A stretch of 64,000 nucleotides of DNA, taken from an uncultured Thermoactinomycetaceae bacterium. GTDB taxonomy: Bacteria; Bacillota; Bacilli; Thermoactinomycetales; CALJVA01. This document shows, in pieces, positions 1 through 64,000 of the stretch. The notes below the pieces were generated by a model. That model made no database searches. It saw only the letters and a list, made by a program, of their open reading frames with translations, and was not told the DNA's origin. The position numbers were made by a program, and so were the translations under genes. The stretch lies in assembly GCA_937975135.1 (NCBI GenBank), contig CALJVA010000048.1:12208-76207 (forward strand), read 5' to 3'. Positions within the stretch are counted from its first letter, which is position 1. Each line of letters begins with the position of its first letter.

Positions 1-2
1 CG

Positions 3-1034
3 ATGCCTTCGGAAATTCGGCAGCTTTCAAGTAAATATATGCGTAAACCTCGTTATATCACAGTGAGCCGGGGAGAAGTAACTGTCCCGATGATCAAACA
101 GGTTTATTATAAAGTATTGGAAGCTGGAAAGTTAGATGCTCTCTGTCGGATCTTAGACAGTGAACAGATTGACTTAGCGATTGTTTTCTGTCGCACCAAG
201 AAGGGCGCCGATGAGCTTGCTGATTCTCTCCAGGGACGTGGGTACCTTGCTGGGGGGCTTCATGGGGACTTGGCCCAGCAACAGCGGGATCGGGTGATGG
301 ATGCATTTCGTCGAGGAGATATTGAGTTACTGGTAGCGACAGATGTAGCTGCCCGAGGGATTGATGTGGGAAGCGTTTCCCATGTGATTAATTATGATAT
401 TCCGCAGGATGCAGAAAGTTATGTTCACCGGATTGGTCGAACCGGTCGTGCGGGGCGTAGCGGGGTAGCGATTACATTGATTACTCCTCGTGAGATGAAA
501 CAGCTACGAGCATTTGAACAAGAAATAGGGGTGCGCCCAGAACCCCGCGAGTTGCCGACGATGGAGGAAGTTGTTGAAAAGCAACAACAGGTATTAACCA
601 CGCGGCTGGAAGAAGTGATTCAGTCAGAACGAGATTTTTCGATCTTTGAAGAGATGGTCCGTGATTTGGCTGGACGATATGATTTAGAAAGTGTGGCAGT
701 GGCTGCGCTATATGCTGCCTTTGCGGATCGCTTCAATACCCATACAGATGCAGCCTACAACTTTGGGGAAACAGGTGCTGCACCTGGGATGGTGCGCTTC
801 TTTGTTAATGTTGGTCGAAACGTGAATATCCGGCCACAGGAATTGGTGAAAGCGATTGTGGATCATGCCGGAGTTGCTCCTAAGAGAGTAGGTCGGATCA
901 ATATTTATGATCGCTTCTCCTTCGTTGAAGTTCCTGAGGACGTAGCTCCCTTTGTATTTGAAGCCTTACGTCAGGTAAAAATTAATGGAGCACGTATTAA
1001 CTTAGAACCAGCACGACCTCGTAATCGCTCATAA
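3..1034 (+). CDS. DEAD-box ATP-dependent RNA helicase, C-terminal portion (5' end upstream of window)
   Basis: Open from the window edge. Helicase domain-2 motifs (VFCRTK, TDVAARGID, HRIGRTGRAG) followed by a DbpA/Hera-type C-terminal RNA-binding extension. Confidence 0.9.
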   Translation: MPSEIRQLSSKYMRKPRYITVSRGEVTVPMIKQVYYKVLEAGKLDALCRILDSEQIDLAIVFCRTKKGADELADSLQGRGYLAGGLHGDLAQQQRDRVMDAFRRGDIELLVATDVAARGIDVGSVSHVINYDIPQDAESYVHRIGRTGRAGRSGVAITLITPREMKQLRAFEQEIGVRPEPRELPTMEEVVEKQQQVLTTRLEEVIQSERDFSIFEEMVRDLAGRYDLESVAVAALYAAFADRFNTHTDAAYNFGETGAAPGMVRFFVNVGRNVNIRPQELVKAIVDHAGVAPKRVGRINIYDRFSFVEVPEDVAPFVFEALRQVKINGARINLEPARPRNRS

Positions 1035-1056
1035 TAAAACTCTTGAAGTAAAAAGG

Positions 1057-1088
1057 AAGCCGGTTCCGCTCTAGAGGAACCGGCTTCT
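1057..1088. terminator. Bidirectional hairpin between convergent helicase and sufT-like genes
   Basis: Perfect 12-bp stem GAAGCCGGTTCC/GGAACCGGCTTC with an 8-nt loop. An A-run on the + side gives a T-run for the minus-strand gene. Confidence 0.8.
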
Positions 1089-1094
1089 ATATGA

Positions 1095-1412
1095 TTAATG
1101 AATGCCAAGTGCCATTTTCGCATAACGGGACATGCGATCTTTGGTCCAGGGTGGATTCCAAACGATGTTTACCTCTACTCCTTTTACCCCACTTACGTGT
1201 TGTACAGCTTCTGTTACCATTTGATTAATAACTCCTGCCAAGGGACAGCCCATCGATGTAAGGGTCATCGTTACTTTTACATTGTTTTCATCATCAATGT
1301 CGACTCCATAAACTAGACCGAGATTGACGATATCAATATGAAGCTCTGGGTCTTCGACGGTTTCCAGGGCTTCCATAATTTCTTCCTTCATTTTTTCTTT
1401 ATCAACAGCCAT
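1095..1412 (-). CDS. sufT: DUF59/SufT-like Fe-S cluster assembly protein (YitW homolog)
   Basis: Near-colinear with B. subtilis YitW (DPELxIDIVNLGLVY, TLTSMGCPLA, IVWNPPWT, MSRYAKxALGI). Start chosen at MAVDKEK, with RBS AAAGGAGA 8 nt upstream. Confidence 0.9.
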   Translation of the reverse strand: MAVDKEKMKEEIMEALETVEDPELHIDIVNLGLVYGVDIDDENNVKVTMTLTSMGCPLAGVINQMVTEAVQHVSGVKGVEVNIVWNPPWTKDRMSRYAKMALGIH

Positions 1413-1547
1413 CGATCTCGTCTCCTTTCGTTGATCCCTTCTTTTTGTTTTCACTATTGTATCACAAGAGAGGCTGGACTCCTAAAAGCATTGTGATTTA
1501 ACCCATTATCCCACCAAGAAAAGGAAGGGGCATACTTTACATTTACA

Positions 1548-1561
1548 CGAATAAATGTTCG
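1548..1561 (+). promoter_or_regulatory. LexA (Cheo/SOS) box upstream of recA
   Basis: CGAATAAATGTTCG matches the Gram-positive consensus CGAAC-N4-GTTCG (one mismatch). It lies 10 nt upstream of the predicted -35. Confidence 0.75.
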
Positions 1562-1570
1562 CAATTCCTC

Positions 1571-1599
1571 TTGGCACTGACTAAAAAACGAGGTATGAT
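1571..1599 (+). promoter_or_regulatory. Putative sigma-A promoter of recA
   Basis: TTGGCA, 17-nt spacer, TATGAT; about 30 nt upstream of the recA RBS GAGGAG. Confidence 0.6.
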
Positions 1600-1628
1600 G
1601 AAAATACCAACATTAGAGGAGTGATTGG

Positions 1629-2666
1629 ATGTCAGATCGTAGTCAGGCATTGGAAATGGCTCTGCGGCAGATTGAAAAGCAGTTTGGTAAAGGGTCGATT
1701 ATGAAGTTGGGCGAATCAGGCCCGATGCAAGTGGAAACAATTTCCTCAGGAGCTTTAGCCTTGGATATTGCCTTGGGTATCGGAGGATTCCCCCGTGGGC
1801 GAATTATTGAAGTATATGGACCCGAGTCTTCTGGAAAGACAACGGTTGCTTTACATGCTATTGCTGAGGCCCAAAAAGTAGGTGGACAGGCTGCTTTTAT
1901 CGATGCAGAGCATGCTCTTGATCCGATTTATGCTCAAAAATTAGGGGTAAATATTGATGAATTGCTCTTGTCCCAGCCAGATACTGGAGAGCAAGCGCTG
2001 GAAATTGCTGAAGCTTTGGTACGTAGCGGAGCCATTGACATTATTGTGATTGACTCTGTGGCTGCTTTGGTGCCAAAAGCAGAGATTGAAGGCGAAATGG
2101 GAGATTCTCATGTAGGTCTTCAAGCCAGACTGATGTCCCAGGCACTCCGCAAGTTATCCGGTGCAATCAGCAAGTCCCGGACGATTGCCATCTTCATTAA
2201 CCAAATTCGAGAGAAAGTAGGAGTAATGTTTGGTAGCCCCGAGACAACCCCAGGTGGACGAGCCCTTAAGTTTTATTCCAGTGTTCGTCTGGAAGTACGC
2301 CGGGCAGAAACCATCAAACAAGGGACAGAAATGATTGGAAACCGGACTCGCATCAAAGTGGTGAAAAACAAGGTTGCTCCACCTTTTAAGCAAGCTGATG
2401 TAGATATCATGTATGGTGAAGGAATCTCCAAAGAGGGAAGTATTTTGGATATTGGAAGTGACTTAGATATTATTACAAAGAGTGGAGCTTGGTATTCATT
2501 TGAAGGGGAACGTTTAGGGCAAGGGCGTGAGAATGCCAAACAGTTTTTAAGAGAAAATGAAAAAATATGCAAGCAAATTGAAGCCCGGATTCGCGCACAC
2601 TACCAGCTTCCAGTGAACATGGTGGAAGAAGAGTCAACAGAGGAGAAAGCGACTGAAGAAGGTTAA
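1629..2666 (+). CDS. recA: Recombinase RecA
   Basis: Full-length RecA with Walker [10 protein letters not shown] and FIDAEHALD. Confidence 0.99.
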
Positions 2667-2694
2667 TTGCTTTGAAGCAAGGCGGCGTTGAGCG

Positions 2695-3348
2695 ATGAAA
2701 AGTGTGATTACGCGAATCGAACGGCAGGAAGGTAGAAAGGGACGTTATCACCTTTATATTCAGGGTTTTGATTCCCCTTTGTCGATCCATGAAGATGTCC
2801 TTGTTCGTTTAAGATTATCCAAGGGAATGGAGATCAACCTAGCTGAAATTGAAGAGATTCTTGATCTTGAGGAACAGACCAAGGTAAAACAGGCTGCTTT
2901 ACGTTATTTAAGTTACCGGCCGCGAACAGAACAGGAACTGGATCGTTATCTGGAGCAAGCAGGGTTTGAAAAGCATCATCGAGAAGTGGTGATTGCAGAA
3001 TTAAGTAATTTGGGATATATCGACGATCGCCAATTTGCTGCACAGTGGATAAAGAGTCGGCGTGAGATCAAAGGGTATGGAAATTTGCGTCTGCGACAGG
3101 AGCTGCAACAGAAAGGAATCGCCTCTGAAATCATCGAAGAGCTCCTGCAAGAAAACGATGAAGAGAAAGAGTTTCAGCTTGCACTTTCAGTGGCTGAAAG
3201 TCGTTATAAAAGGATACAAGATCTTCCTTGGAAAACCATTGAAAGGCGGCTGGGCCACTATCTGGCCCGCCGCGGATTTCCCCATGGACTGATTTTTATG
3301 GTATTAGAAAGGTTACGGACACGGCGAGATGAAGAGCGGGAGGAATAG
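2695..3348 (+). CDS. recX: Recombination regulator RecX
   Basis: Three-repeat helical RecX-like sequence (ALRYLSYRPRTEQEL, GYIDDRQFA, YGNLRLRQELQQKGI). Starts 28 nt after recA. Confidence 0.85.
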   Translation: MKSVITRIERQEGRKGRYHLYIQGFDSPLSIHEDVLVRLRLSKGMEINLAEIEEILDLEEQTKVKQAALRYLSYRPRTEQELDRYLEQAGFEKHHREVVIAELSNLGYIDDRQFAAQWIKSRREIKGYGNLRLRQELQQKGIASEIIEELLQENDEEKEFQLALSVAESRYKRIQDLPWKTIERRLGHYLARRGFPHGLIFMVLERLRTRRDEEREE

Positions 3349-3351
3349 GGA

Positions 3352-4347
3352 ATGCGCCTGTTATACTTGACGGACACACATATTCGTGGAACTTCTCCTC
3401 GTAGCCGGAATGATGATTTTCCTTCCACAATGAAAAAGAAGCTGGAAGAAGTGATTCAAATCGTGCACCGAGAGCAGATTGATGCTGTTCTTCATGGTGG
3501 CGACCTGTTTGATCGCCCTGATTTGTCTCCGGCGATTGTTGGTCAGTTTGCCGCTTTTTTTCGTCGCTTTCAAGTTCCAGTATATGCAATCGCTGGAAAT
3601 CACGATTTGTTTGGCCATAATCCGGATACTGTTGGGCGGACAATGCTTGGATTATTGGATGCTCTAGGGGTACTTCGCCTTATACGACCAGGTGAAGTTA
3701 TTTTTATGGAAAAGGAAGGGCGAAAGGTTCAGCTCTCAGGCCAACCCTTTCATTATGATTTAGATAAGCGGGCGCCGGAGTTGGACTATTCTGTTCCAGG
3801 ACGTAATGGGGCTGATGTTTGTATTCACATGGTACATGGAATGCTGGTAGCTCGTCCATTGCCGGAAGGAGTAGCCCATACGTTGATTGATCACGTTTGG
3901 CAGGCTGATTTTGACCTTTTGTTAACTGGTCATTATCATGCTGGTTTTCCTCTTCAGCGACGGGAAGGTAGAGTGATTGTGAATCCTGGTGCGTTGGCTC
4001 GGGTGAATAACCATGTGTCGGAAGTGCAGCGGATGCCTCAAGTAGCCATCATTACATTGGAGGAAGAGATTGATGTACGTTTACTTCCACTTACTTCGGC
4101 AGTAAATGGTTCCGAAGTACTGGACCGTAGCTATCTCCAGAAAAAATCTTATCAAGAAGAGAAAATGAACGACTTTTTACAAGTAGTTCGTGCTGCGGGA
4201 AAAGTAGAATCGATTTCCATTGCGGAGATTATTGATCATATCGCAAAGATGCATAAAGTTGAAGATTCGGTTCGGAAGGAAGCACTACTCCGTATCGCTG
4301 CTGTGGAGGAACAGTTGGCAACGAGAGGAGGGACGGGTAGCAGGTGA
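3352..4347 (+). CDS. Mre11/SbcD-family metallophosphoesterase (DNA repair exonuclease-like)
   Basis: Calcineurin-like motifs LTDTH, GGDLFD, AGNHD and TGHYH. Starts 3 nt after recX; GTGA overlap with the next gene. Confidence 0.85.
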   Translation: MRLLYLTDTHIRGTSPRSRNDDFPSTMKKKLEEVIQIVHREQIDAVLHGGDLFDRPDLSPAIVGQFAAFFRRFQVPVYAIAGNHDLFGHNPDTVGRTMLGLLDALGVLRLIRPGEVIFMEKEGRKVQLSGQPFHYDLDKRAPELDYSVPGRNGADVCIHMVHGMLVARPLPEGVAHTLIDHVWQADFDLLLTGHYHAGFPLQRREGRVIVNPGALARVNNHVSEVQRMPQVAIITLEEEIDVRLLPLTSAVNGSEVLDRSYLQKKSYQEEKMNDFLQVVRAAGKVESISIAEIIDHIAKMHKVEDSVRKEALLRIAAVEEQLATRGGTGSR

Positions 4348-5822
4348 AAAGAGTGGCAAGTTTATTACTGGAAAATTTTCAGTCCCATCGATATACAGAG
4401 ATCTCCTTTGTATCTGGGATGAATGTGTTTGTTGGTCCATCAGACAGTGGAAAAAGTGCTATCCTTCGTGCTTTGAGGTGGGTATTATTTAATCAACCTC
4501 GGGGAAGTGAGTATATTCGGGTAGGGGCGGATCACTGTCGTGTAACACTTACTATGAATGATGGGGTAAAGATTATCCGTGAGCGTTCATCCTCCACAAA
4601 TCGATATATTTTAATCAATCCCGAAGGAGAAAAACAAATTTTTGAGGGATTTGGGAGCGGTGTACCACAGGAAATATTGGATTCTCATGGGATGCATCCA
4701 TTGAAGTTGGATCAGGATTGGGAATTACCGATCCAATTTGGTTCACAGCTGGAGGCTCCTTTTTTATTATCTGAAACGGGCTCTATAAAGGCGAAAACAA
4801 TTGGTCGGGTAAGTGGTGCCCATTTGATTGATTTAGCTCTTAACCAGGCGGTATCCGATCGTCGGGCATTAACAGCCAAAATAAAAAATGCGGAGGAACA
4901 AGCTCAGCAGCTGCAGCAAGATTTGGAGTCATATAAAGAACTGGATCAGATGAAGGAAAAATTGGAGCGGGCTCACCAGCTTTTTCAAGGGGCGGAGGAT
5001 CTTCTGCAGCAGATGAATCGTCTCAAAAAATTGCGTGAAGAATTACTCCTCTGTCGCCAGCGACAAGGGGAAGTAAAAAGCAAACTGGAACAGCTGAGTT
5101 CGTTGCCTTTAGTGGAAGGACTTGTTTCCAATCTAGAATATTTGGAGTTGCGGAGTTCCTTATTAAATGCGAAACGGTTAAGCTGGTTACATAATCAGAG
5201 GGAGCGAAGGATTTGTCTCGAAGTCATCGAGCGGACGGCTCACTTACCTAAAGTAGCCCATTTAATTAGTCAGGCTGAAGAAGCTAAAAAAGAGTTGTCA
5301 GAATGGAGTGTGCTTCATAAACGATTGCAACACCTTCGCAGGGAGATCCGTACCTTGCAACACTGGTTGGAAAAAACAGAGCAGATGCCAGCAGCAGGCT
5401 TTTATCTGGAAGAAATCGTTCAATTGCAAACTCGTCTTCAGAAAATAAAGCCCCAAGCTGTTAGATGGCAAAGGATTGTGAAAGAAAAAGAGGTTTGTGA
5501 AGAACTGTTAAATCGTACTCAGCGGGTTCCGAAGGCATTCTCCCAGGTATCCGCTTTGGAAATGGCGATGGACCGGTATAAGGAGCTGGTTCGTTATCAG
5601 GAGCAACTTGCAGATAAACGAAGGCGCATGCAGATTGGAACCGCCTTTTTGCAGCAGAAGGAGCGGGAGATTCGTGAGCAGATTCATAAACTAACCTGCT
5701 TATTTGAAGAAGTGGGTCAATGTCCTACTTGTGGTTCAGTGATTGATCAGGAGATATTGAAGCGGATTACAAAGGAGTATCAAGGAGGAGAAGATGATGC
5801 AGCAGCGGGAAGAGAAAATTAA
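4344..5822 (+). CDS. Rad50/SbcC-like ATPase, N-terminal lobe + ascending coiled coil + zinc hook
   Basis: LENFQSH...GPSDSGKSAILRAL (Walker A), Q-loop-like QFGSQLEAPFLL, about 300 aa of coiled coil, and CPTCG about 25 aa before the stop. Confidence 0.85.
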   Translation: MKRVASLLLENFQSHRYTEISFVSGMNVFVGPSDSGKSAILRALRWVLFNQPRGSEYIRVGADHCRVTLTMNDGVKIIRERSSSTNRYILINPEGEKQIFEGFGSGVPQEILDSHGMHPLKLDQDWELPIQFGSQLEAPFLLSETGSIKAKTIGRVSGAHLIDLALNQAVSDRRALTAKIKNAEEQAQQLQQDLESYKELDQMKEKLERAHQLFQGAEDLLQQMNRLKKLREELLLCRQRQGEVKSKLEQLSSLPLVEGLVSNLEYLELRSSLLNAKRLSWLHNQRERRICLEVIERTAHLPKVAHLISQAEEAKKELSEWSVLHKRLQHLRREIRTLQHWLEKTEQMPAAGFYLEEIVQLQTRLQKIKPQAVRWQRIVKEKEVCEELLNRTQRVPKAFSQVSALEMAMDRYKELVRYQEQLADKRRRMQIGTAFLQQKEREIREQIHKLTCLFEEVGQCPTCGSVIDQEILKRITKEYQGGEDDAAAGREN

Positions 5823-6051
5823 GATTTTGAAACAGGCATTGGAGAAGGCAAAAGATGAGCGTTATAAAGCGGAAGCTAAGATGGAGCAGCTCCAGTGGGA
5901 GGAAAAGAAAATTCTTGAGGAGTTGCGGGAACAAAATGTGGATCCAGAACGATTGGATGAGGAGATTGCTGCACTGGAACGGGAAATTGATGAAAAAATC
6001 AAAGAAGCTTGGGCGTTATTGCCTGAGGAGTTGTTAAAGAAGAATGAGTGA
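5794..6051 (+). CDS. 85-aa coiled-coil protein (middle piece of the split Rad50/SbcC-like arm)
   Basis: RBS AAGGAGGAG upstream of ATGATG. E/K/L-rich heptad sequence. Overlaps the upstream ORF by 29 nt and the downstream ORF by 8 nt. Confidence 0.6.
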   Translation: MMQQREEKIKILKQALEKAKDERYKAEAKMEQLQWEEKKILEELREQNVDPERLDEEIAALEREIDEKIKEAWALLPEELLKKNE

Positions 6052-6718
6052 AGCGAGTTTACAGGAATTATCTAAGGCATTGCGTCAAGCAAATTCAGAA
6101 TGGGCCAAACGGGATGGGCAGCGAGAAAAACTGCTTGAGCAGTTAAAAGTGGTGGAAGAAAAGCTTGTGGCTTTACGGAAGGAACAGGAGTTGCTTGAAA
6201 AAGTAGCAGCTCTAATGCGAGAATCTGCAGAGTATGCACGGGAGCAAGCGCGAGATCAGATGGAAAACCTGGTTACAAATGCGCTCCAATATGTATTTGG
6301 GCCAGAGTTTCAATTTTCCATTCAATTTTCAGAGCATGGTGGAAAACCGGTCGCGGAGTTTTATGTTATTACAGAATGGGAAGGGAAGAAGATTAAAACA
6401 CGACCGCAAGAGGCCCGAGGCGGAGGAGTTGTTGATATCATTTCCCTTGCCTTGCGGATTGGTCTGATGGAAAGTTTTCGTCCTCGACCGGAAGGACCTC
6501 TTATTTTAGACGAGCCAGGAAAGCATGTGAGTGCTGAGTATATTCATGCAATGCTTGAGTTTTTGAAGCAGACGGGAGAAATGTTTGGTCGTCAGATTAT
6601 TTTGGTTACCCATAATCCCCACCTAACGGATGCAGCAGATCAGGCCTGGCAAGTGCAGTATAAAAGCGGGGAAACGGAGGTTGTTCCAATCACACTTCTT
6701 GACAGCGGGCATGGCTAA
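6044..6718 (+). CDS. Rad50/SbcC-like ATPase, descending coiled coil + C-terminal lobe
   Basis: Signature-like ARGGGVVDIISLAL, Walker B PLILDEPG and H-loop ILVTHN. Confidence 0.8.
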   Translation: MSEASLQELSKALRQANSEWAKRDGQREKLLEQLKVVEEKLVALRKEQELLEKVAALMRESAEYAREQARDQMENLVTNALQYVFGPEFQFSIQFSEHGGKPVAEFYVITEWEGKKIKTRPQEARGGGVVDIISLALRIGLMESFRPRPEGPLILDEPGKHVSAEYIHAMLEFLKQTGEMFGRQIILVTHNPHLTDAADQAWQVQYKSGETEVVPITLLDSGHG

Positions 6719-6802
6719 ATAATACAATTAATGTGTGTCTCTTTCTATTATCTCCTCCTCGATTTATCGGGGCGGACTTACCACTCGAATGAAGACTTAA
6801 AT

Positions 6803-6860
6803 AGGCGCTGGGGGCAGGGGCTGACGCTAAAGAGAAGAGCATGCCTCCTGCGCCTTTTTT
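6803..6860 (+). terminator. Candidate terminator after the recA-to-SbcC-like gene string
   Basis: AGGCGCTGGGGG pairs with CCTCCTGCGCCT (includes G-U pairs, large loop), followed by TTTTTT. Confidence 0.45.
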
Positions 6861-7042
6861 CACAAGTGATCCATAGAGGCGTTGTGAATTTCAAAAGCTT
6901 GGGCCGGCGATCCCTTGGTATATTTTTACAACGTTTCTAAAGCAGTGTGAAAATGGAAGGGTATGGGTCATTTGGTCCTATAATGAATCGATGAAAAAAA
7001 GACCTTTTGTATAAGGAAGTGACATCCATCTGAACGAAAGAA

Positions 7043-7067
7043 AGACCGAATGAGTCGGTCTTGTTTT
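7043..7067 (+). terminator. Hairpin + T-tract 34 nt upstream of the rny start (leader or orphan terminator)
   Basis: AGACCGA-atgag-TCGGTCT followed by TGTTTT. A TATAAT box lies at 6979-6984 upstream. Confidence 0.55.
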
Positions 7068-7100
7068 ATAAATAAAGGCGAAGGAGGTGGATAATGATCG

Positions 7101-8645
7101 ATGACGGATATGATTATCCTTCTCATCTTATTTTTGGCTGCGCTAGCTCTTGGAGCTGGTTTCGGATTTTGGTTGCGCAAAGTGATGGCGGAAGCACGGA
7201 TCGGTAGCGCGGAAAAAGAAGCAGAACAGATCCTGGAGAAAGCTCGTGGTGAAGCAGAAGCGATTAAGAGGGAGAAGATTTTGGAAGCCCGCGATAAAAA
7301 CCATCACTTGCGACTTGAAATGGAGCGAGAGATCAGAGAGCAGCGCAATGAGCTGCAACGATTTGAACGGCGCTTGATGCAGAAGGAAGAAGCTTTGGAA
7401 CGTAAACAAAGTACATTGGAAAAGCGAGAAGAAGGAATCCAACAGGCGGAACGACGAATCGAGGAGCGGGAGCGAGAGATTGAAAAGCTTTATCAAGATC
7501 AAGTCGCAGAGTTAGAACGTCTATCTGGTCTTTCGACAGAAGAAGCGCGGAAACTGATCCTATCTCGCTTGGAAAATGAGCTATCTCATGAAACCGCACA
7601 AATGATCAAGGAAATGGAACTTCGGGCACGGGAAGAGGCAGATAAACGGGCGCGTAATATTTTGTCTCTAGCGATTCAGCGTTGTGCTGCAGACCATGTC
7701 GCTGAATCCACTGTTTCAGTGGTAACTTTGCCAAACGATGAAATGAAGGGGCGGATCATTGGACGTGAGGGACGAAATATACGAACGTTGGAAACACTGA
7801 CCGGGATTGATCTAATCATCGATGACACCCCTGAAGCAGTTATTTTATCCGGCTTTGATCCTATTCGACGGGAAGTGGCGCGAACTGCTTTGGAAAAGTT
7901 GGTTTCGGATGGTCGTATTCACCCTGCTCGAATTGAAGAAATGGTGGAAAAGGCACGGCGAGAAGTGGATGAACGGATTCGGGAATATGGAGAGCAGGCC
8001 ACCTTTGAAACAGGTGTGCATGGGCTCCATCCAGATCTGATCAAAATCTTAGGGCGGCTTCGTTTCCGGACAAGTTATGGGCAGAATGTCCTTCAACACT
8101 CCATCGAAGTGGCACATCTTGCAGGTCTGATGGCCGCAGAGTTGGGTGAGGATATTGTGTTGGCCAAGCGTGCTGGTTTGCTCCATGATATTGGCAAAGC
8201 GATTGACCACGAGGTAGAGGGCTCCCATGTAGAGATTGGAATTGAATTAGCTAAGAAGTACAATGAGCATGCAGCCGTTATCAATGGGATCGCCTCACAC
8301 CATGGAGATGTGGAGCCAAACAATGTGATCTCCGTTCTAGTCTGTGCTGCCGATGCATTGTCAGCGGCGCGTCCAGGAGCTAGACGGGAGACATTGGAAG
8401 CTTATATCAAACGCTTGGAAAAGTTAGAGGAGATCTGTGAATCCTTCAGTGGAGTGGAAAAGTCTTATGCAATACAGGCTGGCCGTGAGGTGCGCATCAT
8501 CGTTCGCCCAGATGAAGTGGACGATGCAGAAGCGGTTCGCCTAGTGCGGGAGATTACAAAGCAAATTGAAAAGCAGTTAGATTATCCGGGACACATTAAA
8601 GTAACGGTAATCCGCGAGACACGGGCGGTTGAATATGCAAAATAA
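7101..8645 (+). CDS. rny: Ribonuclease Y
   Basis: N-terminal TM helix, coiled coil, KH domain ([15 protein letters not shown]) and HD domain (LLHDIGKA). Near-identical blocks to B. subtilis Rny. Confidence 0.99.
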
Positions 8646-8674
8646 AGTGGCTGTGCGCGCCGCTTTATTTTTTT
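8644..8674 (+). terminator. Hairpin/T-run after rny
   Basis: AAAGTGGC...GCCGCTTT stem followed by ATTTTTTT, overlapping the rny stop codon. Confidence 0.6.
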
Positions 8675-8691
8675 ATTGGAGGGTACGATTG

Positions 8692-9489
8692 ATGCGAGTG
8701 TTGATGATTGGAGATATTGTTGGTACTGCTGGGCAGTCCACGTTGATGGAATGGCTTCCACGTCTCCGTAGGTCACTTTCCCCTTCCATCGTCGTCGCTA
8801 ATGGTGAAAATGCGGCTGGGGGTCGGGGAATTACTCGTGCGATTTATCACAAGCTGTTGGAGATCGGTATCGACTGTGTAACATTGGGAAACCACACTTG
8901 GGCAAAGGAAGAGATTTTTGATTTTATTGATTCAGAGCCGCGTCTACTGCGACCGGCCAATTATCCACCTGGCACACCGGGAAAAGGAATTGCCCATCTA
9001 ACTGTCAATGGTGCACGTCTTATAGTGATAAGTTTGATGGGACGAACTTTTTTATCATCAAGCTTAGATTGTCCCTTTCGTACCGTTGATTCTTTGTTGG
9101 AGGGACTCGATCCAAAAACAACACCAATTTTGGTTGATTTTCACGCTGAAACAACTTCTGAAAAGCAGGCAATGGCTTGGTATTTAGATGGGCGGATTTC
9201 AGGATTAGTGGGTACTCATACTCATGTCCAGACAGCGGACGAGCGTATTTTGCCTCAAGGAACAGCTTATTTGACAGATGTTGGCATGGTAGGGCCCTAT
9301 GATGGTATCCTTGGGATGGATCGGGAGTTGGTTCAAAAAAGGTTCTTAACTCAACTTCCTGTACGGTTTAATACCGCAGGAGGGCGTACTCAGCTAAATG
9401 CTGTTCTCATCGACATTGATCTGACAACAGGAGGAGCCAAAAAAATTCGTCGAATACGGATTGATGATGATCACCCATTTCTGGAATGA
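8692..9489 (+). CDS. ymdB: YmdB-family metallophosphoesterase (2',3'-cyclic-nucleotide 2'-phosphodiesterase)
   Basis: MRVLMIGDIVG..., NGENAAGG, GNHTW, VDFHAETTSEK and THTHVQTADE. Start at the ATG with RBS GGAGGG, not the longer track ORF (8629). Confidence 0.93.
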   Translation: MRVLMIGDIVGTAGQSTLMEWLPRLRRSLSPSIVVANGENAAGGRGITRAIYHKLLEIGIDCVTLGNHTWAKEEIFDFIDSEPRLLRPANYPPGTPGKGIAHLTVNGARLIVISLMGRTFLSSSLDCPFRTVDSLLEGLDPKTTPILVDFHAETTSEKQAMAWYLDGRISGLVGTHTHVQTADERILPQGTAYLTDVGMVGPYDGILGMDRELVQKRFLTQLPVRFNTAGGRTQLNAVLIDIDLTTGGAKKIRRIRIDDDHPFLE

Positions 9490-9546
9490 GCCTCTCTTCC
9501 CATCTTTCCTTCCTTTTCAATTTTTAGAATGTTTATCTTTGCGAGA

Positions 9547-9571
9547 AGGAATTTATTGCTCACTGGCGAAT
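9547..9571 (+). promoter_or_regulatory. Possible sigma-H-type promoter of spoVS
   Basis: AGGAATT, 14 nt, GAAT resembles the sigma-H consensus. B. subtilis spoVS is sigma-H dependent. Confidence 0.35.
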
Positions 9572-9614
9572 ATATTTATTGTGGACTCACTTCAACCATC
9601 GAGGAGGTAACTAC

Positions 9615-9875
9615 ATGGAAGTATTAAAAGTTTCAGCAAAGTCCAGCCCGAATTCTGTTGCAGGTGCATTGGCCGGCGTATTGCGTGAGCGTGGGGCAGC
9701 CGAGATCCAAGCGATTGGTGCCGGTGCATTGAATCAAGCTGTGAAGGCGGTTGCGATTGCACGAGGATTTGTGGCTCCTAGTGGACTCGATCTGATTTGT
9801 ATACCGGCATTTACTGATATTATGATCGATGGTGAAGAGCGCACAGCCATCAAATTGATCGTAGAGCCTCGCTAA
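9615..9875 (+). CDS. spoVS: Stage V sporulation protein S
   Basis: MEVLKVSAKSSPNSVAGALAGVLRE... is a typical 86-aa SpoVS. RBS GAGGAGG upstream. Confidence 0.97.
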   Translation: MEVLKVSAKSSPNSVAGALAGVLRERGAAEIQAIGAGALNQAVKAVAIARGFVAPSGLDLICIPAFTDIMIDGEERTAIKLIVEPR

Positions 9876-9996
9876 TCCTGAAGATAAGTGCGCCACAAAG
9901 ATGGTGAAATAACCCATAACTCTTCTTCATGATTGGCGGGTTGGGAAATTATTCCTTCAACTTATGATGGGATTTCACCATGTGCTTGACAGACGG

Positions 9997-10030
9997 AACC
10001 TGTTTATCTTGTATAGACAGGTTTTCTTTT
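9997..10030 (+). terminator. Terminator after spoVS
   Basis: AACCTGT...ACAGGTT stem followed by TTTCTTTT. Confidence 0.7.
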
Positions 10031-10050
10031 GATAGGAGGTTTTAAATAGA

Positions 10051-10995
10051 TTGCGCTTTATTGATGGTCATTGTGATGTATTGTATAAATTATGGGATGG
10101 TGTAGATCCCAAAGATTTTTATGGCAAGGAAAGCAAATTGGATGTTACTTATCCAATGGCACAGAAAGCGCACCTTGCCATGCAAGTATTTGCTATTTTT
10201 GTACCGCCAGAGATTCCAAAAGCGCAAGCCTGGCAGGTAGCTTTGCAGCAAATTGACCATTTTTATGAGGGAATTGTAGGTGATAAAAATTATGTGGTTC
10301 CGGTTTTAAACCGGGACGATTTGGCCGCCTTACAACAAGGGGATAAATTAGGAGGGCTGTTGCTCTTGGAAGGAGTGGATGCCCTTCAGGGAGAGCTGCT
10401 TTATCTGCGGATTCTCCACCGCTTAGGAGTAAGGCAAGTAGGACTTACATGGAATTATGCCAATGAAGCGGCAGATGGAATTGAGGAAGAACGGGGAGGC
10501 GGTCTTACTCGCTTTGGTCGAGAGTTGGTAAAAGAGATGAGCCGTTTGTCGATGATTTTAGATGTTTCTCATCTATCGATCAAAGGATTTTGGGAAGTGA
10601 TGGAGTCGACTGAGCTCCCTGTGGTCGCCTCTCATTCCAACTGCCGGGCCGTTTGTTCTCATAAGCGAAACCTGGAGGATGATCAGATTAAGGCCTTGAT
10701 TGCACGAGATGGAAGGATTGGTATCACCTTTGTGCCCAAGTTCCTTCGAGATTCTCCTGAAGAGGTGATGTTGGACGATCTTCTTCGCCACATTGATCAT
10801 GTGTGCAGTCTTGGTGGTGCTGATCATCTTACATTCGGTTCTGACTTTGATGGGATTGATGATAAAGTCCCAGGGTTGGAGAATTTGGGACAACTGCACA
10901 ATTTGATCGATCGTCTGATCGCCCGTTATCCGGAACCATTAGTACAAAAATGGACCTTTGAAAATTGGTATCGCTTTTATAACAATGTGCTTTAA
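10051..10995 (+). CDS. Membrane (renal-type, M19) dipeptidase family protein
   Basis: IDGHCD, LTWNYANE, DVSHLS, SHSN and FGSDFDG motifs of peptidase family M19. TTG start. Confidence 0.85.
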   Translation: MRFIDGHCDVLYKLWDGVDPKDFYGKESKLDVTYPMAQKAHLAMQVFAIFVPPEIPKAQAWQVALQQIDHFYEGIVGDKNYVVPVLNRDDLAALQQGDKLGGLLLLEGVDALQGELLYLRILHRLGVRQVGLTWNYANEAADGIEEERGGGLTRFGRELVKEMSRLSMILDVSHLSIKGFWEVMESTELPVVASHSNCRAVCSHKRNLEDDQIKALIARDGRIGITFVPKFLRDSPEEVMLDDLLRHIDHVCSLGGADHLTFGSDFDGIDDKVPGLENLGQLHNLIDRLIARYPEPLVQKWTFENWYRFYNNVL

Positions 10996-11020
10996 GGGTA
11001 TAGGGCGAGAAGATAAGAAG

Positions 11021-11049
11021 ACCACCCTCTGCAATGGGGGTGGTTTTTT
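11021..11049 (+). terminator. Terminator after dipeptidase
   Basis: ACCACCC-tctgcaat-GGGGGTGGT followed by TTTTTT. Confidence 0.85.
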
Positions 11050-11311
11050 CATGGGTTTGCGAAACCCTGGTATCTGATTTTTATGCTAAAATAGAGTAAG
11101 AAAAGGGAGAATGAAAGGAGTAACATGAATTCGTGTGAATCGAAGGTTGCTTTTTGTTCCAAAGGGGAATAGAATTGTGATGATAAAAAATATACCGCAT
11201 CTCCATCCTGCGAAACATAAAATTAGATAAACTGATGGCGATGGGGTTATAAAACTGTGTATAAAGAAAATTCCAGTTTGCCTGTAGGGAGTATCTAAAG
11301 GAGATGAGCTC

Positions 11312-13072
11312 ATGATCAAGCAGTTGTCATGGAAAGTGGGCGGACAACAGGGGGAGGGGATTGAAAGCACTGGTGAGATTTTTTGCTTGGCCCTCAACCG
11401 CATGGGATATTATTTATATGGATATCGTCATTTTTCCTCTCGAATTAAAGGTGGACATTCCAACAACAAAATTCGGATTAGCACAAAACCAGTTGGTTCA
11501 ATTTCAGATGATTTAAATGTCCTGGTGGCATTTGATCAGGAAACCATTGATCTCAACGCCCACGAGTTGGTGGAGGGCGGGGTGATCTTGGCAGATGCTA
11601 AATTTAATCCAGTTGTCCCCGAAAATGTGCCCGCACGATTGTTTGCAGTTCCCTTTACAGAAATTGCCCAAGAAGTAGGCATGGCTCAGATGAAAAATAT
11701 GGTTGCTGTAGGTGCTTCCAGTGCACTACTTGGATTTTCTGTCGAGTCTTTTCAGGAAGTAATTGAGGAGAAGTTTTTGCGCAAAGGTCAACAGATTGTT
11801 GATAAAAATATGGAAGCAATTAAGCGTGGTGCCCAATATATTTTGGACGAAACAGGAGGGCCATTAGAGGAGCTTCAGTTGGAGCCTGCTGATGGGAAGA
11901 AGCGACTCTATATGATCGGGAACGATGCGATTGCATTGGGAGCCTTGGCTGCTGGTTGTCGTTTGATGGCTGCCTATCCAATTACACCTTCTTCAGAAAT
12001 TATGGAATATCTTATTAAGAAGCTACCTGAGTTTGGTGGAACGGTTGTGCAAACGGAAGATGAGCTGGCGGCGATTACGATGGTGATTGGTGCAAATTAT
12101 GGTGGAGTACGGGCACTCACCGCTTCAGCGGGTCCGGGATTATCCTTGATGACTGAAGCAATCGGTCTTTCAGGAATGACAGAGACGCCAGCAGTTATTG
12201 TGAATACACAGCGGGGGGGACCAAGTACTGGTTTACCTACCAAGCAAGAACAGAGCGATATTCTCGCCATGCTGTATAGCACACACGGGGAAATTCCCAA
12301 AATTGTCATCGCGCCCAGCACAGTAGAAGAATGCTTCTATGATACAATCCAAGCATTTAACTTGGCTGAGAAATATCAGTGTCCGGTAATTATTCTTTCC
12401 GATTTGGCCCTATCCTTAGGAAAACAGACGGTAGAGCCTTTGGATTATGACCGGATTGAAATCGAGCGAGGAAAATTAATAACAGATGAAAGTGAATTGC
12501 CGGAACTGGGCAATTCCGAATTGTTCCCCCGTTACAAGAATACTGAGGATGGAATTTCTCCTCGTGTTCTACCAGGGATGAAAAATGGATTGCACCATGT
12601 GACGGGTGTAGAGCATGATGAGACGGGACGTCCTTCAGAGAAGGCTGACAACCGGAAAATGATGATGGAAAAACGGCTTAGCAAGCTTGAGGATGGAATC
12701 GATTTCCATGAACCAGTTTTTGTCGATGCAGAGCATGAAGAAGCCGATCTGTTGATGGTAGGTCTTTGCTCGACTCGTGGAACCATCCAAGAGGTAAAAG
12801 AGCGACTGGAGGCAGAGGGGATCAAGGTGAACCATGCTCATGTACGCCAAGTTCTGCCCTTCCCTACAGAAGAAATGCTTGAGCAAATGAAACGGGCCAA
12901 AAAAGTGGTTGTAGTAGAGAATAATATGACAGGTCAATTGGCGGCGCTATTAAAGCTCTATGTAGGAATGGCCGAAAAAATTGTAGAGATCGGGAAATAT
13001 GATGGTAATCCTTTCCTTCCAGCAGAAGTTTACAATCAGTGTAAGGAGCTGATGGTTCATGGCCACGTTTAA
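11312..13072 (+). CDS. korA: 2-oxoacid (2-oxoglutarate):ferredoxin oxidoreductase, alpha subunit
   Basis: Fused gamma/alpha-type domains (GGQQGEGI..., AYPITPSSEI). Overlaps the beta subunit gene by 14 nt. Confidence 0.88.
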   Translation: MIKQLSWKVGGQQGEGIESTGEIFCLALNRMGYYLYGYRHFSSRIKGGHSNNKIRISTKPVGSISDDLNVLVAFDQETIDLNAHELVEGGVILADAKFNPVVPENVPARLFAVPFTEIAQEVGMAQMKNMVAVGASSALLGFSVESFQEVIEEKFLRKGQQIVDKNMEAIKRGAQYILDETGGPLEELQLEPADGKKRLYMIGNDAIALGALAAGCRLMAAYPITPSSEIMEYLIKKLPEFGGTVVQTEDELAAITMVIGANYGGVRALTASAGPGLSLMTEAIGLSGMTETPAVIVNTQRGGPSTGLPTKQEQSDILAMLYSTHGEIPKIVIAPSTVEECFYDTIQAFNLAEKYQCPVIILSDLALSLGKQTVEPLDYDRIEIERGKLITDESELPELGNSELFPRYKNTEDGISPRVLPGMKNGLHHVTGVEHDETGRPSEKADNRKMMMEKRLSKLEDGIDFHEPVFVDAEHEEADLLMVGLCSTRGTIQEVKERLEAEGIKVNHAHVRQVLPFPTEEMLEQMKRAKKVVVVENNMTGQLAALLKLYVGMAEKIVEIGKYDGNPFLPAEVYNQCKELMVHGHV

Positions 13073-13925
13073 AGATTTCCGCAACAAGGTAAAACCGAAT
13101 TGGTGCCCCGGTTGTGGTGACTTCTCTGTCTTGGCTGCGATGCAGCGTGCTTTTGCCAATTTGGGCCTTGAACCGGAAGACGTAGCAATTGTATCGGGAA
13201 TTGGTTGTTCCGGTCGAATCTCGGGTTACATTAATGCCTATGGCTTCCATGGTGTTCATGGACGGGCACTTCCCATTGCACAAGGACTAAAGTTGGCCAA
13301 TCGGAATTTAACAGTAGTTGCAGCCGGTGGGGATGGAGATGGCTACGCAATCGGTCTTGGACATACCCTTCATGCGATCCGTCGCAATATCGATATTACT
13401 TATATTGTGATGGATAACCATGTGTACGGTCTGACAAAAGGGCAAACTTCGCCGCGAAGCGATGTCGGTTTTAAGACGTCAAGCACTCCGAAAGGAGCTG
13501 TTGAATCAAAGATCGCTCCAATGGAAATGGCCTTAACAGCAGGAGCCGGCTTTGTCGCTCAAGCTTTCTCTAGTGACGTAAAGCAGATGACCCGTCTGAT
13601 TGAAGAGGGAATCAAGCATAAAGGATTTTCGATCATTAACGTATATAGCCCCTGTGTGACCTATAATAAAGTGAATACCTATGATTGGTTCCGCGAAAAT
13701 TTAGTCAATCTTGATGAAGATGAGTCTTATGATCCAACTAACAAGGCCATGGCCATGCAGAAGCTGATGGAACATGATGGACGGGTAACGGGGCTTATCT
13801 ATCAAAATAAAGAGTTGCAGCCCTATGAAGATTTAGTGCCAGGCTTTAGCAAAGAGCCACTTGTGGATAAAGATTTGAAATTACCACGTGAAAAATTTGA
13901 ACAACTACTTACCGAATTTATGTAA
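13059..13925 (+). CDS. korB: 2-oxoacid (2-oxoglutarate):ferredoxin oxidoreductase, beta subunit
   Basis: WCPGCGDF, GIGCSGR and TPP-binding GGDGDGYAIG motifs. Confidence 0.9.
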   Translation: MATFKDFRNKVKPNWCPGCGDFSVLAAMQRAFANLGLEPEDVAIVSGIGCSGRISGYINAYGFHGVHGRALPIAQGLKLANRNLTVVAAGGDGDGYAIGLGHTLHAIRRNIDITYIVMDNHVYGLTKGQTSPRSDVGFKTSSTPKGAVESKIAPMEMALTAGAGFVAQAFSSDVKQMTRLIEEGIKHKGFSIINVYSPCVTYNKVNTYDWFRENLVNLDEDESYDPTNKAMAMQKLMEHDGRVTGLIYQNKELQPYEDLVPGFSKEPLVDKDLKLPREKFEQLLTEFM

Positions 13926-13932
13926 CCAGGAA

Positions 13933-13969
13933 GAAAAGCCATTTCCCCAGAAGGGGAAGTGGCTTTTTT
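13933..13969 (+). terminator. Strong terminator after korB
   Basis: AAAAGCCATTTCCCC-agaa-GGGGAAGTGGCTTTT followed by a T-run. Confidence 0.9.
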
Positions 13970-14214
13970 CTGTGCAAGGGAGCAGGAGAATCGTAGAATT
14001 AGATGTAATTTTATATTCTATTTTTTATTTCCCTTCAATCCTTTGGTTTATATATAATAGTATATAGGTTGATGTCCTAATGCTACTTCCTTATACTTTA
14101 TTAGTGTACTAGGTGATTCTACGAGATTTCTATAGAGATATAGAAGTCTTTTTCCATCAAAGGGATTGTTTTGAAGATGCTCTGTAATTTGTAATTCGAT
14201 GCTTAGTTAAAAAT

Positions 14215-15543
14215 TTGAGGAGAAAGGATCGAAGGGAATTGAGCTCCTTGTTGGGCGAAATAGGTATATTTACATCTATTCTTTTGGGATTCCAAACCAT
14301 AGTCTTTTTTGCTTCGATTTTTTGGCTTGCTCAAAGGATCATAATGGAAAGAAAGGCTTTCAAGGAAGTAGCAGAGAGTCTTCGCTTAATGGCAAATCCT
14401 GATCCAGAGCAATTGGAAGAGATTTTTACTAAGGTAGAAGGATCCCGCTATTATACGCTTTGGCATCGTTATCGTCAGCGTATTCCTATTCGTGAACCAT
14501 ACCAAGAGGCCTTTAATACATATTTTGATGCTGAAGCGATGCGGAGAGTGCTCGGATATCGCTCTGAGGTGGAAACCGTTTCCCAAGTTCATATTGCCTT
14601 GGGTGTACTGGGCTCCTTATTCAGTGTTGTCTGGACTTGGTCAGGGGGTGGAATCGATCCAGAAGGTATATTTACCGCACTGTATCCCTTTTTATGGGGA
14701 GTTATTCTTTTGGTAGTATGGCTGATCGTAGATCGGATTCTTGTATCTCCCTTAGAGGGAAAGGTAGAACATCACACTGGAATGCTGGAAGATGTGCTGT
14801 TAAGGGCTCATCATGGTCAGTGGATGGAAAAATGGAAGCAAGAGTTTGTGGCGGCTCTGGAAAACGGTTTGTCTCCCCTTTTGCAACAAATGAAGCGGAT
14901 CGAAGAAGAAAGAATGGAAGAGCGGGAAGGAGTGTTGGAACTGCTCCGCTCTATTGAGCACTCACTGCAAACCATGGAAAGGGAAGGGGCAAGGCATGAG
15001 GCCCATTTCACAGAGCAGATGGAGAACCTGGGTCTTCTGATACATACCATGCAGGAAGTAACGACTGAGCTAGTAAGCGTCATTCCGAAGTTAGAAGATG
15101 TTGTACAAGGTATCGATACTTTAAAAGAAGGGCTAGGGGAGATGCAAGAGGGGCAGCAGCAAACATTGATGGAACTTGCAACGGAAAGAGAGGAACACAA
15201 TGGGCTGCTCCAGCAGACGATGCAGGAAATGGAAGATCATGTGAAGGGAATATCCAAACAAGTAGCAAGTATGCAAGAGCAATGGACAGGAATCAAGGAT
15301 GAGTTTATAGAGTTACGAAGAAATCTAGAGCGATCTGGGGAAAAATTTGCTTCTGATATTCATAATGGACTGGATAAAACCTTTGATCATTTTGATCGCG
15401 AATTAACCGAAGCGATGAAGAAGTTTAGTCAGTTAAATCGCCGCTTTACAGATAGTCATGAAAAGCTATTGAGAGAATTGGAAGAGCTACCGAGAAGGTT
15501 GGAGAGTGTTATACAATCCAAAGAGTGTGATGGTAAACAATAG
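14215..15543 (+). CDS. MotA/ExbB-topology membrane protein with long C-terminal coiled-coil tail (ZorA-like)
   Basis: TM1, ~85-aa loop, TM2 (HIALGVLGSLFSVVW), 9-aa loop, TM3, then ~265 aa of Q/E/M-rich coiled coil. No in-frame ATG near the 5' end; TTG candidates at 14215/14239/14248, so the start is uncertain. Confidence 0.65.
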   Translation: MRRKDRRELSSLLGEIGIFTSILLGFQTIVFFASIFWLAQRIIMERKAFKEVAESLRLMANPDPEQLEEIFTKVEGSRYYTLWHRYRQRIPIREPYQEAFNTYFDAEAMRRVLGYRSEVETVSQVHIALGVLGSLFSVVWTWSGGGIDPEGIFTALYPFLWGVILLVVWLIVDRILVSPLEGKVEHHTGMLEDVLLRAHHGQWMEKWKQEFVAALENGLSPLLQQMKRIEEERMEEREGVLELLRSIEHSLQTMEREGARHEAHFTEQMENLGLLIHTMQEVTTELVSVIPKLEDVVQGIDTLKEGLGEMQEGQQQTLMELATEREEHNGLLQQTMQEMEDHVKGISKQVASMQEQWTGIKDEFIELRRNLERSGEKFASDIHNGLDKTFDHFDRELTEAMKKFSQLNRRFTDSHEKLLRELEELPRRLESVIQSKECDGKQ

Positions 15544-15614
15544 AAGTATGTTCAACAATCCCTTTCATTGGAATGAATCTTTGATGATGAGGGAATCCCG
15601 TAGGTTGTTTTCAT

Positions 15615-15640
15615 CCCCAAAGCTGAAGCTTGGGGGTTTT
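15615..15640 (+). terminator. Terminator-like hairpin between the ZorA-like and MotB-like genes
   Basis: CCCCAAAG...CTTGGGGG (one internal mismatch) followed by TTTTCAAAAT. Confidence 0.5.
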
Positions 15641-15708
15641 CAAAATCCATTAGATAGAATACTAAACACCTGAACATTTTTTGTGCAGCAAAGGGATGAT
15701 ACAAGTCC

Positions 15709-16365
15709 ATGAGGATTACAAGGGAGAGAGGAAGAGAATCGGGCCGGTTCCTTTTCTATATCAATGTTTTTGGAACAGTGCTTTTAGGAATTTTTTTTAT
15801 TTACGCTTTAGTTCATGCTCATGATTTGGAGCAGCCAGAGAAAAAAGAAAAGTCGATTTCAAAGGTTGTAAAGGAAAAGAGCGAAGAAGCGAGTAATCTG
15901 GATCGGATCGCCCAAACTCTTGCAAAACAGGGAGCAGTGGTCGACCTTGAGGTTGAAAAGGGGGTGATTCGTTTTCCACAGCGGATTTTGTTTGACTTTG
16001 ATTCTGCGATTCTCTCCAAGGAAGGCAAGGAAATTTTGCAGCAACACCTTCCTCTGTATTTGAGAGTTTTGATGGAAGAGTCTTATTGTGATGAGGTTGC
16101 CGCCTTGGTGATCGAAGGGCATACCGATGATAAGGGCTCTTATGCCTATAATATGAAATTATCGCAAGAGCGGGCTAATGCGGTATTTCAGTATCTCTAC
16201 AGTGAACAATTTCCCCCTTTTGACGGGAAAGGGTGCTCGCAACTCCCCGTGTTGGTACAGGGAGCAGGGCCTAGTATTCCTGTTTATACGGAGGAGAAGT
16301 ATGATGCTGCCCAATCCCGTCGAGTAGAAATTTTGTTTCAGTTGAAAAAGGAAGTGGATGAATGA
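15709..16365 (+). CDS. MotB/OmpA-family protein: single TM helix + peptidoglycan-binding domain (ZorB-like)
   Basis: Basic N-terminus, TM helix FLFYINVFGTVLLGIFFIYALV, and OmpA_C motifs FDFDSA, EGHTDDKGS, NMKLSQERANAV and SRRVEI. Confidence 0.85.
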   Translation: MRITRERGRESGRFLFYINVFGTVLLGIFFIYALVHAHDLEQPEKKEKSISKVVKEKSEEASNLDRIAQTLAKQGAVVDLEVEKGVIRFPQRILFDFDSAILSKEGKEILQQHLPLYLRVLMEESYCDEVAALVIEGHTDDKGSYAYNMKLSQERANAVFQYLYSEQFPPFDGKGCSQLPVLVQGAGPSIPVYTEEKYDAAQSRRVEILFQLKKEVDE

Positions 16366-17621
16366 GGTATGTGTATCACCCAGTCCGGTTGCGTGCTTGG
16401 GTGAGAGAAGAGATAGTTGGGGAGGAGGCTTTGTTCGAGTTTTCATTGCCCCCGCAGTTAGAGCCTTTAAAAGAAGGCTTTGCTCAGGCTCGGGCGCGGG
16501 GTCAGATGGTATTGGACAGATGGGTACGAGGTTTAAGCCGTTTGGAGAAGTGCCTCTTGCCCATTCTGTTTATCTTGGATGAGCGGGAAAAGGGCCGCTT
16601 GGTACTGCGGCCTTATATTTACCGTCAATTGAGAGATTGGCGTACTTTTCCTTTCCTTGTTGGCTTTCTATACCAAAGGGGTGTTTGCTTTCTATACCAG
16701 CAGGATCAAGAACATTGGTACCAATTGATGTGGATGTGGATTCGGAAAGCTTATTTCTATCGCCAAGAAGAGATTGAGAAAAGGATGACGCCACGTCAAG
16801 TAAAAAGGTGGAGAAAGTGGCTTAGTCATCCAATGAACCCGATTAAACACCTCGTTGAAATGGCTCTTAAAGAAGCAAGGTATTTTGATGTCATCGAAGA
16901 GGTAGGCTTAACTTCCGATTACCCTTTTTTCCACCGCGTGTGGAAAGTGACTTTATGTGAGGCACCCCTGGAGTTTTTTAAGCGCGAAAAGAAGCTTTGT
17001 CTAGCCTTGTTTGCTCAAGGAACTTCTTCTTTCCGGGAAAAGATGGTGATACATCTTGTGCAGCGAGAGATCCTTGATGAAGTGCCTGAATTAGGGGATT
17101 TAATCTATGAAATAATGAAGACTTATCGGATGGAACCTCACCTATGGGTAAATATTCCAGAACGTGAGCGGCGGAATTTTCACAATTGGGTGGTACGCCG
17201 AAAGAAAGAGAAGTTCTCTGACTTCTACGATTATTTCCATGAACGTGTCCGGTATTGGCGAAAGTTTATTTACCGAGTACAGAAGGTAGTACCACTATTT
17301 AGGAGAGGAGAAAAAGCATTTTTGCTTTATTTTTCTGATGTTGTTGTGATGGAGCCGATTCAGGGGAAGCAAGCGGGGGCAGCCTATGTATATAGGCACT
17401 CCATTTTCCACAAAGAATTTGGGAAATTAGTAGAGGAGTGGGAGCAGAATAAGAAGATAAGGCTGAAAGATTTTCGTAATTTGGATTTAATTGCAACCGA
17501 GCACAAACTTGATCATCGTAAAAAGGAAGGTATGACTTGGCAAGAATTCTTTGACAAACAACTTTCTACTTGTTTAGGATGGGATGTGTCCGAGGACGAT
17601 GAGAAGGAGGAGCGTGAATGA
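16362..17621 (+). CDS. Uncharacterised 419-aa Trp/Arg/Tyr-rich soluble protein
   Basis: ATGA overlap with both the upstream and downstream genes. No TM segment and an acidic C-terminal tail. No family recognisable by eye. Confidence 0.75.
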   Translation: MRYVYHPVRLRAWVREEIVGEEALFEFSLPPQLEPLKEGFAQARARGQMVLDRWVRGLSRLEKCLLPILFILDEREKGRLVLRPYIYRQLRDWRTFPFLVGFLYQRGVCFLYQQDQEHWYQLMWMWIRKAYFYRQEEIEKRMTPRQVKRWRKWLSHPMNPIKHLVEMALKEARYFDVIEEVGLTSDYPFFHRVWKVTLCEAPLEFFKREKKLCLALFAQGTSSFREKMVIHLVQREILDEVPELGDLIYEIMKTYRMEPHLWVNIPERERRNFHNWVVRRKKEKFSDFYDYFHERVRYWRKFIYRVQKVVPLFRRGEKAFLLYFSDVVVMEPIQGKQAGAAYVYRHSIFHKEFGKLVEEWEQNKKIRLKDFRNLDLIATEHKLDHRKKEGMTWQEFFDKQLSTCLGWDVSEDDEKEERE

Positions 17622-18355
17622 AGTGGACGGTGTTGGGGTACCAATCTCCCTATCCAGGACCTCAGGGAGCAACTCCTGGGTATCTGTTGGAGGTGGAAGG
17701 AAAGCGAATTCTTGTTGATTGTGGCAGTGGGGTACTGGCCCAGTTGTCCCAGTATTGCCGGCCGGATCAACTGGATGCGGTTTTCTTATCCCATTTACAC
17801 CATGATCATATTGCTGACTTTTTTGTTCTGCAGTATAGCTTGTTAACGGCAAAAAGATTGGGGAGGCGGAGCAAGCCGCTTCCCGTTTTTGCACCTTTGA
17901 CACCAGAAAAATGGGGTCGACTTCTTCCATATCATGAGCACATTCAGTTAACGGAAATTCGAGAGGGGATGGAAGTAGAGATCGACTCACTGAAGGTTTC
18001 TTTTTACCAAACAGATCACGGCGTTCCTTGTTTTGCGATGGTTTTTACCGTTAATGGATTAACCACTCTTTACGGAGCTGATTCCGGTCCTAAAACAGAT
18101 TGGAGAAGAATGACTCATCGACCTGATTTGTTCATTTGTGAAGCTACATTTTTGGAACAAAATCGACCCAAGGAGTCCCTAGGTCACTTAAGTGCGAAGC
18201 AAGCTGGGGAGGCTGCCACAAGAATTGGAGCGAAGCGGTTATTGCTTACACACTTTTTTCCTGAATTTGATCCCGAAGCGGTAGCAGAAGAAGGGAAAGC
18301 ATCCTTTTCAGGGGAGTTATGGATCGCCCATTGTGGACAGGTAATCTCTTTGTGA
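17618..18355 (+). CDS. MBL-fold metallo-hydrolase (YhfI/RNase Z-like small form)
   Basis: ILVDCGSG, HLHHDH (HxHxDH), and downstream TDH and THF metal-ligand positions. Start overlaps the preceding stop (ATGA). Confidence 0.85.
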   Translation: MKWTVLGYQSPYPGPQGATPGYLLEVEGKRILVDCGSGVLAQLSQYCRPDQLDAVFLSHLHHDHIADFFVLQYSLLTAKRLGRRSKPLPVFAPLTPEKWGRLLPYHEHIQLTEIREGMEVEIDSLKVSFYQTDHGVPCFAMVFTVNGLTTLYGADSGPKTDWRRMTHRPDLFICEATFLEQNRPKESLGHLSAKQAGEAATRIGAKRLLLTHFFPEFDPEAVAEEGKASFSGELWIAHCGQVISL

Positions 18356-18458
18356 CTGGGAAATGTCCACTATATAAGGACATATTCATTTCCATTCTTC
18401 ATGGGAACTGCTATAATCCTTAGTAGATCACAACATTGGAAAGAAGGAAGTGTCCGCC

Positions 18459-19499
18459 GTGAGTGGAACAATGCGCGCACTCGTCAAACATCATGCTGAT
18501 TTTGGTGCCCGTCTAGAGGAGGTTCCCATTCCAGAAATTGGTCCGGAAGAGGTATTAATCCGTGTACGGGCAGCCAGTTTATGTGGGACAGATGTTCATA
18601 TTTATCAGTGGGATGACTGGGCCAAGGGACGGGTGAAGCCACCTTATGTTTTTGGGCATGAATTTTCAGGAGAAATTGTTGCCGTAGGTGAGAAAGTAAC
18701 CCGTTTCCAGATCGGAGATCATGTCTCTGCTGAATCCCATATTGTGTGCGGAATTTGTCCCCAGTGTCGCCGGGGCGAAGGGCATGTATGCCAAAATACC
18801 TCAATTATTGGTGTAGACCGGGCAGGTTGTTTTGCTGAGTATATTGCGATGCCAGCTGAAAATTTATGGAAAAATGATCCTTCGCTTCCCTTTGAAACCG
18901 CTTCAATTATGGAGCCTATGGGAAATGCAGTTCATACAACTCTGGCTGGGCCCATCGCTGGAAAGCAAGTTGCCGTAATCGGCTGTGGCCCAATTGGTTT
19001 AATGGCTATTTCCGTTGCCCAGGCGGCAGGTGCAGCTCGTGTTTATGCTTTTGATATAAACCCCTATCGACTGCAGTTGGCGAAGCAGATGGGGGCATCA
19101 GCAGTGATCAACTCTGCAGAGGAAGACCCAGTGGAGAAAATCGCTTCACTTACAGATGATTCGGGTGTAGATGTAGTTTTGGAGATGTCGGGTCATCCTG
19201 AAGCGATTCGCCAGGGGTTACGTATGGTAACTTTAGGTGGACGTGTTTCTTTGCTTGGCTTGCCGACAGAGAAGGTGAGCTTGGATATTGCCAACGATCT
19301 GGTTTTCAAGGGACTTACTGTACAGGGGATTGTTGGCCGCCGTATGTATGAGACATGGGAGCAGACAGCCGGTTTCCTTCATTCTGGGAAGGTGAATTTG
19401 GAGCCGATCATTACCCATCGGTTGCCCTTGGAGCAATTTGAGGAAGCATTTCAACTGATGATAAGTGGGAAGTCAGGAAAAGTGGTATTATATCCCTGA
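18459..19499 (+). CDS. tdh: L-threonine 3-dehydrogenase
   Basis: Zn-ADH motifs (CGTDVHIY, GHEFSGE, CGICPQCRRG) and synteny with kbl. GTG at 18459 is preferred (RBS GAAGGAAG 8 nt upstream); the track ORF begins at 18450. Confidence 0.93.
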   Translation: MSGTMRALVKHHADFGARLEEVPIPEIGPEEVLIRVRAASLCGTDVHIYQWDDWAKGRVKPPYVFGHEFSGEIVAVGEKVTRFQIGDHVSAESHIVCGICPQCRRGEGHVCQNTSIIGVDRAGCFAEYIAMPAENLWKNDPSLPFETASIMEPMGNAVHTTLAGPIAGKQVAVIGCGPIGLMAISVAQAAGAARVYAFDINPYRLQLAKQMGASAVINSAEEDPVEKIASLTDDSGVDVVLEMSGHPEAIRQGLRMVTLGGRVSLLGLPTEKVSLDIANDLVFKGLTVQGIVGRRMYETWEQTAGFLHSGKVNLEPIITHRLPLEQFEEAFQLMISGKSGKVVLYP

Positions 19500-19534
19500 T
19501 AGTTTACTAACAATCATGAAGGAGGCGGTTTTAT

Positions 19535-20710
19535 ATGCGGGGATTTGAGCATCTGCAGCAGGAGATTGAAAAGTGGAGAGAGGAAGGGGTTTTTCGACCG
19601 TTAACCGAAATTGCTTCGGAACAGGGAAGTAAGGTGGTTATCCGTGGTAAAGAGGTGATCCAGCTTTCCTCTAATAACTATCTCGGATTGACTACCCATC
19701 CGCGCTTGCGGAAAGCGGCGATTGAGGCAGTGGAGAAGTATGGTGCTGGTACAGGCTCGGTTCGGACGATTGCTGGTACTTTTTCGATGCATGAACAGTT
19801 CGAGGAAAAGTTAGCCCAATTTAAGAATACGGAAGCCACTTTGGTGTTTCAGTCCGGTTTTACTACCAATGCTGGGGTGATCGCTTCAATTTTAAGTGAG
19901 GAAGATGTTGTAATCAGTGATGCTTTAAATCACGCCAGTATTATTGATGGGATTCGGCTGACAAAGGCAAAGCGTAGAATTTATCAGCATAATGATATGG
20001 ACGATTTGGAAAAGGCTTTAAAGGAATCTCAAGATGCCCGAACACGTTTGGTAGTAACTGATGGCGTCTTTAGTATGGATGGGGATATTGCTCCCTTGCC
20101 GGATATTGTCGCCTTGTGTGAAAAGTACGATGCTCTGGTAATGGTAGATGATGCCCATTCCAGTGGGGTACTAGGGAAAAATGGTCGAGGTACAATTGAC
20201 CATTTCGGTTTACACGGCCGAGTTCATATTCAAGTGGGAACATTGTCCAAGGCGATTGGTGTATTGGGAGGGTATGTGGCAGGACCCAAGGTGCTGCGTG
20301 ATTATTTGATTCATCGGGCTCGCCCCTTCTTGTTTAGTACTTCTCATCCCCCAGCAGTAACTGCAGCATGCAGTGCGGCAATCGATGTGCTCCAGGAAGA
20401 GCCTGAGCTAATCGAGCGGTTGTGGGATAACACTCGTTTCTTTAAAGAGGGCCTAAAACGTTTAGGCTTTGATACGGGAGAAAGTGAAACACCCATTACT
20501 CCTGTAATTGTAGGAGAAGGAGCTAAGGCAATGGCCTTATCGGATGCCTTGTTTGAAGAAGGGGTATATGCACAGGGAATTGCCTATCCAACCGTCCCCA
20601 AGGATAAGGCCCGTGTCCGGACGATTGTCACAGCAGTACATACACGGGAAGAGCTCAGCTTTGCTCTGGATGCCTTTGAGCGAGCTGGGAAGAGGTTGGG
20701 AATCATTTAA
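19535..20710 (+). CDS. kbl: Glycine C-acetyltransferase (2-amino-3-ketobutyrate CoA ligase)
   Basis: Alpha-oxoamine synthase family ([23 protein letters not shown]-lysine). Immediately follows tdh. Confidence 0.95.
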
Positions 20711-20734
20711 AGCAATTACAATTCGTAATAAAGG

Positions 20735-20770
20735 ACCCGACGTTGTAATACGTCGGGTTGTTTTTATTTT
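20735..20770. terminator. Bidirectional terminator between kbl and the convergent MFS gene
   Basis: ACCCGACGT-tgtaat-ACGTCGGGT followed by TGTTTTTATTTTT. Confidence 0.85.
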
Positions 20771-21960
20771 TGCCATGAACGGACGAATTGGCGAGTCCCT
20801 TGAGCAGAGATGGCTAATATGACACTTGATGCGATAAAGATCCATTGAATCGGAATTACTTCCGCCAACATACTGATAAATAAAATAGACACCCCAAAAA
20901 CAAGGGAGATAAGCGCACTTTGCGCGCTGGTTACTTTGGGTAAATCCTTTGTCGTCGTTTCTTTTTGTATAAACACCTGAAGAATGATCCCTTTCATTTG
21001 ATCAAAACATCCATTCATTGCAAGAAGAAATAAGGCAACAACAGGATACGGGTTTAGTGCAAACCAAAAAGTACTGATCGCCGTTGAAAAAGCGACTGTG
21101 ATGATAAATCTCCCTTGTTTTTTCTCTATCCATTTTCCACCTTTTAGAATTAGCCCGCCTCCTATGATGAGACCAAAAAAATAACTTGAGTTCAAATAGC
21201 CCCACCATGCTTCAGAGACATGGAGAACATCTTGTACAAAAATGTACAATAATGCCGCCACCCAAACGACATTTGCAATTGTATCAAGGGTAAAAATGTA
21301 ATGAATCGTTTTTAAGTGAGGATGATGCCAAATAAGTTGCCAGCCTTCTTTTATTTCTTGAAACCACTCAATCCGCCCTTCTTTTTTCTCAAAGGGGTGG
21401 GGATCAAAAATTTTCCACATTAAGAAGCTTGCCATCATGTATAAAATGACGACGATCCAAAGGATAGAGGAATGTTTCAAATAAGCAACTGCTACTCCAC
21501 CAAGAGTCCATCCTCCAAATTGAACCATCTCAGAGATTGTCGCCATAAAGCTATTCGCTTTTCTTAATTGATGTGTTTCTACCAGTCGCGGTAAAAGGGC
21601 ATACGTTGCAGGAGCTGCCCAACCGTCTAAAAAGGCTATGATACTGATGACGAAAAAAGTAAGGATCAGTGGAACCGAGGAATTAAAGTAAATCTGGAGG
21701 ACGAAGAGAAATAGCCCGCTTGTTTTCCAGAGTTGGGAGTAGAACAAAATCGATCGCAGTGGGTAACGATTGATAAGAGGTGGTGCAAAAAAACCACTTA
21801 AAAATCGTCCCATTGTATTTAAAAACGGCAATAGTCCGACGATAAAGGTTGATTCTGTCGCTGTATATAAAATGGCGACGAGTCCGACAATATAAAGAAC
21901 ATCCCCGAGGTCTGCCAATGCTTGACCATACCATAAATAACGAAATGATTGATTTTGCAT
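20764..21960 (-). CDS. MFS transporter (12-TM, enterobactin-exporter-like subfamily)
   Basis: Hydrophobic 398-aa protein with N-terminus FRYLWYGQALADLGD, typical of MFS_3-type transporters. Confidence 0.8.
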   Translation of the reverse strand: MQNQSFRYLWYGQALADLGDVLYIVGLVAILYTATESTFIVGLLPFLNTMGRFLSGFFAPPLINRYPLRSILFYSQLWKTSGLFLFVLQIYFNSSVPLILTFFVISIIAFLDGWAAPATYALLPRLVETHQLRKANSFMATISEMVQFGGWTLGGVAVAYLKHSSILWIVVILYMMASFLMWKIFDPHPFEKKEGRIEWFQEIKEGWQLIWHHPHLKTIHYIFTLDTIANVVWVAALLYIFVQDVLHVSEAWWGYLNSSYFFGLIIGGGLILKGGKWIEKKQGRFIITVAFSTAISTFWFALNPYPVVALFLLAMNGCFDQMKGIILQVFIQKETTTKDLPKVTSAQSALISLVFGVSILFISMLAEVIPIQWIFIASSVILAISAQGTRQFVRSWQK

Positions 21961-22259
21961 ATAAACTACCTCTTATAATAATTTTTTAATTTGCGAGTAG
22001 AGGTAGTTTAATCACATTGGAAAATACTCCTATTCCTAATAAAAAATGAGAAGTAACTAGCTGTAAACAGATTTATAAGAGGTCGTATCTGCAAAATCAT
22101 TTTTTATATTATATCGTGATTATGCTGTATTGTCTTCCTAATTTAATATAACTACATAACAAGAGTTTCAGTATGCTTGTGGTTTTATGCTTGTTCAATT
22201 ATGGTCCTTTGATACTATTGATATCAATCTATTTTTCATTCTCTCAACGATAACCACAA

Positions 22260-22287
22260 ACACTTATAGAAACAAATTCATAATGTA
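22260..22287 (+). promoter_or_regulatory. Possible sigma-K-type promoter of the poly-Ala gene
   Basis: AC, 17 nt, CATAATGTA fits AC-N16/17-CATANNNTA. Lies 30 nt upstream of the ATG. Short motif, so weak evidence. Confidence 0.3.
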
Positions 22288-22316
22288 ATAGTGATCAAGG
22301 GAAAGGAGGAGAAGAA

Positions 22317-22787
22317 ATGGGTAAAGTTCATTGCAAAAAACGACGACATTGGTGGATGAGAGGAAACAACTCAGGCAGTAGAAATGGAATTGCTACCGCT
22401 GCTGCTGCTGCTGCTGCCGCTGCGGGGCATGCCGCTGCCGCCGCTGCCGCTGCTGCCGCGGGTCGCAATAGTTCCGCTGCCGCTGCTGCTGCTGCTGCGG
22501 GTCGCTCTGCTGCTGCTGCTGCCGCTGCTGCTGCTGGTCCTCATGCCGCTGCCGCCGCCGCCGCTGCCGCCGCTGCTGCTGGCCGTAATGGTGCCGCCGC
22601 TGCTGCTGCTGCCGCTGCTGGTCGTCATGCCGCTGCTGCTGCCGCTGCCGCCGCTGCTTCTGGCAATGGGTCTTCCTCTGCCGCTGCTGCCGCCGCTGCG
22701 GGGCATGCCGCTGCCGCTGCTGCCGCTGCTGCCGCTGCCGGAAGTGCCGCTGCCGCTGCTGCTGCTGCCGCCTCTGCTCGTCGTTAA
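22317..22787 (+). CDS. Poly-alanine block protein (156 aa; basic N-terminus + ten Ala7-12 blocks)
   Basis: RBS AAGGAGG 7 nt upstream of the ATG, hairpin terminator downstream. Ala blocks are separated by GH/GRNSS/GRS/GPH/GRNG/GRH/SGNGSSS/GS linkers. Confidence 0.6.
   Translation: MGKVHCKKRRHWWMRGNNSGSRNGIATAAAAAAAAAGHAAAAAAAAAAGRNSSAAAAAAAAGRSAAAAAAAAAGPHAAAAAAAAAAAAGRNGAAAAAAAAAGRHAAAAAAAAAASGNGSSSAAAAAAAGHAAAAAAAAAAAGSAAAAAAAAASARR
22392..22778 (+). repeat. (GCY)n trinucleotide low-complexity tract
   Basis: About 390 nt composed almost entirely of GCT/GCC (a few GCG) codons. All three + frames and one minus frame stay open over much of the tract. Confidence 0.95.
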
Positions 22788-22802
22788 CGTAAGTGATTTG
22801 GT

Positions 22803-22840
22803 AGATCCTGCTCTTTCTAAGGGCAGGATCTATATAGTTT
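22803..22840 (+). terminator. Hairpin after the poly-Ala gene
   Basis: AGATCCTGC-11 nt-GCAGGATCT followed by ATATAGTTT (weak T-tract). Confidence 0.6.
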
Positions 22841-22989
22841 AAACCAGTTTGTAATGCAAACCTAATACATACATCGACACGCCACTACACTTGCCAGTGA
22901 TGGCCATTGATGGGAGGGTCCATTTACGTTATAATTTTTCTAGATGATGGGGTAATGTGCACGTTTCGATAGAAAGGTGTTGAATATAG

Positions 22990-24465
22990 ATGGACGGCAA
23001 ACAAAATTACAAAGCTCCTTTTGTGCCTCCCAATCTGTTTGAGGCAAAAAGAAGGGGCCGATCAGAGGTTAAGGTACTGCAATTTGAAGATATTCCAGAA
23101 GAAATGAAAAAAATCGGGTACGGCAAACGGTATTTGATTCGCACCTACGGTTGCCAAATGAACGTTCATGATAGTGAGACCATTGCCGGTTTATTAGAAA
23201 CGATGGGCTATAAGCCGACCGAAGAGGAAGAGGAGGCTGATCTGATTCTTCTCAACACCTGTGCGATCCGTGAAAATGCGGAGGATAAGGTGTTTGGAGA
23301 AATTGGCCGATTAAAAACCCTCAAGCTGGAAAATCCAGAGCTAGTATTGGGTGTCTGTGGCTGTATGTCACAAGAAGAGTCAGTGGTTAACCGTATTTTG
23401 CAGCAGCATCAATATGTGGATTTGATTTTTGGTACCCACAACATTCACCGCCTTCCTTACTTGCTACGAGATGCATTGATGAGCAAGGAGATGGTCGTGG
23501 AAGTATGGTCCAAGGAAGGGGATATAGTAGAAAACTTACCCAAGGTACGGCAAGATGGTCTCAAGGCATGGGTCAACATTATGTACGGATGCGATAAATT
23601 CTGCACTTACTGTATTGTGCCCTATACCCGAGGAAAAGAGCGAAGTCGTCGGCCAGAAGAAGTATTGGCTGAAATTCGTGACTTGGCCCGTCGTGGGTAT
23701 CAAGAGGTAACACTACTTGGGCAAAATGTGAATGCCTATGGAAAAGATTTTGTGGACCGAAATTATCGCTTTGCCGATTTGATGGATGATGTACGCAAAA
23801 TCGGGATTCCTCGTGTTCGTTTTACGACCAGTCACCCTCGGGACTTTGACGATCGTCTGATTGAAGTATTAGCTAAGAGGGGCAACTTGGTAGAGCATAT
23901 TCATCTTCCCGTTCAATCGGGTAGCAATCAAATTTTAAAGCGGATGGCTCGCAAATATACTCGGGAAAGTTATCTAGAGTTGGTCCGGAAAATTCGAGAA
24001 GCAATTCCAGATGTAGTATTGACAACAGATATTATTGTGGGCTTTCCCGGGGAAACTGAAGAGCAATTTGAGGAAACGTTGTCCTTAGTGCGAGAAGTAG
24101 AGTATGATTCGGCGTTTACCTTCATTTATTCACCCCGTGAAGGAACACCAGGGGCAAAAATGGAAGATAATGTGTCTGAAGAAGAAAAAAAGGAGCGACT
24201 TCATCGCTTGAACCGCCTGCAGGATGAAATTAGTCTCCGAAAAAATGAAGCCCTGCGGGGAACCGAGGTCGAAGTGTTGGTTGAAGGGGCTAGCAAAAAG
24301 AATCCAGAGGTGCTATCCGGCCGAACACGTACCAATAAGTTGGTTAATTTCCGAGGTCCACAGCATTTGATTGGAAAGTTTGTAAAGGTGCGGATCGATC
24401 AACCCCAAACTTGGACCCTAAACGGTGTCTGGGTAGAGGAACCAAGAGCTGAAGTGGGGAGCTAA
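22990..24465 (+). CDS. miaB: tRNA-2-methylthio-N6-dimethylallyladenosine synthase
   Basis: UPF0004 domain, radical-SAM [11 protein letters not shown] and a TRAM domain. Syntenic with B. subtilis ymcB. Confidence 0.97.
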
Positions 24466-24467
24466 GG

Positions 24468-24884
24468 ATGAAAGTAAAGGAAGACCACCCGGTGATTCAG
24501 ATGGCCCAACGCCTCGGTAGACGTTTGGCGGAAACGGAAGAGATTATTCGGTTTCGACAGGCCGAAGAACAGATCGCCAATTCCCAACGTGTACAGGGGT
24601 TGATTGAGGCGATCAAGAAAAAGCAAAAAGAATTGGTTCATGCCCGGCACTATAAAAAACGGCACTATATGGAGCAGTTAAAGCAAGAGCTAGATTTGCT
24701 TCAGCGCGATTTTGATCAATTACCGATTGTACGGGAATACCAGCAATCACAAGTAGAAATTAATCAGCTCTTGCAGATGATTCAGCAGATAGTGGCTGAC
24801 TCACTGTCCCAAAAAATTGAGGTGGAGACAGGGGGAAGTGTTTCTCAAGGGTGTGCCGGTGGCGGTCCTTGCGGGTGTAAATAA
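24468..24884 (+). CDS. ricA: YmcA/RicA family regulatory Fe-S protein
   Basis: YlbF/YmcA-type helical protein with a Cys-rich C-terminus (GCAGGGPCGCK). Conserved position between miaB and cotE. Confidence 0.85.
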   Translation: MKVKEDHPVIQMAQRLGRRLAETEEIIRFRQAEEQIANSQRVQGLIEAIKKKQKELVHARHYKKRHYMEQLKQELDLLQRDFDQLPIVREYQQSQVEINQLLQMIQQIVADSLSQKIEVETGGSVSQGCAGGGPCGCK

Positions 24885-24910
24885 CAAATAAAGAAGTAGA
24901 GGAAATAGGC

Positions 24911-24935
24911 CCACGATGATTCGTGGTTTTTTTTT
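24911..24935 (+). terminator. Terminator after ricA
   Basis: CCACGA-tgat-TCGTGG followed by T9. Confidence 0.75.
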
Positions 24936-25002
24936 GTGCACCCTAGACTCCTGCCCTGCATAAATATGTAACTGAATGACTGTTTGGAGGAGGGAACGAC
25001 GA

Positions 25003-25575
25003 ATGGCGAATATAGATAGAGAAGTGCAATACCGCCATATTATTACTAAAGCGGTGTGTGGTAGGGGGCAAAAGTTTTCTCAGGCAACACATACGATTGC
25101 TTCACCTGATAATATTTCCAGTATTTTAGGGGCCTGGGTGATTAATCACAATTATAAAGCGGGTCGAGCGGGGGATCAGGTGGAGATTGTTGGTAGCTAC
25201 GATATTAATATTTGGTTTTCTTATAGTGGAAATACGAAGACGGATGTTGTCAAAGAGACGGTCCGTTATGTGGAGCCTGTTTCCCTCAGTTACCTAGACC
25301 GTAATCTACGAGAGGATACGATGGAAGTAAGTGTATCCTGCACTCAATCTCCACATTGTGTTGAGGCAACCCTTTCAGGAGATGCCGTGTTGGTTCGCGT
25401 AGAGAAAGAGCATGCTGTGGAGATTACAGGAGAGACCAAGATTTGTGTCGCCGTTTATCCTGATTCATATGATGATATGGATGAGAAAGACTTTACAACC
25501 ATGAGCACTGAGGAGAACAGGGAAGATTTTGAGGATTTAGATCCTAATCTGGTGATTGATGATCTGGAAGGATAA
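25003..25575 (+). CDS. cotE: Outer spore coat morphogenetic protein CotE
   Basis: Colinear with B. subtilis CotE (IITKAV, SSILGxWxINH, YDINxWxSY, acidic C-terminus). RBS GGAGGAGGG 6 nt upstream of MANIDRE. Confidence 0.95.
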   Translation: MANIDREVQYRHIITKAVCGRGQKFSQATHTIASPDNISSILGAWVINHNYKAGRAGDQVEIVGSYDINIWFSYSGNTKTDVVKETVRYVEPVSLSYLDRNLREDTMEVSVSCTQSPHCVEATLSGDAVLVRVEKEHAVEITGETKICVAVYPDSYDDMDEKDFTTMSTEENREDFEDLDPNLVIDDLEG

Positions 25576-25600
25576 TGTTTTTCATATTGCTCCCTACTTG

Positions 25601-25623
25601 GAGGCAGAAGCCTCTTTTTTTTT
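25601..25623 (+). terminator. Terminator after cotE
   Basis: GAGGC-agaa-GCCTC followed by T9. Confidence 0.6.
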
Positions 25624-25687
25624 ACTAACGTTACCCGTTCATACCTCATAACATATGATCAGGAAGAGGAAAGGGGGAAGGCCACTT

Positions 25688-27052
25688 ATGGGTTCCCTCG
25701 TAATTGCCAGTGATCAATTGGATGCGTCCTCCCTTGATCATCTCTTGCTTTCTAAAGAGAACTTCCCTGCATCCTTAAAGCTTGACATACCTCATTTGGG
25801 TTATACCGAGTCATTATTTCTACTAAATGATGCGGATCTTGTAGAGCAATATCGCAGCAAAGAATCGCGAATGGATACCTTATCCTTGCACAATGTCCGT
25901 GTTTCATCTGCAACTTCTTCGATTGTCCGACAGTATGTGGTTGTGGTATTTCAAACAGAGGTACTCCTTACTTACCGGACGAAAAATCATGGGGTTGGCT
26001 TGGCAGGTCGCAAACAAGAGCGTTTTTATCGGGTTTCTCCTAAGGATCAAAGTAGGGAAGTCCGAAGGATTCATACATTGGCGATCCGTTCTCTTTATGC
26101 TTTGGGTTTGGATTATGGAGTCGTCAAAGCGGCGGTATTACAGGGAAATCGGACTGCGGTGTTGGACGTGATTCTTAGTCCGCGACTCAATATGGAAATC
26201 GGACGGCATCTCGCTGGGGCAGTGATTAAGTATGGTAAGTCATTGCCTCAGCTGGCTGTTTCTCTGAAAAAGGTAATGCTTGGGGCAGATCCGGAATTTA
26301 TTATGGAGTCGTTAAAGGGGGAGATTATACTTGCTTCCGAGTATTTTCCCCGGTTTGGATCTGTAGGATGTGACGCGATTTGGCAAGGGCGGAACCGTTC
26401 CCATAAACCGGTAGTTGAGATCCGGCCTAAGCCAACCAATCAGCCACGTGAGCTGGTGGTTCGTATGTATCAAGGGATGCAGAAGGCCAATCAGAAAGTA
26501 AAGCACCTTTCTTTACGTTGGTTGGCAGGTGGGCTTCCACATGCAGGCTTTCCATTGGGAGGACATATCCATTTTAGTGGGATCCATCTTAACTTTAAAC
26601 TGCTCCGTGCCTTAGATAACTATTTGGCATTGCCATTGGTATTGGCAGAGGATCCTCGTGGAAAAAAGCGGCGCCCGAAATACGGTTTTTTAGGTGATTT
26701 TCGCCGTCAGTTCCATGGTGGGTTTGAATATCGGACTCTTCCCAGTTGGTTGGTTTCACCAACTTTAACCAAGGGAGTTATCGCTGCCGCTCAGGTAATT
26801 GCAGCGCAATATCCGTACTTGCGTTACAATCCGCTAAAAGATTCTTCAATCCAGACAGCCTATTATCAAGGATCTAAAGAGAAGTTGAAAAAAATTGTTC
26901 CTATTTTGTGGAGGGACCTGACTCGCCTGTCCGAGTACAAGGAATACCAAACTTACCTAGATGGTTTTTTTTCTCTGCTTCTTTCAGGAACTACCTGGAA
27001 CGAACGGGTTGATTTTCGCAGGCGATGGAAACTGGCTCCATACAATCGGTGA
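25688..27052 (+). CDS. Putative amidoligase: ATP-grasp-like N-terminal region + phiEco32-like COOH-NH2 ligase-like domain
   Basis: C-terminal half has LGADPEF..., GGHIHFSG and FEYRTLPSW (amidoligase-like). N-terminal half resembles the C-terminal part of RimK-type ATP-grasp (ALGLDYGVV...VLDV). Start at MGSLVI after RBS AAGGGGGAAGG. Confidence 0.6.
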   Translation: MGSLVIASDQLDASSLDHLLLSKENFPASLKLDIPHLGYTESLFLLNDADLVEQYRSKESRMDTLSLHNVRVSSATSSIVRQYVVVVFQTEVLLTYRTKNHGVGLAGRKQERFYRVSPKDQSREVRRIHTLAIRSLYALGLDYGVVKAAVLQGNRTAVLDVILSPRLNMEIGRHLAGAVIKYGKSLPQLAVSLKKVMLGADPEFIMESLKGEIILASEYFPRFGSVGCDAIWQGRNRSHKPVVEIRPKPTNQPRELVVRMYQGMQKANQKVKHLSLRWLAGGLPHAGFPLGGHIHFSGIHLNFKLLRALDNYLALPLVLAEDPRGKKRRPKYGFLGDFRRQFHGGFEYRTLPSWLVSPTLTKGVIAAAQVIAAQYPYLRYNPLKDSSIQTAYYQGSKEKLKKIVPILWRDLTRLSEYKEYQTYLDGFFSLLLSGTTWNERVDFRRRWKLAPYNR

Positions 27053-27060
27053 ATTCAAAA

Positions 27061-27100
27061 AGGGACCGATCTTTAGCAACATGTGACGGGTCCCTTTTTT
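27061..27100 (+). terminator. Terminator after the amidoligase-like gene
   Basis: AGGGACC...GGTCCCT stem followed by TTTTTTATTT. Confidence 0.75.
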
Positions 27101-27184
27101 ATTTAAAAGGGGATCGCTTGTTCTACAGTTAAAACACATGATAAAATAAACGATACGACATTATTCGCCTCAGGAGGGTTTTAC

Positions 27185-29809
27185 GTGACGAAATATACCC
27201 CGATGATCCGGCAGTATTTATCAATAAAAGAAGAAGTTGGAGATGCTTTTTTATTTTTTCGCCTCGGGGACTTTTATGAGTTGTTCTTTGAAGATGCGAT
27301 CAAAGCAGCAGAAGAATTAGAGATTACCTTAACGGGGCGCGGAGCGGGAGAGGAACGGATCCCCATGTGTGGGGTGCCCTACCATTCAGCAGAGGGATAC
27401 ATTCAGCGTCTGATTGAAAAAGGATATAAGGTGGCCATCTGTGAACAGGTGGAAGATCCTGCTACCGCCAAAGGAGTGGTTAAACGGGAAGTAGTCAGGG
27501 TGGTTACTCCCGGGACGGTGATTGAGGAAAATTTATTGGCGGAACATGAAAATAATTTTTTGGTGGTATTAGCCTCTTATCAGGGTGTGTATGCTCTTTC
27601 CGCCAGTGATTTATCCACAGGAGAATGTCATGTGACGACTTTAGATGGAGAGGTAGAGGCTCTTGATGAGGTGCTCTCCTATCGGCCGAAGGAAGTGTTG
27701 TTAGATCCTGGTCTTGCTACAGATAAGGAGTTGACAAATACCTTAACCCAACGGTTAGGATATATCGGGGGTCTCTTGACGGTATTGGAAGAAGAAAAGA
27801 TTCCGTCTTGGGATGAGATGGAGAATCGACTGGAAAAGCAATTTGCTTCTTTTCGTGAGGCCTGCCCTACGAAGGAGCGGGTATGGGTGATGGGGCTGCT
27901 TCTTATTTATCTGGAGCATACCCAAAAACGCTCCTTAGGTCATATGAATCGGATTCGTCCATATGATTCCCGTCAGTTTATGTTTTTGGATGATGCAGCA
28001 AGGCGCACATTAGAGTTGACAGAGACTTTGCGGGAAGGGAAGCGGCAAGGCTCATTATTGGGATTGATTGATCGTACTGCAACTGCGATGGGTTCACGGT
28101 TGTTAAAAAAATGGCTGGACAAGCCACTTTTGAAAAAGGAAGAAATTGAAGCTCGTCTTGATGCGATCCAAGCTCTACGTGATGATTTGCTTCTACTGGA
28201 GGAGATCCGAGAGCAATTAAAAGCCGTCTATGACTTGGAGCGTTTGGCTGCTCGAATTGCTTACGGGAGTGCTAGCGGCCGGGATTTACAAGGGTTGTTA
28301 CGATCTCTTCGCTCCCTACCTAAAATTAAGGAGCACATCTTACAACGGGAATCGGAGGCCTTGAGGCGGTTGGTTGTAAAGATGGATCTTTGCCAGGATG
28401 TGGCTGATCTAATTGATCAGGCGATTGTAAACGATCCTCCACTCTCAGTAAAAGAGGGCGGGGTGATTAAGGATGGATATGATGCAGAATTGGATCGTCT
28501 GCGTTCTGTGCAGAAAGAAGGAAAAGAGTGGCTAGCTCAATTGGAGGCCCGGGAGCGGGAAGAAACGGGGATTAAGTCTCTGAAAGTAGGTTACAACCGG
28601 GTGTTCGGGTATTACATAGAGGTGACAAAGCCCAATCTACACCTGCTTCCTGAAGGTCGATACCAGCGAAAGCAGACATTGGCTGGGTCAGAACGCTTTA
28701 TCACCCAAGAGCTAAAGGAACGGGAACAAAGTATTTTGGATGCAGCCGAAAAGTCGATGGAGCTGGAGTATCAGCTTTTTGTGCAAGTACGGGAGAAAAT
28801 TGCAAAGGAAACAGCACGTCTCCAAGCCCTGGCGGAACAAGTGGCGCAGTTGGATGTGTTGCAATCCCTTGCCTCTGTGGCCCATCGGTATCATTATGTT
28901 CGCCCAACCTTTAGCCGAGATCGTTTTTATATCAAAGGGGGGCGGCATCCGGTAGTAGAAGCAGCGGTAGGAGAGGAACATTATGTGCCTAATGATACAG
29001 AGCTGAGTTCAAAGCGACAGATCCTTTTGATCACAGGGCCCAATATGGCCGGAAAAAGTACCTATATGCGTCAGGTGGCTTTGATCGCTATCATGGCTCA
29101 AATTGGGAGCTTCGTCCCCGCAGAGAAAGCGGAGGTGCCCATCTTGGACCGGATTTTTACTCGAATTGGTGCGGCAGATGATCTGGCTGGGGGACGGAGT
29201 ACTTTTATGGTGGAGATGACGGAAACCTGTACCGCCTTGTCCGAAGCAACGCCTCGAAGTCTTATTTTGTTGGATGAGGTAGGAAGAGGTACATCTACCT
29301 ATGATGGAATGGCTTTAGCCCAGGCGATTTGTGAGTATATCCATGATCGGGTAGGGGCAATGACGCTTTTTTCGACTCATTATCATGAGCTGACTGAGTT
29401 GGAGCAAAAGTTGCCGAGGGTTGCAAATGTGCATGCGCGTTGTGTAGAACGGGAGGGCAAGGTGGTATTTCTTTATCGTGTGGAGCCGGGCCGGGCGGAT
29501 AAAAGCTATGGAATTCATGTGGCAGAGTTGGCAGGAATGCCGAAGGAAGCTATCCATCGAGCCCAGGCGATCCTGGAACAACTGGAAGGGAAAAAACAGG
29601 TGGCGGCAACAGAGCAGCTGGATTTATTCCAGTTTGTCAATGAGCCAGAGACCACTTCTAATCTTACTTCTACAGAAATCCAAGTGCTGGAATCGATTCG
29701 AGAGTGGGATCTCCTTGGAACGACGCCGATGGAATCCCTGCAATTTTTGATGGAGATACAAAAGAAGCTAAAGGAGAGTGGATCATCAAAGGGGGAGCAG
29801 GATGGGTAA
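27185..29809 (+). CDS. mutS: DNA mismatch repair protein MutS
   Basis: GTG start. MutS domains I-V, with Walker A GPNMAGKST, DEVGRGTSTYDG and STHYHEL. Confidence 0.99.
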   Translation: MTKYTPMIRQYLSIKEEVGDAFLFFRLGDFYELFFEDAIKAAEELEITLTGRGAGEERIPMCGVPYHSAEGYIQRLIEKGYKVAICEQVEDPATAKGVVKREVVRVVTPGTVIEENLLAEHENNFLVVLASYQGVYALSASDLSTGECHVTTLDGEVEALDEVLSYRPKEVLLDPGLATDKELTNTLTQRLGYIGGLLTVLEEEKIPSWDEMENRLEKQFASFREACPTKERVWVMGLLLIYLEHTQKRSLGHMNRIRPYDSRQFMFLDDAARRTLELTETLREGKRQGSLLGLIDRTATAMGSRLLKKWLDKPLLKKEEIEARLDAIQALRDDLLLLEEIREQLKAVYDLERLAARIAYGSASGRDLQGLLRSLRSLPKIKEHILQRESEALRRLVVKMDLCQDVADLIDQAIVNDPPLSVKEGGVIKDGYDAELDRLRSVQKEGKEWLAQLEAREREETGIKSLKVGYNRVFGYYIEVTKPNLHLLPEGRYQRKQTLAGSERFITQELKEREQSILDAAEKSMELEYQLFVQVREKIAKETARLQALAEQVAQLDVLQSLASVAHRYHYVRPTFSRDRFYIKGGRHPVVEAAVGEEHYVPNDTELSSKRQILLITGPNMAGKSTYMRQVALIAIMAQIGSFVPAEKAEVPILDRIFTRIGAADDLAGGRSTFMVEMTETCTALSEATPRSLILLDEVGRGTSTYDGMALAQAICEYIHDRVGAMTLFSTHYHELTELEQKLPRVANVHARCVEREGKVVFLYRVEPGRADKSYGIHVAELAGMPKEAIHRAQAILEQLEGKKQVAATEQLDLFQFVNEPETTSNLTSTEIQVLESIREWDLLGTTPMESLQFLMEIQKKLKESGSSKGEQDG

Positions 29810-31676
29810 GATTCGCATCTTAGATAGTCAATTGGCCAACCAGATTGCAGCGGGGGAGGTGGTAGAACGACCTGCCTCAGTTGTAAAAGAGCTGGTGGAG
29901 AATGCCTTGGATGCGGGAGCAACTCGAATTTTGACGCGGATTGAGGAAGGGGGGACGCGTCTTATTGCCGTCTCCGATAATGGTTCAGGCATGGATCGGG
30001 AGGATGTAGAACTCGCTTTTTCTCGCCATGCGACGAGTAAGATTCGCCGGGAACGAGATCTCTTTGCCATTCAAAGCCTCGGTTTTCGGGGAGAGGCGTT
30101 GCCCAGTATTGCTTCTGTTTCCCGGTTAACGCTTACTACGGCTGAAAAAGGAGGGGGGCCGGCAACGCAAGCAGAGTTGGAAGGGGGCGAATGGGTTTCG
30201 ATAAAGGAGACGGCTCGTTCCCCGGGAACCGATGTAGTGGTTCGGGACTTATTTTACAATACGCCGGCCCGTTTGAAATACCTAAAAACAGTCAACACTG
30301 AAGTTAGTCATGTAGCCGATCTCATTGGACGGTTGGCCTTAGCTCATCCCGATGTATCTTTTTTACTGGAACATAACCAGCGGGAGATTTTTCGCACTGC
30401 TGGGGACGGCAAATTGCTTCATGGGATTTTTGCTCTTTATGGGAAGCGAGTTGCCTCGAAAATGATTCCTTTGGCAGCAGAAGATATGGATTTTCGAATT
30501 TCAGGGTATGTAGGCCGGCCGGAAGTGCTTCGCTCGAATCGTTCCTATATTTCTACGATCATTAATGGACGTTTTGTCCGGAGTTTACCGCTTACCCAAG
30601 CAGTGATCCGGGGTTATGATACACTCCTTCCCGTAGGCCGCTTTCCCATTGCTGTGTTATTGATTGAAATGGATCCCAAGCTGGTCGATGTGAATGTCCA
30701 TCCGGCGAAGCTGGAAGTGCGGCTAAGTAAAGAGCGGGAGCTGGTCTCCTTGGTGGAACAGTCGATTCGCGAGCTATTTCAAAAACAAGTATTAATCCCC
30801 AAAGTGGAATCTCCTGTGTCGCAACGGCAGCCTCGCGTTAGACCTGTTCAACAGCGCTTAGATTTGGAGCAGGGAGTCACTAAGACCCCAAAGAATATAG
30901 TTCTTCCTCGAACCACATCCCCGGAATATATTAAGGAAGAAAGAGCGGTGTTTACTGAAAAACGACCGGTGCTACGACAAGAACAGCCAAGGGGGAAAAT
31001 CTTAAAGGTAGAGCCCCCAGAAAAGGCCCCGGAAGTAACTCCTCGTCCAAGGGAGTCGAGGGAGCATCCCCAAGAGATCGAAACGACTAAAGAGTCTTTT
31101 CCGGAGATGTCCCCTTTGACACAGATCCATGGGACTTATATCGTCGCCCAAGGGGAGGATGGTTTTTATCTTATTGATCAGCATGCCGCTCATGAGCGTA
31201 TCTATTATGAGATTTTCCGCGAAGAGTTCGGGAAAAAGACAGAGGATCGCCAAACGCTTTTATTACCTCTTTCCATTGAATGTACGGCAGCAGAGGCGGC
31301 AGTGGTGAAAGAGCACTTGGATCAGTTGGAGCATTTGGGTCTAGAATTGGAGCCCTTTGGTGGTACAACCTTTTTACTCCGTTCCCATCCGCGGTGGATT
31401 CCAGAGGAGAGCATTGAATCTGTTGTTCAGGAGATTATTGGTTGGTTGATGCAACGAGGAAGGGTAAAGACAGAGGAGCTCCGTGACGAGGGTGCTAAGA
31501 TGATGTCTTGCAAGGCAGCGATTAAGGCAAATCGCTTTTTACGGCAAGAAGAGATGGAGCACTTAATTAAACAATTAAAGGCATGCCAGAGCCCCTTTAC
31601 TTGTCCTCACGGTCGACCTGTGCTGATCCATTTTTCGACCCGTGAAATTGAAAAGATGTTTAAGCGGGTGATGTAG
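29802..31676 (+). CDS. mutL: DNA mismatch repair endonuclease MutL
   Basis: MGKIRILD...ANQIAAGEVVERP, GHKL ATPase motifs, C-terminal DQHAAHERI and CPHGRP. Overlaps the mutS stop by 8 nt. Confidence 0.98.
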   Translation: MGKIRILDSQLANQIAAGEVVERPASVVKELVENALDAGATRILTRIEEGGTRLIAVSDNGSGMDREDVELAFSRHATSKIRRERDLFAIQSLGFRGEALPSIASVSRLTLTTAEKGGGPATQAELEGGEWVSIKETARSPGTDVVVRDLFYNTPARLKYLKTVNTEVSHVADLIGRLALAHPDVSFLLEHNQREIFRTAGDGKLLHGIFALYGKRVASKMIPLAAEDMDFRISGYVGRPEVLRSNRSYISTIINGRFVRSLPLTQAVIRGYDTLLPVGRFPIAVLLIEMDPKLVDVNVHPAKLEVRLSKERELVSLVEQSIRELFQKQVLIPKVESPVSQRQPRVRPVQQRLDLEQGVTKTPKNIVLPRTTSPEYIKEERAVFTEKRPVLRQEQPRGKILKVEPPEKAPEVTPRPRESREHPQEIETTKESFPEMSPLTQIHGTYIVAQGEDGFYLIDQHAAHERIYYEIFREEFGKKTEDRQTLLLPLSIECTAAEAAVVKEHLDQLEHLGLELEPFGGTTFLLRSHPRWIPEESIESVVQEIIGWLMQRGRVKTEELRDEGAKMMSCKAAIKANRFLRQEEMEHLIKQLKACQSPFTCPHGRPVLIHFSTREIEKMFKRVM

Positions 31677-31678
31677 GT

Positions 31679-32464
31679 GTGTTTGTGACAACCTCTTATC
31701 AACCCCGTAAAGAGGAGCGGGAGCTGGCAATCAAAGTAGCTTCGGAGTTAGGGATCCCTTATTATGAACGAAAAAGGGAAGGGCTTTCCAAAATGTTTTC
31801 CCGTTTACAAAGGCGAGAGGCGATCGTAGTTACCCGCGAAGGAGTTCGGTGGGAGGATCATCAGGGAAGACGATTTTTCTTTCACCCCAATATGGCCACC
31901 CTACGGGTACAAGGGATGGCCCAGGGAAGAGAGGATCCGTTAGTGAAAGTGGCTGGCTTGCAACCGGGAGATCATGTTTTGGATTGTACCTTGGGAATGG
32001 GAGCCGATGCAATTGTATCTGCAGTGGCTGTAGGGAAACAGGGGCGTGTAGTTGGAGTAGAAAGTGTCCCAGCCATTTGTTTTCTGGTGAAGCATGGATT
32101 GAAAACATATCAGACGGATGATAAACTGCTTGAGAAAGGGATGCGTTCGATTGAAGTGGTTTGTGGAGATCATCGGCAATATTTGGCATCCTGTAAGGAC
32201 CGCTCTTTTGATGTGATCTTCTTTGATCCGATGTTTCGCGAAACTGTCTCTGCTTCGTCAGCGATGAGAGCACTAAAGCCGTTGGCCAATGATGAACCGT
32301 TGGAGATAGAGACGATTGAAGAGGCAGTGCGAGTTGCCCGGCGGCGTGTCGTATTAAAAGAGCGGAAAAAAAGTGCCGAATTTGCCCGACTTGGTTTTCA
32401 GGTCCTGTGGGAATCCCATACTTATGCATTAGGTGTAATTAATGTGGGGGAGAGGAGGGGATGA
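31679..32464 (+). CDS. Class I SAM-dependent methyltransferase (RsmJ-like)
   Basis: VLDCTLGMGADA (SAM motif I) and DVIFFDPMF resemble the RsmJ-type family. GTG start (31679 or 31685). Confidence 0.7.
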   Translation: MFVTTSYQPRKEERELAIKVASELGIPYYERKREGLSKMFSRLQRREAIVVTREGVRWEDHQGRRFFFHPNMATLRVQGMAQGREDPLVKVAGLQPGDHVLDCTLGMGADAIVSAVAVGKQGRVVGVESVPAICFLVKHGLKTYQTDDKLLEKGMRSIEVVCGDHRQYLASCKDRSFDVIFFDPMFRETVSASSAMRALKPLANDEPLEIETIEEAVRVARRRVVLKERKKSAEFARLGFQVLWESHTYALGVINVGERRG

Positions 32465-33393
32465 AAGAAGATCTGTTAGTAATTGTCGGGCCGACAGCCG
32501 TGGGCAAAACAAGGTTAAGCCTAGAGTTAGCAGCAGAGTTTAACGGGGAGATTATTTCGGGAGATTCCATGCAGGTATATCGTGGTATGGACATTGGAAC
32601 AGCGAAAGCGACTGCTGCTGAGCGAGCTAAAGTTCCACACCATCTGATTGATTTCCTGGATCCCGATCGCCCCTTCTCGGTAGAGGAATTTCAGCGTTTG
32701 GCACGGAAGAAGATTACCGAAATCCAAAACCGAAAGCATTTACCGATGTTGGTGGGAGGAACAGGACTTTATATTCAAGCGGTAACCCATGGTTATCAGT
32801 TTCCAGGGGTAGAAGCTGATCCAGATTTCCGTGAAGAGATGAATGCTTTTGCTGATCGTGAAGGGAATGAGGCGTTGCTGGAGAAGTTGCGAAAGGTTGA
32901 TCCCAAAACTGCCGCTCGTCTTCATCCCAACAACCGCCCCCGAGTGATCCGAGCCCTAGAGATCTATCGTGCTACTGGAAAGCCTGCTTCTCAATTGATG
33001 CGGAAAGAGTCCGAGTCTCCATATCACTTGTTGTGGATTGGGTTGACTAGGCCTCGGCCGATGTTGTATCAGCGCATTGATCAGCGGGTGGATTCGATGA
33101 TCGAAGCGGGTTTGGTAGAGGAGGTAGCCCGCTTGCGTCGGTTAGGGTATGGGAAGGATCTCCAATCGATGCAAGCCTTGGGGTATAAGGAGATCATGGA
33201 GTATCTCGAGGGTAGGATGTCATTGGCAGAGGCGATTGAGGAAATAAAACGTGGTACGCGGAATTATGCAAAGCGTCAACTTTCTTGGTTCCGTCGGATT
33301 AAAGAAATTAATTGGTTTGATGTGTCCGATCCGGAAACAGGAAAAGAAATTCAACAATTGGTAGCAGGAAACTTCCCTGGTTACAGAGAATAG
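32461..33393 (+). CDS. miaA: tRNA dimethylallyltransferase
   Basis: P-loop GPTAVGKT, SGDSMQVYRGMDIGTAK and GGTGLY. Confidence 0.98.
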   Translation: MKEDLLVIVGPTAVGKTRLSLELAAEFNGEIISGDSMQVYRGMDIGTAKATAAERAKVPHHLIDFLDPDRPFSVEEFQRLARKKITEIQNRKHLPMLVGGTGLYIQAVTHGYQFPGVEADPDFREEMNAFADREGNEALLEKLRKVDPKTAARLHPNNRPRVIRALEIYRATGKPASQLMRKESESPYHLLWIGLTRPRPMLYQRIDQRVDSMIEAGLVEEVARLRRLGYGKDLQSMQALGYKEIMEYLEGRMSLAEAIEEIKRGTRNYAKRQLSWFRRIKEINWFDVSDPETGKEIQQLVAGNFPGYRE

Positions 33394-33432
33394 AGTAAAC
33401 TAATGCCAAAGGTACATAGGAGGTACAGAGAC

Positions 33433-33678
33433 TTGAAGCAGGCAATCAACATTCAAGATACATTTCTAAACCAAATCCGCAAAGATGCGGTTCCCGTAAC
33501 GATTTATTTGATCAATGGCTTTCAATTGCGAGGAGTAGTACGGGGCTTCGATAATTTTACCATTGTGATCGATAGTGATGGGAAGCAACAGATGGTGTAC
33601 AAGCATGCTATTTCTACCTTTACTCCTTCCCGTGCAGTATCTCTCATGCCTCAGGACGAAGCGGATAAAGAAAGTTAA
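33433..33678 (+). CDS. hfq: RNA chaperone Hfq
   Basis: [13 protein letters not shown]...[15 protein letters not shown]...[12 protein letters not shown] start with AGGAGG 9 nt upstream aligns with the B. subtilis N-terminus. The track ORF (33403) has no RBS. Confidence 0.93.
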
Positions 33679-33706
33679 AACCAAGTGGATGCCACTTGGT
33701 TTTTTT
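33679..33706 (+). terminator. Terminator after hfq
   Basis: AACCAAGTGG-atg-CCACTTGGTT followed by T6. Confidence 0.9.
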
Positions 33707-33778
33707 ATGTCTGGCACCAATGAATGGGCACTTGCGTATACTTAGGAGAGCCAGATTCCACAATTCGAGGTGACAGAC

Positions 33779-34756
33779 ATGAAAGGGCGTGTTAAGGCAC
33801 GCGAGTCGCACCGGATTCAGGTTGTATTGGATCAGCGGGTCGAGCACAATTATTCGTCGGATTTCCGATCAGATCAAGTGGCAATAAGAGCGGATGAGGT
33901 GTATGGTGAACTTCAACCATGTATGGATGAAATAAATAATTTGATTGGCCTCTCCCAAGTGAAGAAGTTTATACGTGAAATATACGCATGGTTGAAGGTT
34001 TGCCAAAAAAGGCGTTCCGCAGGGCTTACGGTGGATCAGCAGGTGCTTCATATGGTGTTTACCGGCAATCCAGGGACGGGAAAAACCACTGTGGCTCGGA
34101 TTTTTGGCCGGTTATTCAAGGAGATGGAAGTACTTTCCACAGGACATCTGGTAGAGGTTGAGCGGGCGGATCTTGTTGGAGAGTATATTGGACATACTGC
34201 CCAGAAAACTCGGGAGCATGTTCAAAAGGCATTGGGAGGAATTTTATTTATCGATGAGGCTTATTCCCTAGCCCGAGGAGGGGAGAAGGATTTTGGGAAA
34301 GAAGCTATTGATACATTGGTAAAAGCGATGGAGGATCATAAAAACGACTTTGTCCTTATTTTGGCTGGATATCCTGCGGAGATGGATCGTTTTATCCGTT
34401 CCAATCCCGGACTTCCTTCCCGCTTTCCGATCAAGTTAAACTTTCCGGATTTCACAATTCAGGAACTGATTGCTATTGGAGAGCAAATGCTTAAGGAGAG
34501 ACAATATCGACTGTCGGTACCAGCACGGGAGAAATTAAAGGGATATCTCTTAAAGGAGATTGGTCGTGGCTGGAACGACTTTGGCAATGCACGTCATGTG
34601 CGCAATGTGCTGGAACAGGCAATCCGGAATCAAGCTGTTCGGCTGCTCCATTCCCCTTATCCTACCCGAGATGAGCTGATGATCCTAAGAGCTGAAGATT
34701 TTCAATTTACTCCTGAGGGATCATCGAAATCACACACCTATTCATGGTATACTTAA
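33779..34756 (+). CDS. spoVK: Stage V sporulation protein K (AAA+ ATPase)
   Basis: Colinear with B. subtilis SpoVK (GNPGTGKTTVAR, ILFIDEAYSLARGGEKDFGKEAIDTLVK). ATG after GAGGTG; alternative GTG at 33770. Confidence 0.93.
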   Translation: MKGRVKARESHRIQVVLDQRVEHNYSSDFRSDQVAIRADEVYGELQPCMDEINNLIGLSQVKKFIREIYAWLKVCQKRRSAGLTVDQQVLHMVFTGNPGTGKTTVARIFGRLFKEMEVLSTGHLVEVERADLVGEYIGHTAQKTREHVQKALGGILFIDEAYSLARGGEKDFGKEAIDTLVKAMEDHKNDFVLILAGYPAEMDRFIRSNPGLPSRFPIKLNFPDFTIQELIAIGEQMLKERQYRLSVPAREKLKGYLLKEIGRGWNDFGNARHVRNVLEQAIRNQAVRLLHSPYPTRDELMILRAEDFQFTPEGSSKSHTYSWYT

Positions 34757-34771
34757 TTTGAAAAATATGAT

Positions 34772-36058
34772 GTGGCTCACCTAAGGAGGAGAGCGATAAT
34801 AGACGGAACAAAACGGGAACGGGCAATCATTATCGGTTTTGGCCCTAGACGAGAAGAAGAGGCAATTCGTTCTTCTCTAGATGAATTGGTTCGCTTAGCG
34901 GATACGGCTCAAGCCGATGTGATTGCCACTGAGATACAGTTTCTTGATCGACCAGACCCTTCGTGGATGATAGGACGTGGGAAGGCAGAGGAGATTGCCC
35001 GTTTGGCAGAAGAGCAGCAGGCGGATCTGATCATCTTTAATTCTGAGCTATCTCCGGCCCAGCAGAATCATTTACAAGAAATAATGCCTGGGAAGGTAAT
35101 TGATCGGACACGGTTGATCTTAGACATTTTTGCCATGCGTGCCAAAACCAAAGAAGGACGGATACAGGTAGAATTGGCCCAACTGGAATATCTGTTACCT
35201 CGCCTCACAGGTCGTGGTGGAGAAATGTCTCGTTTAGGAGGCGGAATTGGAACACGGGGTCCCGGAGAGAAGAAATTGGAGACAGACCGGCGAGCTATCC
35301 GCCGCAGAATCCGTGATTTAAAGCGCGAACTAGAGCAGGTTCGTCGGCACCGGGCTTTACATCTTGCCCGGCGCCGTAAAATGGAAATTACCCAAGTAGC
35401 TTTGGTAGGATACACCAATGCGGGGAAAACGACGCTGTTAAATCAACTGACCGGGGCAGGTGGATTAGCAGAGGATCGACTCTTTGCGACGCTTGATCCT
35501 ACTTCCCGTTTTCTACAATTACCTTCCAAAGAAAAAATACTTCTTACAGATACTGTTGGCTTTATTCAAGATCTACCCCATGAGTTGGTTGCTGCTTTTC
35601 GTTCTACTTTAGAGCAAGTGACTGAGGCAGATCTCTTATTACATGTGGTGGATGCCAGTCATCCGGAAGCAGATATGCAAATAGAAGTTGTGGACAAGGT
35701 GCTAACAGATCTCGGAGCAGGTAAGATTCCGATGCTGACAGTTTTAAATAAAGCAGATTTAGTACAGCAAGGGAGTTGGTTACCTGTTGGTCGCGATGCA
35801 ATTTCGATTTCTGCTTTTTCAAAGAAGGATTTATTCCGGTTGATTGAGGCGATCGATAAGAAGTTGTACGCTGAACAAATTTACGGTTCAGTGGAATTCC
35901 CTGTTTGGCGTGGTGAGTTGATTTCTACTTTGTATCAGACCGCGGAGGTGCTCAATACAAAGGTTACGGATCGAACGATCCAGATCGACTTTCGCCTTCC
36001 CTTGCGCCGCTTTGAGCGTCTTTCTCCTGAAGTGAAGGCTTTGATTCGAACAAGATAA
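34772..36058 (+). CDS. hflX: GTPase HflX
   Basis: HflX N-domain, G1 GYTNAGKTT, DTVGF and NKAD. GTG start without an obvious RBS, so the start is uncertain. Confidence 0.93.
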   Translation: MAHLRRRAIIDGTKRERAIIIGFGPRREEEAIRSSLDELVRLADTAQADVIATEIQFLDRPDPSWMIGRGKAEEIARLAEEQQADLIIFNSELSPAQQNHLQEIMPGKVIDRTRLILDIFAMRAKTKEGRIQVELAQLEYLLPRLTGRGGEMSRLGGGIGTRGPGEKKLETDRRAIRRRIRDLKRELEQVRRHRALHLARRRKMEITQVALVGYTNAGKTTLLNQLTGAGGLAEDRLFATLDPTSRFLQLPSKEKILLTDTVGFIQDLPHELVAAFRSTLEQVTEADLLLHVVDASHPEADMQIEVVDKVLTDLGAGKIPMLTVLNKADLVQQGSWLPVGRDAISISAFSKKDLFRLIEAIDKKLYAEQIYGSVEFPVWRGELISTLYQTAEVLNTKVTDRTIQIDFRLPLRRFERLSPEVKALIRTR

Positions 36059-36130
36059 TCAGGAACTGGGAATAGGGATGAGAAATGTTCAATCCCTCTC
36101 TTTTTTGTGTCTTAAAAATTAGAAGTAGAA

Positions 36131-37417
36131 ATGGTGTTGCATGTGTATAAATCATTGGTTCATAAAGAGCAGCTTTGGCAGTGGACACAGGAAGTAGAAA
36201 AGTTTATCGCTCCCCGGATATCGGAAATATCCCGCCAAGTAGATGAACATCAATGGCGGGTGATTGAGGCTTTTCGTGAGGCCGGAGTGAGTGATTACCA
36301 TCTCGTTGATTCAACCGGTTATGGATATGATGATTTGGGCCGTGAGACCTTAGAGCAAGTGTATGCAAAACTCTTTGGAGCAGAGGCTGCACTGGTAAGG
36401 CCCCAGATCATTTCCGGAACACATGCGATTGCAGCGAGTCTCTTTGGGGTGTTGCGCCCCAATGATGAATTGGTTTACATAACAGGTGCTCCCTACGATA
36501 CACTTTTAGAAGTGATTGGGATCAGGGGGAAGGCTTCTGGATCTCTCATTGATCTGGGAGTTTCTTATCGGGAAGTGGAACTTACTCCTGAAGGAGAAGT
36601 TGACTGGGAAGGGGTGCGAAAAGCCCTTGCCACCCGTCCGCGTTGTGTAGCGATTCAACGTTCCCGAGGTTATGAGCAACGTCCTTCCTTTACAATCGCT
36701 GAAATTGAGAAGATGGTCCACTTTGTGCGCAAAATTCACCCTGAGGCAATTATTTTTGTAGATAATTGCTATGGTGAGTTTGTAGAGGCGCTGGAGCCTA
36801 CTCATGTTGGGGCCGATTTGCTAGCAGGTTCCTTGATCAAAAATCCGGGGGGTGGTTTGGCTAAATCCGGGGGATATATTGTAGGTAGGCAAGAGGTAGT
36901 TGATTTGGCTGCTAGCCGTCTTTTTGCTCCAGGGATTGGAGCAGAAGGAGGGGCTATGCATGGGTACCAGCGGGACTATTTTCAAGGTCTTTTTCTTGCT
37001 CCTCATGTCGTTGGGGAGGCACTAAAAGGGGCTGTTTTTGCCGCGGCAATGTTGGAAAAAGCGGGGTTTTCCACTTCTCCTACTTGGGATGCCCCACGAA
37101 CGGACATTATCCAGCAGATCAATTTAGACCAGCGGGAGTTGTTAATCTCTTTCTGTCAAGGAATCCAAGCCGCATCTCCCATTGATGCCCATGTTACCCC
37201 AATGCCTTCACCGATGCCGGGATATGCGGATCCGGTGATTATGGCTGGAGGTACTTTTGTGCAAGGAGCAAGCATCGAGCTGTCAGCAGATGGTCCGCTC
37301 CGTCCACCCTATACTGTATTTATGCAAGGTGGTCTTACCTATTCCCATGTGAAAATCGGGGTTTTAACTGCATTGGATCGCGTACTTAGCGCTAAAAATC
37401 AAGAAAATCACTTCTAA
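36131..37417 (+). CDS. ynbB: Methionine gamma-lyase/cystathionine beta-lyase family protein (YnbB, aluminium-resistance-type)
   Basis: Follows hflX as in B. subtilis ynbA-ynbB. YnbB-like sequence (GYGYDDLGRE, LIKNPGGGLA). Confidence 0.8.
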   Translation: MVLHVYKSLVHKEQLWQWTQEVEKFIAPRISEISRQVDEHQWRVIEAFREAGVSDYHLVDSTGYGYDDLGRETLEQVYAKLFGAEAALVRPQIISGTHAIAASLFGVLRPNDELVYITGAPYDTLLEVIGIRGKASGSLIDLGVSYREVELTPEGEVDWEGVRKALATRPRCVAIQRSRGYEQRPSFTIAEIEKMVHFVRKIHPEAIIFVDNCYGEFVEALEPTHVGADLLAGSLIKNPGGGLAKSGGYIVGRQEVVDLAASRLFAPGIGAEGGAMHGYQRDYFQGLFLAPHVVGEALKGAVFAAAMLEKAGFSTSPTWDAPRTDIIQQINLDQRELLISFCQGIQAASPIDAHVTPMPSPMPGYADPVIMAGGTFVQGASIELSADGPLRPPYTVFMQGGLTYSHVKIGVLTALDRVLSAKNQENHF

Positions 37418-37441
37418 ATAGATAAAGAGGGAGAACAACGG

Positions 37442-37927
37442 ATGGAACTCTTATGGTGGATACTGATCATTATACTTTTTGTGGCCGGCTATGCAGGATT
37501 AATTGTTCCGATGTTACCAGGAGCTCCGCTTCAATTTATCGGGTTTTTGATTTACCATTTTGCGATTGATAATCAAGTATTGGGTCCCACTTTTTGGGTT
37601 GGAGCTGTATTGCTAAATATTATTATTTTCGCTGTTGACTATTTGGCGGGAGGGATCGCTACCCGGGCTTACGGTGGTTCCCGTTATTCGAGTTGGGCTG
37701 CAATTGCAGGGGCGTTAATTTTTCCATTTCTGTTAACCCCTTTGATTGGGATTATCGTAGGACCTATTATTGCTGTATTTATTGTGGAGCTTTTCCAGGG
37801 AAGAGGCTGGAAAGCAGCTTTAAAGGCAAGCTTTGGTAGCTTTGTTGGATTTATTGGTGGTGTTGTTGCCAAAGGATTATTGATGACCGCACTGATTGTA
37901 TGGTTTTTTATTCTTATCTTTATCTAA
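37442..37927 (+). CDS. DUF456-family membrane protein
   Basis: Four-TM small protein with an N-terminal LIVPMLPGAPL motif. Confidence 0.75.
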   Translation: MELLWWILIIILFVAGYAGLIVPMLPGAPLQFIGFLIYHFAIDNQVLGPTFWVGAVLLNIIIFAVDYLAGGIATRAYGGSRYSSWAAIAGALIFPFLLTPLIGIIVGPIIAVFIVELFQGRGWKAALKASFGSFVGFIGGVVAKGLLMTALIVWFFILIFI

Positions 37928-37951
37928 AGGGCGTTTAGAGAGTAAACTTTT

Positions 37952-37979
37952 GCCGTGGAGGAGGCTCCACGGCGTTTTT
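37952..37979. terminator. Bidirectional terminator between DUF456 and the convergent MFS gene
   Basis: GCCGTGGAG-gagg-CTCCACGGC followed by GTTTTTA. Confidence 0.85.
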
Positions 37980-39524
37980 ATTTAATCTGCGAGGTAGAGG
38001 AATTTTGTTTCTGAGGAAAGGTACGACGGATAAAAATAGCCGCTATAAGGGCGCCTAGGAATAAGGCGCTTCCTCCCACAATCATGCTGCTGTGCATGCC
38101 ACTGACGAAGGCTTCACCAATGATTTTCTGAAAAGTGGTCGTTTCAATTCCTAAGGGTAATGCAGTGTTTCCTTGCATTTCTCCTTGTGAAGCCAGAGTA
38201 AGGATCTGTTCGCGGGCAGTTTGTTTCAAAGGAAAAGAAGTGAGGGAATCCTCTAATGCTTCTCTAAACTGGCCTGATGTGATTGCGCCGAGGAGTGCGA
38301 TGCCAAATAATCCCCCGCTTCCCGGTAGGTAGTTAAGGTCGCAGAGGCCATTCCAGCATGGTTGGAAGGTACTGCTCCCATCACAGCAGCTGTTGTGGGA
38401 GCCATGGTGCAACCAATCCCAAGTCCCATCATAACGACAATCCACCACCAGGTGGCGTAGGGGGTAGTGGCATCCAAGCGGAGAAAGAGTAACAGACTAG
38501 TTCCGGCCAGTACCATTCCTGCTATCATTGGAAGGCGTGAACCAAGGTGGCCAGCTAGTTTCCCTGCAAGGGGCGCCATGATGATCATTGCTATTGTAGC
38601 AGGTAAAAAGCGGAGGCCCGCTTCTGCAGAGGTGTATCCCTGAATTTGCTGCATATAAAGGGATAGGATAAAAAACATTGCAAAGAGTCCGAATCCAATC
38701 AGAAAACCAACAGCATTGGCCGCTGAAAACGTGGGATTGGTAAAGAAGCGAAGTGGAAACATTGGATTAGCAATTGATCGTTCGACAAGAAAGAAAATAA
38801 CGAATAGGAGGAAAGCGGCTATAAATAGTCCAAGGATTAGTGGAGAAGTCCAACCCCATTGGTTCCCTTCGATAAGTGCAAAGGTTAAGGAGCCAAGAGA
38901 AAGAATCCAAAGGGCTTGACCGTAGAAATCGACGGGTTTTGGGTTTGGATCACGCGATTCAAGGATGAAACGGGTGACAAGAACAAAGGAAAGGATACCA
39001 ATTGGGATATTGATGAGAAAGATGCTTTGCCAGCCAAAGGTGTTTACAAGAATTCCGCCGAGAAGTGGGCCCACCAAAAGGGCGAGGCCAGAGATCGCAG
39101 ACCAAATGCCAAAAGCTTGTGCACGCTCGGCAGGGTCTGTAAAGGTGTGAGTAAGAATAGCCAATGATCCGGGAAGAAGTCCTGCTGCGCCAATCCCTTG
39201 TAAGGCTCGGCCAAATATCAGGGTTTCAATGTTGGGTGCCATGGCACACAGGGCGGAGGCAGCTGTGAAGATTCCCAATCCAATTAAAAATAAGCGTTTG
39301 CGACCAAAACGGTCTCCCAGAGTCCCACCGGTTAAAAGAAGGCTGGCGAATAGGAGCGAGTAGGCGTTAATAATCCACTGTAGTTTGGCAACTTCAGTTT
39401 GGAGATGGGATTGGATTGCTGGGAGTGCAAGGTAGACCACTGTACTATCAAGTAAAGCCATAAAGAGAGAAAAGCACATGGTGCCGAGGGTAAGTACCTT
39501 AAAGCGGCGATTTTCTTTGAACAT
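37978..39524 (-). pseudogene. DHA2 (EmrB/QacA-type, 14-TM) MFS drug-efflux transporter, frameshifted
   Basis: The two track ORFs (38253-39575 and 37978-38448) are the two halves of one transporter. The frame switches at a C5 run (38312-38316; G5 on the coding strand), and one extra G restores ...TTYREAGGLFGIALLGAI.... Start at MFKENRR (RBS GGGGGA). Confidence 0.8.
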
Positions 39525-39760
39525 AAGGAATCCCCCTATTGGGAAATTTATGAAAACATTATAATAATACCACAAGGGGAGAAAGGATGAAATACTTTGA
39601 TGAAGGATGGGATCTTGATTTGATAATTTTTTTCGCTATAATTTATTGAAATAATATTCTTTAGAATATAGAGAGAAAATTTTCCTAGATGGATAGTGGC
39701 TAGTGAAAATAAGGCTTTTCTCTTAATGAGGCGAGTCTATTTTAAGGCGGGATTGAAAAG

Positions 39761-40663
39761 ATGGAGAGAAGAGATGTTTTGGAAAAAAGATTAAATGATT
39801 TTTTTCGTATAAAGGATTTTGGCCCGGATCCGGCCTTTTCTCGCTTTATTCCGATGGTTTATGATCCAATTGGTGTTGATTGGAAGAGCACCTTTAATCC
39901 AGATTTTCTTCAGTATTTTAATGGATTGTTGTTAAAAGGTGCCGATGAAGTACATCGGGTGTTTTTGGCGGTCTTTCCGACGGACGATGTGCTAGAACGG
40001 TTTATAGCAGAGTCGGAAGAAGGAGATCTCCTTTTTATGCATCATCCACTTCTGATGGAATGTGGGGATCCGAGAGGGAAATGGGGAAGAGGTTTTGTTC
40101 CGATGGATAAAAAGTGGTTGGATCGTATAAAGGAGAAAAAGCTTTCGGTTTATACCTGTCACATACCGATGGATCTAAACCGGCAGGTAGGTACCAATGC
40201 CTCTATTGCTGAAGCGCTACAGGCGCAAGCAGTGGATACCTTTGCGCAGGGTTATGGGTGGATTTGTGAGATTGAAACGACCAATATCGATGCTTTAGTC
40301 GACTCTTTATTAGATATTTTTTCGATTCCTTATGTGGACTTTGAGGGAAAGAAGTTGCAAGAGATAAGCCGAGTGGCGATTCATGCGGGGTGTGGAGATC
40401 AGGTAGAATCGATGAGAGAAGCGGAAGCAAAGGGAGCACAAGCTTATATTACAGGTGAGATACACTGCCATATTGACAATGATTATGGACGAATGCGGTA
40501 CCAGCAAATAATGGCGTATACAAAGGAGACGACCATGTCCTTAATCGGTGTTTCCCATTCTGCCTCGGAATACTTGGTGATGAAAACCCAAGCAAAGAAG
40601 TTTTTTGAGGATAATTTTTCTGTGCAGTGTATTTTGTTGCCGCAAAAAAAGTGGTGGCTGTAA
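39761..40663 (+). CDS. NIF3-family dinuclear metal centre protein
   Basis: LLFMHHPLLM and GVSHSASE motifs, plus ITGEIHCH. Confidence 0.8.
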   Translation: MERRDVLEKRLNDFFRIKDFGPDPAFSRFIPMVYDPIGVDWKSTFNPDFLQYFNGLLLKGADEVHRVFLAVFPTDDVLERFIAESEEGDLLFMHHPLLMECGDPRGKWGRGFVPMDKKWLDRIKEKKLSVYTCHIPMDLNRQVGTNASIAEALQAQAVDTFAQGYGWICEIETTNIDALVDSLLDIFSIPYVDFEGKKLQEISRVAIHAGCGDQVESMREAEAKGAQAYITGEIHCHIDNDYGRMRYQQIMAYTKETTMSLIGVSHSASEYLVMKTQAKKFFEDNFSVQCILLPQKKWWL

Positions 40664-40744
40664 GGCTTCTAGGGCAATCTCATCAGTCTCATCGTTTCGC
40701 AGGGTTTGAAAAGGGTAGAATCGTGGAATTTCAAGCGGCAAATT

Positions 40745-40769
40745 ATCTAAACTAGTTTGCAGCACAAAC
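40745..40769 (+). repeat. 25-nt intergenic motif, copy 1
   Basis: ATCTAAACTAGTTTGCAGCACAAAC (dyad GTTTG-N5-CAAAC); 12 nt upstream of the hairpin at 40781. Confidence 0.9.
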
Positions 40770-40780
40770 AAAAAATTTTG

Positions 40781-40811
40781 GGCCTGCTATCTTGTTAGTA
40801 GGCCATTTTTT
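40781..40811 (+). terminator. Terminator downstream of the NIF3-family gene
   Basis: GGCCTGCTA-6 nt-TAGTAGGCC (one G-U pair) followed by ATTTTTT. Confidence 0.75.
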
Positions 40812-40864
40812 ACCGCTATATTGTGCGATGTCTCCAAATATTTTCTTAGGATAGGGGGATTGAA

Positions 40865-41443
40865 ATGAAAAAGTGCACTTTTCTCCTGGTGATGTTGGGG
40901 CTAGTGTTGATGGGGTGTAGTGAGGAGAAGGATGTGCCTCAGCTTGTACCCTATGAACTTTCCTCAGATGAAAAACAATTGGTGCATTTGACAGCGACAC
41001 CTACAGAGGATTTGTTGGTCTACAAGGTTAAGCCTGGGAATGTAGTGGTTGATGTCAAAGTGGAGCATTATCAAAAAGGAAAACTGGTTAATTCATTCAT
41101 GGAATTTTCACAAGAAATAGGGGAGGGTGAATCTTTCCTTTCCTTTGGTTCACGGGAAATTACCCTGGAAGAAAAGCCCTTTCGCCAGTGGTTTCTCTCG
41201 GTTAATGGAGGTCATATCACAACTGTAAAAGGGCCTATAGCAGATCAAGGTGCCTATAGTAGCACTTCCCTCAGGGAAGCTAGGGAGTTGTCTTCTGATC
41301 AGTATGTAGCTGTGGGCGTCTGGATTCAGGCTGGAGAGAAGAAAAATCTGAGTCCACTTGTCTTAGATGAGAAGGAGGCGCTCGAAAAAATCATCCAGGA
41401 TCACGAAGAAGTGTATGTTTTGTTATGCAAGTTAAAAGTGTAA
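40865..41443 (+). CDS. Lipoprotein of unknown function
   Basis: Signal peptide with lipobox LVLMGC, and RBS AGGGGGA. Confidence 0.8.
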   Translation: MKKCTFLLVMLGLVLMGCSEEKDVPQLVPYELSSDEKQLVHLTATPTEDLLVYKVKPGNVVVDVKVEHYQKGKLVNSFMEFSQEIGEGESFLSFGSREITLEEKPFRQWFLSVNGGHITTVKGPIADQGAYSSTSLREARELSSDQYVAVGVWIQAGEKKNLSPLVLDEKEALEKIIQDHEEVYVLLCKLKV

Positions 41444-41459
41444 GAAAGGCGTAAAAACC

Positions 41460-41490
41460 CAACCATCCGCTCAGGATGGTTGTTTGTATT
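41460..41490 (+). terminator. Terminator after the lipoprotein gene
   Basis: CAACCATCC-gctca-GGATGGTTG followed by TTTGTATT. Confidence 0.75.
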
Positions 41491-41542
41491 GTGTTACTAT
41501 AATTGATGTAGCATTTACCAAAGATGATCGGAGCGAAGAGAG

Positions 41543-42262
41543 ATGAAGGGGCAATACCGTAAAGGGTTTCGACAGGGAATAAAAATGGGATTGGAAAGTA
41601 GTAGGATCAAGCGAAAAAACGAAGTATTAGCGTCGCAGCAAGAGAGGCTTACGATCGTGGATGAAGAGGGAAATCCTCTCGGAGTGGCGACACGAGATGA
41701 GGTGCATCGACAGGGGCATTGGCATGAAACTTTTCATTGCTGGGTGGTCAGTCGAGAAACCAAGGGCCTTTATTTTCATTTTCAATTACGAAGTACAGAG
41801 AAAAAAGATTTCCCCAATCGATTTGATGTTGCTGCTGCAGGACATCTGTTGGCAGGAGAAAAAGTAGCCGATGGAGTCCGGGAGGTGGAGGAGGAGCTAG
41901 GTCTCTCCGTTACACTTTCAGATTTAATTCCGCTAGGTGTTGTCAAGGATCGATTAAAAATAGGGAAATTTTTGGACAATGAGCGTTGCCATGTGTTCCT
42001 TTATGAAAATAAAATGCCAATCGACGCTTATCAGTTGCAGCAGGGAGAAGTATCTGGAATAGTAAAAACCGAGTTTCAATCTTTTTATGAGTTGTGCCAG
42101 GGTAAACGAGAAGAGGTATTGGTGGAAGGATATAAGATCGGTTCGAAGGGAAAAGTTCCTCTTAAAGAGTTTGTTCCAAAATCCCGATTTGTTCCTCATG
42201 AACCGGCGTATTTTAAAGAGGTTATGGATCTCATTTTAGGAAGGTTTCAACAAACTATCTAA
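41543..42262 (+). CDS. NUDIX hydrolase
   Basis: Nudix box GHLLAGEKVADGVREVEEELGL. The exact start is uncertain (second ATG about 40 nt downstream). Confidence 0.85.
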   Translation: MKGQYRKGFRQGIKMGLESSRIKRKNEVLASQQERLTIVDEEGNPLGVATRDEVHRQGHWHETFHCWVVSRETKGLYFHFQLRSTEKKDFPNRFDVAAAGHLLAGEKVADGVREVEEELGLSVTLSDLIPLGVVKDRLKIGKFLDNERCHVFLYENKMPIDAYQLQQGEVSGIVKTEFQSFYELCQGKREEVLVEGYKIGSKGKVPLKEFVPKSRFVPHEPAYFKEVMDLILGRFQQTI

Positions 42263-42282
42263 AACAAGTTTGCATCACAAAC
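42257..42282 (+). repeat. 25-nt intergenic motif, copy 2 (one extra A)
   Basis: ATCTAAAACAAGTTTGCATCACAAAC, overlapping the NUDIX stop codon (42260-42262). Confidence 0.9.
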
Positions 42283-42459
42283 TTAATAATTATAAGATGC
42301 ACTATAAAATCACTTTACTAATATCAATTTACATAGCAATACGATTTGTCATTTGCTTTGTCCTTCCTAATCAATTCGAAGGATCTCAAACTTAAAAGCA
42401 TTGAAGTGCTAAGCAACTTGCAATGCGCGGCAGCTTATATTTGCTTTTTAATCTCATTA

Positions 42460-42484
42460 ATCTAAACAAGTTTGCTGCACAAAC
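42460..42484 (+). repeat. 25-nt intergenic motif, copy 3
   Basis: ATCTAAACAAGTTTGCTGCACAAAC, followed directly by an A-rich (CAAAA)n-like tract. Confidence 0.9.
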
Positions 42485-42518
42485 CAAAACAAAAACAAAA
42501 CAAAAATAAAAAAAATTA
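42484..42518 (+). repeat. A-rich (CAAAA)n-like microsatellite
   Basis: CCAAAACAAAAACAAAACAAAAATAAAAAAAATT, immediately upstream of the ynfA-like RBS. Confidence 0.85.
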
Positions 42519-42534
42519 AAGGAAAGAGCCATAC

Positions 42535-42824
42535 ATGTTACAAGCCACCATTTTATTCCTACTAGCTGGGGTTGCTGAAGTAGGAGGAGGTTACCTCATT
42601 TGGCTATGGTTACGGGAGGGAAAGTCATATTGGGTTGGAGGTCTTGGTGCCATTATTCTTGCTTTATATGGCGTTATCGCTACCTTATATGAAGGAGTAT
42701 TTATCCTAATATCGGTACTTTGGGATGGGGAATTGACTAAAAAACCGATTGTTATGACTGGATTGGGGCAGCTATCTGTTTGATCGGAGTAGGGGTTATG
42801 TTATGGACTCCCCGAAGTGAATAA
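42535..42824 (+). pseudogene. YnfA/UPF0060-family membrane protein, decayed
   Basis: The N-terminus is YnfA-like ([18 protein letters not shown]). About 10 aa are missing relative to E. coli YnfA (region ...HPAASGRVYAA...). A frame change lies at a G-run near 42719-42723. TAA at 42738-42740 interrupts the frame that carries the conserved C-terminus [21 protein letters not shown]. Confidence 0.7.
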
Positions 42825-42922
42825 TTAGGAATCTATTTTCCCCACGCTTGCCCTACGTTGACTACCAAATTAAACAAGAGGTATAATATACAAATTGAAG
42901 GGAATCGGATGGAGGGTTATAA

Positions 42923-44212
42923 GTGCTAACTACGATTGCAAATATTGCTGATCAGGTCGGAAAAGAAGTAAAGCTAGGCGGTTGGCTATATAATAAGCGT
43001 TCCAGCGGGAAGATCCAGTTTTTACAATTAAGGGATGGTACTGGTGTTATTCAGTGTGTTATGGTTAAAAACAATGTTTCACCAGAGAGCTGGGAGCAGG
43101 CCAAAAATTTAACTCAAGAAAGTTCTCTCTATATTACCGGAACTGTACGTGCTGATGAACGGGCACCTAGTGGCTTCGAACTGGATGTTCAAGATATAGA
43201 AGTTATTCAGATTGCAGAAGAGTACCCTATTTCATTGAAAGAGCACGGAATCGAATTTTTACTTGATCATCGTCATCTTTGGATTCGCACGCCTCGGCAG
43301 CGAGCAATTCTTCGGATTCGGGCATTGATCATCCAGGCAATGACAGAATGGTTGGATAACCATGGATTTACTAAGGTGGATCCACCAATATTAACGCCAT
43401 CTTCTTGTGAGGGAACGACCACTCTCTTTCACACCCGCTATTTTGATGAAGATGCATATCTTAGCCAGAGTGGTCAATTGTATATGGAAGCGGCAGCTGC
43501 CTCCCTTGGGCGCGTGTATTCCTTTGGTCCAACTTTTCGCGCGGAAAAGTCAAAAACCCGCCGACATCTCATTGAGTTCTGGATGATGGAACCGGAGATG
43601 ATGTTTGTCGATCATGAAGAAAGTTTGCGCATCCAAGAGGAGCTAGTCGCGTATATTGTCCATTATGTGCTCGAGCATGGTCGTAATGAGCTTGCAACGA
43701 TCGGTCGAGATGTGTCCATGCTAGAAAAGATGAAAGTGCCTTTTGATCGGATTACATATGATGAAGCGGTTGATCTGTTAAATAAGAAAGGATTTGAATT
43801 TACATGGGGAGAAGACTTTGGCGCACCTCATGAAACAGCCATAGCGAATAGTTTTGAGGGCCCTGTCTTCATTACTCACTATCCCACTAAAGTGAAGTCT
43901 TTTTATATGAAGCCAGATCCTAACCGTCCAGAAGTAGTACTCTGTGCAGATCTGATTGCCCCAGAGGGATACGGTGAAATCATTGGTGGCAGTCAGCGGA
44001 TTGACGATCCAAAGCTTTTGGAACAGCGATTTGAAGAGCATAATCTACCACGGGAAGATTATGAGTGGTATTTGGATCTACGAAAATATGGATCCGTTCC
44101 CCATTCAGGATTTGGTTTAGGATTGGAACGAGTGGTTGCTTGGATTTGCGGATTGGATCATGTTCGCGAAGCAATTCCATTTCCACGCATGCTCAACCGA
44201 CTTCGTCCATAG
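42923..44212 (+). CDS. asnS: Asparagine--tRNA ligase
   Basis: Class IIb aaRS with an OB-fold N-domain, [12 protein letters not shown], and GGSQR...[11 protein letters not shown] start. Confidence 0.97.
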
Positions 44213-44233
44213 GAGGAGAAAACATTTTTATAT

Positions 44234-44260
44234 GCACCGGAAGCTATCCGGTGCTTTTCT
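44234..44260 (+). terminator. Terminator after asnS
   Basis: GCACCGG-7 nt-CCGGTGC followed by TTTTCTT. Confidence 0.75.
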
Positions 44261-44322
44261 TACTTTTGCAAGACTTTTTTTTCGCGACTACGATTGATAT
44301 AGTAGGATTGAGGTGGGGGAAC

Positions 44323-45066
44323 ATGGATCGAAACAGGACGTCACTGGCACCAATGGTTCAATTATTAAAAGAAGGATCTGTTTCTGTTCCAGTCGCAATC
44401 TTCACAGGTTATAAGAGGTTGGGGTTAACAGAAAGTCAAGTTATGCTGCTGCTTCATATCCTGCTTTTCCAAGAAAAAGAAGGAAAACATTTTCCCTCAG
44501 TAAATGAGCTGGCCGACCGGATGAGTTTATCGGCAGACCAGCTGATCGGATGCTTACAGACGTTGGTCCGTGGAGGCTATCTACGAATTGAAGAAGAGGT
44601 AGATGCAAAGGGACTACGCTGTGAGCGCTACTCGCTCACTCCATTATTTAGTAAACTGGCATCTTTTTATCTTGAAGATAAACAAGAAGAGGCAACGACA
44701 ATTGAGATGCCATTGCAAGAACAAGAGGATACTTATCAAAATCTCTTTCATATTTTTGAACAAGAATTTGGCCGTCCTTTATCCCCGATGGAATGTGAAA
44801 CATTGAATCAATGGCTAGATCAAGATGGTTATTCGTCGGAGTTGATTATTGCTGCATTACGTGAGGCAGTTTTTTGCAACAAGGTGAACTTTCGCTATAT
44901 TGATCGGATCTTGTTGGAATGGCAAAGAAACCAAATCCATACACCAGAGCAAGCAGTGAATTACTCTCGTAAGTTCCGGCAGAAAGGTACTCTATATCAA
45001 GGCGAAACAAGAGATAAAAAGATTTCTTCCTCATTCTCCTTTTATAACTGGGTGAAAGAGAGATAA
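44323..45066 (+). CDS. dnaD: DNA replication initiation/remodelling protein DnaD
   Basis: DnaD N-terminal wHTH (GLTESQVMLLLHILLF) and C-terminal DnaB_2/DnaD repeat (FEQEFGRPLSPMECETLNQW, IDRILLEW). Start at MDRNRT after GGTGGGGGA; the track ORF extends spuriously to 44065. asnS-dnaD synteny. Confidence 0.9.
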   Translation: MDRNRTSLAPMVQLLKEGSVSVPVAIFTGYKRLGLTESQVMLLLHILLFQEKEGKHFPSVNELADRMSLSADQLIGCLQTLVRGGYLRIEEEVDAKGLRCERYSLTPLFSKLASFYLEDKQEEATTIEMPLQEQEDTYQNLFHIFEQEFGRPLSPMECETLNQWLDQDGYSSELIIAALREAVFCNKVNFRYIDRILLEWQRNQIHTPEQAVNYSRKFRQKGTLYQGETRDKKISSSFSFYNWVKER

Positions 45067-45097
45067 ACCAGCACCGAATATTCGGTGCTGGTTTTTT
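45066..45097. terminator. Bidirectional terminator between dnaD and the convergent MBL gene
   Basis: Perfect palindrome AACCAGCACCGAAT/ATTCGGTGCTGGTT followed by TTTT. Confidence 0.9.
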
Positions 45098-45953
45098 AAT
45101 GGAGGTTCTTATTTACGAATCTACCATAGTCAGGAATAGCTACTTTCTCAAAGTCTTGTGCAAGCTTTTGCAACCCATTATGAAGTACTTCCCCTGATAC
45201 AGGTACTCCATGACCGGTTACTGCTACTGAAGGACGTAATGCTGCTAGTTTCCTTACTGAGCCTTTCGCGCGAGTCCAATCAGTGGTAAGGTATCGTGGA
45301 GGGCCATTGATCTCCATTTTCTGTGTAAATACTTTATACAATGCATCTTGTCTTACGGTGACAAAGGCATCTCCAGCGATTAGTGTACGATCTTTCTCCC
45401 GAAAGAGGGAGATATGGCCTGGTGAATGTCCCGGAGTATGAATCCAGCGAAAATCCGGCAAATGGGGAATTTGTCCTTCAGCAGGAAGGCTTTGTACATA
45501 ATCCCCTAAGTTGATTGGCTTATGGGGGAACAACGGGGACATCTTGGCCACCATTCCACCTTCTACAGTAGCATCAGGGACGGGATAGCTCTTCTGTCCA
45601 GTAAGAAAAGGAAGTTCCAAAGGGTGAGCATAGACTGGTACTTGCCAAAACTTCACCAGATCGATTACGGTCCCAACGTGATCAAAGTGCCCATGGGTCA
45701 ATATAATGGCTTGAGGGCGTTGATTTGGGCCAAAGCGATTCTCCACTATATGAATAATTTCTTCTGTAGCGGTCGGCATTCCAGTATCTATGAGTACAAA
45801 TTCATTGGTCTTAGGCTGCTCAATAAGACAAATGTTTACGATTTGAATTGTATAACAGAATACATCAGGTAGCACCTCAATTCCCTTACCGCTCCGAATT
45901 GAAGTAGCGGGGATAAAACGGTGATCCTCACTATAGGAAATCTCTTTATCCAT
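45096..45953 (-). CDS. MBL-fold metallo-hydrolase
   Basis: ILTHGHFDHVG (HxHxDH) and HTPGHSPGH. RBS GAAGGAGG. Confidence 0.88.
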   Translation of the reverse strand: MDKEISYSEDHRFIPATSIRSGKGIEVLPDVFCYTIQIVNICLIEQPKTNEFVLIDTGMPTATEEIIHIVENRFGPNQRPQAIILTHGHFDHVGTVIDLVKFWQVPVYAHPLELPFLTGQKSYPVPDATVEGGMVAKMSPLFPHKPINLGDYVQSLPAEGQIPHLPDFRWIHTPGHSPGHISLFREKDRTLIAGDAFVTVRQDALYKVFTQKMEINGPPRYLTTDWTRAKGSVRKLAALRPSVAVTGHGVPVSGEVLHNGLQKLAQDFEKVAIPDYGRFVNKNLH

Positions 45954-46027
45954 TGAAGCAACCTCCTTCTAGTGATAGTCTGTCTAAATCGGTTTCTTGT
46001 ATGTAAAGGATTTATAGAGGAGGAAAA

Positions 46028-46410
46028 ATGATGAGATTTACCTTCAAAAAAATCGATCATATCCTCATAGCCGCTCCAAAAGGAAGCGAAGAGGCGGCGA
46101 GACAGTTTTTCACAAAGATTCTTGGTTTTAAAGAGGTAGAGAAACCCGACTCCTTAAAAAGACGGGGAGGTGTTTGGTTCGCCAATGAGAATATACAGAT
46201 TCATATCGGTATTGAGGAACCTTTTATCCCAGCAAAAAAAGCTCATCCTGCTTTTGAAGTTGAAAACATTGAAAACCTGAAGCAGCACCTTCTTACACAG
46301 GGAATCGCTGTACAAGATGATGAAAACCTGCCAGGAGCAAAACGTTTTTTATCTTTGATCCCTTTGGAAACCGAATCGAATTTTTAGAGTGGACTTCTAA
46401 AAGGGGATGA
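46028..46410 (+). pseudogene. VOC/glyoxalase-family protein with a C-terminal frameshift
   Basis: The annotated frame ends ...AKRFLSLIPLETESNF* at 46387. Shifting at the T6 run (46345-46350) gives the canonical VOC ending ...IFDPFGNRIEFLEW, with a stop at 46408-46410. Confidence 0.7.
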
Positions 46411-46475
46411 TTGTAGCATTTTTTTACTGTGGTAGAATAAAGCTATATTTTATAATGAAAGAGGTGCTTTTTTTG

Positions 46476-47303
46476 ATGCCTAAATATAAAAAGGGTGAGA
46501 AAAACCCTGAATGTCAAAGCCATATGGGGCAACATTTACTTCATAATAAAAGCATTATTAAAAAGATCGTTTCCTCTGCTAATATAAAGCCCCATGAGTT
46601 GGTTGTGGAAATTGGTCCAGGAAGTGGAGCGTTAACTCTTCCTTTATCAGAAAAAGCAAACTATGTACTTGCAATAGAGAAAGATGCTACTTTTGTCCGA
46701 GAGTTAAGAAGAAAAATGAAAGGAATAAACAATCTGAAGGTGATTCACGGGGATTTCCTCCATTTTCGATTGCCTAAACAGTCCTATGTGGTAGTGGCTA
46801 ATATTCCATTTGGAATTACGACACCGATTTTAAGAAAGCTGCTTAACCAACCAGCGAATCCGATGGATCGAGCTGTTCTTGTCATTGAAAAGGGAGCAGC
46901 GAAGCGTTTTACGACAAGTCGACCGACCAATCCAGAGGTTTTAAAATGGAGAATGTGGTTTCGATTTACCATGGGTCAGCAGATCGGTTCATATTGTTTT
47001 TCACCGCCTCCGAGCGTTGAATCGGTTGTGTTTAAAATAAAACGTAGACAGGAACTTCTAATTCCTTTTAAATATCACAAGGACTTTATGGGATTTGCTG
47101 CTTATGCTCTTCGATTCCCGCAACTTCCCATCCGCTATGCTTTAAAAGGAATCTTTACAGCTCCGCAAATTACACGTTTACTTCGGGATCTTAAAGTAGA
47201 GCCTTTTGTCCCTATTTACTCACTTACTGAAAAGGAATGGGCAAAGGCTTTTATGACAATGGTTGAATATGTACCAGATTATCGTTGGCCGAAAAGAAAA
47301 TAG
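46476..47303 (+). CDS. erm: Erm-family 23S rRNA adenine N-6-methyltransferase-like protein
   Basis: Colinear with the ErmC pattern (EIGPGSGALT; QSYVVVANIPFGITT vs QSYKIFGNIPYNIST; LVIEKGAAKRF vs LIVEYGFAKRL; FSPPPSVES vs FHPKPKVNS). Start at MPKYKK, with AGAGGTG 9 nt upstream. Confidence 0.8.
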   Translation: MPKYKKGEKNPECQSHMGQHLLHNKSIIKKIVSSANIKPHELVVEIGPGSGALTLPLSEKANYVLAIEKDATFVRELRRKMKGINNLKVIHGDFLHFRLPKQSYVVVANIPFGITTPILRKLLNQPANPMDRAVLVIEKGAAKRFTTSRPTNPEVLKWRMWFRFTMGQQIGSYCFSPPPSVESVVFKIKRRQELLIPFKYHKDFMGFAAYALRFPQLPIRYALKGIFTAPQITRLLRDLKVEPFVPIYSLTEKEWAKAFMTMVEYVPDYRWPKRK

Positions 47304-47308
47304 AGTTT

Positions 47309-47337
47309 AAAAAAGCTGCCAAGTAGGCAGCTTTTTT
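47309..47337. terminator. Bidirectional terminator between erm-like and murF-like genes
   Basis: AAAAAGCTGCC-aagta-GGCAGCTTTTTT. Confidence 0.9.
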
Positions 47338-48733
47338 ATCTAGGTCCTGACTTAGGGCATAGCTCCCGCACAACCCTTTCTAAATGAAGTTTGCGAGAAG
47401 CTTTAAAGTATATGACGGAGTGAGAAGGTGTACGCCGAAGATGGCGAATGAGATCCCGATGATTGTTAAAATGAAACACACGGCTGCGAGGCATTCCATG
47501 CCGGAGCGCTGTTTGAGATATTAATCGTGCATGTTGACCAATGGTGATTAAGCCATGAAAAGGAAGAGAAGCGACATATCTGCCAATCCGCTGGTGGGAA
47601 GCACGGGTCATTTCACCCAGCTCCAACATATCACCTAAGACGACATAAGCTGGCCGACGATTGGCTAGATAACGAACCACCTTAAGTCCAGCAATCATTG
47701 CACTGGGATTGGCATTCCAAGCATCATTGATCAAAAGGCGACCAGAATATCCATTCAACAATTGCATACGCATTTTTGGTGTATGAAAGTAGGCCAGACC
47801 ACGTTGGATATCAGCCATGCTTAATCCAAGAGCACGGGCCATTCCAATAGCAGCTAAAGCATTATAGACATTATGAACACCTAAGACTGGAATTAAGATC
47901 GGATACCGTTTTCTCCCGATGAGTACATCAAATTGCATCCCTTTCGTAGTATAGCGGATTCTTTCAGCCCGGATTGTCGCGGGATGTTGAGTTCCAAAGT
48001 AGAATACCTTTCCTTTAAAACAGCGGGTATTCAGCTTACGAGAGCGAACATCATCAGCATTGAGAAACAGTGTTCCATCACTTCGCATGCCGTCGATTAG
48101 TTCTTGTTTGGCTCGAACAACCCGGTCTACTCCTCCTAAGCTACCTGCATGAGCCTCTCCCACATTGGTGACAGCCCCCACACTTGGACGCACAATCTGA
48201 CATTGACGAGCAATATTCCGAAGAGATTTCATTCCCATTTCCAAGACCATAAGTTGATGTCGTGCTGAAAGACGAGTCAAGTAAGTGGGTAAAAAGGTGA
48301 GGGTGTTTAAGTTGCCTTCAGTCTGAACAAGTCTGTACCTACGTTTTAAAATCGCTGTTAACATAGCAGTTGTTGTTGTTTTTCCTGCACTACCTGTAAT
48401 GGCAACCACTTTTACTCGATGTTGCCGCCAGTTCCATAAAGCAAGTTGCCAATAAGCCCGAGTTGAATCATTCACTCGAATCAAGGGGATCGTGGAGGGA
48501 ACTTTCCTATATAGAGATGCAGGCATTACCACTCCCAAAGGACGAATTCGCCGGATTGCATTTAACTGTTTCGCTTGGGAAGTCTTGTGACTATAAAAAT
48601 AGAGGTCATTTCTAGTTAGGCGACTGGGTCGCCCATAATTTACCTGCCATATGATCTGATTTCTATGACCACGGATGATAGAACCACCAATAACCTTCGC
48701 GCATTGTTGGAATGTAATTGGTTTCGTAGTGAT
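47336..48733 (-). CDS. Mur ligase family protein, MurF-like paralog (no canonical start codon)
   Basis: ITGSAGKTTT, NVGEAHAGSLGG and DAWNANPSAM. The reading frame is open and MurF-N-domain-like (TTKPITFQQCAKVIGGSII...) up to 48733, but has no ATG/GTG/TTG before the internal TTG at 48538. AGGAGGG sits directly 5' of ATC ACT ACG. Confidence 0.7.
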   Translation of the reverse strand: MTTKPITFQQCAKVIGGSIIRGHRNQIIWQVNYGRPSRLTRNDLYFYSHKTSQAKQLNAIRRIRPLGVVMPASLYRKVPSTIPLIRVNDSTRAYWQLALWNWRQHRVKVVAITGSAGKTTTTAMLTAILKRRYRLVQTEGNLNTLTFLPTYLTRLSARHQLMVLEMGMKSLRNIARQCQIVRPSVGAVTNVGEAHAGSLGGVDRVVRAKQELIDGMRSDGTLFLNADDVRSRKLNTRCFKGKVFYFGTQHPATIRAERIRYTTKGMQFDVLIGRKRYPILIPVLGVHNVYNALAAIGMARALGLSMADIQRGLAYFHTPKMRMQLLNGYSGRLLINDAWNANPSAMIAGLKVVRYLANRRPAYVVLGDMLELGEMTRASHQRIGRYVASLPFHGLITIGQHARLISQTALRHGMPRSRVFHFNNHRDLIRHLRRTPSHSVIYFKASRKLHLERVVRELCPKSGPR

Positions 48734-48844
48734 CCCTCCTAACGGGGAGTCCAGGGGAAATATCCCTGTGTCGGACCATTTTTATTAAGGTATTCGTTTA
48801 CCGTTGTGAGGGTATGGGCGAAAGCTGGTGGTGAATGAAACTAT

Positions 48845-48884
48845 TTAAAAGACCTCCTTTTTCAAGTTTGGCTTAAAGGAGGTC
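48845..48884 (-). terminator. Terminator after the wHTH regulator gene
   Basis: On the minus strand: GACCTCCTTT-14 nt-AAAGGAGGTC followed by TTTTAAAT. Confidence 0.8.
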
Positions 48885-48886
48885 GA

Positions 48887-49195
48887 TTACTTCTTTATGG
48901 CTTTGCGGATTGCATCAAACTTCTCCCAATATCCTTCGATCGCAGCACGTCCCTCCGGTGTAAGATAGATTGTCGTCTGAGGGATCTTTTTTCGTAAAAA
49001 GCTTTTTTCAATTCGAACTAAGTTTCCTTGTTCTAGCTTGGATAGATGACAAGACAGGTTCCCTTTCGTTAATCCAGTTAGTTCTTGAAGGAAAAGAAAT
49101 TCGGCTAAATTGCAGGCCAATAGGGCGGTAAGAATGGAGAGCCGGGCAGGCTCATGAATCAATTTATTCAACCGAGCTAATTCCTGATAGGGCAT
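48887..49195 (-). CDS. ArsR/winged-helix family transcriptional regulator
   Basis: HEPARLSILTAL...FLQELTGLTKGNLSCHLSKLEQ is typical of an ArsR-like wHTH. Start at the ATG with GAGGTGA 9 nt upstream. Confidence 0.8.
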   Translation of the reverse strand: MPYQELARLNKLIHEPARLSILTALLACNLAEFLFLQELTGLTKGNLSCHLSKLEQGNLVRIEKSFLRKKIPQTTIYLTPEGRAAIEGYWEKFDAIRKAIKK

Positions 49196-49287
49196 CAAAG
49201 TTCTTCACCTCAATAAATAAAACTAGTCTATATTACAAACCGAAATACAGAATAAAAGCATCGATTTTCTCTACTTTAATAAAGGAA

Positions 49288-49473
49288 TTAATGACTCTGA
49301 TTTCCATCAACAATTTTTACCCGATCCAACTGTTGCTTAACCGCACCGCGAATCGCTTTTAAATACTCTTGACGGAGCCGGGCTTGTTCATTTTTTTCCT
49401 GTGGGGTAAGTCCTTCTGACTTTTGCTTACGAGCCAAGGCATTAATACGCTGAATCATTTCTGATGTTATCAT
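49288..49473 (-). CDS. DUF896 (YnzC-like) small protein
   Basis: MITSEMIQRINALARKQKSEGLTPQEK...EYL is typical of UPF0291/YnzC. AGGAGGG 7 nt upstream. Confidence 0.85.
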   Translation of the reverse strand: MITSEMIQRINALARKQKSEGLTPQEKNEQARLRQEYLKAIRGAVKQQLDRVKIVDGNQSH

Positions 49474-49620
49474 CGAAAATCCCTCCTGCTTACTCACACT
49501 TTACCTGAGAAATACTAGATTTGCAAGAGATTCTTAGGGACGAAGAGCCAATCCTACGATATAATGAATTAGTAAACCGTACCGATCTAGTAAATCGAAT
49601 CTTAGAGATGAGGTGGAAGG

Positions 49621-50610
49621 ATGAAACCATTAGGTTTTGGCCAGGTGCTTGATTATACATTTCGCACCTTTGGTCGGCGGTTTAAGATCCTCTTTCCATT
49701 AACACTCCTTCTGTGGGGGTTATTTGTTTTTGTACTTGAACTAGTAAATGTACAAACTCTTTTTATGGATGAAGAAGCGGATCTTACCATAGAGTTTGTT
49801 CTATTTTTAGTGATTGGCCTGTTTCTCATTTTCATAGGTTATGTTTTTACAAAACCAATTCTTGATAGTTCTATTGCCCATGTAACGCTAAAACAATTTG
49901 ATGGGCAACCGGTTCAATCGATCAGTGAGGCGTTACAGGGAATTAAGAGCAAAATCGGAAAAGTAATTGCCACACACTTGATCATGCTCCTTTTTATCTC
50001 TATCGGGTTCATGTTTTTAATGGGGATCGGAATTCTTATAATGGTTGTTTTTTTTGGAGTGCTCGATTCGGGGATTGGAGCTAATTTAAGTGTAGAGGAA
50101 AACATTCTCGCCACAATTGCATTTTTCTTTCTTATTCTCTTGTTTTTGATTATACTTTCGATTCCTTTAGTCTATCTCCATATACGTTTTTCATTGATCA
50201 TTCCTATTGTAGTGGCTGAAGATACTGCTTTCTTTAACGCCTTTGGTCGCGGCTGGGAGCTTACTCGTTCCTCTTTCTGGCGGATCTTTGGACTCTATTT
50301 TATTTTAAGAATCCTGATTGGCGTTGTTAACGGTGCCCTTTCCATGTTGATTACGCTTGTTTCCCTAGTCCTAATGGTGGCTAACATAACGAGTCTATCT
50401 GGGCAATGGCTCATTGGTATAGTTGTTGCTCTCTTTACCAGTGCCCTTGCCTGTATCCCTTATTCTTTAGACCCCATACTTTTTACTCTTATTTATATGG
50501 ATCGGAGAGCTACACGAGAAGGAGAGGATATTAGAGCGAAGTTAGAGCAGTGGAAAAAGGAGCATACACCCAGTGGTCCTCAGGTAGAGGGGGAGGTACC
50601 GAGTGTCTGA
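49621..50610 (+). CDS. Polytopic membrane protein (first gene of the MoxR-associated operon)
   Basis: 329 aa with about 6-7 TM helices. The N-terminus FGQVLDYTFRTFGRRF resembles GDPD-membrane-domain/DUF975-type proteins (uncertain). Confidence 0.75.
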   Translation: MKPLGFGQVLDYTFRTFGRRFKILFPLTLLLWGLFVFVLELVNVQTLFMDEEADLTIEFVLFLVIGLFLIFIGYVFTKPILDSSIAHVTLKQFDGQPVQSISEALQGIKSKIGKVIATHLIMLLFISIGFMFLMGIGILIMVVFFGVLDSGIGANLSVEENILATIAFFFLILLFLIILSIPLVYLHIRFSLIIPIVVAEDTAFFNAFGRGWELTRSSFWRIFGLYFILRILIGVVNGALSMLITLVSLVLMVANITSLSGQWLIGIVVALFTSALACIPYSLDPILFTLIYMDRRATREGEDIRAKLEQWKKEHTPSGPQVEGEVPSV

Positions 50611-51217
50611 TTACAAAAAGGCACAAGAACAGCTAAACGAAATTATGGAAACGAAGGAGTTTTCACAAGTTTCCTGGTTAGAGGAGTTGCTGCAAAAAGG
50701 AAGAGATTGGATTCACTCGATAAAGCTTTTCTTTTCCGATTTGATAAATGGATTGTTTCAAGCGGATAATGCACCTGTTTCCCTTGGCTGGCTCTTTCCT
50801 GTTTTGTTGTTTCTCATATTACTTCTCGCTTTGTGGTGGTTCGGTTCTAAATTAATCATTCATCGAGAACAAAAAGGAGAAGGAGTAAAGCAAGTTACTC
50901 AACAAAAGGGAGGAAGCCACTGGATTAAGCGAGCGGAACAGGCTGCAGCACAGGGAGTTTACCGGGAAGCGATTCGGTGTCTTTTTCAATCGGTATTAGA
51001 GAGATTGGATGAGCAAGGAGTGATTAGCCGGGCGGAAAATAAGACCAATCTTGAATACGTGGAAGAAGTAGAACGTCATCTTCCCCAGCAGGCTCCGATT
51101 TTTACAGAACTGGTTCGCCGGTTTGATCATTCATGGTATGGGTTGGCAACCGTTAATTCAGCACAATATGAACAATTTTATCAAGTGGTGCGTCAGATGG
51201 AAGGTGAAAACCAATGA
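50603..51217 (+). CDS. DUF4129-domain membrane-anchored protein
   Basis: One TM helix, then the DUF4129-like pattern (AAAQGVYREAIRCLFQSVLERL...TNLEY...FDHSWYG). GTG start overlapping the upstream stop. Confidence 0.7.
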   Translation: MSDYKKAQEQLNEIMETKEFSQVSWLEELLQKGRDWIHSIKLFFSDLINGLFQADNAPVSLGWLFPVLLFLILLLALWWFGSKLIIHREQKGEGVKQVTQQKGGSHWIKRAEQAAAQGVYREAIRCLFQSVLERLDEQGVISRAENKTNLEYVEEVERHLPQQAPIFTELVRRFDHSWYGLATVNSAQYEQFYQVVRQMEGENQ

Positions 51218-52377
51218 GAAAAAGACATCCCTGGGGCCTGATTTTATTTATGATTGCCATTCTTTCTTTGGTTGCTCTCCTTCTATCTCTGATGCCAGCA
51301 GATTTGCCGGCTTATTCTAGTGAAAGCACCAAGAATAATGGCACCAAAGCCTTATACCTTCTGTTAGAGATGCGGGGAGTTACTGTGGATCGGCTCACAA
51401 CACACTCTTCTTTACCCTCTGGCAAGGGACATGTGTTATTTATTGTAGCTCCAGAGGATGCTCAAAAGTATCGATATGAAATCGATGAATTAAAATCTTG
51501 GACAGAGAAAGGGAACACGTTAGTTTTATGGGCTTTTCCTGGGCATCCACTGCTTGGAGAATTTGGTTTCAGTGGATATTTTCGAGGAACCGATGAAGAG
51601 AAAGTTCAAGTAAAAGCACGTTCAGAGAAATGGTTAGAAGAAATTAAGACGCTCTCTTTATCTAGTGGTCATCGTGTTAGTGAAGAGGCGGAACCACTTT
51701 TGATGGATCAATCCGGGGACATCCTGATTGGTAAGATGCAATTAGGCAAAGGAAAAGTATTTTATGTTCCAGATCCCAATCTAATTACCAATGCATACAT
51801 CAACCAAGAAGACAATGTGGCGGTACCCCTCTATTTTGCTTCTTTAGCTGAGGAGGGGGTTTGGTTTGATGAGACGATCCTCTTTCCCTATCGTTCTGAC
51901 TTTCGCGTCACAATGGATGGAAAGCCCACTTTATGGGGTCTATTAGCACCAGCCAAGTTTGCACTTCTGGAAACTTTGCTACTTGTTGTTTTCTGGCTCT
52001 ATTTCAAGGGAAAACGTTTTGCAGCTCCCCGTTGGGAAAATGTAGCTCAAGTTCGTAATGCTGATGAGTATGTGGTAGCGATGGCCGGCTTGTATCGAGC
52101 AGCAGACTTGAAACATGAAGTCTTGGAAATACAGGAAGAAACTTTTCGGAGGAAGACGTCTTCTATGTTAGGTCTTTCATCGGATATCTCCGAAGAACAA
52201 CTTGTGGGTGTCATTAAGGAGACAGTTGGGGAGAACACAGCATTAAAGGCGAAGGAGCTTTTTCAGGCTCTTCAAGAGGCAAGAAGGACCTCTCTAGGCA
52301 GTAAAAAGTTAATTCGTTTGAGTCAACAAATGGAAGAAGTAAGAGAGGAGATTGAAAGATGGAAAATGAAGCGGTAA
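51214..52377 (+). CDS. DUF4350-like protein
   Basis: N-terminal TM helix, GTKALYLLLEMRG...LFIVAP...LKSWTEKGNTLVL pattern and a second TM helix. ATGA overlap with the upstream gene. Confidence 0.65.
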   Translation: MRKRHPWGLILFMIAILSLVALLLSLMPADLPAYSSESTKNNGTKALYLLLEMRGVTVDRLTTHSSLPSGKGHVLFIVAPEDAQKYRYEIDELKSWTEKGNTLVLWAFPGHPLLGEFGFSGYFRGTDEEKVQVKARSEKWLEEIKTLSLSSGHRVSEEAEPLLMDQSGDILIGKMQLGKGKVFYVPDPNLITNAYINQEDNVAVPLYFASLAEEGVWFDETILFPYRSDFRVTMDGKPTLWGLLAPAKFALLETLLLVVFWLYFKGKRFAAPRWENVAQVRNADEYVVAMAGLYRAADLKHEVLEIQEETFRRKTSSMLGLSSDISEEQLVGVIKETVGENTALKAKELFQALQEARRTSLGSKKLIRLSQQMEEVREEIERWKMKR

Positions 52378-53318
52378 CCATCGAAAGGATTGCTACAGTT
52401 TCCGAGCAGGTAATGGAAGCACTGGAATCGACAGTTGTAGGTCAAAAAAAGAATATTCGTTTGTTATGGGCCAGCTTTTTGATCGGGGGGCATACCTTAT
52501 TGGAAGGAGTACCGGGCCTTGGAAAAACCATGATGGTGCGAGCCCTTTCCCAAGTGGTCGATGCTTCCTTTGCCCGGGTTCAGTTTACACCTGATTTAAT
52601 GCCTGCGGATATGACAGGGACAAAAGTGTTTGATCTTCGTTCAGGCCAGTTTACTTTTAAAAAAGGACCTATTTTCGTCAACCTATTATTGGCAGATGAA
52701 ATTAACCGGACACCACCAAAAACTCAAGCTGCTTTGCTTGAAGCAATGGAAGAAAAGCAAGTGACCATCGATGGAGAGTCGATGCCGCTTCCATCTCCTT
52801 TTTTTGTCGTAGCAACACAAAACCCAATCGAATATGAGGGGACTTATCCACTTCCTGAGGCCCAATTGGACCGTTTTGCAGTGAAGTTAATCGTAGATTA
52901 TCCTGAAGAAGATCAAGAAGTAGCGATTTTACAAGAGCATCTTATAACCAAAGGGCGGGAAGAGAAGCTGATTCCCCTTGTAAATGCAGAGGAGATTCTT
53001 TCTTTTCGAAAAGAAATCGAAAAGATTACGGTGGAAGAATCGGTTGTTCGTTATCTAGCGAAGATTATCCGTAGCACTCGGAATCATCCCCGGGTGATGC
53101 TGGGAGCAAGCCCTCGTGCCGGTCTGGGTCTTCTCTCGCTCAGTCGGGCACTGGCAGCGATGAATGGGCGCAGCTTTGTTACACCAGATGATATTAAGTT
53201 CGCGACGCAACCTGCATTGCGCCACCGGATCGCAATCAGTCCCGATGTGGAACTGGAGGGATTAAAGACTGATGACGTCATCGAAGAAATTGTCCAGAGG
53301 ATTGAAATTCCGCGATAA
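52359..53318 (+). CDS. MoxR-family AAA+ ATPase
   Basis: Walker A GVPGLGKT, Walker B LLADEINR, VVATQNPIEYEGTYPLPEAQLDRF. Confidence 0.95.
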   Translation: MENEAVTIERIATVSEQVMEALESTVVGQKKNIRLLWASFLIGGHTLLEGVPGLGKTMMVRALSQVVDASFARVQFTPDLMPADMTGTKVFDLRSGQFTFKKGPIFVNLLLADEINRTPPKTQAALLEAMEEKQVTIDGESMPLPSPFFVVATQNPIEYEGTYPLPEAQLDRFAVKLIVDYPEEDQEVAILQEHLITKGREEKLIPLVNAEEILSFRKEIEKITVEESVVRYLAKIIRSTRNHPRVMLGASPRAGLGLLSLSRALAAMNGRSFVTPDDIKFATQPALRHRIAISPDVELEGLKTDDVIEEIVQRIEIPR

Positions 53319-54633
53319 TGCTTGGTTACCAGCTCCCCGCCTTTTAATACTTCTCCTCATCGGTATTCTCTTCACCGGCTGGGGTGTAGCTATTGGATAC
53401 GATTTATTGTTTTTTGCCTTATATAATGGGGCTCTCTTGGTTCTTATCTTGATCGAGGTTCGATTTCTTCGTTTTACTTCCTCTTTGTACGTGGAACGGA
53501 TTAGCGAACCATTTCTAGAAATCGCTCTTGATAACAAGGTTCAATTGGTGATCACCAACTCATTGCAAGTTCCACTTCATGGGGAACTGCGTGATGATTA
53601 TCCTGAAGGCTTTCAGGTAAATCAACGCACTTTGCGGTTTAGAGTACCTCCGCGTGCGAAAGAGTGTGTCCAGTATTTTTGCCGTCCACACCGCCGAGGC
53701 GAGCATCGCTTTGGAAAGATTCACCTTCGGGTTTACGGATATTTAGGGCTTCTTATCCGCCAAAGGGCAATCGAAGCTCAGGAGACAAAACGTGTCTATC
53801 CAAAGTTGACGGAGGTACGAAGGATTCGAGGAGGTATCTATCGAAAGGCGTTGTCCTTAGATGGTTCCCATAGTTTACAGGGATTAGGCCGAGGCTGGGA
53901 ATTTTCTCATCTACGAGAGTACATTCCAGATGATGAACCTCGTTTGATTAACTGGACGGTGACAGCTCGTCGGGGACATTTAGTAACCAATGTATACCAA
54001 CCGGAGAAAGGACAACAAATTGCCATCCTAATCGATTGTGGCCGCGTTATGGGAATTCATCAGGATGGGCAAACCAAGTTGGATCGGGCATTGGAAGCGG
54101 CGCTGGTCTTTGCAGCAATGGCTATTGAGCGAGGGGATCAAGTAAGCTTGATAGCTTGTTCCAACCGGATTAAAAGCATAGTTCCCCTGGGGAAGGGAGA
54201 GGGTCATCTCCAACGGATTATTGAGGCGACATATAACTTAGAACCTGACTTCGTAGAAACCGATTATCGATCAGCAATTGAGAGCTTAATCTTACGAAAC
54301 AAACGACGTTCGCTGGTGGCAATCTTTACAGATGGGAGTAACTTAACTTTTGCTGACGAACTGGTGAAATATATGCGGATTCTGCAGCGCCGACATCTGG
54401 TGATGACAGTCTCAATGCAGGATCATCGTTTGGAATCTGATGCTCGAAAGTGGCCGATAAATGAGCAGGAAGTCTTTCACAAAGCGATTGCTCAGCAGTT
54501 AACTCTGGAGCGGGAAGAAAAGTTATACCATCTCCGACGGCGAGGCATTATTGTTCTCGATGTTCCTCCTGATCAATTGGCGACAGCTGTGATTCACAAG
54601 TATATAGAAATAAAGAACCGTGCATTATTATAG
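53272..54633 (+). CDS. DUF58-domain protein (vWA-like MoxR partner)
   Basis: Two N-terminal TM helices, and a DUF58 core LREYIPDDEPRLINWTVTARRGHLVTNVYQPEKGQ followed by a vWA-like region. Confidence 0.88.
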   Translation: MTSSKKLSRGLKFRDNAWLPAPRLLILLLIGILFTGWGVAIGYDLLFFALYNGALLVLILIEVRFLRFTSSLYVERISEPFLEIALDNKVQLVITNSLQVPLHGELRDDYPEGFQVNQRTLRFRVPPRAKECVQYFCRPHRRGEHRFGKIHLRVYGYLGLLIRQRAIEAQETKRVYPKLTEVRRIRGGIYRKALSLDGSHSLQGLGRGWEFSHLREYIPDDEPRLINWTVTARRGHLVTNVYQPEKGQQIAILIDCGRVMGIHQDGQTKLDRALEAALVFAAMAIERGDQVSLIACSNRIKSIVPLGKGEGHLQRIIEATYNLEPDFVETDYRSAIESLILRNKRRSLVAIFTDGSNLTFADELVKYMRILQRRHLVMTVSMQDHRLESDARKWPINEQEVFHKAIAQQLTLEREEKLYHLRRRGIIVLDVPPDQLATAVIHKYIEIKNRALL

Positions 54634-54656
54634 CCCGCATTAGAGCGGGCTTTTTC
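54632..54656 (+). terminator. Terminator after the MoxR/DUF58 operon
   Basis: AGCCCGC-attaga-GCGGGCT followed by TTTTTC. Confidence 0.85.
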
Positions 54657-54744
54657 TTTGACCAAAATTTCCGCACTTGCCCTAGGTCAAATGGCCCGCT
54701 TTTGCATATGGTAGGAGTGTAATGAAAGATGAAGGGGTGAGCTC

Positions 54745-55002
54745 ATGGAAGAGAAGAAACTGCGACCCATTCATTATCCGCATCATCCGCACAAGCATTA
54801 TAGAGAAAGTGATTTTCATCATCTACTCAAAAAGCTGGTTGGTCGCCAAGTACAAGTTAAAACAAAATGTTGTGATGTTGGGGGAGTACTAAAATCAGTC
54901 CACCATGACTATATCGCTGTGAAAGAACACCGGCATCATCACCATGTAAGCTATATTCGTATGAAAAGTATCTGCGTTGTAACTCCGAAAGTAGATCCAT
55001 AA
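54745..55002 (+). CDS. Small His-rich protein (DUF2642-like pattern)
   Basis: 85 aa with 14 His (HYPHHPHKH, HRHHHH). The central LVGRQVQVKT...GGVLKSVHHDYIAV resembles the DUF2642 fold family of Bacillales. RBS GAAGGGGTGA. Confidence 0.6.
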   Translation: MEEKKLRPIHYPHHPHKHYRESDFHHLLKKLVGRQVQVKTKCCDVGGVLKSVHHDYIAVKEHRHHHHVSYIRMKSICVVTPKVDP

Positions 55003-55012
55003 GATACCAACC

Positions 55013-55045
55013 AAAAAAGCCGCCTCTATAGAGGTCGGCTTTTTT
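55013..55045 (+). terminator. Terminator after the His-rich gene
   Basis: AAAAAGCCGCCTCTA/TAGAGGTCGGCTTTTTT (one bulge). Confidence 0.8.
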
Positions 55046-55078
55046 AATGCGATTTTTCCCCTTTTCAGGTACAATAAA

Positions 55079-56098
55079 TTAAGAATTGCTGGTAGGGAGG
55101 GGAGGGACATCTCTCCTTTTTTCCTTTGTAAGGTGACGTACACCTTTTTTCCATGCAGGATATCCGAAATAGATCATCAGGAAAAGTAAAGTTCCCAATG
55201 CAATTAGGTATTTGCTCCAGTGCGGCCAAGGTGCAGGGGTTAGGTAGCCTTCAATGATCCCTGCAATTACTAAAAGGGGGACGACACCAAGTATCAACTG
55301 AACAGTTACTTTCCCTTCCTGTTTGTAGGACTCCATTCGTGTTCGCTCTCCTGGAACAAAAAATGCATAGGCAAGGGATAAACCTGCTGCACCGGCGATA
55401 AAGATTGCAGTGAGTTCGATTACGCCATGAGGCCAGATAAATGCCCAAAAAACATAAGATTCTCCTGCTCGATGAAAGATTGCGGCCAATGCACCAAGAA
55501 GAAAACCATTGACAATTAGCACATAGACAGTACCTACGCCAAACACAGCGCCAAAAGCGAAGCACATAAAGGCTACTTTGATATTGTTGACCATGATATA
55601 ACTTGAGGCAACATGGGGATCCCATTGATTTTGCCCCACAGAGTGAGGGTCCACACTTTCTAAAATTTCTACTGGCAAAAAAGCGTATGCATAATCAGGG
55701 TTGATCATCACTGAACCAAAAGCAAAGCATCCTGCAGTTAAAAATAGGAGTAGGGCAATGAGGAAAAAGCGTAAGCGTTCATAAAATCGGTTAGGAAAGT
55801 CACGGGTAAAAAAACGTACAATGGCTAAACCATCGCTTTTCCCTGATGTCCCGTAGATAATGTTATGAGCCCGAGCAACAAGACCATTTAAATAATGAGT
55901 AACATCATGCTGTGGAAAATAAGTTTGTGCATAAGCTAAATGGGCTGAAACTCTTCGATAGATAGATCCCAAATTGTCCAATTCTTCCTTCGATGCTTTG
56001 GTCTTATTAAAATCTTTTAATAAATCTTCAAGTTCACTCCATAGGGGTCGGTTAGATGCGATAAATGTGCCTAGCCGACCGGTCGACTTTGCAGGCAA
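55079..56098 (-). CDS. SpoIIM-family (DUF95) integral membrane protein
   Basis: N-terminal soluble helix bundle, then TM helices with the HGVIELTAIFIAGAAGL motif. TTG start after AAGGTGGAGGTG. Confidence 0.8.
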   Translation of the reverse strand: MPAKSTGRLGTFIASNRPLWSELEDLLKDFNKTKASKEELDNLGSIYRRVSAHLAYAQTYFPQHDVTHYLNGLVARAHNIIYGTSGKSDGLAIVRFFTRDFPNRFYERLRFFLIALLLFLTAGCFAFGSVMINPDYAYAFLPVEILESVDPHSVGQNQWDPHVASSYIMVNNIKVAFMCFAFGAVFGVGTVYVLIVNGFLLGALAAIFHRAGESYVFWAFIWPHGVIELTAIFIAGAAGLSLAYAFFVPGERTRMESYKQEGKVTVQLILGVVPLLVIAGIIEGYLTPAPWPHWSKYLIALGTLLFLMIYFGYPAWKKGVRHLTKEKRRDVPPLPTSNS

Positions 56099-56154
56099 AT
56101 AGATTCACCTCCACCTTTTTTATTGTACCATGAAGCAGCAGAAAGGAGCGTAAA

Positions 56155-56913
56155 ATGGAAAATCGGATTTCGATTACTACACCGGAATATATCCAACTTG
56201 AATACGAAACAGCGGGTATAGGAAGCCGTGCTTTGGCGGCAGCGGTAGATGGCCTGATTACTTATGGCTTGCCAATCCTGTTATTTTTCTTGGCTTTTCC
56301 TTTTTTCTTAGGTAACTTGATCGGGCCGCGGGGAGAAGCGATAATTTTTGCTATATTTTGGATTTTACTGTTTACGATCCCCTTGGCTTATCGGATTCTT
56401 ACTGAGTACTATATGAAAGGTCAGACCTTAGGAAAGCGTCTTATGGGTTTGCGCGTCGTCTTAGATGATGGAAGGACTCCCACTTTTTTTGCTATTTTTT
56501 TGCGTAATATTCTTTGTTATATCGATATTCTTCCTTTCGGTTATGCTTTGGGCATGATCGTTATTCTTTTTAACAAAAAAGAGAAACGAATTGGAGATCT
56601 TGTAGCGGGCACAATGGTAGTTCGTGAGAGAAAGAAAGAGAAGGAAGCCTTATTTTTAGATGTAATCCCTGAAAAAGAGGAAAAGTTCCCTGTAGATCAT
56701 ACAACATACCATAAAATCACAGATGAGCAATTTTTTGAATTGGAAAAGTTTATGGCCCGTCGTTCCCAGCTTGATCCCATTCAACGCCAAGAACTTGCCC
56801 GCTTGTTCGTGGACACCTTATTTCCTGAGGATAAAATTAATATTGGAGAGGAAGAAGCCTTTTTAGAAGAAGCTTTTACAAAGCTAAAACAGAGTCGTTA
56901 TCTAGGAGTATAA
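56155..56913 (+). CDS. RDD-family membrane protein
   Basis: AGIGSRALAAAVDGLI..., TM helices and KRIGDLVAGTMVV, which are typical of RDD. Divergent from the SpoIIM-like gene. Confidence 0.8.
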   Translation: MENRISITTPEYIQLEYETAGIGSRALAAAVDGLITYGLPILLFFLAFPFFLGNLIGPRGEAIIFAIFWILLFTIPLAYRILTEYYMKGQTLGKRLMGLRVVLDDGRTPTFFAIFLRNILCYIDILPFGYALGMIVILFNKKEKRIGDLVAGTMVVRERKKEKEALFLDVIPEKEEKFPVDHTTYHKITDEQFFELEKFMARRSQLDPIQRQELARLFVDTLFPEDKINIGEEEAFLEEAFTKLKQSRYLGV

Positions 56914-57085
56914 GGATTTTATAGCGGCAAGGGGAGAAGAAGTATAGATCCAAGACTTACTCTCGATGATGCAAAAATGTATCGGGTTATATTTAACCAA
57001 TAAAGCATCATGCGCACAATTTTTTACTTAAGGAATTTTAAAGACTTAGAATCGAACTATCTAAAAATGATAAATAATCGTTTCG

Positions 57086-57120
57086 ACCGGTGGAAAAGAA
57101 AAAGTTGCCACCGGTTTTAT
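57086..57120 (+). terminator. Terminator in the AT-rich spacer upstream of the recombinase gene
   Basis: ACCGGTGG-14 nt-CCACCGGT followed by TTTATTAT. Confidence 0.7.
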
Positions 57121-57137
57121 TATGTAATATAATCAAC

Positions 57138-57161
57138 GTAACAAAATAGTTATTTTGTTAC
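57138..57161. promoter_or_regulatory. Perfect 11-bp inverted repeat (candidate operator or recombinase site)
   Basis: GTAACAAAATA-gt-TATTTTGTTAC, about 130 bp upstream of the recombinase start. Confidence 0.5.
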
Positions 57162-57293
57162 TCAAATTAAGGATTTTTAGAGCTTGAATCTTCTTATATC
57201 TCCCTTTTAAGTAACATAAAACCAGTTATTATTTGCTATTTTACTGCATAAGACTTGGACAAGCATCATTTTTGTCAAAGGTGGGATTGTTCA

Positions 57294-58379
57294 ATGAATA
57301 CCCCGATAGTTTCTCGACGTCTGCCCGAAAATATCAACCGGATCATTGCCCGTTTTCCTGAAGAGGTACAAGAGTTTTTTCTTGAAATGATAAGTGCAGA
57401 CCGTTCACCGCAGACCATTGCTAACTATGCCTATGATTTCGCCTTGTTTTTCGATTTTCTTTCATCGAGAAACTTAACACTTCATGATGTTGATTCCCGT
57501 ACTTTGGTTCGGTTCTTCCGTTACATTGAAAATGGCTATGAACGTAAAGTACAAGTAAAGGTCAAAAAGAAGGATCCCCTTACAGGTGAAGTGCGAGATG
57601 AATGGATTGAACGCACCCATTTCCGAGAAAACACAAACAGTGGTAAGCGTCGCAAGCGCGCCTCCCTCCGCTCTTTGTTTCGCTATTTAGTAAAGATTCG
57701 TTATCTTAAGCGGGATCCTATGGAAGAATATGAAGACACCTCCCTTCGCTCTCGAGTACAACGTAAAGTCCCTGTTTTTCTCACTCGTGATGAGGCATTG
57801 CGCCTGATCCAAGCTGTAGAGACTTATCATAAACGCAAAGGTGTACATAAAAACAGTTGGTTTGAAGCGCGGGACCGAGCCATCCTTCTTCTCCTTTTGG
57901 GAACTGGAATGCGGGTTTCTGAACTGGTAAGCCTTAATCTCAATAGTATCCAGTATGATGATGGGATTGCCCGGGTGATTGTTTTTGGTAAAGGGGGCAA
58001 GGAACGAATGCTGAAGTTAAATCGTTCCGCCTTGACTGCTCTACAGGAGTATCTTCAAGTTCGCCCTACACAGGATGTTCCCCAAGAAGACCGTGAAGCG
58101 CTTTTTCTTAACCGTAACAAAACACGCATAAGTCGCAAAGGAGTATATGAAGCAATCCAAAAATATGTGCAGGAGGCCAATCTCCCACCGAAAGCCGCTC
58201 GAATCTCCCCACATAAACTACGGCATACTTTAGCAACACTCCTCCTTTCCAATGGTGAAAATCTGCGGGTGGTGCAGGAGATTCTAGGACACTCCAGTAT
58301 TCAGACAACGCAAATCTATACCCATGTGATCAATACGGAAAAAGATAAAGCGTTGGATCGATTGGATCAGATGTTTTGA
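57294..58379 (+). CDS. Tyrosine recombinase/integrase (XerC/D-like)
   Basis: SAM-like N-domain. Catalytic signature GTGMRVSEL (Arg), HKLRHT (HxxR), LGHSS and IYTHV (Tyr). Start at MNTPIV after AAAGGTGGGA. Confidence 0.9.
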   Translation: MNTPIVSRRLPENINRIIARFPEEVQEFFLEMISADRSPQTIANYAYDFALFFDFLSSRNLTLHDVDSRTLVRFFRYIENGYERKVQVKVKKKDPLTGEVRDEWIERTHFRENTNSGKRRKRASLRSLFRYLVKIRYLKRDPMEEYEDTSLRSRVQRKVPVFLTRDEALRLIQAVETYHKRKGVHKNSWFEARDRAILLLLLGTGMRVSELVSLNLNSIQYDDGIARVIVFGKGGKERMLKLNRSALTALQEYLQVRPTQDVPQEDREALFLNRNKTRISRKGVYEAIQKYVQEANLPPKAARISPHKLRHTLATLLLSNGENLRVVQEILGHSSIQTTQIYTHVINTEKDKALDRLDQMF

Positions 58380-58550
58380 AACCAAGTCTACTTTTTGATC
58401 ACCATACAAAATCCTTTGGTGGTCCTCTTTCCTGTCAGTATGATTTTGGAGTTTCAAATGGTATACTTACAATTGACTTGGTATGAAAATGTAATGGGAA
58501 TTCACAGGCTTTTCGCCACTATTTCATTACTTGTTTGGAGGATATGACTT

Positions 58551-59741
58551 ATGATTATTCAACCTAAATTTAGAGGCTTTATTTGTACAACAGCGCACCC
58601 CATTGGTTGTAAACAACATGTGCAAGAACAGATTCAATATGTAAAAAATAAAGGGTCTTTTAAGGGGCCAAAGAACGTCTTAGTAATCGGCTCCTCTACC
58701 GGATACGGTTTGGCCTCCCGGATCGCTTCCGCCTTTGGTGCAGGAGCGGCAACCATTGGTGTCTGTTTTGAACGCCCTGCTTCAGGAAAACGAACGGCTA
58801 CTGCTGGATGGTATAATACAGCGGCTTTTGAAGAAGCAGCACATCAAGAAGGTCTTTATGCAAAAACAATTAATGGAGATGCTTTCTCTACGGAGATTAA
58901 AGAGAAAACCATTGATCTCATCCGCAAAGACTTGGGCAAAGTAGATTTAGTTGTATATAGCCTCGCCTCACCGAAGCGAGTTCATCCAATCACAGGCGAA
59001 ACCTTCACTTCCGTGATTAAACCTGTTAACGATTCGTTTACCAGTAAAACCGTTGATTTCCACACTGGGGATGTATCTTACGTTACGATTGATCCCGCCA
59101 CTGATGAAGAAATACGTCATACGATTGCCGTAATGGGCGGTGAGGATTGGCAAATGTGGATGGATGCTTTGCGGGAAGCAGATCTCTTAGCTCCTGGAGC
59201 AACCACGATCGCCTATTCTTATATCGGCCCTGAATTGACCCATCCTGTTTATAAAGACGGCACCATTGGTAAAGCCAAGGAAGATCTAGAAAAGACTGCG
59301 AAAAATCTCCGAGATCAACTACAAATAATTGGTGGACGAGCTTATATCTCCGTTAACAAAGCACTGGTCACCCAATCCAGCTCTGCAATTCCTGTTGTAC
59401 CACTATATATGTCCCTCTTGTTTAAGGTGATGAAGGAAAAAAATCTACATGAGGGTTGTATTGAGCAAATGCAGCGTCTCTTTGCTGAGCGACTATATGC
59501 CAAAGAAACACCAACAGATTCAGAGGGCCGAATTCGAATGGATGATTGGGAGATGAAAGAAGAAGTTCAGGAAACGGTGCTTCGGCTCTGGAAAGAAGTA
59601 AACACAGATAATGTGTATCAACTCTCAGACCTGGTTGGATTCCGGACAGACTTCTTCCGTCTCTTCGGTTTCGAGTTTGAAGGAATCGACTATGAAAAAG
59701 AAACAGATCCCAACGTATCCATCCCAAGTTTAGAGGGATAA
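58551..59741 (+). CDS. fabV: Enoyl-[acyl-carrier-protein] reductase FabV / trans-2-enoyl-CoA reductase
   Basis: N-terminus MIIQPKxRGFICTTAHPxGC, GSSTGYGLASRI and the YSxxGPE...YKDGTIGKAK active-site region, which are characteristic of the FabV/TER family. Confidence 0.9.
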   Translation: MIIQPKFRGFICTTAHPIGCKQHVQEQIQYVKNKGSFKGPKNVLVIGSSTGYGLASRIASAFGAGAATIGVCFERPASGKRTATAGWYNTAAFEEAAHQEGLYAKTINGDAFSTEIKEKTIDLIRKDLGKVDLVVYSLASPKRVHPITGETFTSVIKPVNDSFTSKTVDFHTGDVSYVTIDPATDEEIRHTIAVMGGEDWQMWMDALREADLLAPGATTIAYSYIGPELTHPVYKDGTIGKAKEDLEKTAKNLRDQLQIIGGRAYISVNKALVTQSSSAIPVVPLYMSLLFKVMKEKNLHEGCIEQMQRLFAERLYAKETPTDSEGRIRMDDWEMKEEVQETVLRLWKEVNTDNVYQLSDLVGFRTDFFRLFGFEFEGIDYEKETDPNVSIPSLEG

Positions 59742-59754
59742 GTGCAATTAGTTG

Positions 59755-59790
59755 AAGAGAACCGATCCCTGATCTAGGATCGGTTCTCTT
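59755..59790. terminator. Bidirectional terminator between fabV and the convergent flavoprotein gene
   Basis: 14-bp perfect stem AAGAGAACCGATCC/GGATCGGTTCTCTT, overlapping the minus-strand stop codon. Confidence 0.85.
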
Positions 59791-60832
59791 GTATCACCTG
59801 TTTTATATAATGCGCATCAGTTCCCACACCTCTGATTAACCCAGAATTTCGGGTATATTGCCAGGAGAGTCCTAGGAAATAAAGACCTGGTATAGGGGTT
59901 ACACCCCGCTCATGGATCGGGTTTCCGTGCAGATCAATTACACCCGGGATCTGAAGCCATGTATAATCCGATTGATAACCTGTTGCCCAAATTACATTTT
60001 TAACCCTATAGCCCTTGCCATCTGCTGTGAAAACTTCTTCTCCGTCCAACCGTATAGCCCTGGAAGTAAGGAGTATCTTCTTCTTTTTAATATAGGGGAC
60101 TGCTTCCCTTCCAATAATCGGGTCATTCCGTCTTAACACTTTCCCCAATGGAGAATTAACAGTCACCTTAGAGACTCCCAAGATATCCATCCACCAGAAT
60201 AAGCTCTTTCCTCCAATCCGATGAGGCAGCATATGGATAGGCTTTCCAACAGATAAATAAACAGGACGATTTGTTTCGGCTAGTTCTGTCGCAATTTGCA
60301 CCCCAGAATTTCCCGCCCCAATTACCATCACAGTCCCTTTTTGTAGCTGCTGGGGATTTCGATATTCTGCTGTATGAAGCTGTACCACTTTCTCTGATAG
60401 ACGGCCTAAAAGTTTTGGAATAAAAGGCTGTGAAAACGGACCCGTAGCCACGATTAAAGTGTGGGCAAAATACGTATCCCCCCGGCTCGTTTTAAGAGAA
60501 AAGCCCCCCTCTCTCAAAGTTGCCTGTACGATTTGAGTTGAAAGTTGAATCGGTAACCGGAACTTAGTAGCATAAGCTTCTAAATAATCCGCCACTTCGT
60601 CTTTGTGAGGATATCCGTCTGGATCTCCAGCCATTTTCATTCCCGGTAACTCACTGTATTTGCGTGGTGTAAACAGCGTTAAGGAATCATATCGTTGCCG
60701 CCAAGCATCTCCCACTCGGCGATAAGCATCGACGATGAGAAAAGGTTGGTTCAATTCCCGTAGATAATATCCCATAGCAAGTCCTGCCTGCCCCGCTCCG
60801 ATGACTATAATAAGATCTTTTTGTTTACCCAT
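59774..60832 (-). CDS. NAD(P)/FAD-dependent oxidoreductase (flavin monooxygenase/CzcO-like)
   Basis: Two dinucleotide-binding motifs (VIGAGQAGLA, VIGAGNSGVQIA). Start at MGKQKD. Confidence 0.8.
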   Translation of the reverse strand: MGKQKDLIIVIGAGQAGLAMGYYLRELNQPFLIVDAYRRVGDAWRQRYDSLTLFTPRKYSELPGMKMAGDPDGYPHKDEVADYLEAYATKFRLPIQLSTQIVQATLREGGFSLKTSRGDTYFAHTLIVATGPFSQPFIPKLLGRLSEKVVQLHTAEYRNPQQLQKGTVMVIGAGNSGVQIATELAETNRPVYLSVGKPIHMLPHRIGGKSLFWWMDILGVSKVTVNSPLGKVLRRNDPIIGREAVPYIKKKKILLTSRAIRLDGEEVFTADGKGYRVKNVIWATGYQSDYTWLQIPGVIDLHGNPIHERGVTPIPGLYFLGLSWQYTRNSGLIRGVGTDAHYIKQVIQENRS

Positions 60833-60912
60833 TTTCCAGATATCCTTCCTAATATCTATATATGCACAATTGTACATATATAGATTTATTTTTCAACCTC
60901 AAAAGAAAAAGC

Positions 60913-60948
60913 AAAAAAAGAAGTGTCCAGTAATGGACACCTCTTTTT
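60913..60948. terminator. Hairpin after the 3D-domain gene (minus strand)
   Basis: GTGTCCA-gtaa-TGGACAC flanked by an A-run and a T-run. Confidence 0.7.
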
Positions 60949-60952
60949 ATTC

Positions 60953-61381
60953 TTAATAAGCATCGTAATTTACTTTTTTGAGTCCAAATTGAATTGCATG
61001 TTGGTCTGCTACGGTCCCCTTAAGTCCAAAGTAAATGTCAAACCACTGCCTTGTGAGTCCCTGCCGGCAATAAACATCACCCATATCTTCCACTCGAAAT
61101 GTTTGCCGTTCCCCATATCCAGGAAGATAAAGAGCCGTATCGGTGTGAATAATCGTTCCAAAGGGGAACAAGGTTCCTGAAGTAGGAGAGCCACATGATT
61201 GGGGATGAACCGCAACTGTATAATAACTTGAGGGATAAGTACCGTGGTACGTCCGGGCACCCGATCCTGCAGTATAAGCGGTTACATCTTGATTATTATA
61301 TTGGGCCGCATTTACCACTACTGGAGAAAGAAAAATCAAGACAAAACTGATCAGAAAACAGCAAAAACCCCTTCTGATCAT
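60953..61381 (-). CDS. Secreted 3D-domain/DPBB-fold protein
   Basis: Signal peptide (…VVVNA/AQ), TAYTAG and the FRVEDMGD...FDIYF pattern, as in 3D (MltA-like) domains. Confidence 0.7.
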   Translation of the reverse strand: MIRRGFCCFLISFVLIFLSPVVVNAAQYNNQDVTAYTAGSGARTYHGTYPSSYYTVAVHPQSCGSPTSGTLFPFGTIIHTDTALYLPGYGERQTFRVEDMGDVYCRQGLTRQWFDIYFGLKGTVADQHAIQFGLKKVNYDAY

Positions 61382-61397
61382 GAATGAAATTCTCCTC

Positions 61398-61961
61398 TCA
61401 TTCAGTGATACTCATTCCCAGATAACTGCCATCTTGAGGATCAAAAAAGATCTTTGTATATTGTTCTTTCTCGTTTAGCCCAACAACTGCGGCAAAAAGC
61501 ACATTTTCACTTTTAAATAGAACAAAGTGATACCCCTCTGCCCACGTAACACCTGGTAATAGATGATACTTATCTCTTGCCCTTTTTACCAATTGAGGAG
61601 AATCAACAATAATCTCGTGAACTTGAACTCCTTCTGCTGCTCGATATACGTCTATGGTCTCCTTCAGTTGCACCTGTCCATCCCGGATCGTTAGAATCAG
61701 GGAGCGGTCTTTTTCTGGCACGGCAAAGATTAAATTCCAAAACCTTCTTCGCCCGTTATTCCCCTTTCCTTCCTCTTCATATTCATCGTCTACACTGGAA
61801 GCTGAGATGAGAACCGCTTCTGGATCCCAGGCTGCTGCATGACGCCACCCTAAATTGACTGCTTCTTTTAAGGATAGCTGACTTGAACCATAGGGAGAGC
61901 TCTGTCCCAGGATAATTAGAAGCAAAAAAGATCCACCCCATCCCATCCATTTTTTGATCAC
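61398..61961 (-). CDS. Secreted protein of unknown function (PepSY-like repeats possible)
   Basis: N-terminal signal/anchor helix. GTG start after GGGGGATG. Lies 16 nt upstream of the 3D-domain gene (same operon). Confidence 0.7.
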   Translation of the reverse strand: MIKKWMGWGGSFLLLIILGQSSPYGSSQLSLKEAVNLGWRHAAAWDPEAVLISASSVDDEYEEEGKGNNGRRRFWNLIFAVPEKDRSLILTIRDGQVQLKETIDVYRAAEGVQVHEIIVDSPQLVKRARDKYHLLPGVTWAEGYHFVLFKSENVLFAAVVGLNEKEQYTKIFFDPQDGSYLGMSITE

Positions 61962-62097
61962 AAAGGAGCATCCCCCTAAGCACTTTCACTCCCCCTATAA
62001 ACTATGCAGTCAATTTTACTTTGTGAAAGGAAAAAGGGTATAATAATTGAAGCGGTTTTTCCTTTTTAAAGGAGTTCGCATTGATTTTCCAATGAAA

Positions 62098-62131
62098 AAG
62101 ACTGGCCCTCCACAAAACCAGTCTTTTCTTT
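62098..62131 (+). terminator. Terminator-like hairpin inside the 5' leader of the CDF transporter gene
   Basis: AAGACTGG-12 nt-CCAGTCTT followed by TTCTTTATT, 35 nt before the start codon. A TATAAT box lies at 62035-62040. Confidence 0.55.
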
Positions 62132-62165
62132 ATTATTTATCTGAACCAAAAACGGAGGGGAACCC

Positions 62166-63041
62166 ATGGATTCTGTCCGCTGGGCTGGGCTTTCAATTTT
62201 AAGCAATACCGTTGTAATAGGTATGAAGCTGATCGCAGGCTTTTTTACTGGATCTGTAGCCGTATTATCCGAAGCGATTCATTCCTTGCTGGACCTGTTA
62301 GCTTCCATCATCACTTTTTTCTCTGTACGCATGTCGCGGCAGCCACCAGACCGCAACCATCCCTATGGACATGGCAAATTTGAAAATATTGCAGGTACCA
62401 TTGAATCCTTGCTTATCCTAGTAGCAGGGATTTGGATCATCTATGAATCCGCTAGCAAGTTACTGGAGCCAGAACCCATACGCCTGCCACTTTTAGGGAT
62501 TGGCGTCATGTTACTGGGAGCCTTGATTAATTGGATCGTAGGGCGGATTATAAAACGAATTGGCGAAAAGACCAAGTCTGTTGCCATGCGATCGAATGCC
62601 TTGCATTTACTCACCGATGTTTACTCTTCTCTCGGGGTAGCTGTCGGCCTATTCATTGTCAGCCTCACTGATCTGTATGTCATCGATTCCTTGATCGGTA
62701 TTGGGATTGCCTTATATATCTTGAAAGAAGCCTATGCTTTAGGAAAAGAATCTTTTCTCCCCTTATTAGATGTAAGCTTGGACTCCAAAGAACGGAAAGC
62801 AATTCAAAACATTATTGAATCCTACTCTGACGAGTATGTAGAATATCACGATCTACGAACACGACGTTCGGGAGCAGAAGAGCATATTGATTTACACCTG
62901 GTTGTACCCTCGGAGATGACTGTCAAGCAAGCCCATGACTTATGTGACCGGATAGAAGCAGATATCAAGAGATTAAGTAGTCAGGCCAATGTGTTGATAC
63001 ATATAGAACCGGAGCATGAACAGAAAAAGAAACCTCGTTAA
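62166..63041 (+). CDS. Cation diffusion facilitator (CDF) family metal efflux transporter
   Basis: Six TM helices with the metal site HSLLDLL...HLLTDV, and a C-terminal cytoplasmic domain (HDLRTRRSG...IHIEP). Confidence 0.9.
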   Translation: MDSVRWAGLSILSNTVVIGMKLIAGFFTGSVAVLSEAIHSLLDLLASIITFFSVRMSRQPPDRNHPYGHGKFENIAGTIESLLILVAGIWIIYESASKLLEPEPIRLPLLGIGVMLLGALINWIVGRIIKRIGEKTKSVAMRSNALHLLTDVYSSLGVAVGLFIVSLTDLYVIDSLIGIGIALYILKEAYALGKESFLPLLDVSLDSKERKAIQNIIESYSDEYVEYHDLRTRRSGAEEHIDLHLVVPSEMTVKQAHDLCDRIEADIKRLSSQANVLIHIEPEHEQKKKPR

Positions 63042-63283
63042 AATGGTTGTCTGAAAACTTGGTCTTGGTGATTATAATAAGGTATAATGCTAAGCGATGG
63101 TTCAAAGAAACCTTTTGGATCGTAACCAAAAGATACAATTGTAAGCAATTCAACAAAATGGTATGCTATTTTTATGAATCTTGTCTTCGACAAATTCGTC
63201 TCCATACTCCCTCTAAATCATAATGAAAATGATGGGAATGATAAGAGTAAAGCATATCGTGGCTTAGAAAAGAGGTTTTGTTA

Positions 63284-64000
63284 ATGAATGAAACAACTGC
63301 CTTACAGGATGATGCTGTTAAAGCATTGGAGGAAACTAGCCGGACTTTTTTTATCCCTATACAGCAGCTAGCACCAAACTTGCGCGAGGCGGTCACCTCC
63401 GCTTATTTGTGTATGAGGGCCATTGATGAGATTGAAGATCATATCGATCTACCTGCTCCTTTAAAAATACACCTCCTGCGCTCTATAAGTGAGATTTTAA
63501 AAGGTCCCTTTGATGAATCAAAATTGACAGCACTATTTGAACCTTATAACACTCTCTTACCAGAGGTAACCTTGCGCCTCCCAGATTGGGCCACTTTAGC
63601 TCCTTCAACCATTGCACCTGCAATTTTGCAATCAACAGCAACAATGGCAGAAGGCATGGCCAAATGGGTTGAGAAAAAGTGGGAGATTGAAACGAAAGAG
63701 GATCTCGATGACTATACCTATTATGTAGCAGGACTCGTAGGCACCTTGCTGTCCGAAATATGGATGTGGTATGACGGGACAAAAACAGATCCAGATCTCG
63801 CGATCTCCTTTGGAAGAGGTTTACAAGCTGTTAATATCATTCGTAATCGACAGGAGGATTTAGAACGAGGCGTTGACTTCTTTCCGACCAATTGGGAGTT
63901 TCAAGATATGTTCACCTACGCGAGGGATAATTTGCAACTAGCGGATACATACATAAAGGCAATTGAGGAAAAATCTATCCTTAATTTTTGCAAGATCCCC
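63284..64000 (+). CDS. Squalene/phytoene synthase family protein (3' end beyond window)
   Basis: Not in the track because there is no stop within the window. SRTFFIPIQQL, Asp-rich-type motif YLCMRAIDEIED, YYVAGLVG and NIIRNRQEDLERG. RBS AAAAGAGG 8 nt upstream of the ATG. Confidence 0.85.
   Translation, partial: MNETTALQDDAVKALEETSRTFFIPIQQLAPNLREAVTSAYLCMRAIDEIEDHIDLPAPLKIHLLRSISEILKGPFDESKLTALFEPYNTLLPEVTLRLPDWATLAPSTIAPAILQSTATMAEGMAKWVEKKWEIETKEDLDDYTYYVAGLVGTLLSEIWMWYDGTKTDPDLAISFGRGLQAVNIIRNRQEDLERGVDFFPTNWEFQDMFTYARDNLQLADTYIKAIEEKSILNFCKIP

Follow-up and report, generated by a model that had tools for sequence, protein, structure and literature searches.

The window analysed here, a stretch of 64,000 nucleotides from an uncultured Thermoactinomycetaceae bacterium, carries a gene cluster in which recA and recX are followed by a metallophosphoesterase gene of the Mre11/SbcD type (MPE) and by three further ORFs, N, M and C, of which N and C are predicted to encode the two lobes of a Rad50-like ATPase (Table 1). 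The four ORFs that an earlier note on this DNA had placed in 3352-6718 were all present. From recX through C the genes overlapped or were separated by no more than 3 nt; the overlaps amounted to 4 nt (MPE/N), 29 nt (N/M, 5794-5822) and 8 nt (M/C, 6044-6051). M started with ATGATG, preceded by AAGGAGGAG, in agreement with the overlap and the ribosome-binding site previously proposed for this ORF.

Table 1. Features of the recA-to-C region, in window positions
Feature	Position	Strand	Description
LexA (Cheo) box-like site CGAATAAATGTTCG	1548..1561	+	Upstream of recA; 9/10 specified positions of CGAAC-N4-GTTCG
Sigma-70-like promoter TTGGCA-17-TATGAT	1571..1599	+	Predicted by consensus scan, 10/12 matches
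recA	1629..2666	+	ORF, 345 aa
recX	2695..3348	+	ORF, 217 aa; stop 3 nt ahead of MPE start
MPE (Mre11/SbcD-type metallophosphoesterase)	3352..4347	+	331 aa; Metallophos and Mre11 models
N piece	4344..5822	+	492 aa; Rad50 N-lobe, arm, CPTC hook, post-hook helix
Walker A GPSDSGKS	4434..4457	+	N residues 31-38; G31, S33, D34, G36, K37 invariant (119 sequences)
Five tandem 47-residue repeats	4956..5660	+	N residues 205-439; most of the arm
CPTC zinc-hook motif	5721..5732	+	N residues 460-463; C460, P461, C463 invariant (119 sequences)
M piece	5794..6051	+	85 aa; separate ORF in every complete locus
C piece	6044..6718	+	224 aa; long helix, then Rad50 C-lobe
Terminator-like hairpin and T6 run	6799..6862	+	RNAfold -28.1 kcal/mol for 6796-6865, then TTTTTT

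The LexA box-like site upstream of recA recurred, again at 9/10 positions, in 69/75 orthologous loci as compared to 1.75% of random 250-nt windows, and the box scan found no such site upstream of MPE. The predicted promoter probably drives recA and the genes behind it. No terminator was predicted between recA and position 6799, where a hairpin begins that probably closes the transcription unit running from recA to C; a simple terminator scan had missed it because its loop is long. This, together with the gaps of at most 3 nt, indicated that the cluster is probably co-transcribed with recA behind the LexA-box promoter. We infer that this promoter drives the whole cluster and, from the operon layout only, that the cluster is under SOS control.

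Gene order was conserved as recA-(recX)-MPE-N-M-C-rny, with synteny to recA and rny in at least 75 species of several families. In Bacillaceae, 80-500 nt lay between recA and MPE. The recA gene was 80-89% identical to those of Bacillaceae and Thermoactinomycetaceae loci and 71-72% identical to those of two Clostridia/Tissierellia loci, and RecX Pfam domains were present in the recX orthologues of Thermoactinomycetaceae loci and of Calditerricola.

Nuclease and ATPase pieces

MPE matched Pfam Metallophos (5e-14) and, partially, the NCBIfam Mre11/SbcD models (Mre11_Sulfo, 1.4e-10 over residues 3-210). All five phosphoesterase motifs were found (D8/H10; G50-D51 with D54; G82-N83-H84-D85; H162; G193-H194-x-H196), and these positions, among them the metal and catalytic residues D8, H10, D51, N83, H84, H162, H194, and H196 were at least 97% conserved among 76 orthologues, which bore out the earlier reading of this ORF as Mre11/SbcD-like. 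Beyond the nuclease core lies a C-terminal stretch of about 85 aa. The Mre11 models aligned only to residues 1 to about 250, and an Mre11 capping domain was not detected.

N consists of a Rad50 N-lobe (residues 1 to about 158), a helical arm (159-457), a hook (460-463) and a post-hook helix (469-479), and C of one long helix of 83 residues (3-85) followed by a Rad50 C-lobe. Family matches were AAA_23 (6e-16) and Rad50 PRK03918 (1e-18) for N and Rad50_Sulf (4e-9) for C, and P. furiosus Rad50 was the top PDB profile match for both halves (1e-11 and 2e-8). The AlphaFold models of N and C (pLDDT 82 and 87) had Rad50 N and C chains as best Foldseek matches (9a9j_A, 1f2u_A, 1ii8_B, and 3qkr_B); the AlphaFold monomer (pTM 0.40) yielded no more than secondary structure. 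The best NCBIfam scores lay below the curated Rad50/SbcC cut-offs (66.6 bits vs. 700 for PRK03918 and 34.9 vs. 1000 for Rad50_Sulf). Judged by sequence and predicted fold, both ATPase lobes are most similar to the halves of archaeal Rad50, and the family and structure matches of the locus to Mre11/Rad50 are far beyond chance.

The catalytic motifs of the ATPase that had been recognised earlier were largely upheld. In N, G31-K37 of the Walker A motif and the Q-loop glutamine Q135 were invariant in 119 sequences. In C, the Walker B/D-loop LILDEPGKH at 153-161 (L155, D156, E157, P158, and G159 invariant) and the H-loop (H190 invariant) stood as described, and the segment that had been called signature-like proved non-canonical: it is an invariant R125-G126-G127-G128, which in a profile alignment lines up with the L-S-G-G of P. 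furiosus Rad50, so that the canonical signature serine would be a glycine in C. Because of this replacement, ATP-driven head engagement may differ from that of Rad50. The CPTCG motif was located at N residues 460-464, at a distance of 28 residues from the stop codon rather than the approximately 25 first given. N residues 413-480 matched the Rad50 zinc-hook structures 1l8d and 6zff (about 5e-4, PDB profile search), which is consistent with CPxC being a Rad50-type zinc hook with a putative zinc site.

The arm of N is repetitive. Its profile self-alignment gave off-diagonal matches displaced by exactly 47, 94, and 141 residues (E = 1.5e-24, 5e-17, and 4e-9, respectively), and three of the four internal repeat boundaries (298/299, 345/346, and 392/393) coincided with helix breaks in the AlphaFold model, the helix being continuous through 251/252. 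The number of repeats varied between species from two fewer to one more, while in those same loci the lengths of M (80-92 aa) and C (223-229 aa) were kept. M itself is formed by a helix of about residues 3-46, a G/N-V-x-P turn (47-51), a second helix (52-74) and an L-P77 end; this helix-GVxP-helix-LP pattern was conserved, with P51 and P77 invariant. Orthologues of M (80-100 aa, 41-63% identical) occurred in every complete locus, and these identities show purifying selection. M matched phrog_18563, phage M proteins were matched at E = 1e-11 to 1e-23, and no homology was found between M and the arm repeats of N. The ascending arm measures about 300 residues vs. a possible return of about 11 post-hook residues, about 70 of M and at most 83 of the C helix (at most about 165 altogether). 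The earlier idea of a single descending strand, simply broken into M and the start of C and matching the ascending one, is therefore not supported in that form: the return is too short, the changes in repeat number are uncompensated and M is not homologous to the repeats.

Conservation of the split and alternative explanations

N, M and C were separate ORFs in 78/78 complete orthologous loci from different genera. The junctions varied across these loci, where every combination of frames occurred, as did overlaps and gaps of 4-31 nt: in Thermoactinomycetaceae M overlapped N by 26-35 nt in the +1 frame, and in Bacillaceae N and M were separated by gaps of 12-31 nt or by a single in-frame stop. 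Each of the three pieces had its own start and usually its own Shine-Dalgarno site. Relatives of the C piece formed at least 1570 clusters, the best 150 of which were nearly all stand-alone proteins of 205-260 aa (about 220 aa). Comparison of sequences confirmed that the three-gene split of the Rad50-like ATPase is genuine and natural, being shared by at least 78 other bacterial species and several Bacillus phages, and it is, on the same evidence, the normal state of a large family, not a peculiarity of the window genome. One locus (L081) carried MPE-N-M and had no C nearby. Among draft relatives with frameshifted copies, N was truncated in L041, L051, and L062, and sbcD, rny or ymdB were broken in L033, L036, and L062. 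We found no paper in the literature that describes the three-gene split.

Bacillus phages and IMG/VR contigs also carried N, M and C as separate ORFs, with one PHROGs family per piece, and relatives were found on large plasmids as well. In phage copies unrelated genes interrupted the N-M or the M-C junction (on one contig, a gene of about 3.5 kb between N and M-C), and the neighbours were helicase, primase or DNA polymerase genes of replication and recombination modules. MPE and N, adjacent in all chromosomal loci, were fused in several jumbo phages (0305phi8-36 gp8 and three IMG/VR contigs); one protein (P0373) joined MPE, N-head and C-head, and three (P0302, P0368, and P0378) joined N-head and C-head. 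These fusions point to physical contacts between the fused parts. Since no N-M or M-C fusion was found, it is gene order alone that suggests colinearity of the pieces with one Rad50 chain. Phage 0305phi8-36 gp8 has been described as a protein that "lacks" an ATPase segment, and the fusion as devoid of the Mre11 capping/C-terminal Rad50-binding part (Yoshida et al., 2011, PMC3175470). In this phage, gp5 corresponds to C, gp7 to M and gp8 to an MPE-N fusion; gp5 and gp7 were identified as the parts missing from gp8, a connection to separate genes that is absent from PMC3175470.

An explanation of the breaks by errors of sequencing or assembly, or by decay of a single-chain sbcC into a pseudogene, could draw on the frameshifts that the earlier note reported elsewhere in this assembly and on the frameshifted copies of some draft relatives. 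It is already refuted by the comparative data, and we attach practically no probability to it: the same three ORFs in 78/78 complete loci, with lineage-specific frames, overlaps and gaps and with starts of their own, the purifying selection on M, the large number of clusters of C relatives and the identical split in phages all speak against it. The preference expressed beforehand for a genuine split over sequencing error has thus held, and the comparison of orthologous loci suggested at that time gave split genes in each complete case. Recoding, by a ribosomal frameshift at the N/M overlap or by stop-codon read-through, would restore a single long Rad50-like chain, and it would suit the +1 overlaps of Thermoactinomycetaceae and the many Bacillaceae in which N and M share a frame with one stop codon and a few codons between them. 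However, the junction types are too varied for one signal, M and C each begin at a start codon of their own, usually behind a Shine-Dalgarno sequence, and phages place unrelated genes between the pieces, so that we regard recoding as very unlikely.

Two other explanations accept the split and differ in the role assigned to the cluster. Partial PADLOC matches to Lamassu LmuB (5.6e-13 for N, 7e-8 for C) and to mad3 (1.2e-12 for C), weaker ones to GajA and AriA, and the relatives on phages and large plasmids would agree with anti-phage defence by an SMC-like/ABC ATPase system (Lamassu LmuB-like, Gabija or MADS mad3-like) lying near recA by chance. Nevertheless, these matches are weak and do not exceed those to Rad50, LmuA and LmuC were not matched, the motifs of the partner, a nuclease of the Mre11 type, are intact, the phage copies sit in replication and recombination modules, and a position between recA/recX and rny that is fixed in at least 75 species fits a vertically inherited housekeeping locus and not a defence island; a defence role therefore seems improbable. 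A somewhat better, though still small, chance is given to a phage-derived recombination module that was captured by the chromosome and either plays no part in host repair or is used in another process of spore-forming Bacillota. The phage homologues are tripartite in the same manner and have dedicated PHROG families, none of the chromosomal neighbours rny, ymdB and spoVS is a repair gene, and in Tumebacillus the cluster is not near recA. In contrast, the chromosomal order MPE-N-M-C is constant and differs from the phage orders, no phage genes flank the cluster in this part of the window or at any of the examined loci, conservation of all catalytic motifs is strong, and a damage-response role is favoured by the close linkage to recA-recX behind a LexA box.

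Proposed assembly and comparison with known systems

We consider it likely that the four genes form one Mre11-Rad50-type nuclease that processes DNA ends and hairpins, with an ATPase naturally made of three polypeptides. The proposal that the head must assemble from separate chains was supported by the conserved split, and such an assembly is feasible because the matched Rad50 PDB entries are two-chain heads. A single ABC head would form from N and C without a covalent link, and in it the C helix of 83 residues would pair with the head-proximal part of the N arm; two heads would engage upon ATP binding. The tips of two N arms would be joined through one zinc ion held by four cysteines, and MPE, fused to N in some phages, would dock onto the N-lobe. 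M may be an obligatory structural subunit on the arm, and our guess places it directly under the hook or, alternatively, next to the C helix at the base of the arm. Because most of the repeat arm is unmatched, residue for residue, by a return strand, it would pair with a second N arm or fold on itself. The complex would be induced by DNA damage and would trim blocked or hairpin-capped ends for RecA-dependent repair, and the phage versions would serve recombination and replication of the phage. With its split shared by other bacteria and by phages, the Rad50-like ATPase is a real and overlooked variant of a central machine for processing DNA breaks.

More tentatively, and with the balance rather against it, the machine may dispense with an intramolecular antiparallel coiled coil: a single-chain arm of 47-residue repeats, parallel with a second N arm or self-folded, would be closed by the zinc hook, the C-lobe would be separate and held by its own helix, and M would act as a small clamp or adaptor. 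If true, this would be a minimal and differently wired link between an ABC head and a distant dimerisation point, common to phages and to the recA operon of many Bacillota.

With the archaeal and bacterial Rad50/SbcC and Mre11/SbcD proteins (P. furiosus Mre11-Rad50, E. coli SbcCD) the locus shares a Walker A/Q-loop lobe and a Walker B/D-loop/H-loop lobe, a long helical arm ending in a CxxC hook and an adjacent Mre11-type phosphoesterase. It differs from them in its three genes, its five 47-residue repeats, a return strand that is far too short, the additional conserved M of 85 aa, a signature RGGG instead of SGGE/Q and a short nuclease (331 aa) in which no capping domain was detected; the single polypeptide with antiparallel arm strands of equal length that characterises Rad50/SbcC was not found, three polypeptides being encoded in 78/78 loci. 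The two-chain Rad50 crystallography constructs (1f2t, 1f2u, 1ii8, and 3qkr) likewise form the head from N-lobe and C-lobe as separate polypeptides, but they are engineered truncations without arm or hook, whereas the split described here is natural and N keeps both. Among the Mre11/Rad50 fusions (PMC3175470), 0305phi8-36 gp8 belongs to this split family, unlike Mimivirus R555, which is a complete single chain. RloC, a Rad50-like zinc-hook tRNase, is likewise an ABC ATPase outside canonical Rad50 that has a coiled-coil insert and a CxxC hook, but it consists of one chain, carries an anticodon-nuclease domain and lacks an Mre11 partner (PMC2610378). Lamassu LmuB and MADS mad3 are distantly related ABC/SMC-like heads with different partners and genomic contexts and weak, partial matches; two relatives that lack an arm and consist of a single chain, P0302 and P0368, are similar in length to mad3. 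YhaN is a single protein of about 960 aa, and Pfam AAA_27, the YhaN-type N-terminal domain, was matched by some N homologues and by N of the window only at E = 0.0036. According to Krishnamurthy et al. (PMC2811018), B. subtilis SbcE/SbcF (YhaN/YhaO) is a pair of an SMC-like ATPase and a phosphoesterase, a second and non-canonical one in Bacillota, that is involved in double-strand-break repair.

Gene layout and spread of the split genes

The Mre11/SbcD-type metallophosphoesterase (MPE) of the window was followed by three open reading frames (ORFs) corresponding to pieces of a Rad50-like ATPase: N, with the N-lobe, a helical arm and a CPxC hook; M, a small helix-turn-helix protein; and C, with a helix and the C-lobe. 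The coordinates and motifs listed in the earlier note were all present. Between recX and MPE there was a gap of 3 nt, whereas the following genes overlapped by 4 nt (MPE/N), 29 nt (N/M) and 8 nt (M/C). M starts at ATGATG, 5 nt beyond AAGGAGGAG, and rny, ymdB and spoVS lie downstream of C after a gap of about 380 nt.

Coordinates of the recA-linked genes in the window
Gene	Position	Strand	Length (aa)
recA	1629-2666	+	345
recX	2695-3348	+	217
MPE (metallophosphoesterase)	3352-4347	+	331
N	4344-5822	+	492
M	5794-6051	+	85
C	6044-6718	+	224

Homology searches returned 967 proteins with C, the 120 listed being 216-241 aa long, and 544 with N, where 119 of the 120 listed measured 434-549 aa and one 388 aa. 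Exhaustive HMMER searching of 1.84 billion cluster representatives gave 1570 clusters of C relatives (E <= 1e-10); among the 150 best, almost all measured 205-260 aa. From the 310 relatives obtained in a scan of one genome per species we fetched 80 loci, which belonged to Thermoactinomycetaceae, alkaliphilic Bacillaceae (Halalkalibacterium halodurans, Alkalihalophilus, Shouchella and others) and Tissierellia/Clostridia; the gene order recA-(recX)-MPE-N-M-C-rny-ymdB-spoVS was essentially invariant among them.

The earlier note had favoured a genuine split over a sequencing error and had proposed comparing orthologous loci, fused versus split. This comparison bore it out: N, M and C were separate ORFs in 78 of the 78 loci holding all three, with no N-M or M-C fusion among them. 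Most Thermoactinomycetaceae had an N/M overlap of 26 or 35 nt; in Bacillaceae, N and M were 12-31 nt apart or shared 4-14 nt, and they frequently had a common reading frame with one stop. M/C junctions lay between -17 and +4 nt apart from two outliers (+25 and -56 nt), and a Shine-Dalgarno sequence preceded most M and C starts. Since the junctions are lineage-specific, neither a shared sequencing error nor a single recoding signal can explain the split. The three-gene split is genuine and ancient. An apparent in-frame N-M fusion at one locus (L064) was an artefact of a tblastn alignment that crossed a stop codon: N ends there in ...CPTCGQEICKHAKE at the stop, and M follows from a GTG start. 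A few draft genomes or metagenome-assembled genomes (MAGs) carried a truncated N (L041, L051, L062) or a frameshifted sbcD, rny or ymdB (L033, L036, L062); these breaks look like sequencing errors and not like pseudogenisation of the system. The draft genomes among these five are JCM strains, and L062 is a MAG.

M was studied through the fetched loci, as a homology search with M alone gave just 5 proteins owing to a word-index limit. Across chromosomal loci it measured 80-92 aa (with the exception of a 100-aa ORF in L027), and the orthologues were 41-63% identical to the M of the window. In an alignment including phage members, P51 and P77 were invariant and G48, A19, A26, E27, E31 and I58 nearly so, the overall pattern being two helices, of about 45 and about 24 residues, separated by a G-V-x-P cap and closed by L-P. 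This indicated that M is a real, conserved protein. A relationship to PPR proteins was rejected: a PDB profile search gave only summed matches to designer PPR repeats, each of them insignificant singly and running through the local helix-cap motif ELGVxPE.

The N proteins of Thermoactinomycetaceae share a conserved C-terminal tail, GG...AAAGRE[DN] (5770-5822 in the window), which is the other-frame reading of the M Shine-Dalgarno site and first codons, so that its conservation is imposed by the overlapping M gene. In Bacillaceae, N lacks this tail and stops 7-16 residues past CPxC; the tail is therefore probably not functional.

Family assignment and geometry of the arm

MPE matched Pfam Metallophos (5e-14), and Mre11/SbcD models over its first 210-250 residues, far under the model cut-offs. 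Its five phosphoesterase motifs (D8/H10, G50-D51 with D54, G82-N83-H84-D85, H162 and G193-H194-x-H196) were at least 97% conserved in 76 orthologues. N matched AAA_23 (6e-16) and Rad50 PRK03918 (1e-18) over its first ~90 residues, and residues 7-213 of C matched Rad50_Sulf (4e-9). With profiles built from 119 N and 20 C sequences, the closest solved relatives were the heads of P. furiosus Rad50 (1e-11 for N and 2e-8 for C), and N residues 413-480 resembled the Rad50 zinc-hook crystal structures 1l8d and 6zff (about 5e-4). The AlphaFold2 model of N (pLDDT 82) showed a β-rich lobe followed by helices 159-195, 200-298, 301-344, 354-392 and 395-457, the hook and a helix 469-479, and that of C (pLDDT 87) showed a single helix 3-85 and then an α/β lobe. 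The top Foldseek matches were Rad50 N-terminal chains for N (9a9j_A and 1f2u_A) and Rad50 C-terminal chains for C (1ii8_B, 9a9j_B and 3qkr_B). Walker A (G31-K37), Q135 and C460-P461-x-C463 were invariant in N, as were D156-E157 and H190 in C. The signature loop of C is an invariant RGGG; aligned with the LSGG of Rad50, it lacks the canonical serine.

When the profile of N residues 196-460 was aligned with itself, off-diagonal matches free of gaps appeared at shifts of exactly 47, 94 and 141 residues (E = 1.5e-24, 5e-17 and 4e-9, respectively); this identifies residues 205-439 as five tandem 47-residue repeats. Breaks between helices in the AlphaFold model coincided with three of the four internal repeat boundaries (298/299, 345/346 and 392/393), the model being unbroken across 251/252. 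Neither M nor the C helix matched the repeats (probabilities 2.5% and 14%, respectively), so that the repeat signal is not an effect of composition; for M, this lack of homology also ruled out its being a detached arm repeat. N has one repeat fewer in Calditerricola (449 aa), two fewer in a MAG labelled Deltaproteobacteria (388 aa) and one more in Tumebacillus (534 aa) and in the locus L053 (530 aa), and in these variants M was still of 80-92 aa and C of 223-229 aa.

According to the earlier note, the descending arm of an SbcC-like chain had been broken twice. Towards a return strand, the stretch of N past the hook could give some 11 residues, M about 70 and C no more than 83, together around half of the 300-residue arm of N, so a descending arm cut twice does not fit the geometry and this part of the claim was not supported. 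Either two N arms may pair together or the arm may fold on itself. Mean-field direct coupling analysis (DCA) of 625 pooled pairs of adjacent repeats asked whether neighbouring repeats pack antiparallel: gap artefacts dominated the first run, and a gap-free run gave helical i+4/i+7 signals with no clear diagonal or antidiagonal band (z at most 3).

Phage, plasmid and fused relatives

A tblastn search with C against 50,697 phage records matched ten records, which represent eight distinct phages and include three Bacillus phages. In the phage loci fetched, profile searches resolved three layouts: vB_BboS-125 carries N (471 aa), an AP2-domain gene, M (78 aa), C (211 aa), a small ORF and an unannotated MPE (326 aa); prophage phBC6A51 carries BC1852 (N), BC1853, BC1854 (M), BC1855 (C), BC1856 and BC1857 (MPE); and jumbo phage 0305phi8-36 carries gp8 (an MPE-N fusion of 769 aa), gp7 (M), gp6 and gp5 (C). 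N and C were split in 10 of 10 IMG/VR contigs, four of which had the MPE-N fusion, the rest being ordered N-M-C-MPE or N-MPE-...-C. Among the six contigs without an M profile match, five had a small ORF (84-106 aa) showing a helix-turn-helix pattern upstream of C, adjoining it or one ORF off. In PHROGs, each piece has a family of its own: phrog_16465 (8e-75), phrog_18563 (5.6e-5) and phrog_15167 (8e-63).

Rare arm-less, single-chain relatives were also found (P0302, P0368 and P0378, with 368, 357 and 325 aa, respectively), together with a 693-aa fusion of MPE, N-head and C-head (P0373). Such fusions support a putative physical association of the N-lobe both with MPE and with the C-lobe.

Several junctions contained other genes. 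The AP2-domain gene of vB_BboS-125 (4170-4742 of locus L086) lies exactly between N and M, the 100-aa ORF BC1853 of phBC6A51 occupies the same place, and gp6 of 0305phi8-36 lies between M and C. AP2-domain genes are often linked to homing endonucleases. Entry of mobile genes into the junctions may be the origin of the split, or may at least be tolerated there. In one IMG/VR contig (L093, 3198-6704) a 1168-aa DnaE-type gene (PHP plus polymerase III alpha) separates N from M-C, N having moved away with M still beside C. The Deltaproteobacteria-labelled MAG (L081, 5009-7459) carries MPE, the short N and M among neighbouring genes that look Bacillota-like; no C piece was present at this locus, M being followed by a MiaB-like radical-SAM gene. 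Plasmid relatives of C (28-40% identity over ~70% of its length), some annotated as ParA, were carried by large plasmids or megaplasmids, most of them non-mobilizable, from Paenibacillus, Bacillus velezensis, Alkaliphilus, Clostridium baratii, Geobacillus and others.

No account of a naturally split Rad50/SbcC emerged from a full-text literature search. SbcC/SbcD were counted among the core jumbo-phage recombination proteins with no mention of a split (Iyer et al., 2021; PMC7824862), and gp8 of 0305phi8-36 was listed as an Mre11/Rad50 fusion in which one P-loop NTPase segment "was not observed" and which also lacks the capping and HLH part (Yoshida et al., 2011; PMC3175470). Our analysis shows that a gene of its own, gp5 (C), encodes this segment, with gp7 as M; the split thus explains the lack of an ATPase segment reported for this fusion.

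Regulation, role and relation to known systems

Upstream of recA we located a LexA-type box, CGAATAAATGTTCG (1548-1561), followed by a promoter-like site (1571-1599). An exact GAAC-N4-GTTC search of the window gave no match, owing to one mismatch (GAAT) in the box; scoring recovered it, with 9/10 in 69 of 75 loci vs. 1.75% of random windows. No LexA-type box was found ahead of MPE and no terminator was predicted between recA and C, and past C there is a hairpin (-28 kcal/mol) with a T6 run (6799-6862). From these elements we infer a damage-inducible recA-recX-MPE-N-M-C transcript in the lineage of the window. Regulation may differ elsewhere, since recA and MPE are 80-500 nt apart in Bacillaceae and the cluster is not near recA in Tumebacillus. 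No defence partners were found, and this, together with a synteny fixed in at least 75 species, argues for a putative housekeeping repair role rather than a defence island.

In the rny leader (6699-7100), a near-consensus promoter, TTGACA-18-TACAAT (6699-6728), overlaps the end of C, and just ahead of the rny start there is a symmetric hairpin (7042-7062). In Calditerricola satsumensis (L083, 8268-9479) C and rny are separated by an rve-family transposase gene, which lies on the opposite strand. The recA of MAG Thermoactinomycetaceae CRAIB_MAG35 (L053, 2488-4419) is broken, residues 1-95 and 96-343 being ~900 nt apart, which suggests insertion of an intein, intron or homing endonuclease.

The assignment predicts a function for hundreds of genes annotated as "AAA family ATPase", "ATP-binding protein" or "hypothetical protein", and points to a probable damage-induced end-processing nuclease as a further member of the recA operon in Thermoactinomycetaceae and, in alkaliphilic Bacillaceae, of the recA neighbourhood. 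If confirmed, this small, dissectable ATPase (~800 aa in three pieces) would be a system for finding out through which parts of the arm the ATP signal is transmitted; the topology of the arm and the role of M are the questions of interest.

Rad50/SbcC and SMC proteins are taken to need one out-and-back chain that couples the head mechanically to the hook or hinge. The N/M/C family contradicts the simplest form of this view: the N chain ends directly past the hook, the return path would be given only partly, by two other proteins, and arm length shifts by whole 47-residue modules with the partners unchanged. Rad50/SbcC is defined by a single chain with a matched antiparallel arm and by curated family cut-offs, whereas the present ATPase is encoded as three chains with a partial candidate return path and scores below these cut-offs; the four-gene system is predicted to work in the manner of Mre11-Rad50.

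Follow-up and report, generated by a model that had tools for sequence, protein, structure and literature searches.

What does a Zorya-like gene cluster do when it carries a ZorA- and ZorB-like pair, an apparently unfamiliar third gene, and a gene for an MBL-fold hydrolase? The question is raised by a 64,000-nucleotide stretch of DNA (the window) from an uncultured Thermoactinomycetaceae bacterium. Four open reading frames, all on the plus strand, lie at 14215-15543, 15709-16365, 16362-17621, and 17618-18355 (genes A to D); ATGA stop/start overlaps, read directly off the sequence, join B to C and C to D. A sequence-only reading had described this layout correctly, down to the HLHHDH motif in gene D, and proposed a compact stator-driven system completed by an undescribed accessory set. 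Profile and alignment evidence instead assigns genes A, B, and C to a divergent type I Zorya module, comprising ZorA, ZorB, and ZorC.

Gene A matches the PADLOC ZorA1 model (PDLC00602) at E=1e-41. Its amino-terminal 205 residues alone match a canonical-only head profile at 9e-21 (0/200 shuffles reported), and the ZorA family profile matches the solved structures 8vvn_C (2e-22) and 8qyd_A (2.7e-19). Across the profile searches, the PADLOC Zor models, OmpA, and Lactamase_B_2 all find matches in the cluster; Pfam MotA_ExbB has no match in gene A. The zorA product has three TM helices followed by a coiled-coil tail of about 260 residues, and the GxxGS helix singled out earlier (GVLGS) does align, to the conserved G-V/I-L/I-G-T of ZorA TM2. 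The start given for it at 14215, where the reading frame opens, fares less well. A TTG at 14239 is likelier, yielding a 434-residue protein (14239..15543): AAAGGA lies 10 nt upstream, the string of ribosome-binding site plus start is kept in two other lineages, and the gene call in L002 begins at the equivalent TTG, also with 434 residues.

Alignment with canonical relatives reveals what this ZorA has lost: about 200 residues of the mid-tail; 12 residues of the TM2-TM3 loop; and the polar residues of TM3. The tail tip is conserved. In the 8qyd_A alignment, S134 of the window protein (442-residue numbering) corresponds to E. coli ZorA T147, so that polar-ring residue is kept; F159 corresponds to S184, where the codons confirm that the polar Ser has become Phe. 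In the related lineage L029 both positions are gone, with Ala at the T147-equivalent and Phe at the S184-equivalent. (The structure prediction for ZorA reached a pLDDT of only 43.9.)

Gene B (15709..16365, plus strand; 218 residues) matches PADLOC ZorB1 at E=7e-47 and Pfam OmpA at E=3.9e-14, and the ZorB family profile matches the solved ZorB 8qyd_F at 1.1e-23, with SYAD26LM aligned. The proposed ZorA/ZorB pairing is thereby upheld. The protein consists of an amino-terminal TM helix and an OmpA-type peptidoglycan-binding domain (PGBD), whose motif residues are invariant. At the position of the motor Asp, D26 in E. coli ZorB, the profile alignment places Asn19 (AAT, 15763-15765). The other 25 ZorB-like proteins all have the TM Asp (GAT in 25/25), whereas the three clade members (the window, L027, and L029) all have Asn, and the YxNVxGxxLLG motif around it is conserved among them. 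Beyond the replaced Asp, the aligned TM helix has no acidic residue. In E. coli, ZorB D26N is non-rotating and defence-dead, and ZorA T147A/S184A is defence-dead as well (PMC11946911); the Shewanella ZorB D24N mutant is likewise non-rotating and defence-dead, and the Asp and Ser/Thr ring has been termed critically conserved (PMC11890865). Because Asn19 is the same change as D26N, and a polar-ring residue of ZorA is gone too, the label "stator-driven" is doubtful. The module belongs to the same architectural class as the MotAB/PomAB, ExbBD, and TolQR 5:2 motors, with a MotA/ExbB-type channel, a single-TM partner, and a MotB-style OmpA PGBD. It differs from them in its long cytoplasmic tail, its ZorC partner, and the lack of the TM Asp, a conserved residue required in models of how ZorAB/MotAB-type motors translocate ions and rotate.

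Gene C (16362..17621, plus strand; 419 residues) had been called an orphan, but it is ZorC, the canonical type I partner and here a divergent EH-signature protein. Its residues 1-412 match positions 1-409 of the 426 in PADLOC ZorC1 (PDLC00615) at 6.6e-43; EH_Signature (PF15611) is matched by 13 of 22 members of the ZorC family; and the family-invariant residues R295, W299, E331, H385, and W393 are all kept. An AF2 model (pLDDT 84.6) found no PDB match in a structure search, and the window protein could not be mapped onto E. coli ZorC by sequence or by fold.

The site of these genes records part of their history. The intrinsic terminator of korB, a hairpin followed by a T-run (13942..13969, plus strand; stem 13942-13958), was located by a terminator scan and in the sequence itself; with the AT-rich spacer beyond it (GC 0.35), it bears out what the sequence-only reading had seen upstream of the cluster. 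This terminator occurs in all Zor+ and Zor- lineages and delimits the zorABC insertion site on its left. Within the spacer, an AT-rich leader block at 14009..14066 (plus strand), containing TATATATAAT, is kept in 3/3 Zor+ lineages and is near-identical in the window, L027, and L029 despite synonymous saturation between lineages. It is directly followed, at 14069-14097, by a site resembling a consensus promoter. The block is a candidate promoter or operator of zorABC.

Five related Thermoactinomycetaceae lineages without Zorya have korB and then the MBL gene: directly in L031, L033, L034, and L035, and with one inserted gene between them in L032. The earlier view of a whole intercalated cluster therefore holds in part: zorABC is an insertion, whereas the dipeptidase gene, korAB, and the MBL gene form a synteny conserved at the family level, and only zorABC is lineage-specific. 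Synteny thus shows the insertion of zorABC between korB and the resident MBL gene, in the ancestor of a small uncultured Thermoactinomycetaceae clade, with vertical inheritance since. Three effective lineages of this clade are known, all of them metagenome assemblies, and metagenome scans revealed no others.

The closest known system is the Bacillales subfamily of type I Zorya (PADLOC PDLC00602/00609/00615/00633; loci L006-L025 from Geobacillus, Anoxybacteroides, Paenibacillus, and Planococcus). ZorA, ZorB, and ZorC are homologous; gene order, strand, and the zorB/zorC overlap are the same. The differences include the ZorB and ZorA substitutions, an identity of only 22-32%, and a fixed position at a core-genome site, where canonical modules occupy variable contexts. 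The shorter ZorA tail is a difference too, yet canonical ZorA proteins of 505-511 residues exist in Paenibacillus and Planococcaceae. ZorD is missing as well. In 21/21 related Bacillales loci, ZorD directly follows zorC. Neither the 64-kb window nor any clade contig contains ZorD or a remnant of it (best tblastn E=0.066), and the list of open reading frames in the window has none longer than 874 residues. A single NJ tree, which carries no bootstrap support, suggests that ZorD was lost secondarily in the clade. In E. coli, ZorABC without ZorD gives no defence (PMC11946911, PMC11890865).

Is the module then simply dead or dying, its function gone with ZorD and its slow decay masked by short time or by polar effects on MBL-tdh-kbl? 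ZorD, the TM Asp of ZorB, one residue of the polar ring, and the mid-tail, each of them essential in E. coli, are indeed gone. Divergence is also fast; the Zor proteins are 40-50% identical between lineages whose KorA proteins are 92% identical. Moreover, zorA and zorB have dN/dS values 2-5 times higher than those of Geobacillus and Paenibacillus pairs of the canonical system, and their function may have decayed to some extent. Nonetheless, between the window and L027 (dS about 0.35), dN/dS is 0.36 for zorA, 0.17 for zorB, and 0.19 for zorC, well under 1. In L029, at saturated dS, zorA, zorB, and zorC still have intact reading frames; across the three lineages, neither a stop codon nor a frameshift interrupts the roughly 3.2 kb that they encode. 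(Frameshifts in the zor genes of L001 are probably assembly errors, because korA of the same contig is hit too.) Constraint also follows domain boundaries, being strongest on the ZorB PGBD (omega 0.09, compared with 0.33 for the ZorB amino terminus and TM helix) and on the ZorC core (0.14-0.16). The persistence of the Asn19 motif, the ZorA tail tip, and the leader and ribosome-binding site likewise speaks against decay. The cluster is not a set of pseudogenes and is under purifying selection; a dead remnant is accordingly an unlikely account, although it survives better than the other two alternatives.

A second alternative points in the opposite direction: the module could be a fully functional Zorya of canonical type, with ZorD or an equivalent encoded elsewhere and with ion flow through another residue or mechanism. 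ZorC, the partner of ZorD in E. coli, is kept under purifying selection, and our view takes in 64 kb of the genome. However, ZorD is adjacent in every relative, no substitute acidic residue stands in the ZorB helix, the polar residues of ZorA TM3 are lost, and the change from Asp to Asn matches the non-rotating D26N and D24N mutants. We consider this possibility quite improbable.

The MBL gene (17618..18355, plus strand; 245 residues) is best treated as a neighbor. Its class II product, with a conserved HLHHDH motif, has the predicted MBL fold (Lactamase_B_2, 5e-24) and full-length matches to PDB 1zkp (BA1088, 9e-46) and 6kns (B. subtilis YhfI, 8e-38). Like phage Apyc1, it has HxHxDH and a precomputed Pfam match to PF23023 (Anti-Pycsar_Apyc1); its match to NCBIfam NF041851 (2e-38, 132 bits) falls below the curated equivalog cut-off of 400 bits. 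The YhfI/BA1088 family comprises cyclic-mononucleotide phosphodiesterases (PMC9117128). The zorC/MBL overlap, found only in this clade, occurs in 3/3 Zor+ lineages, and arises because the end of zorC overruns the Shine-Dalgarno sequence of a pre-existing gene. A terminator scan detected no terminator-like site between zorC and the MBL gene, which is therefore probably co-transcribed with zorABC. Comparison of Zor+ and Zor- lineages uncovered neither a rate shift nor an active-site change in the MBL gene. The supposed four-gene association dissolves in both directions: the MBL gene occurs without zorABC in L031-L035, and zorABCD occurs without it in all 21 canonical loci (0/21). By these comparisons the gene was resident before zorABC arrived and is no ancestral part of Zorya; its product is a predicted cyclic-nucleotide phosphodiesterase, and the "undescribed accessory set" resolves into a canonical ZorC and a resident enzyme.

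The sequence-only proposal of a new compact stator-driven type, with the MBL hydrolase as nuclease effector and gene C as a novel adaptor, can thus be given little credence and, as an ancestral cassette, is largely refuted: the ATGA overlap, the RNase Z matches (5e-31; some MBL-fold enzymes are nucleases), and an effector slot left formally open by the loss of ZorD weigh little against the residency of the gene, its YhfI/BA1088 kinship, the identity of gene C, and a stator without its Asp.

The comparisons above establish which genes these are, how they came to the locus, that ZorD is absent, which residues have changed, and how selection acts on the cluster. The reading that best joins these points is a retained ZorABC derivative, non-rotary and nuclease-less, that has been reduced or repurposed; we regard it as likely. 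A type I zorABC module entered the korB-MBL spacer in the clade ancestor. ZorD, the Snf2/nuclease effector, would have been lost later, as would the motor residues (Asn now replaces the ZorB Asp; in ZorA, Phe stands at the S184-equivalent and, in a single lineage, Ala at the T147-equivalent) and the roughly 200 residues of ZorA tail. A ZorA5B2-like complex may still be anchored to peptidoglycan, and the conserved tail tip may still engage the DNA-binding ZorC, with neither rotation nor a dedicated nuclease. In E. coli, D26N still allows ZorB foci to form without the motor (PMC11946911, section 10), and ZorC co-localization apparently persists, as the legend to Fig. 5f indicates, but recruitment of ZorD is lost (PMC11946911). 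By analogy, zorABC most likely encodes a static, envelope-anchored tether or sensor for ZorC, rather than a system for canonical Zorya DNA degradation.

Together, these genes are natural counterparts of constructs made in E. coli ZorI (Hu et al., Nature 2024/25, PMC11946911; Mariano et al., Nat Commun 2025, PMC11890865): ZorB(D26N/D24N), the ZorA polar-ring mutants, the mid-tail deletion, and ZorABC without ZorD. Those constructs are defence-dead in E. coli. The unusual point is that here, with ZorD gone and the motor residues disabled, purifying selection still keeps the combination in natural genomes, implying that some function, residual or different, is retained.

All four ORFs proposed in the sequence-only reading are present on the plus strand (gene A, 14215–15543; gene B, 15709–16365; gene C, 16362–17621; and gene D, 17618–18355), and the ATGA overlaps of B with C and of C with D read directly from the sequence. 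The ZorA/ZorB core proposed for genes A and B is borne out by PADLOC, which assigns gene A to ZorA1 (PDLC00602, E=1e-41) and gene B to ZorB1 (PDLC00609, E=7e-47), and by family profiles that match solved structures: 8vvn_C (2e-22) and 8qyd_A (3e-19) for ZorA; 8vvi_A (3e-26) and 8qyd_F (1e-23) for ZorB. Because the coiled-coil tail could inflate a full-length score, the N-terminal 205 aa of ZorA were scored separately; they match a head profile built only from canonical loci, the type I (ZorABCD) systems of other Bacillales (E=9e-21), with no reported match from 200 shuffled controls. Of the Pfam families anticipated for genes A–D, a direct search returned OmpA for B, Lactamase_B families for D, and nothing more, A giving no match to MotA_ExbB and C none to EH_Signature; the MotA/ExbB link of A and the EH link of C were obtained through PADLOC or family profiles.

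Gene C, previously taken for an orphan, is ZorC. Three observations identify it: the PADLOC match to ZorC1 (PDLC00615, E=6.6e-43; residues 1–412 against profile 1–409 of 426); Pfam EH_Signature in 13 of 22 aligned family members; and the family-invariant residues R295, W299, E331, H385, and W393, which fit the E. coli ZorC (EcZorC) network R335/W339/E400/H443/W458 (PMC11946911), E331 and H385 being mapped to E400 and H443 through family-invariant columns only. The family is small (27 representative clusters among 1.84 billion proteins). Neither a Foldseek search of the PDB with the AlphaFold2 model of ZorC (pLDDT 84.6; nothing below E=0.3) nor a search of PDB sequences with the ZorC family profile gave a match, so EcZorC was not recovered. 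Single-sequence PDB searches of genes A and C yielded nothing useful, word-based homolog searches of both gave the window clade alone, and an AlphaFold2 model of ZorA (2-sequence MSA; mean pLDDT 43.9) was set aside.

The zorABC genes occur in the window (identical to loci L002–L005), in L027/L001, and in L029/L030, effectively three lineages, all metagenomic; two scans of metagenomes added no members to the clade. As the sequence-only reading held, a strong terminator and an AT-rich gap precede the cluster: a hairpin with a T-run lies directly 3′ of korB (13942–13969), and the spacer past it has a GC content of 0.35. An AT-rich leader block of ~58 nt (14009–14066) is common to all three lineages, as is the zorA ribosome-binding site and start. 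The likelier start, judged from sequence, is TTG at 14239, giving 434 aa: AAAGGA sits 10 nt upstream; the start string AGAAAGGATCGAAGGGAATTG recurs in both remaining lineages; and L002 has a 434-aa gene call that begins at the equivalent position. The 165-nt zorA–zorB spacer holds an inverted copy (20 nt, 85%; 15554–15573) and a direct copy (18 nt, 83%; 15680–15697) of the zorA-leader sequence TTTCCATCAAAGGGATTGTT (14149–14170), and may reflect a small duplication of the leader/RBS region. L027 has a shorter spacer here (131 nt); in L029 zorA and zorB overlap, leaving none. No Rfam RNA elements were found across 9000–24000.

Homologs of gene C were found in 21 canonical loci of other Bacillales genera, and in 21 of 21 the order is ZorA (~505–765 aa, mostly ~648), ZorB (~223 aa), ZorC (~424 aa), then ZorD, the Snf2/nuclease effector. 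ZorD was identified by tblastn in every one, and as ZorD1 by PADLOC in three (E=0 to 2e-267). By contrast, no ZorD was found in the 64-kb window, whose largest ORF is mutS (874 aa), or in the clade contigs; tblastn with four ZorDs for a zorD remnant gave only noise (best E=0.066). A neighbor-joining tree of ZorC places the window clade as sister to a Bacillaceae/Paenibacillus group, and outside both lie Planococcaceae that carry ZorD. Secondary loss of ZorD is thereby suggested, on a tree without bootstrap support in which the clade sits on a long branch. Among the canonical loci, one from an uncultured Bacillaceae MAG (L021, 7351–13396) has zorA, zorC, and zorD each in two pieces, through either real pseudogenization or assembly frameshifts, in contrast to the intact genes of the window clade. 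A 2.5-kb contig from a MAG labeled Lutibacter sp. UBA4458 (Bacteroidota; L026, 62–2537) carries zorC and zorD with 31–41% identity to the Bacillales family, which may reflect either contamination at binning or transfer between phyla.

The motor residues differ as well. Canonical ZorB carries the motif SYADLMSAM, whereas the clade has FYINVFG, FYVNVFG, or SYINVVG. Profile alignment places window ZorB Asn19 at D26 of the E. coli protein; the three lineages all encode it as AAT, where canonical loci use GAT, and of 28 full-length ZorB-like proteins 25 carry Asp; the other three, all from the window clade, carry Asn. In window ZorA, S134 stands at the position of EcZorA T147 and F159 at that of EcZorA S184 (Ala and Phe in L029). 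Window ZorA is also shorter, by ~200 aa in the mid-tail and by 12 aa in the TM2–TM3 loop, with the C-terminal ~190 aa retained; since canonical ZorAs of 505–511 aa exist, a short tail is not in itself diagnostic. In E. coli, ZorB D26N is non-rotating and defense-dead, ZorA T147A/S184A is dead, as is every tail truncation, and none of the four genes is dispensable (PMC11946911). A second study, which tested ZorABC and D24N constructs, terms the ZorB Asp and the Ser/Thr ring critically conserved (PMC11890865). Both treat ZorB-Asp rotation, the full ZorA tail, and ZorD as each indispensable (PMC11946911, PMC11890865). The window module is a derivative of type I Zorya that fails three of its defining features: ZorD, the ZorB Asp, and the ZorA polar ring. 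The searchable literature yielded no account of a ZorABC variant of this kind. Hu et al. restricted their genome surveys to the canonical zorABCD order (PMC11946911), a filter that would have discarded a locus such as this one.

Are these genes simply decaying? Between the window and L027 (dS 0.33–0.38 for zorA, zorB, and zorC), zorA has a dN/dS of 0.36, zorB of 0.17, and zorC of 0.19, with 0.09 for the MBL gene (gene D) and 0.02–0.11 for flanking housekeeping genes. Against canonical zorA/B/C pairs (0.04–0.20), zorA and zorB are relaxed 2–5 fold and zorC lies near the upper range. Constraint follows domains, on small substitution counts throughout: omega is 0.09 for the ZorB peptidoglycan-binding domain versus 0.33 for its N-terminus and TM helix; 0.14–0.16 for the ZorC mid region and EH core; and 0.49 and 0.42 for ZorA TM1 plus loop and tail tip. 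In L029 all three ORFs are intact at 40–50% amino acid identity with synonymous sites saturated, while KorA is 92% identical. By these dN/dS values and intact ORFs, the pseudogene reading is rejected: zorABC are not pseudogenes. Frameshifts in L001 were rejected as evidence of decay, as korA is broken there too and L001 belongs to the same lineage as intact L027. That zorABC is a functionless remnant is unlikely despite the relaxation, contradicted as it is by intact ORFs and domain-patterned constraint.

Five related lineages without Zorya (L031; L033; L034; L035, Desmospora activa; and L032, Thermoflavimicrobium daqui) share the order rny-ymdB-spoVS-dipeptidase-korA-korB-MBL-(0 to 2 genes)-tdh-kbl-miaB-ylbF-cotE-mutS, to which L032 keeps only as far as the MBL gene. 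In these lineages that gene lies 74–193 nt past the korB terminator. The dipeptidase and korAB genes, earlier counted with the intercalated cluster, are by this order conserved family synteny together with the MBL gene, and zorABC alone is lineage-specific; an ancestral cassette of all four genes is largely refuted. No convincing flanking repeats of the mobile-element type mark the zorABC insertion boundaries. The korB-MBL-tdh stretch is a recurrent insertion site. The spacer that holds zorABC in the window carries a 633-aa Amidase_2 gene in T. daqui (8020–9921), and a 5′-nucleotidase gene or two unannotated genes lie between the MBL gene and tdh elsewhere (L033, 3508–5124; L034/L035, ~8900–10700). 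Between the MFS gene and miaB sits a GC-rich tandem array (22398–22777, within 22317–22842; GC 0.59, GCT triplet period, 39-nt unit, ~9.6 copies) that opens ORFs in several frames, including a 156-aa poly-Ala/Gly-rich product; the L002 gene call there is 167 aa with no Pfam match, and the array may encode a low-complexity protein or consist of repeats that are not coding.

Gene D is a full-length close homolog of BA1088 (1zkp, 9e-46) and of 6kns (8e-38), which we take to be B. subtilis YhfI; its nearest named homologs are all from Thermoactinomycetaceae, and it matches no PADLOC defense model. The YhfI/BA1088 type comprises class II MBL phosphodiesterases that act on cyclic nucleotides and are relatives of phage Apyc1; the preferred substrates of YhfI are cAMP/cGMP (PMC9117128). 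The final zorC codons, GAG AAG GAG GAG CGT GAA TGA, cover the MBL Shine-Dalgarno sequence into its ATG, so the overlap reflects the geometry of a junction with a gene start that already existed. No rate shift is seen in the MBL protein, which keeps HLHHDH in every lineage. The sequence-only reading noted the ATGA overlap and named the hydrolase a candidate nuclease effector. Overlap with a neighboring enzyme gene does not show membership in a system; synteny, enzyme family, and junction anatomy all contradict that role, which is highly improbable. Promoter-like sites lie within the zorC 3′ end just upstream of the MBL start (TTGACA-18-TAGGAT, 17551–17580, plus strand) and between the MBL gene and tdh (TTTCCA-17-TATAAT with an extended −10 TG, 18389–18417, plus strand); the latter may serve tdh-kbl as a separate promoter, with a terminator past kbl (20734–20759). 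The region's strongest terminator-like hairpin (17861–17884, plus strand; 9 bp, 7 GC, then GTTTTTG) falls within the MBL coding sequence ~245 nt past its start; it and the 17551–17580 site may be chance matches. A canonical system with ZorD supplied in trans is very doubtful, having no precedent in the 21 related loci, all of which have ZorD adjacent, and being incompatible with the ZorB Asn.

What might a ZorABC module do? In E. coli, ZorB foci formed after infection persist in D26N (PMC11946911); for this mutant the Fig. 5f legend gives a significant phage-dependent change in ZorC co-localization (P=0.0042), and ZorD co-localization is abolished (PMC11946911). The clade keeps the peptidoglycan-binding domain, tail tip, and ZorC, and has lost the Asp, polar ring, and ZorD. 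Because kept and lost parts match this motor-independent/motor-dependent split, we favor a static, peptidoglycan-anchored ZorA5B2-like complex that would engage ZorC without rotation and without a dedicated nuclease. Its output could be attenuated defense, action through an unlinked effector, or exaptation. We propose tentatively, at somewhat less than even confidence, that a motor-dead, nuclease-less ZorABC has been maintained by selection since before the three lineages diverged, through a rotation- and ZorD-independent ZorAB-ZorC function. One possible form is a static peptidoglycan-anchored sensor tethering DNA-binding ZorC at the membrane; another is a new partnership with the predicted co-transcribed cyclic-nucleotide phosphodiesterase.

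Several changes that are "lethal" in the laboratory coexist in nature here while the zor genes stay under purifying selection. If only slow decay is at work, the locus is a well-resolved case of defense-system erosion after insertion into a core operon. If the proposed selection is real, the locus is a naturally occurring separation-of-function form of Zorya, and its host is a monoderm bacterium. Hu et al. note that Zorya is under-represented among bacteria with a single membrane (PMC11946911). A real function would mean that peptidoglycan anchoring and ZorC recruitment are separable from rotation and DNA degradation, and would provide a natural construct for studying ZorAB-ZorC by itself, in a spore-forming Gram-positive host of a kind in which Zorya is rare.

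Follow-up and report, generated by a model that had tools for sequence, protein, structure and literature searches.

The 64,000-nt stretch of Thermoactinomycetaceae DNA that we analyzed (the window) carries, upstream of miaB, what is probably a real gene for a 156-residue protein built largely from blocks of alanine, and by all searches this gene is an orphan confined to one Thermoactinomycetaceae species among the organisms covered (Table 1). We tentatively propose that the gene is translated and that its product, made late in the mother cell, self-associates as a structural protein of the spore surface, with a number of blocks that drifts by recombination. The outer coat and exosporium of Bacillales typically contain sigma-K-transcribed, lineage-specific proteins of low complexity that are basic or repeat-built (CotG, CotB, and BclA), and such repeat-built proteins give the spores of different species distinct surfaces. 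If expressed as proposed, the poly-Ala blocks would constitute a new composition class among these fast-evolving proteins as well as a compact, naturally length-variable model of Ala-run assembly.

Table 1. Features of the poly-Ala locus (positions refer to the window).
Feature	Position	Strand	Remarks
Lineage-specific stretch	20716..22965	.	ca. 2.25 kb, bounds approximate; comprises MFS gene, intergenic region, poly-Ala gene, hairpin, and miaB promoter-like site
MFS transporter gene	20764..21960	-	MFS_1/MFS_3 (Pfam); divergently oriented
Divergent intergenic region	21961..22316	.	AT-rich (28% GC); sigma-70-like sites face the MFS gene (minus strand only)
Sigma-K-type promoter-like motif	22260..22287	+	AC (22260-61), N17, CATAATGTA (22279-87); same in all alleles
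Shine-Dalgarno AAGGAGG	22303..22309	+	7-nt spacer to ATG at 22317
Poly-Ala ORF	22317..22787	+	156 aa, 13.3 kDa, pI ca. 12, net charge +13, no Asp or Glu
N-terminal region	22317..22391	+	25 codons, nonrepetitive and basic, MGKVHCKKRRHWWMRGNNSGSRNGI; same protein sequence in every allele
(GCY)n tract	22398..22777	+	units of ca. 33-39 nt; ten Ala blocks with Gly-led linkers
Hairpin	22801..22833	+	15 bp, without U tail; starts 14 nt after the stop codon
Sigma-70-like site	22907..22935	+	TTGATG, 17 nt, TATAAT; between hairpin and miaB
miaB	22990..24465	+	UPF0004 / Radical_SAM / TRAM; anchor for comparing relatives
cotE	24976-25575		2.2 kb downstream of the poly-Ala gene

Anatomy and reading frame of the poly-Ala gene

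A preliminary description of this locus had reported an ORF of 156 codons with 96 Ala residues in ten blocks of 7 to 12, a list of linkers, a terminal SARR, and an AAGGAGG motif 7 nt ahead of the start codon, all of which we reproduced. The protein starts with MGKVHCKKRRHWWMRGNN, all three of its Lys residues are N-terminal, and the basic head of 25 residues includes one Cys and two Trp. Ala accounts for exactly 96 of the 156 residues (61%), arranged in blocks of 9, 10, 8, 9, 12, 9, 10, 7, 11, and 9 that are separated, in this order, by the linkers GH, GRNSS, GRS, GPH, GRNG, GRH, SGNGSSS, GH, and GS. Repeat units measure 11 to 15 residues and linkers 2 to 7, with Gly found at just 15 positions, mostly opening a linker, and the entire ORF encodes a single Thr and no Val. 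Tandem Repeats Finder resolves the tract with period 3 and period 39 (9.6 copies). Since many linkers hold Arg, trypsin is usable on this protein, with NSSAAAAAAAAGR, NGAAAAAAAAAGR, and SAAAAAAAAAGPHAAAAAAAAAAAAGR as expected peptides. Given the single sequence, AlphaFold2 predicts helices at a low confidence (pLDDT 61) that does not warrant a fold search.

The previously described contrast in base composition was evident as well, with the tract reaching a GC content of 0.74 while the window averages 0.444 (SD 0.040; maximum elsewhere 0.56) and the lowest-GC 300 nt of the window (0.27) directly upstream of the gene. There is no other Ala-rich open frame in the window, and 1.45 Mb of further Bacillales loci hold none except on one high-GC contig that barely exceeds a looser threshold.

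We consider it rather improbable that the locus is no gene at all and instead a GC-rich intergenic minisatellite of triplets and 39-nt units that is open by chance in several frames, which would make the ORF an annotation artifact; in that case, it would be harmless and a warning that triplet repeats give ORFs of convincing appearance. A (GCY)n tract can hold no stop codons in most frames (here, four of the six are open), in-frame indels are automatic under register-preserving slippage, and matches to homologs, families, and structures are all nil. Yet the AAGGAGG motif is ideally spaced to an ATG followed by 25 nonrepetitive codons in the Ala frame, this combination of Shine-Dalgarno and ATG exists solely in the plus-strand Ala frame, and the ORF is bracketed by a promoter-like motif and a 3' hairpin. 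Other AAGGAGG sites of the window lie ahead of true gene starts, and gene callers chose the same frame in all other assemblies. Within the blocks, only the third codon position varies (T 58, C 34, G 4, corresponding to 58 GCT, 34 GCC, 4 GCG, and no GCA codons). At least ten different T/C patterns occur there across the blocks, though no Thr or Val codon, the product of a G-to-A or C-to-T change, is found inside them; the lone Thr codon sits at the margin of the first block. Transitions at positions 1 and 2 would be just as likely and would create such codons, so their near-absence suggests constraint on the Ala frame. Linker Gly is kept via four synonymous codons and linker Arg via CGC and CGT. 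The lack of GCA among the 96 Ala codons, compared to a share of 29% genome-wide, points to a young or homogenized repeat and not to long selection.

Expression of a different frame or strand, which the preliminary description had named as one case that would speak against its reading, is very improbable. A Leu/Pro-rich plus frame (22384-22842) and a Ser/Gly-rich minus frame (22706-22371) are both open across the tract, but neither has a Shine-Dalgarno sequence ahead of its first ATG, the T/C variation would mean Leu/Pro or Ser/Gly replacements, and the tract itself contains nothing promoter-like from which the minus-strand frame could be read. The minus-strand Ala frame contains two internal stops.

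Genomic neighborhood and distribution

Paludifilum and Salinithrix lack the stretch of ca. 2.25 kb that includes the gene: their kbl directly adjoins miaB (the ORF map of one such locus, L001, reads tdh-kbl-miaB), and blastn aligns only positions 20663-20715, the 3' end of kbl, and 22966-22992, the miaB ribosome-binding site, to their loci. Tracing the poly-Ala gene via its MFS neighbor failed, with the closest MFS homolog outside the species being 48% identical and found in unrelated contexts, and no poly-Ala ORF is present in the neighborhoods of three MFS homologs. The gene had been described as part of a sporulation neighborhood due to the nearby cotE, and the position of cotE is correct, but the argument fails because the order miaB-ricA-cotE-mutS-mutL is synteny of ancestral origin in Bacillales and the poly-Ala gene lies within a lineage-specific insertion into it; we thus give no weight to cotE proximity.

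An exhaustive phmmer search of 1.84 billion protein representatives returned no match, and the full-length query against 5.8 billion proteins found no homolog among the best 8,000 candidates, which were filled by poly-Ala words. With an artificially compressed query, in which Ala blocks were cut to two residues and AAAAA words avoided, 409 candidate proteins were obtained, none of them at E ≤ 10. Searches of Pfam, NCBIfam, and PDB with the poly-Ala protein gave nothing or noise from tau only, and the allele proteins have no entry in the protein collection searched. The preliminary description had proposed to look for Ala-block ORFs beside miaB in relatives; in our miaB-anchored scans of genome and metagenome collections, which covered at least 160 loci with a best identity of 83% among the matches listed and may have missed very close relatives, neither an Ala-rich ORF nor, in any plausible frame, the HWW/KKRRH motif occurs at the 160 loci listed. 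Look-ups based on RicA revealed no further divergent strains of the species. In the literature, we found nothing relevant on poly-Ala or Ala-rich spore proteins or on coat proteins of Thermoactinomycetaceae, nor any publication naming the run accessions that hold the species.

Promoter motif, 3' hairpin, and miaB

The proposed fit of AC-N17-CATAATGTA to the sigma-K consensus is present upstream of the gene and was strengthened by positional enrichment and by conservation across four genera. The sigma-K consensus consists of AC, 16 to 17 nt, and CATAnnnTA, and we detected the AC-N17-CATAnnnTA motif 15 to 60 nt upstream of 3 of the 218 Shine-Dalgarno-plus-start sites in the window, while 0.28 ± 0.5 were expected and none of 500 shuffles reached three. 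One of these three sites belongs to the gene after cotE, upstream of which the AC-N17-CATAnnnTA class is conserved across four genera: the orthologs in Paludifilum, Salinithrix, and Laceyella have kept CTAAC-N17-CATAnnATA with a diverged spacer. At the poly-Ala gene, 30 nt separate the end of the -10 element from the ATG, the match to the consensus being in silico only, and a promoter scan of the upstream region found no sigma-70 site facing this gene. We regard translation of the ORF as likely and, given translation, late mother-cell timing of expression, as suggested by this motif, as an evenly balanced proposition.

The motif is short. Its window-wide count, which was dropped as a test of the promoter with the positional test alone being informative, is not enriched (4 observed versus ca. 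6 expected), and one match precedes recA.

The hairpin reported after the stop codon is present (centroid -19.8 kcal/mol; z = -3.7 versus shuffles). It was not called by a terminator scan and differs from the neighboring ricA and cotE terminators, which have U tails. In principle, the ORF might serve as a leader that regulates miaB by coupling the translation of Ala codons to read-through of this hairpin, given that miaB follows after 202 nt in the same orientation and that read-through is possible without a U tail. This scenario is barely credible: with 156 codons, the ORF is far beyond known leader peptides, relatives regulate miaB without it, and no Rfam element was found over the whole window. 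Furthermore, a sigma-70-like site past the hairpin suggests that miaB probably has its own promoter, and we know of nothing that would logically connect Ala codons to ms2i6A modification.

Length alleles and the proposed role at the spore surface

A length-variable locus had been predicted from the triplet repeat, and we indeed found five in-frame alleles, encoding 51, 156 (in two arrangements), 167, and 168 aa, among eight distinct full-length sequences from the window and at least seven further samples of this species. Runs in which the species is present are SRR31337344/45/50/51, SRR22013515-17, SRR29262142, SRR35904793, SRR16945613, and SRR33723977/83, as well as the reads behind ERZ25039577. 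All eight sequences contain an intact ORF and do not differ in the promoter, the Shine-Dalgarno sequence, or the protein sequence of either terminus. Private junction 31-mers occur in each of the derived alleles, whose internal repeats do not exceed 26 nt; they are therefore no k=31 assembly collapses, and the length variation is real. The orphan status of the gene makes coding constraint comparable within the species only, where the ORF contains four SNPs, two synonymous and two nonsynonymous; the window allele has nonsynonymous changes of A to S and P to H in linkers. The in-frame alleles are no proof of selection: when recombination in a triplet repeat preserves the register, every indel is by construction a multiple of 3, which makes the intact frame weak evidence. 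The existence of the 51-aa allele, in which eight of the ten blocks are lost, indicates that length is weakly constrained.

These alleles also bear on the alternative that the ORF is translated but functionless or near-neutral, a young orphan in which a GCY repeat expanded behind a promoter and Shine-Dalgarno sequence that were fortuitous or borrowed, in a recent insertion; the protein would then be produced to some extent but lack a fixed role in the spore or elsewhere. We deem this unlikely, albeit well worth considering in view of the restriction to one species and to a lineage-specific stretch, the failure of protein searches to find homologs, a codon usage far off genomic equilibrium, the natural allele that does without most of the tract, and the altered linkers of the window allele. 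However, the canonical Shine-Dalgarno sequence and the confinement of variation to position 3 suggest constraint on coding for Ala, the linkers are nonrandom in composition (Gly accompanied by residues that are basic or polar, with Val, Asp, and Glu missing and Thr occurring once), and the promoter motif is of a class conserved and enriched in the Thermoactinomycetaceae family. Either way, a gene that arose from a triplet repeat in a recent insertion, with promoter and ribosome-binding site recognizable, would be useful for studying bacterial gene birth.

Under the structural spore-surface explanation, a GCY triplet tract in units of 33 to 39 nt would have expanded into a gene whose transcription depends on a promoter of the sigma-K type, active late in the mother cell, and whose translation uses a canonical Shine-Dalgarno sequence. 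Its product, a 25-residue basic head followed by about ten Ala runs of 7 to 12 residues that are each closed by Gly plus His, Arg, Asn, or Ser, would have no catalytic potential and act through self-association of the Ala runs, which might be helical in isolation and, upon concentration or dehydration, pack together or adopt sheet structure. Through its cationic residues, the protein could bind to anionic layers of the spore and serve as structural or filler material in the outer layers, and recombination between short direct repeats would gain or lose blocks and thereby create the length differences from strain to strain. Should expression indeed occur late in the mother cell, we lean toward such a structural role in the spore.

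Another alternative is an exported protein of the hyphal or cell surface, for which KKRRHWW and the first Ala-rich stretch would serve as a Sec- or Tat-like signal and which might form a layer like those of hydrophobins or chaplins. The N-terminus carries 7 positive charges and, by eye, resembles the basic n-region of a signal peptide with an RR-x-hydrophobic-hydrophobic motif (RRHWW) ahead of IATAAAAAAAAA and many AxA sites, the protein has a GRAVY of +0.46, and Thermoactinomycetaceae form aerial hyphae. Nevertheless, export seems improbable to us: the only candidate h-region is the weakly hydrophobic poly-Ala stretch, which is separated from RRHWWM by 11 residues (10 of them polar) in a manner atypical for Sec or Tat, poly-Ala is at or under the hydrophobicity threshold for signal recognition, and the promoter appears to be of a sporulation and not a vegetative type.

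The poly-Ala blocks of silks (MaSp1 and Antheraea fibroin) are Ala runs (about 5 to 13 residues) with Gly spacers that form beta-sheet nanocrystals, and the Ala runs of our protein are of similar length and likewise alternate with Gly-containing spacers. By analogy, it might be a first bacterial "silk-type" protein whose helices convert into beta-sheet crystallites in a tough, hydrophobic layer of the endospore or aerial hypha, with block number tuned between strains by repeat recombination, but we see this as highly speculative. Silks reach hundreds of kDa with long Gly-rich spacers and dedicated N- and C-terminal domains, whereas here 13 kDa are combined with cationic spacers of 2 to 7 residues, and Pfam detects no spidroin domain. 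The low-confidence AlphaFold2 model is helical. Type I fish antifreeze proteins similarly have ca. 60% Ala, predicted helices, and GCT/GCC-rich genes, but their 11-residue Thr periodicity is absent from our protein, which has units of 11 to 15 residues with Gly breakers; the PDB search gave no match, and for this lineage ice binding would be an implausible function.

Among spore proteins, the modular outer-coat protein CotG of Bacillus contains Lys/Ser/Arg-rich repeats and is phosphorylated by the divergently encoded CotH kinase. Like the poly-Ala protein, it is small, strongly basic, built from tandem repeats, and poorly conserved across species, and the sigma-K dependence that they would share is a prediction in our case. 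In contrast, the poly-Ala protein is 61% Ala with only three Lys, and its divergent neighbor encodes an MFS transporter and not CotH. BclA-type proteins of the Bacillus cereus group are collagen-like exosporium proteins with GXY (GPT) repeats and a C-terminal C1q-like domain. Our protein has no sequence similarity to them, with poly-Ala and linkers of 2 to 7 residues instead of GXY repeats and with SARR directly after the last Ala block in place of a C1q/TNF-like or any other Pfam or NCBIfam domain. Sigma-K-driven late mother-cell transcription and a structural surface role, as in BclA, are predicted for it, and both consist of a short nonrepetitive N-terminus followed by a triplet-coded low-complexity repeat whose number of units differs in frame between strains (here 51, 156, 167, and 168 aa).

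Lineage-specific DNA between kbl and miaB

The poly-Ala gene lies in a conserved Bacillales chromosomal block that Pfam scans of the window resolve as recA-recX ... rny-ymdB ... tdh-kbl-[MFS, poly-Ala]-miaB-ricA(ymcA)-cotE-(PF14395 ligase)-mutS-mutL-...-miaA-...-AAA ATPase-hflX. Because of this setting, the proximity of cotE at 2.2 kb, from which the preliminary description had drawn a sporulation neighbourhood, is ancestral synteny and no coat-gene cluster; it is uninformative about the inserted gene, and the argument falls. Among the matches listed, the closest MiaB proteins are from Thermoactinomycetaceae (Paludifilum 83%, Salinithrix 80%, and Laceyella 80%), and in Paludifilum miaB directly adjoins tdh-kbl. 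Alignment to Paludifilum and Salinithrix is confined to the 3' end of kbl (to ~20715) and, from ~22966, the miaB ribosome-binding region, so the ca. 2.25 kb between them are lineage-specific. They comprise an MFS gene on the minus strand, a divergent AT-rich intergenic region of 356 nt, the poly-Ala ORF, a hairpin, and a sigma-70-like site for miaB. Outside the species, the next-best homologues of the MFS neighbour (Virgibacillus and Halobacillus, halophilic Bacillaceae) are only 45-48% identical, suggesting a horizontal origin; three such homologues lie in unrelated gene contexts. Elsewhere in the window there is a 419-aa ORF that has no Pfam or NCBIfam match and whose start lies inside an OmpA-family gene.

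Features of the poly-Ala locus, of the motif-bearing genes and of other sites
Feature	Position	Strand	Remarks
Lineage-specific stretch	20716-22965		between kbl and miaB
Sigma-K-type motif	AC 22260-61, N17, CATAATGTA 22279-87	+	ends 30 nt before ATG
Shine-Dalgarno AAGGAGG	22303-22309	+	7-nt spacer
Poly-Ala ORF	22317..22787	+	156 aa
Hairpin	22801-22833		3' of poly-Ala stop
ricA and cotE terminators	24900-24932; 25598-25623
PF14395 (phiEco32-like COOH-NH2 ligase) gene	25628-27052, start 25688		right after cotE terminator; motif ~33 nt before start
PF14395 gene region in relatives	L001 (Paludifilum) 6638-; L002 (Salinithrix) 6625-; L004 (third relative) 6640-		positions in each locus
Third motif, ACAAAGTAAAATTGACTGCATAGTTTA	62024-61998	-	37 nt before 187-aa ORF
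187-aa ORF	61961-61398	-
142-aa ORF	61381-60953	-	after 187-aa ORF
Fourth match, AC-N16-CATAnnnTA	1513-1539		90 nt upstream of recA
OmpA-family gene	15709-16365		pair spans 15709-17621
419-aa ORF	16362-17621

Reading frame and length alleles

The initial account of the region, from Shine-Dalgarno sequence and ORF to hairpin, was reproduced in full. The 96 Ala residues are arranged as ten blocks (9, 10, 8, 9, 12, 9, 10, 7, 11, and 9 residues) separated by the linkers GH, GRNSS, GRS, GPH, GRNG, GRH, SGNGSSS, GH, and GS; SARR closes the protein. Tandem Repeats Finder reports periods of 3 and of 39 (9.6 copies), and the tract has 74% GC compared to a window mean of 44.4% (300-nt windows, sd 4.0%, maximum elsewhere 56%), with the lowest-GC 300 nt of the window (27%) directly upstream. 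The hairpin (15 pairs, centroid -19.8 kcal/mol, z = -3.7) received no call in the terminator scan and lacks a U tail, whereas the nearby ricA and cotE terminators have long U runs; it may act as a weak terminator or stabilise the RNA end, or may be left over from the insertion.

Since a GCY repeat can hardly hold stop codons, four of six frames are open across the tract. A canonical Shine-Dalgarno, an ATG, and 25 in-phase non-repeat codons are found for the plus-strand Ala frame only; the Leu/Pro and Ser/Gly frames have no Shine-Dalgarno and would turn the T/C variation into amino-acid replacements, and the minus-strand GCR frame, also poly-Ala, contains two internal stops. Within the Ala blocks, codons vary at position 3 alone, in ten distinct T/C patterns; Val codons are absent from the ORF, and its sole Thr codon sits at the edge of block 1. 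Transitions from C to T at position 2 and from G to A at position 1 should occur no less often than changes at position 3, and we infer a chance of at most ~2e-5 that ten independent events all hit position 3. The linkers are no random decay products of GCT: they open with Gly (GGG, GGT, GGC, or GGA), His, Arg, Asn, or Ser comes next, Thr occurs once, and Asp, Glu, and Val are absent. Translation in the plus-strand Ala frame is thus probable on sequence grounds; a non-coding minisatellite, which would suit the triplet period and the scarcity of stops, is unlikely given this codon-position bias.

Exact-protein look-ups with MFS, MiaB, and RicA found the same locus in twelve or more public assemblies, a 1.08-Mb ENA contig among them. 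In every same-species assembly recovered the ORF is intact, with identical first 27 residues and SARR terminus, and its alleles of 51, 156 (in an arrangement unlike that of the window), 167, and 168 aa bear out the predicted length variability. Relative to the 167-aa form, DNA alignment gives +3 nt, -33 nt at two separate places, and -348 nt, all three deletions being flanked by short direct repeats; no allele differs in the promoter motif, Shine-Dalgarno, or hairpin. The four SNPs in the ORF are two synonymous (GGC/GGT and GCT/GCC) and two non-synonymous ones in a linker (A to S and P to H). Collapse of a k=31 graph is ruled out as the source of the length alleles by private 31-mers of the derived alleles (78 in the window; 14, 13, and 12 in the same-species contigs L081, L084, and L090) and by internal exact repeats of at most 26 nt in any allele, and the alleles are therefore read-supported variants. 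Six short-read contigs of the species (L085, L086, and L179-L182) break off within the (GCY)n tract despite these short repeats, suggesting either that samples contain mixed alleles or that coverage drops in the GC-rich tract.

Because recombination in a triplet-periodic tract keeps register, indels should stay in frame with or without selection, and the 51-aa allele shows that the locus can lose most of its tract. The Ala codons (GCT 58, GCC 34, GCG 4) never include GCA (0/96 vs 29% across 33 window genes), so the tract seems young or continuously homogenised, which counts against long-standing selection. A translated yet functionless young orphan would fit these observations and is a main rival to the reading preferred below; we consider it possible though rather doubtful.

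A sigma-K-type promoter motif

No sigma-70-like site faces the poly-Ala ORF, as both intergenic sites point toward the MFS gene. The Bacillus sigma-K consensus is AC, 16-17 nt, and CATAnnnTA, and the upstream motif AC-N17-CATAATGTA matches it. Such motifs are not enriched window-wide (4 matches vs ~6 in shuffles), but of the 218 Shine-Dalgarno-plus-start sites whose ORFs reach 50 aa or more, three carry one 15-60 nt upstream (22317, 25688, and 61961 on the minus strand), against 0.28 +/- 0.5 expected, and 0 of 500 composition-preserving shuffles reached three. The PF14395 orthologues of Paludifilum, Salinithrix, and Laceyella (45-53% identity) have CTAAC-N17-CATAnnATA at the same place with diverged spacers, as the sole plus-strand match in each relative's 9.4-kb locus. 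This phylogenetic footprint shows the motif to be the mark of a genuine promoter class of Thermoactinomycetaceae and raises the credibility of the poly-Ala copy. The proposed sigma-K promoter stands as a positionally enriched in silico match, in which sigma-K and a related mother-cell sigma factor are inseparable by motif.

The match upstream of recA is probably due to chance and illustrates the limited specificity of the motif by itself. Beside cotE, the conserved motif of the PF14395 gene suggests an unrecognised conserved late-sporulation gene of Thermoactinomycetaceae. The products of the 187-aa and 142-aa ORFs each have a hydrophobic N-terminus and match no Pfam or NCBIfam family, and these ORFs are possible further spore-envelope genes.

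Orphan status and possible role

Protein searches with the full-length product (among the matches listed) or a compressed query without poly-Ala words, phmmer run exhaustively against 1.84 billion representatives, and Pfam, NCBIfam, and PDB searches found no homologue. An Ala-rich open frame beside miaB, proposed as a check in relatives, occurs at none of the 160 loci listed from genomes and metagenomes, where the best MiaB identity is 83% among the matches listed and congeners may have escaped. The gene is an orphan of an uncommon kind: its expression signals fit together, and no conservation was seen beyond one species.

The predicted product (13.3 kDa, pI ~12, net charge +13, no Asp or Glu, 6 His, and a single Cys) offers no room for a fold or active site. 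By analogy with silk and poly-Ala peptides, isolated Ala runs of 7-12 residues form helices, which give way to packed sheets at high concentration or on drying; Gly terminates helices, and Ser, Asn, and Thr act as N-caps. AlphaFold2 without alignment gives three long helices with breaks at GPH and SGNGSSS (pLDDT 61), reflecting only Ala helix propensity. With 13 positive charges and 6 His the protein would tend to bind anionic layers, and the lone Cys could cross-link. Taken jointly, a self-associating structural or filler component that would be laid down late on the developing spore, its block number drifting through recombination, is our most likely if tentative reading. Gene-likeness, promoter, and length variability speak for the original interpretation, which is partly supported; it loses its neighbourhood argument, and the silk-like behaviour it suggests is hypothetical. 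An exported hyphal-surface protein, next to a sigma-K-type motif, seems improbable.

CotG, CotB, and BclA are lineage-specific repeat proteins of other Bacillales and parallel the proposed role; a short head with a length-variable repeat and a sigma-K-type promoter are common to BclA, CotG, and the poly-Ala gene. The poly-Ala protein nevertheless has neither the GXY repeats nor the C-terminal domain of BclA, differs in composition from CotG-like proteins and has no cotH neighbour, lacks the terminal domains of spidroins and has very short spacers, and is without the Thr periodicity of type I antifreeze proteins. We therefore regard it as a member of no family and a candidate among repeat-built, fast-evolving spore-surface proteins.
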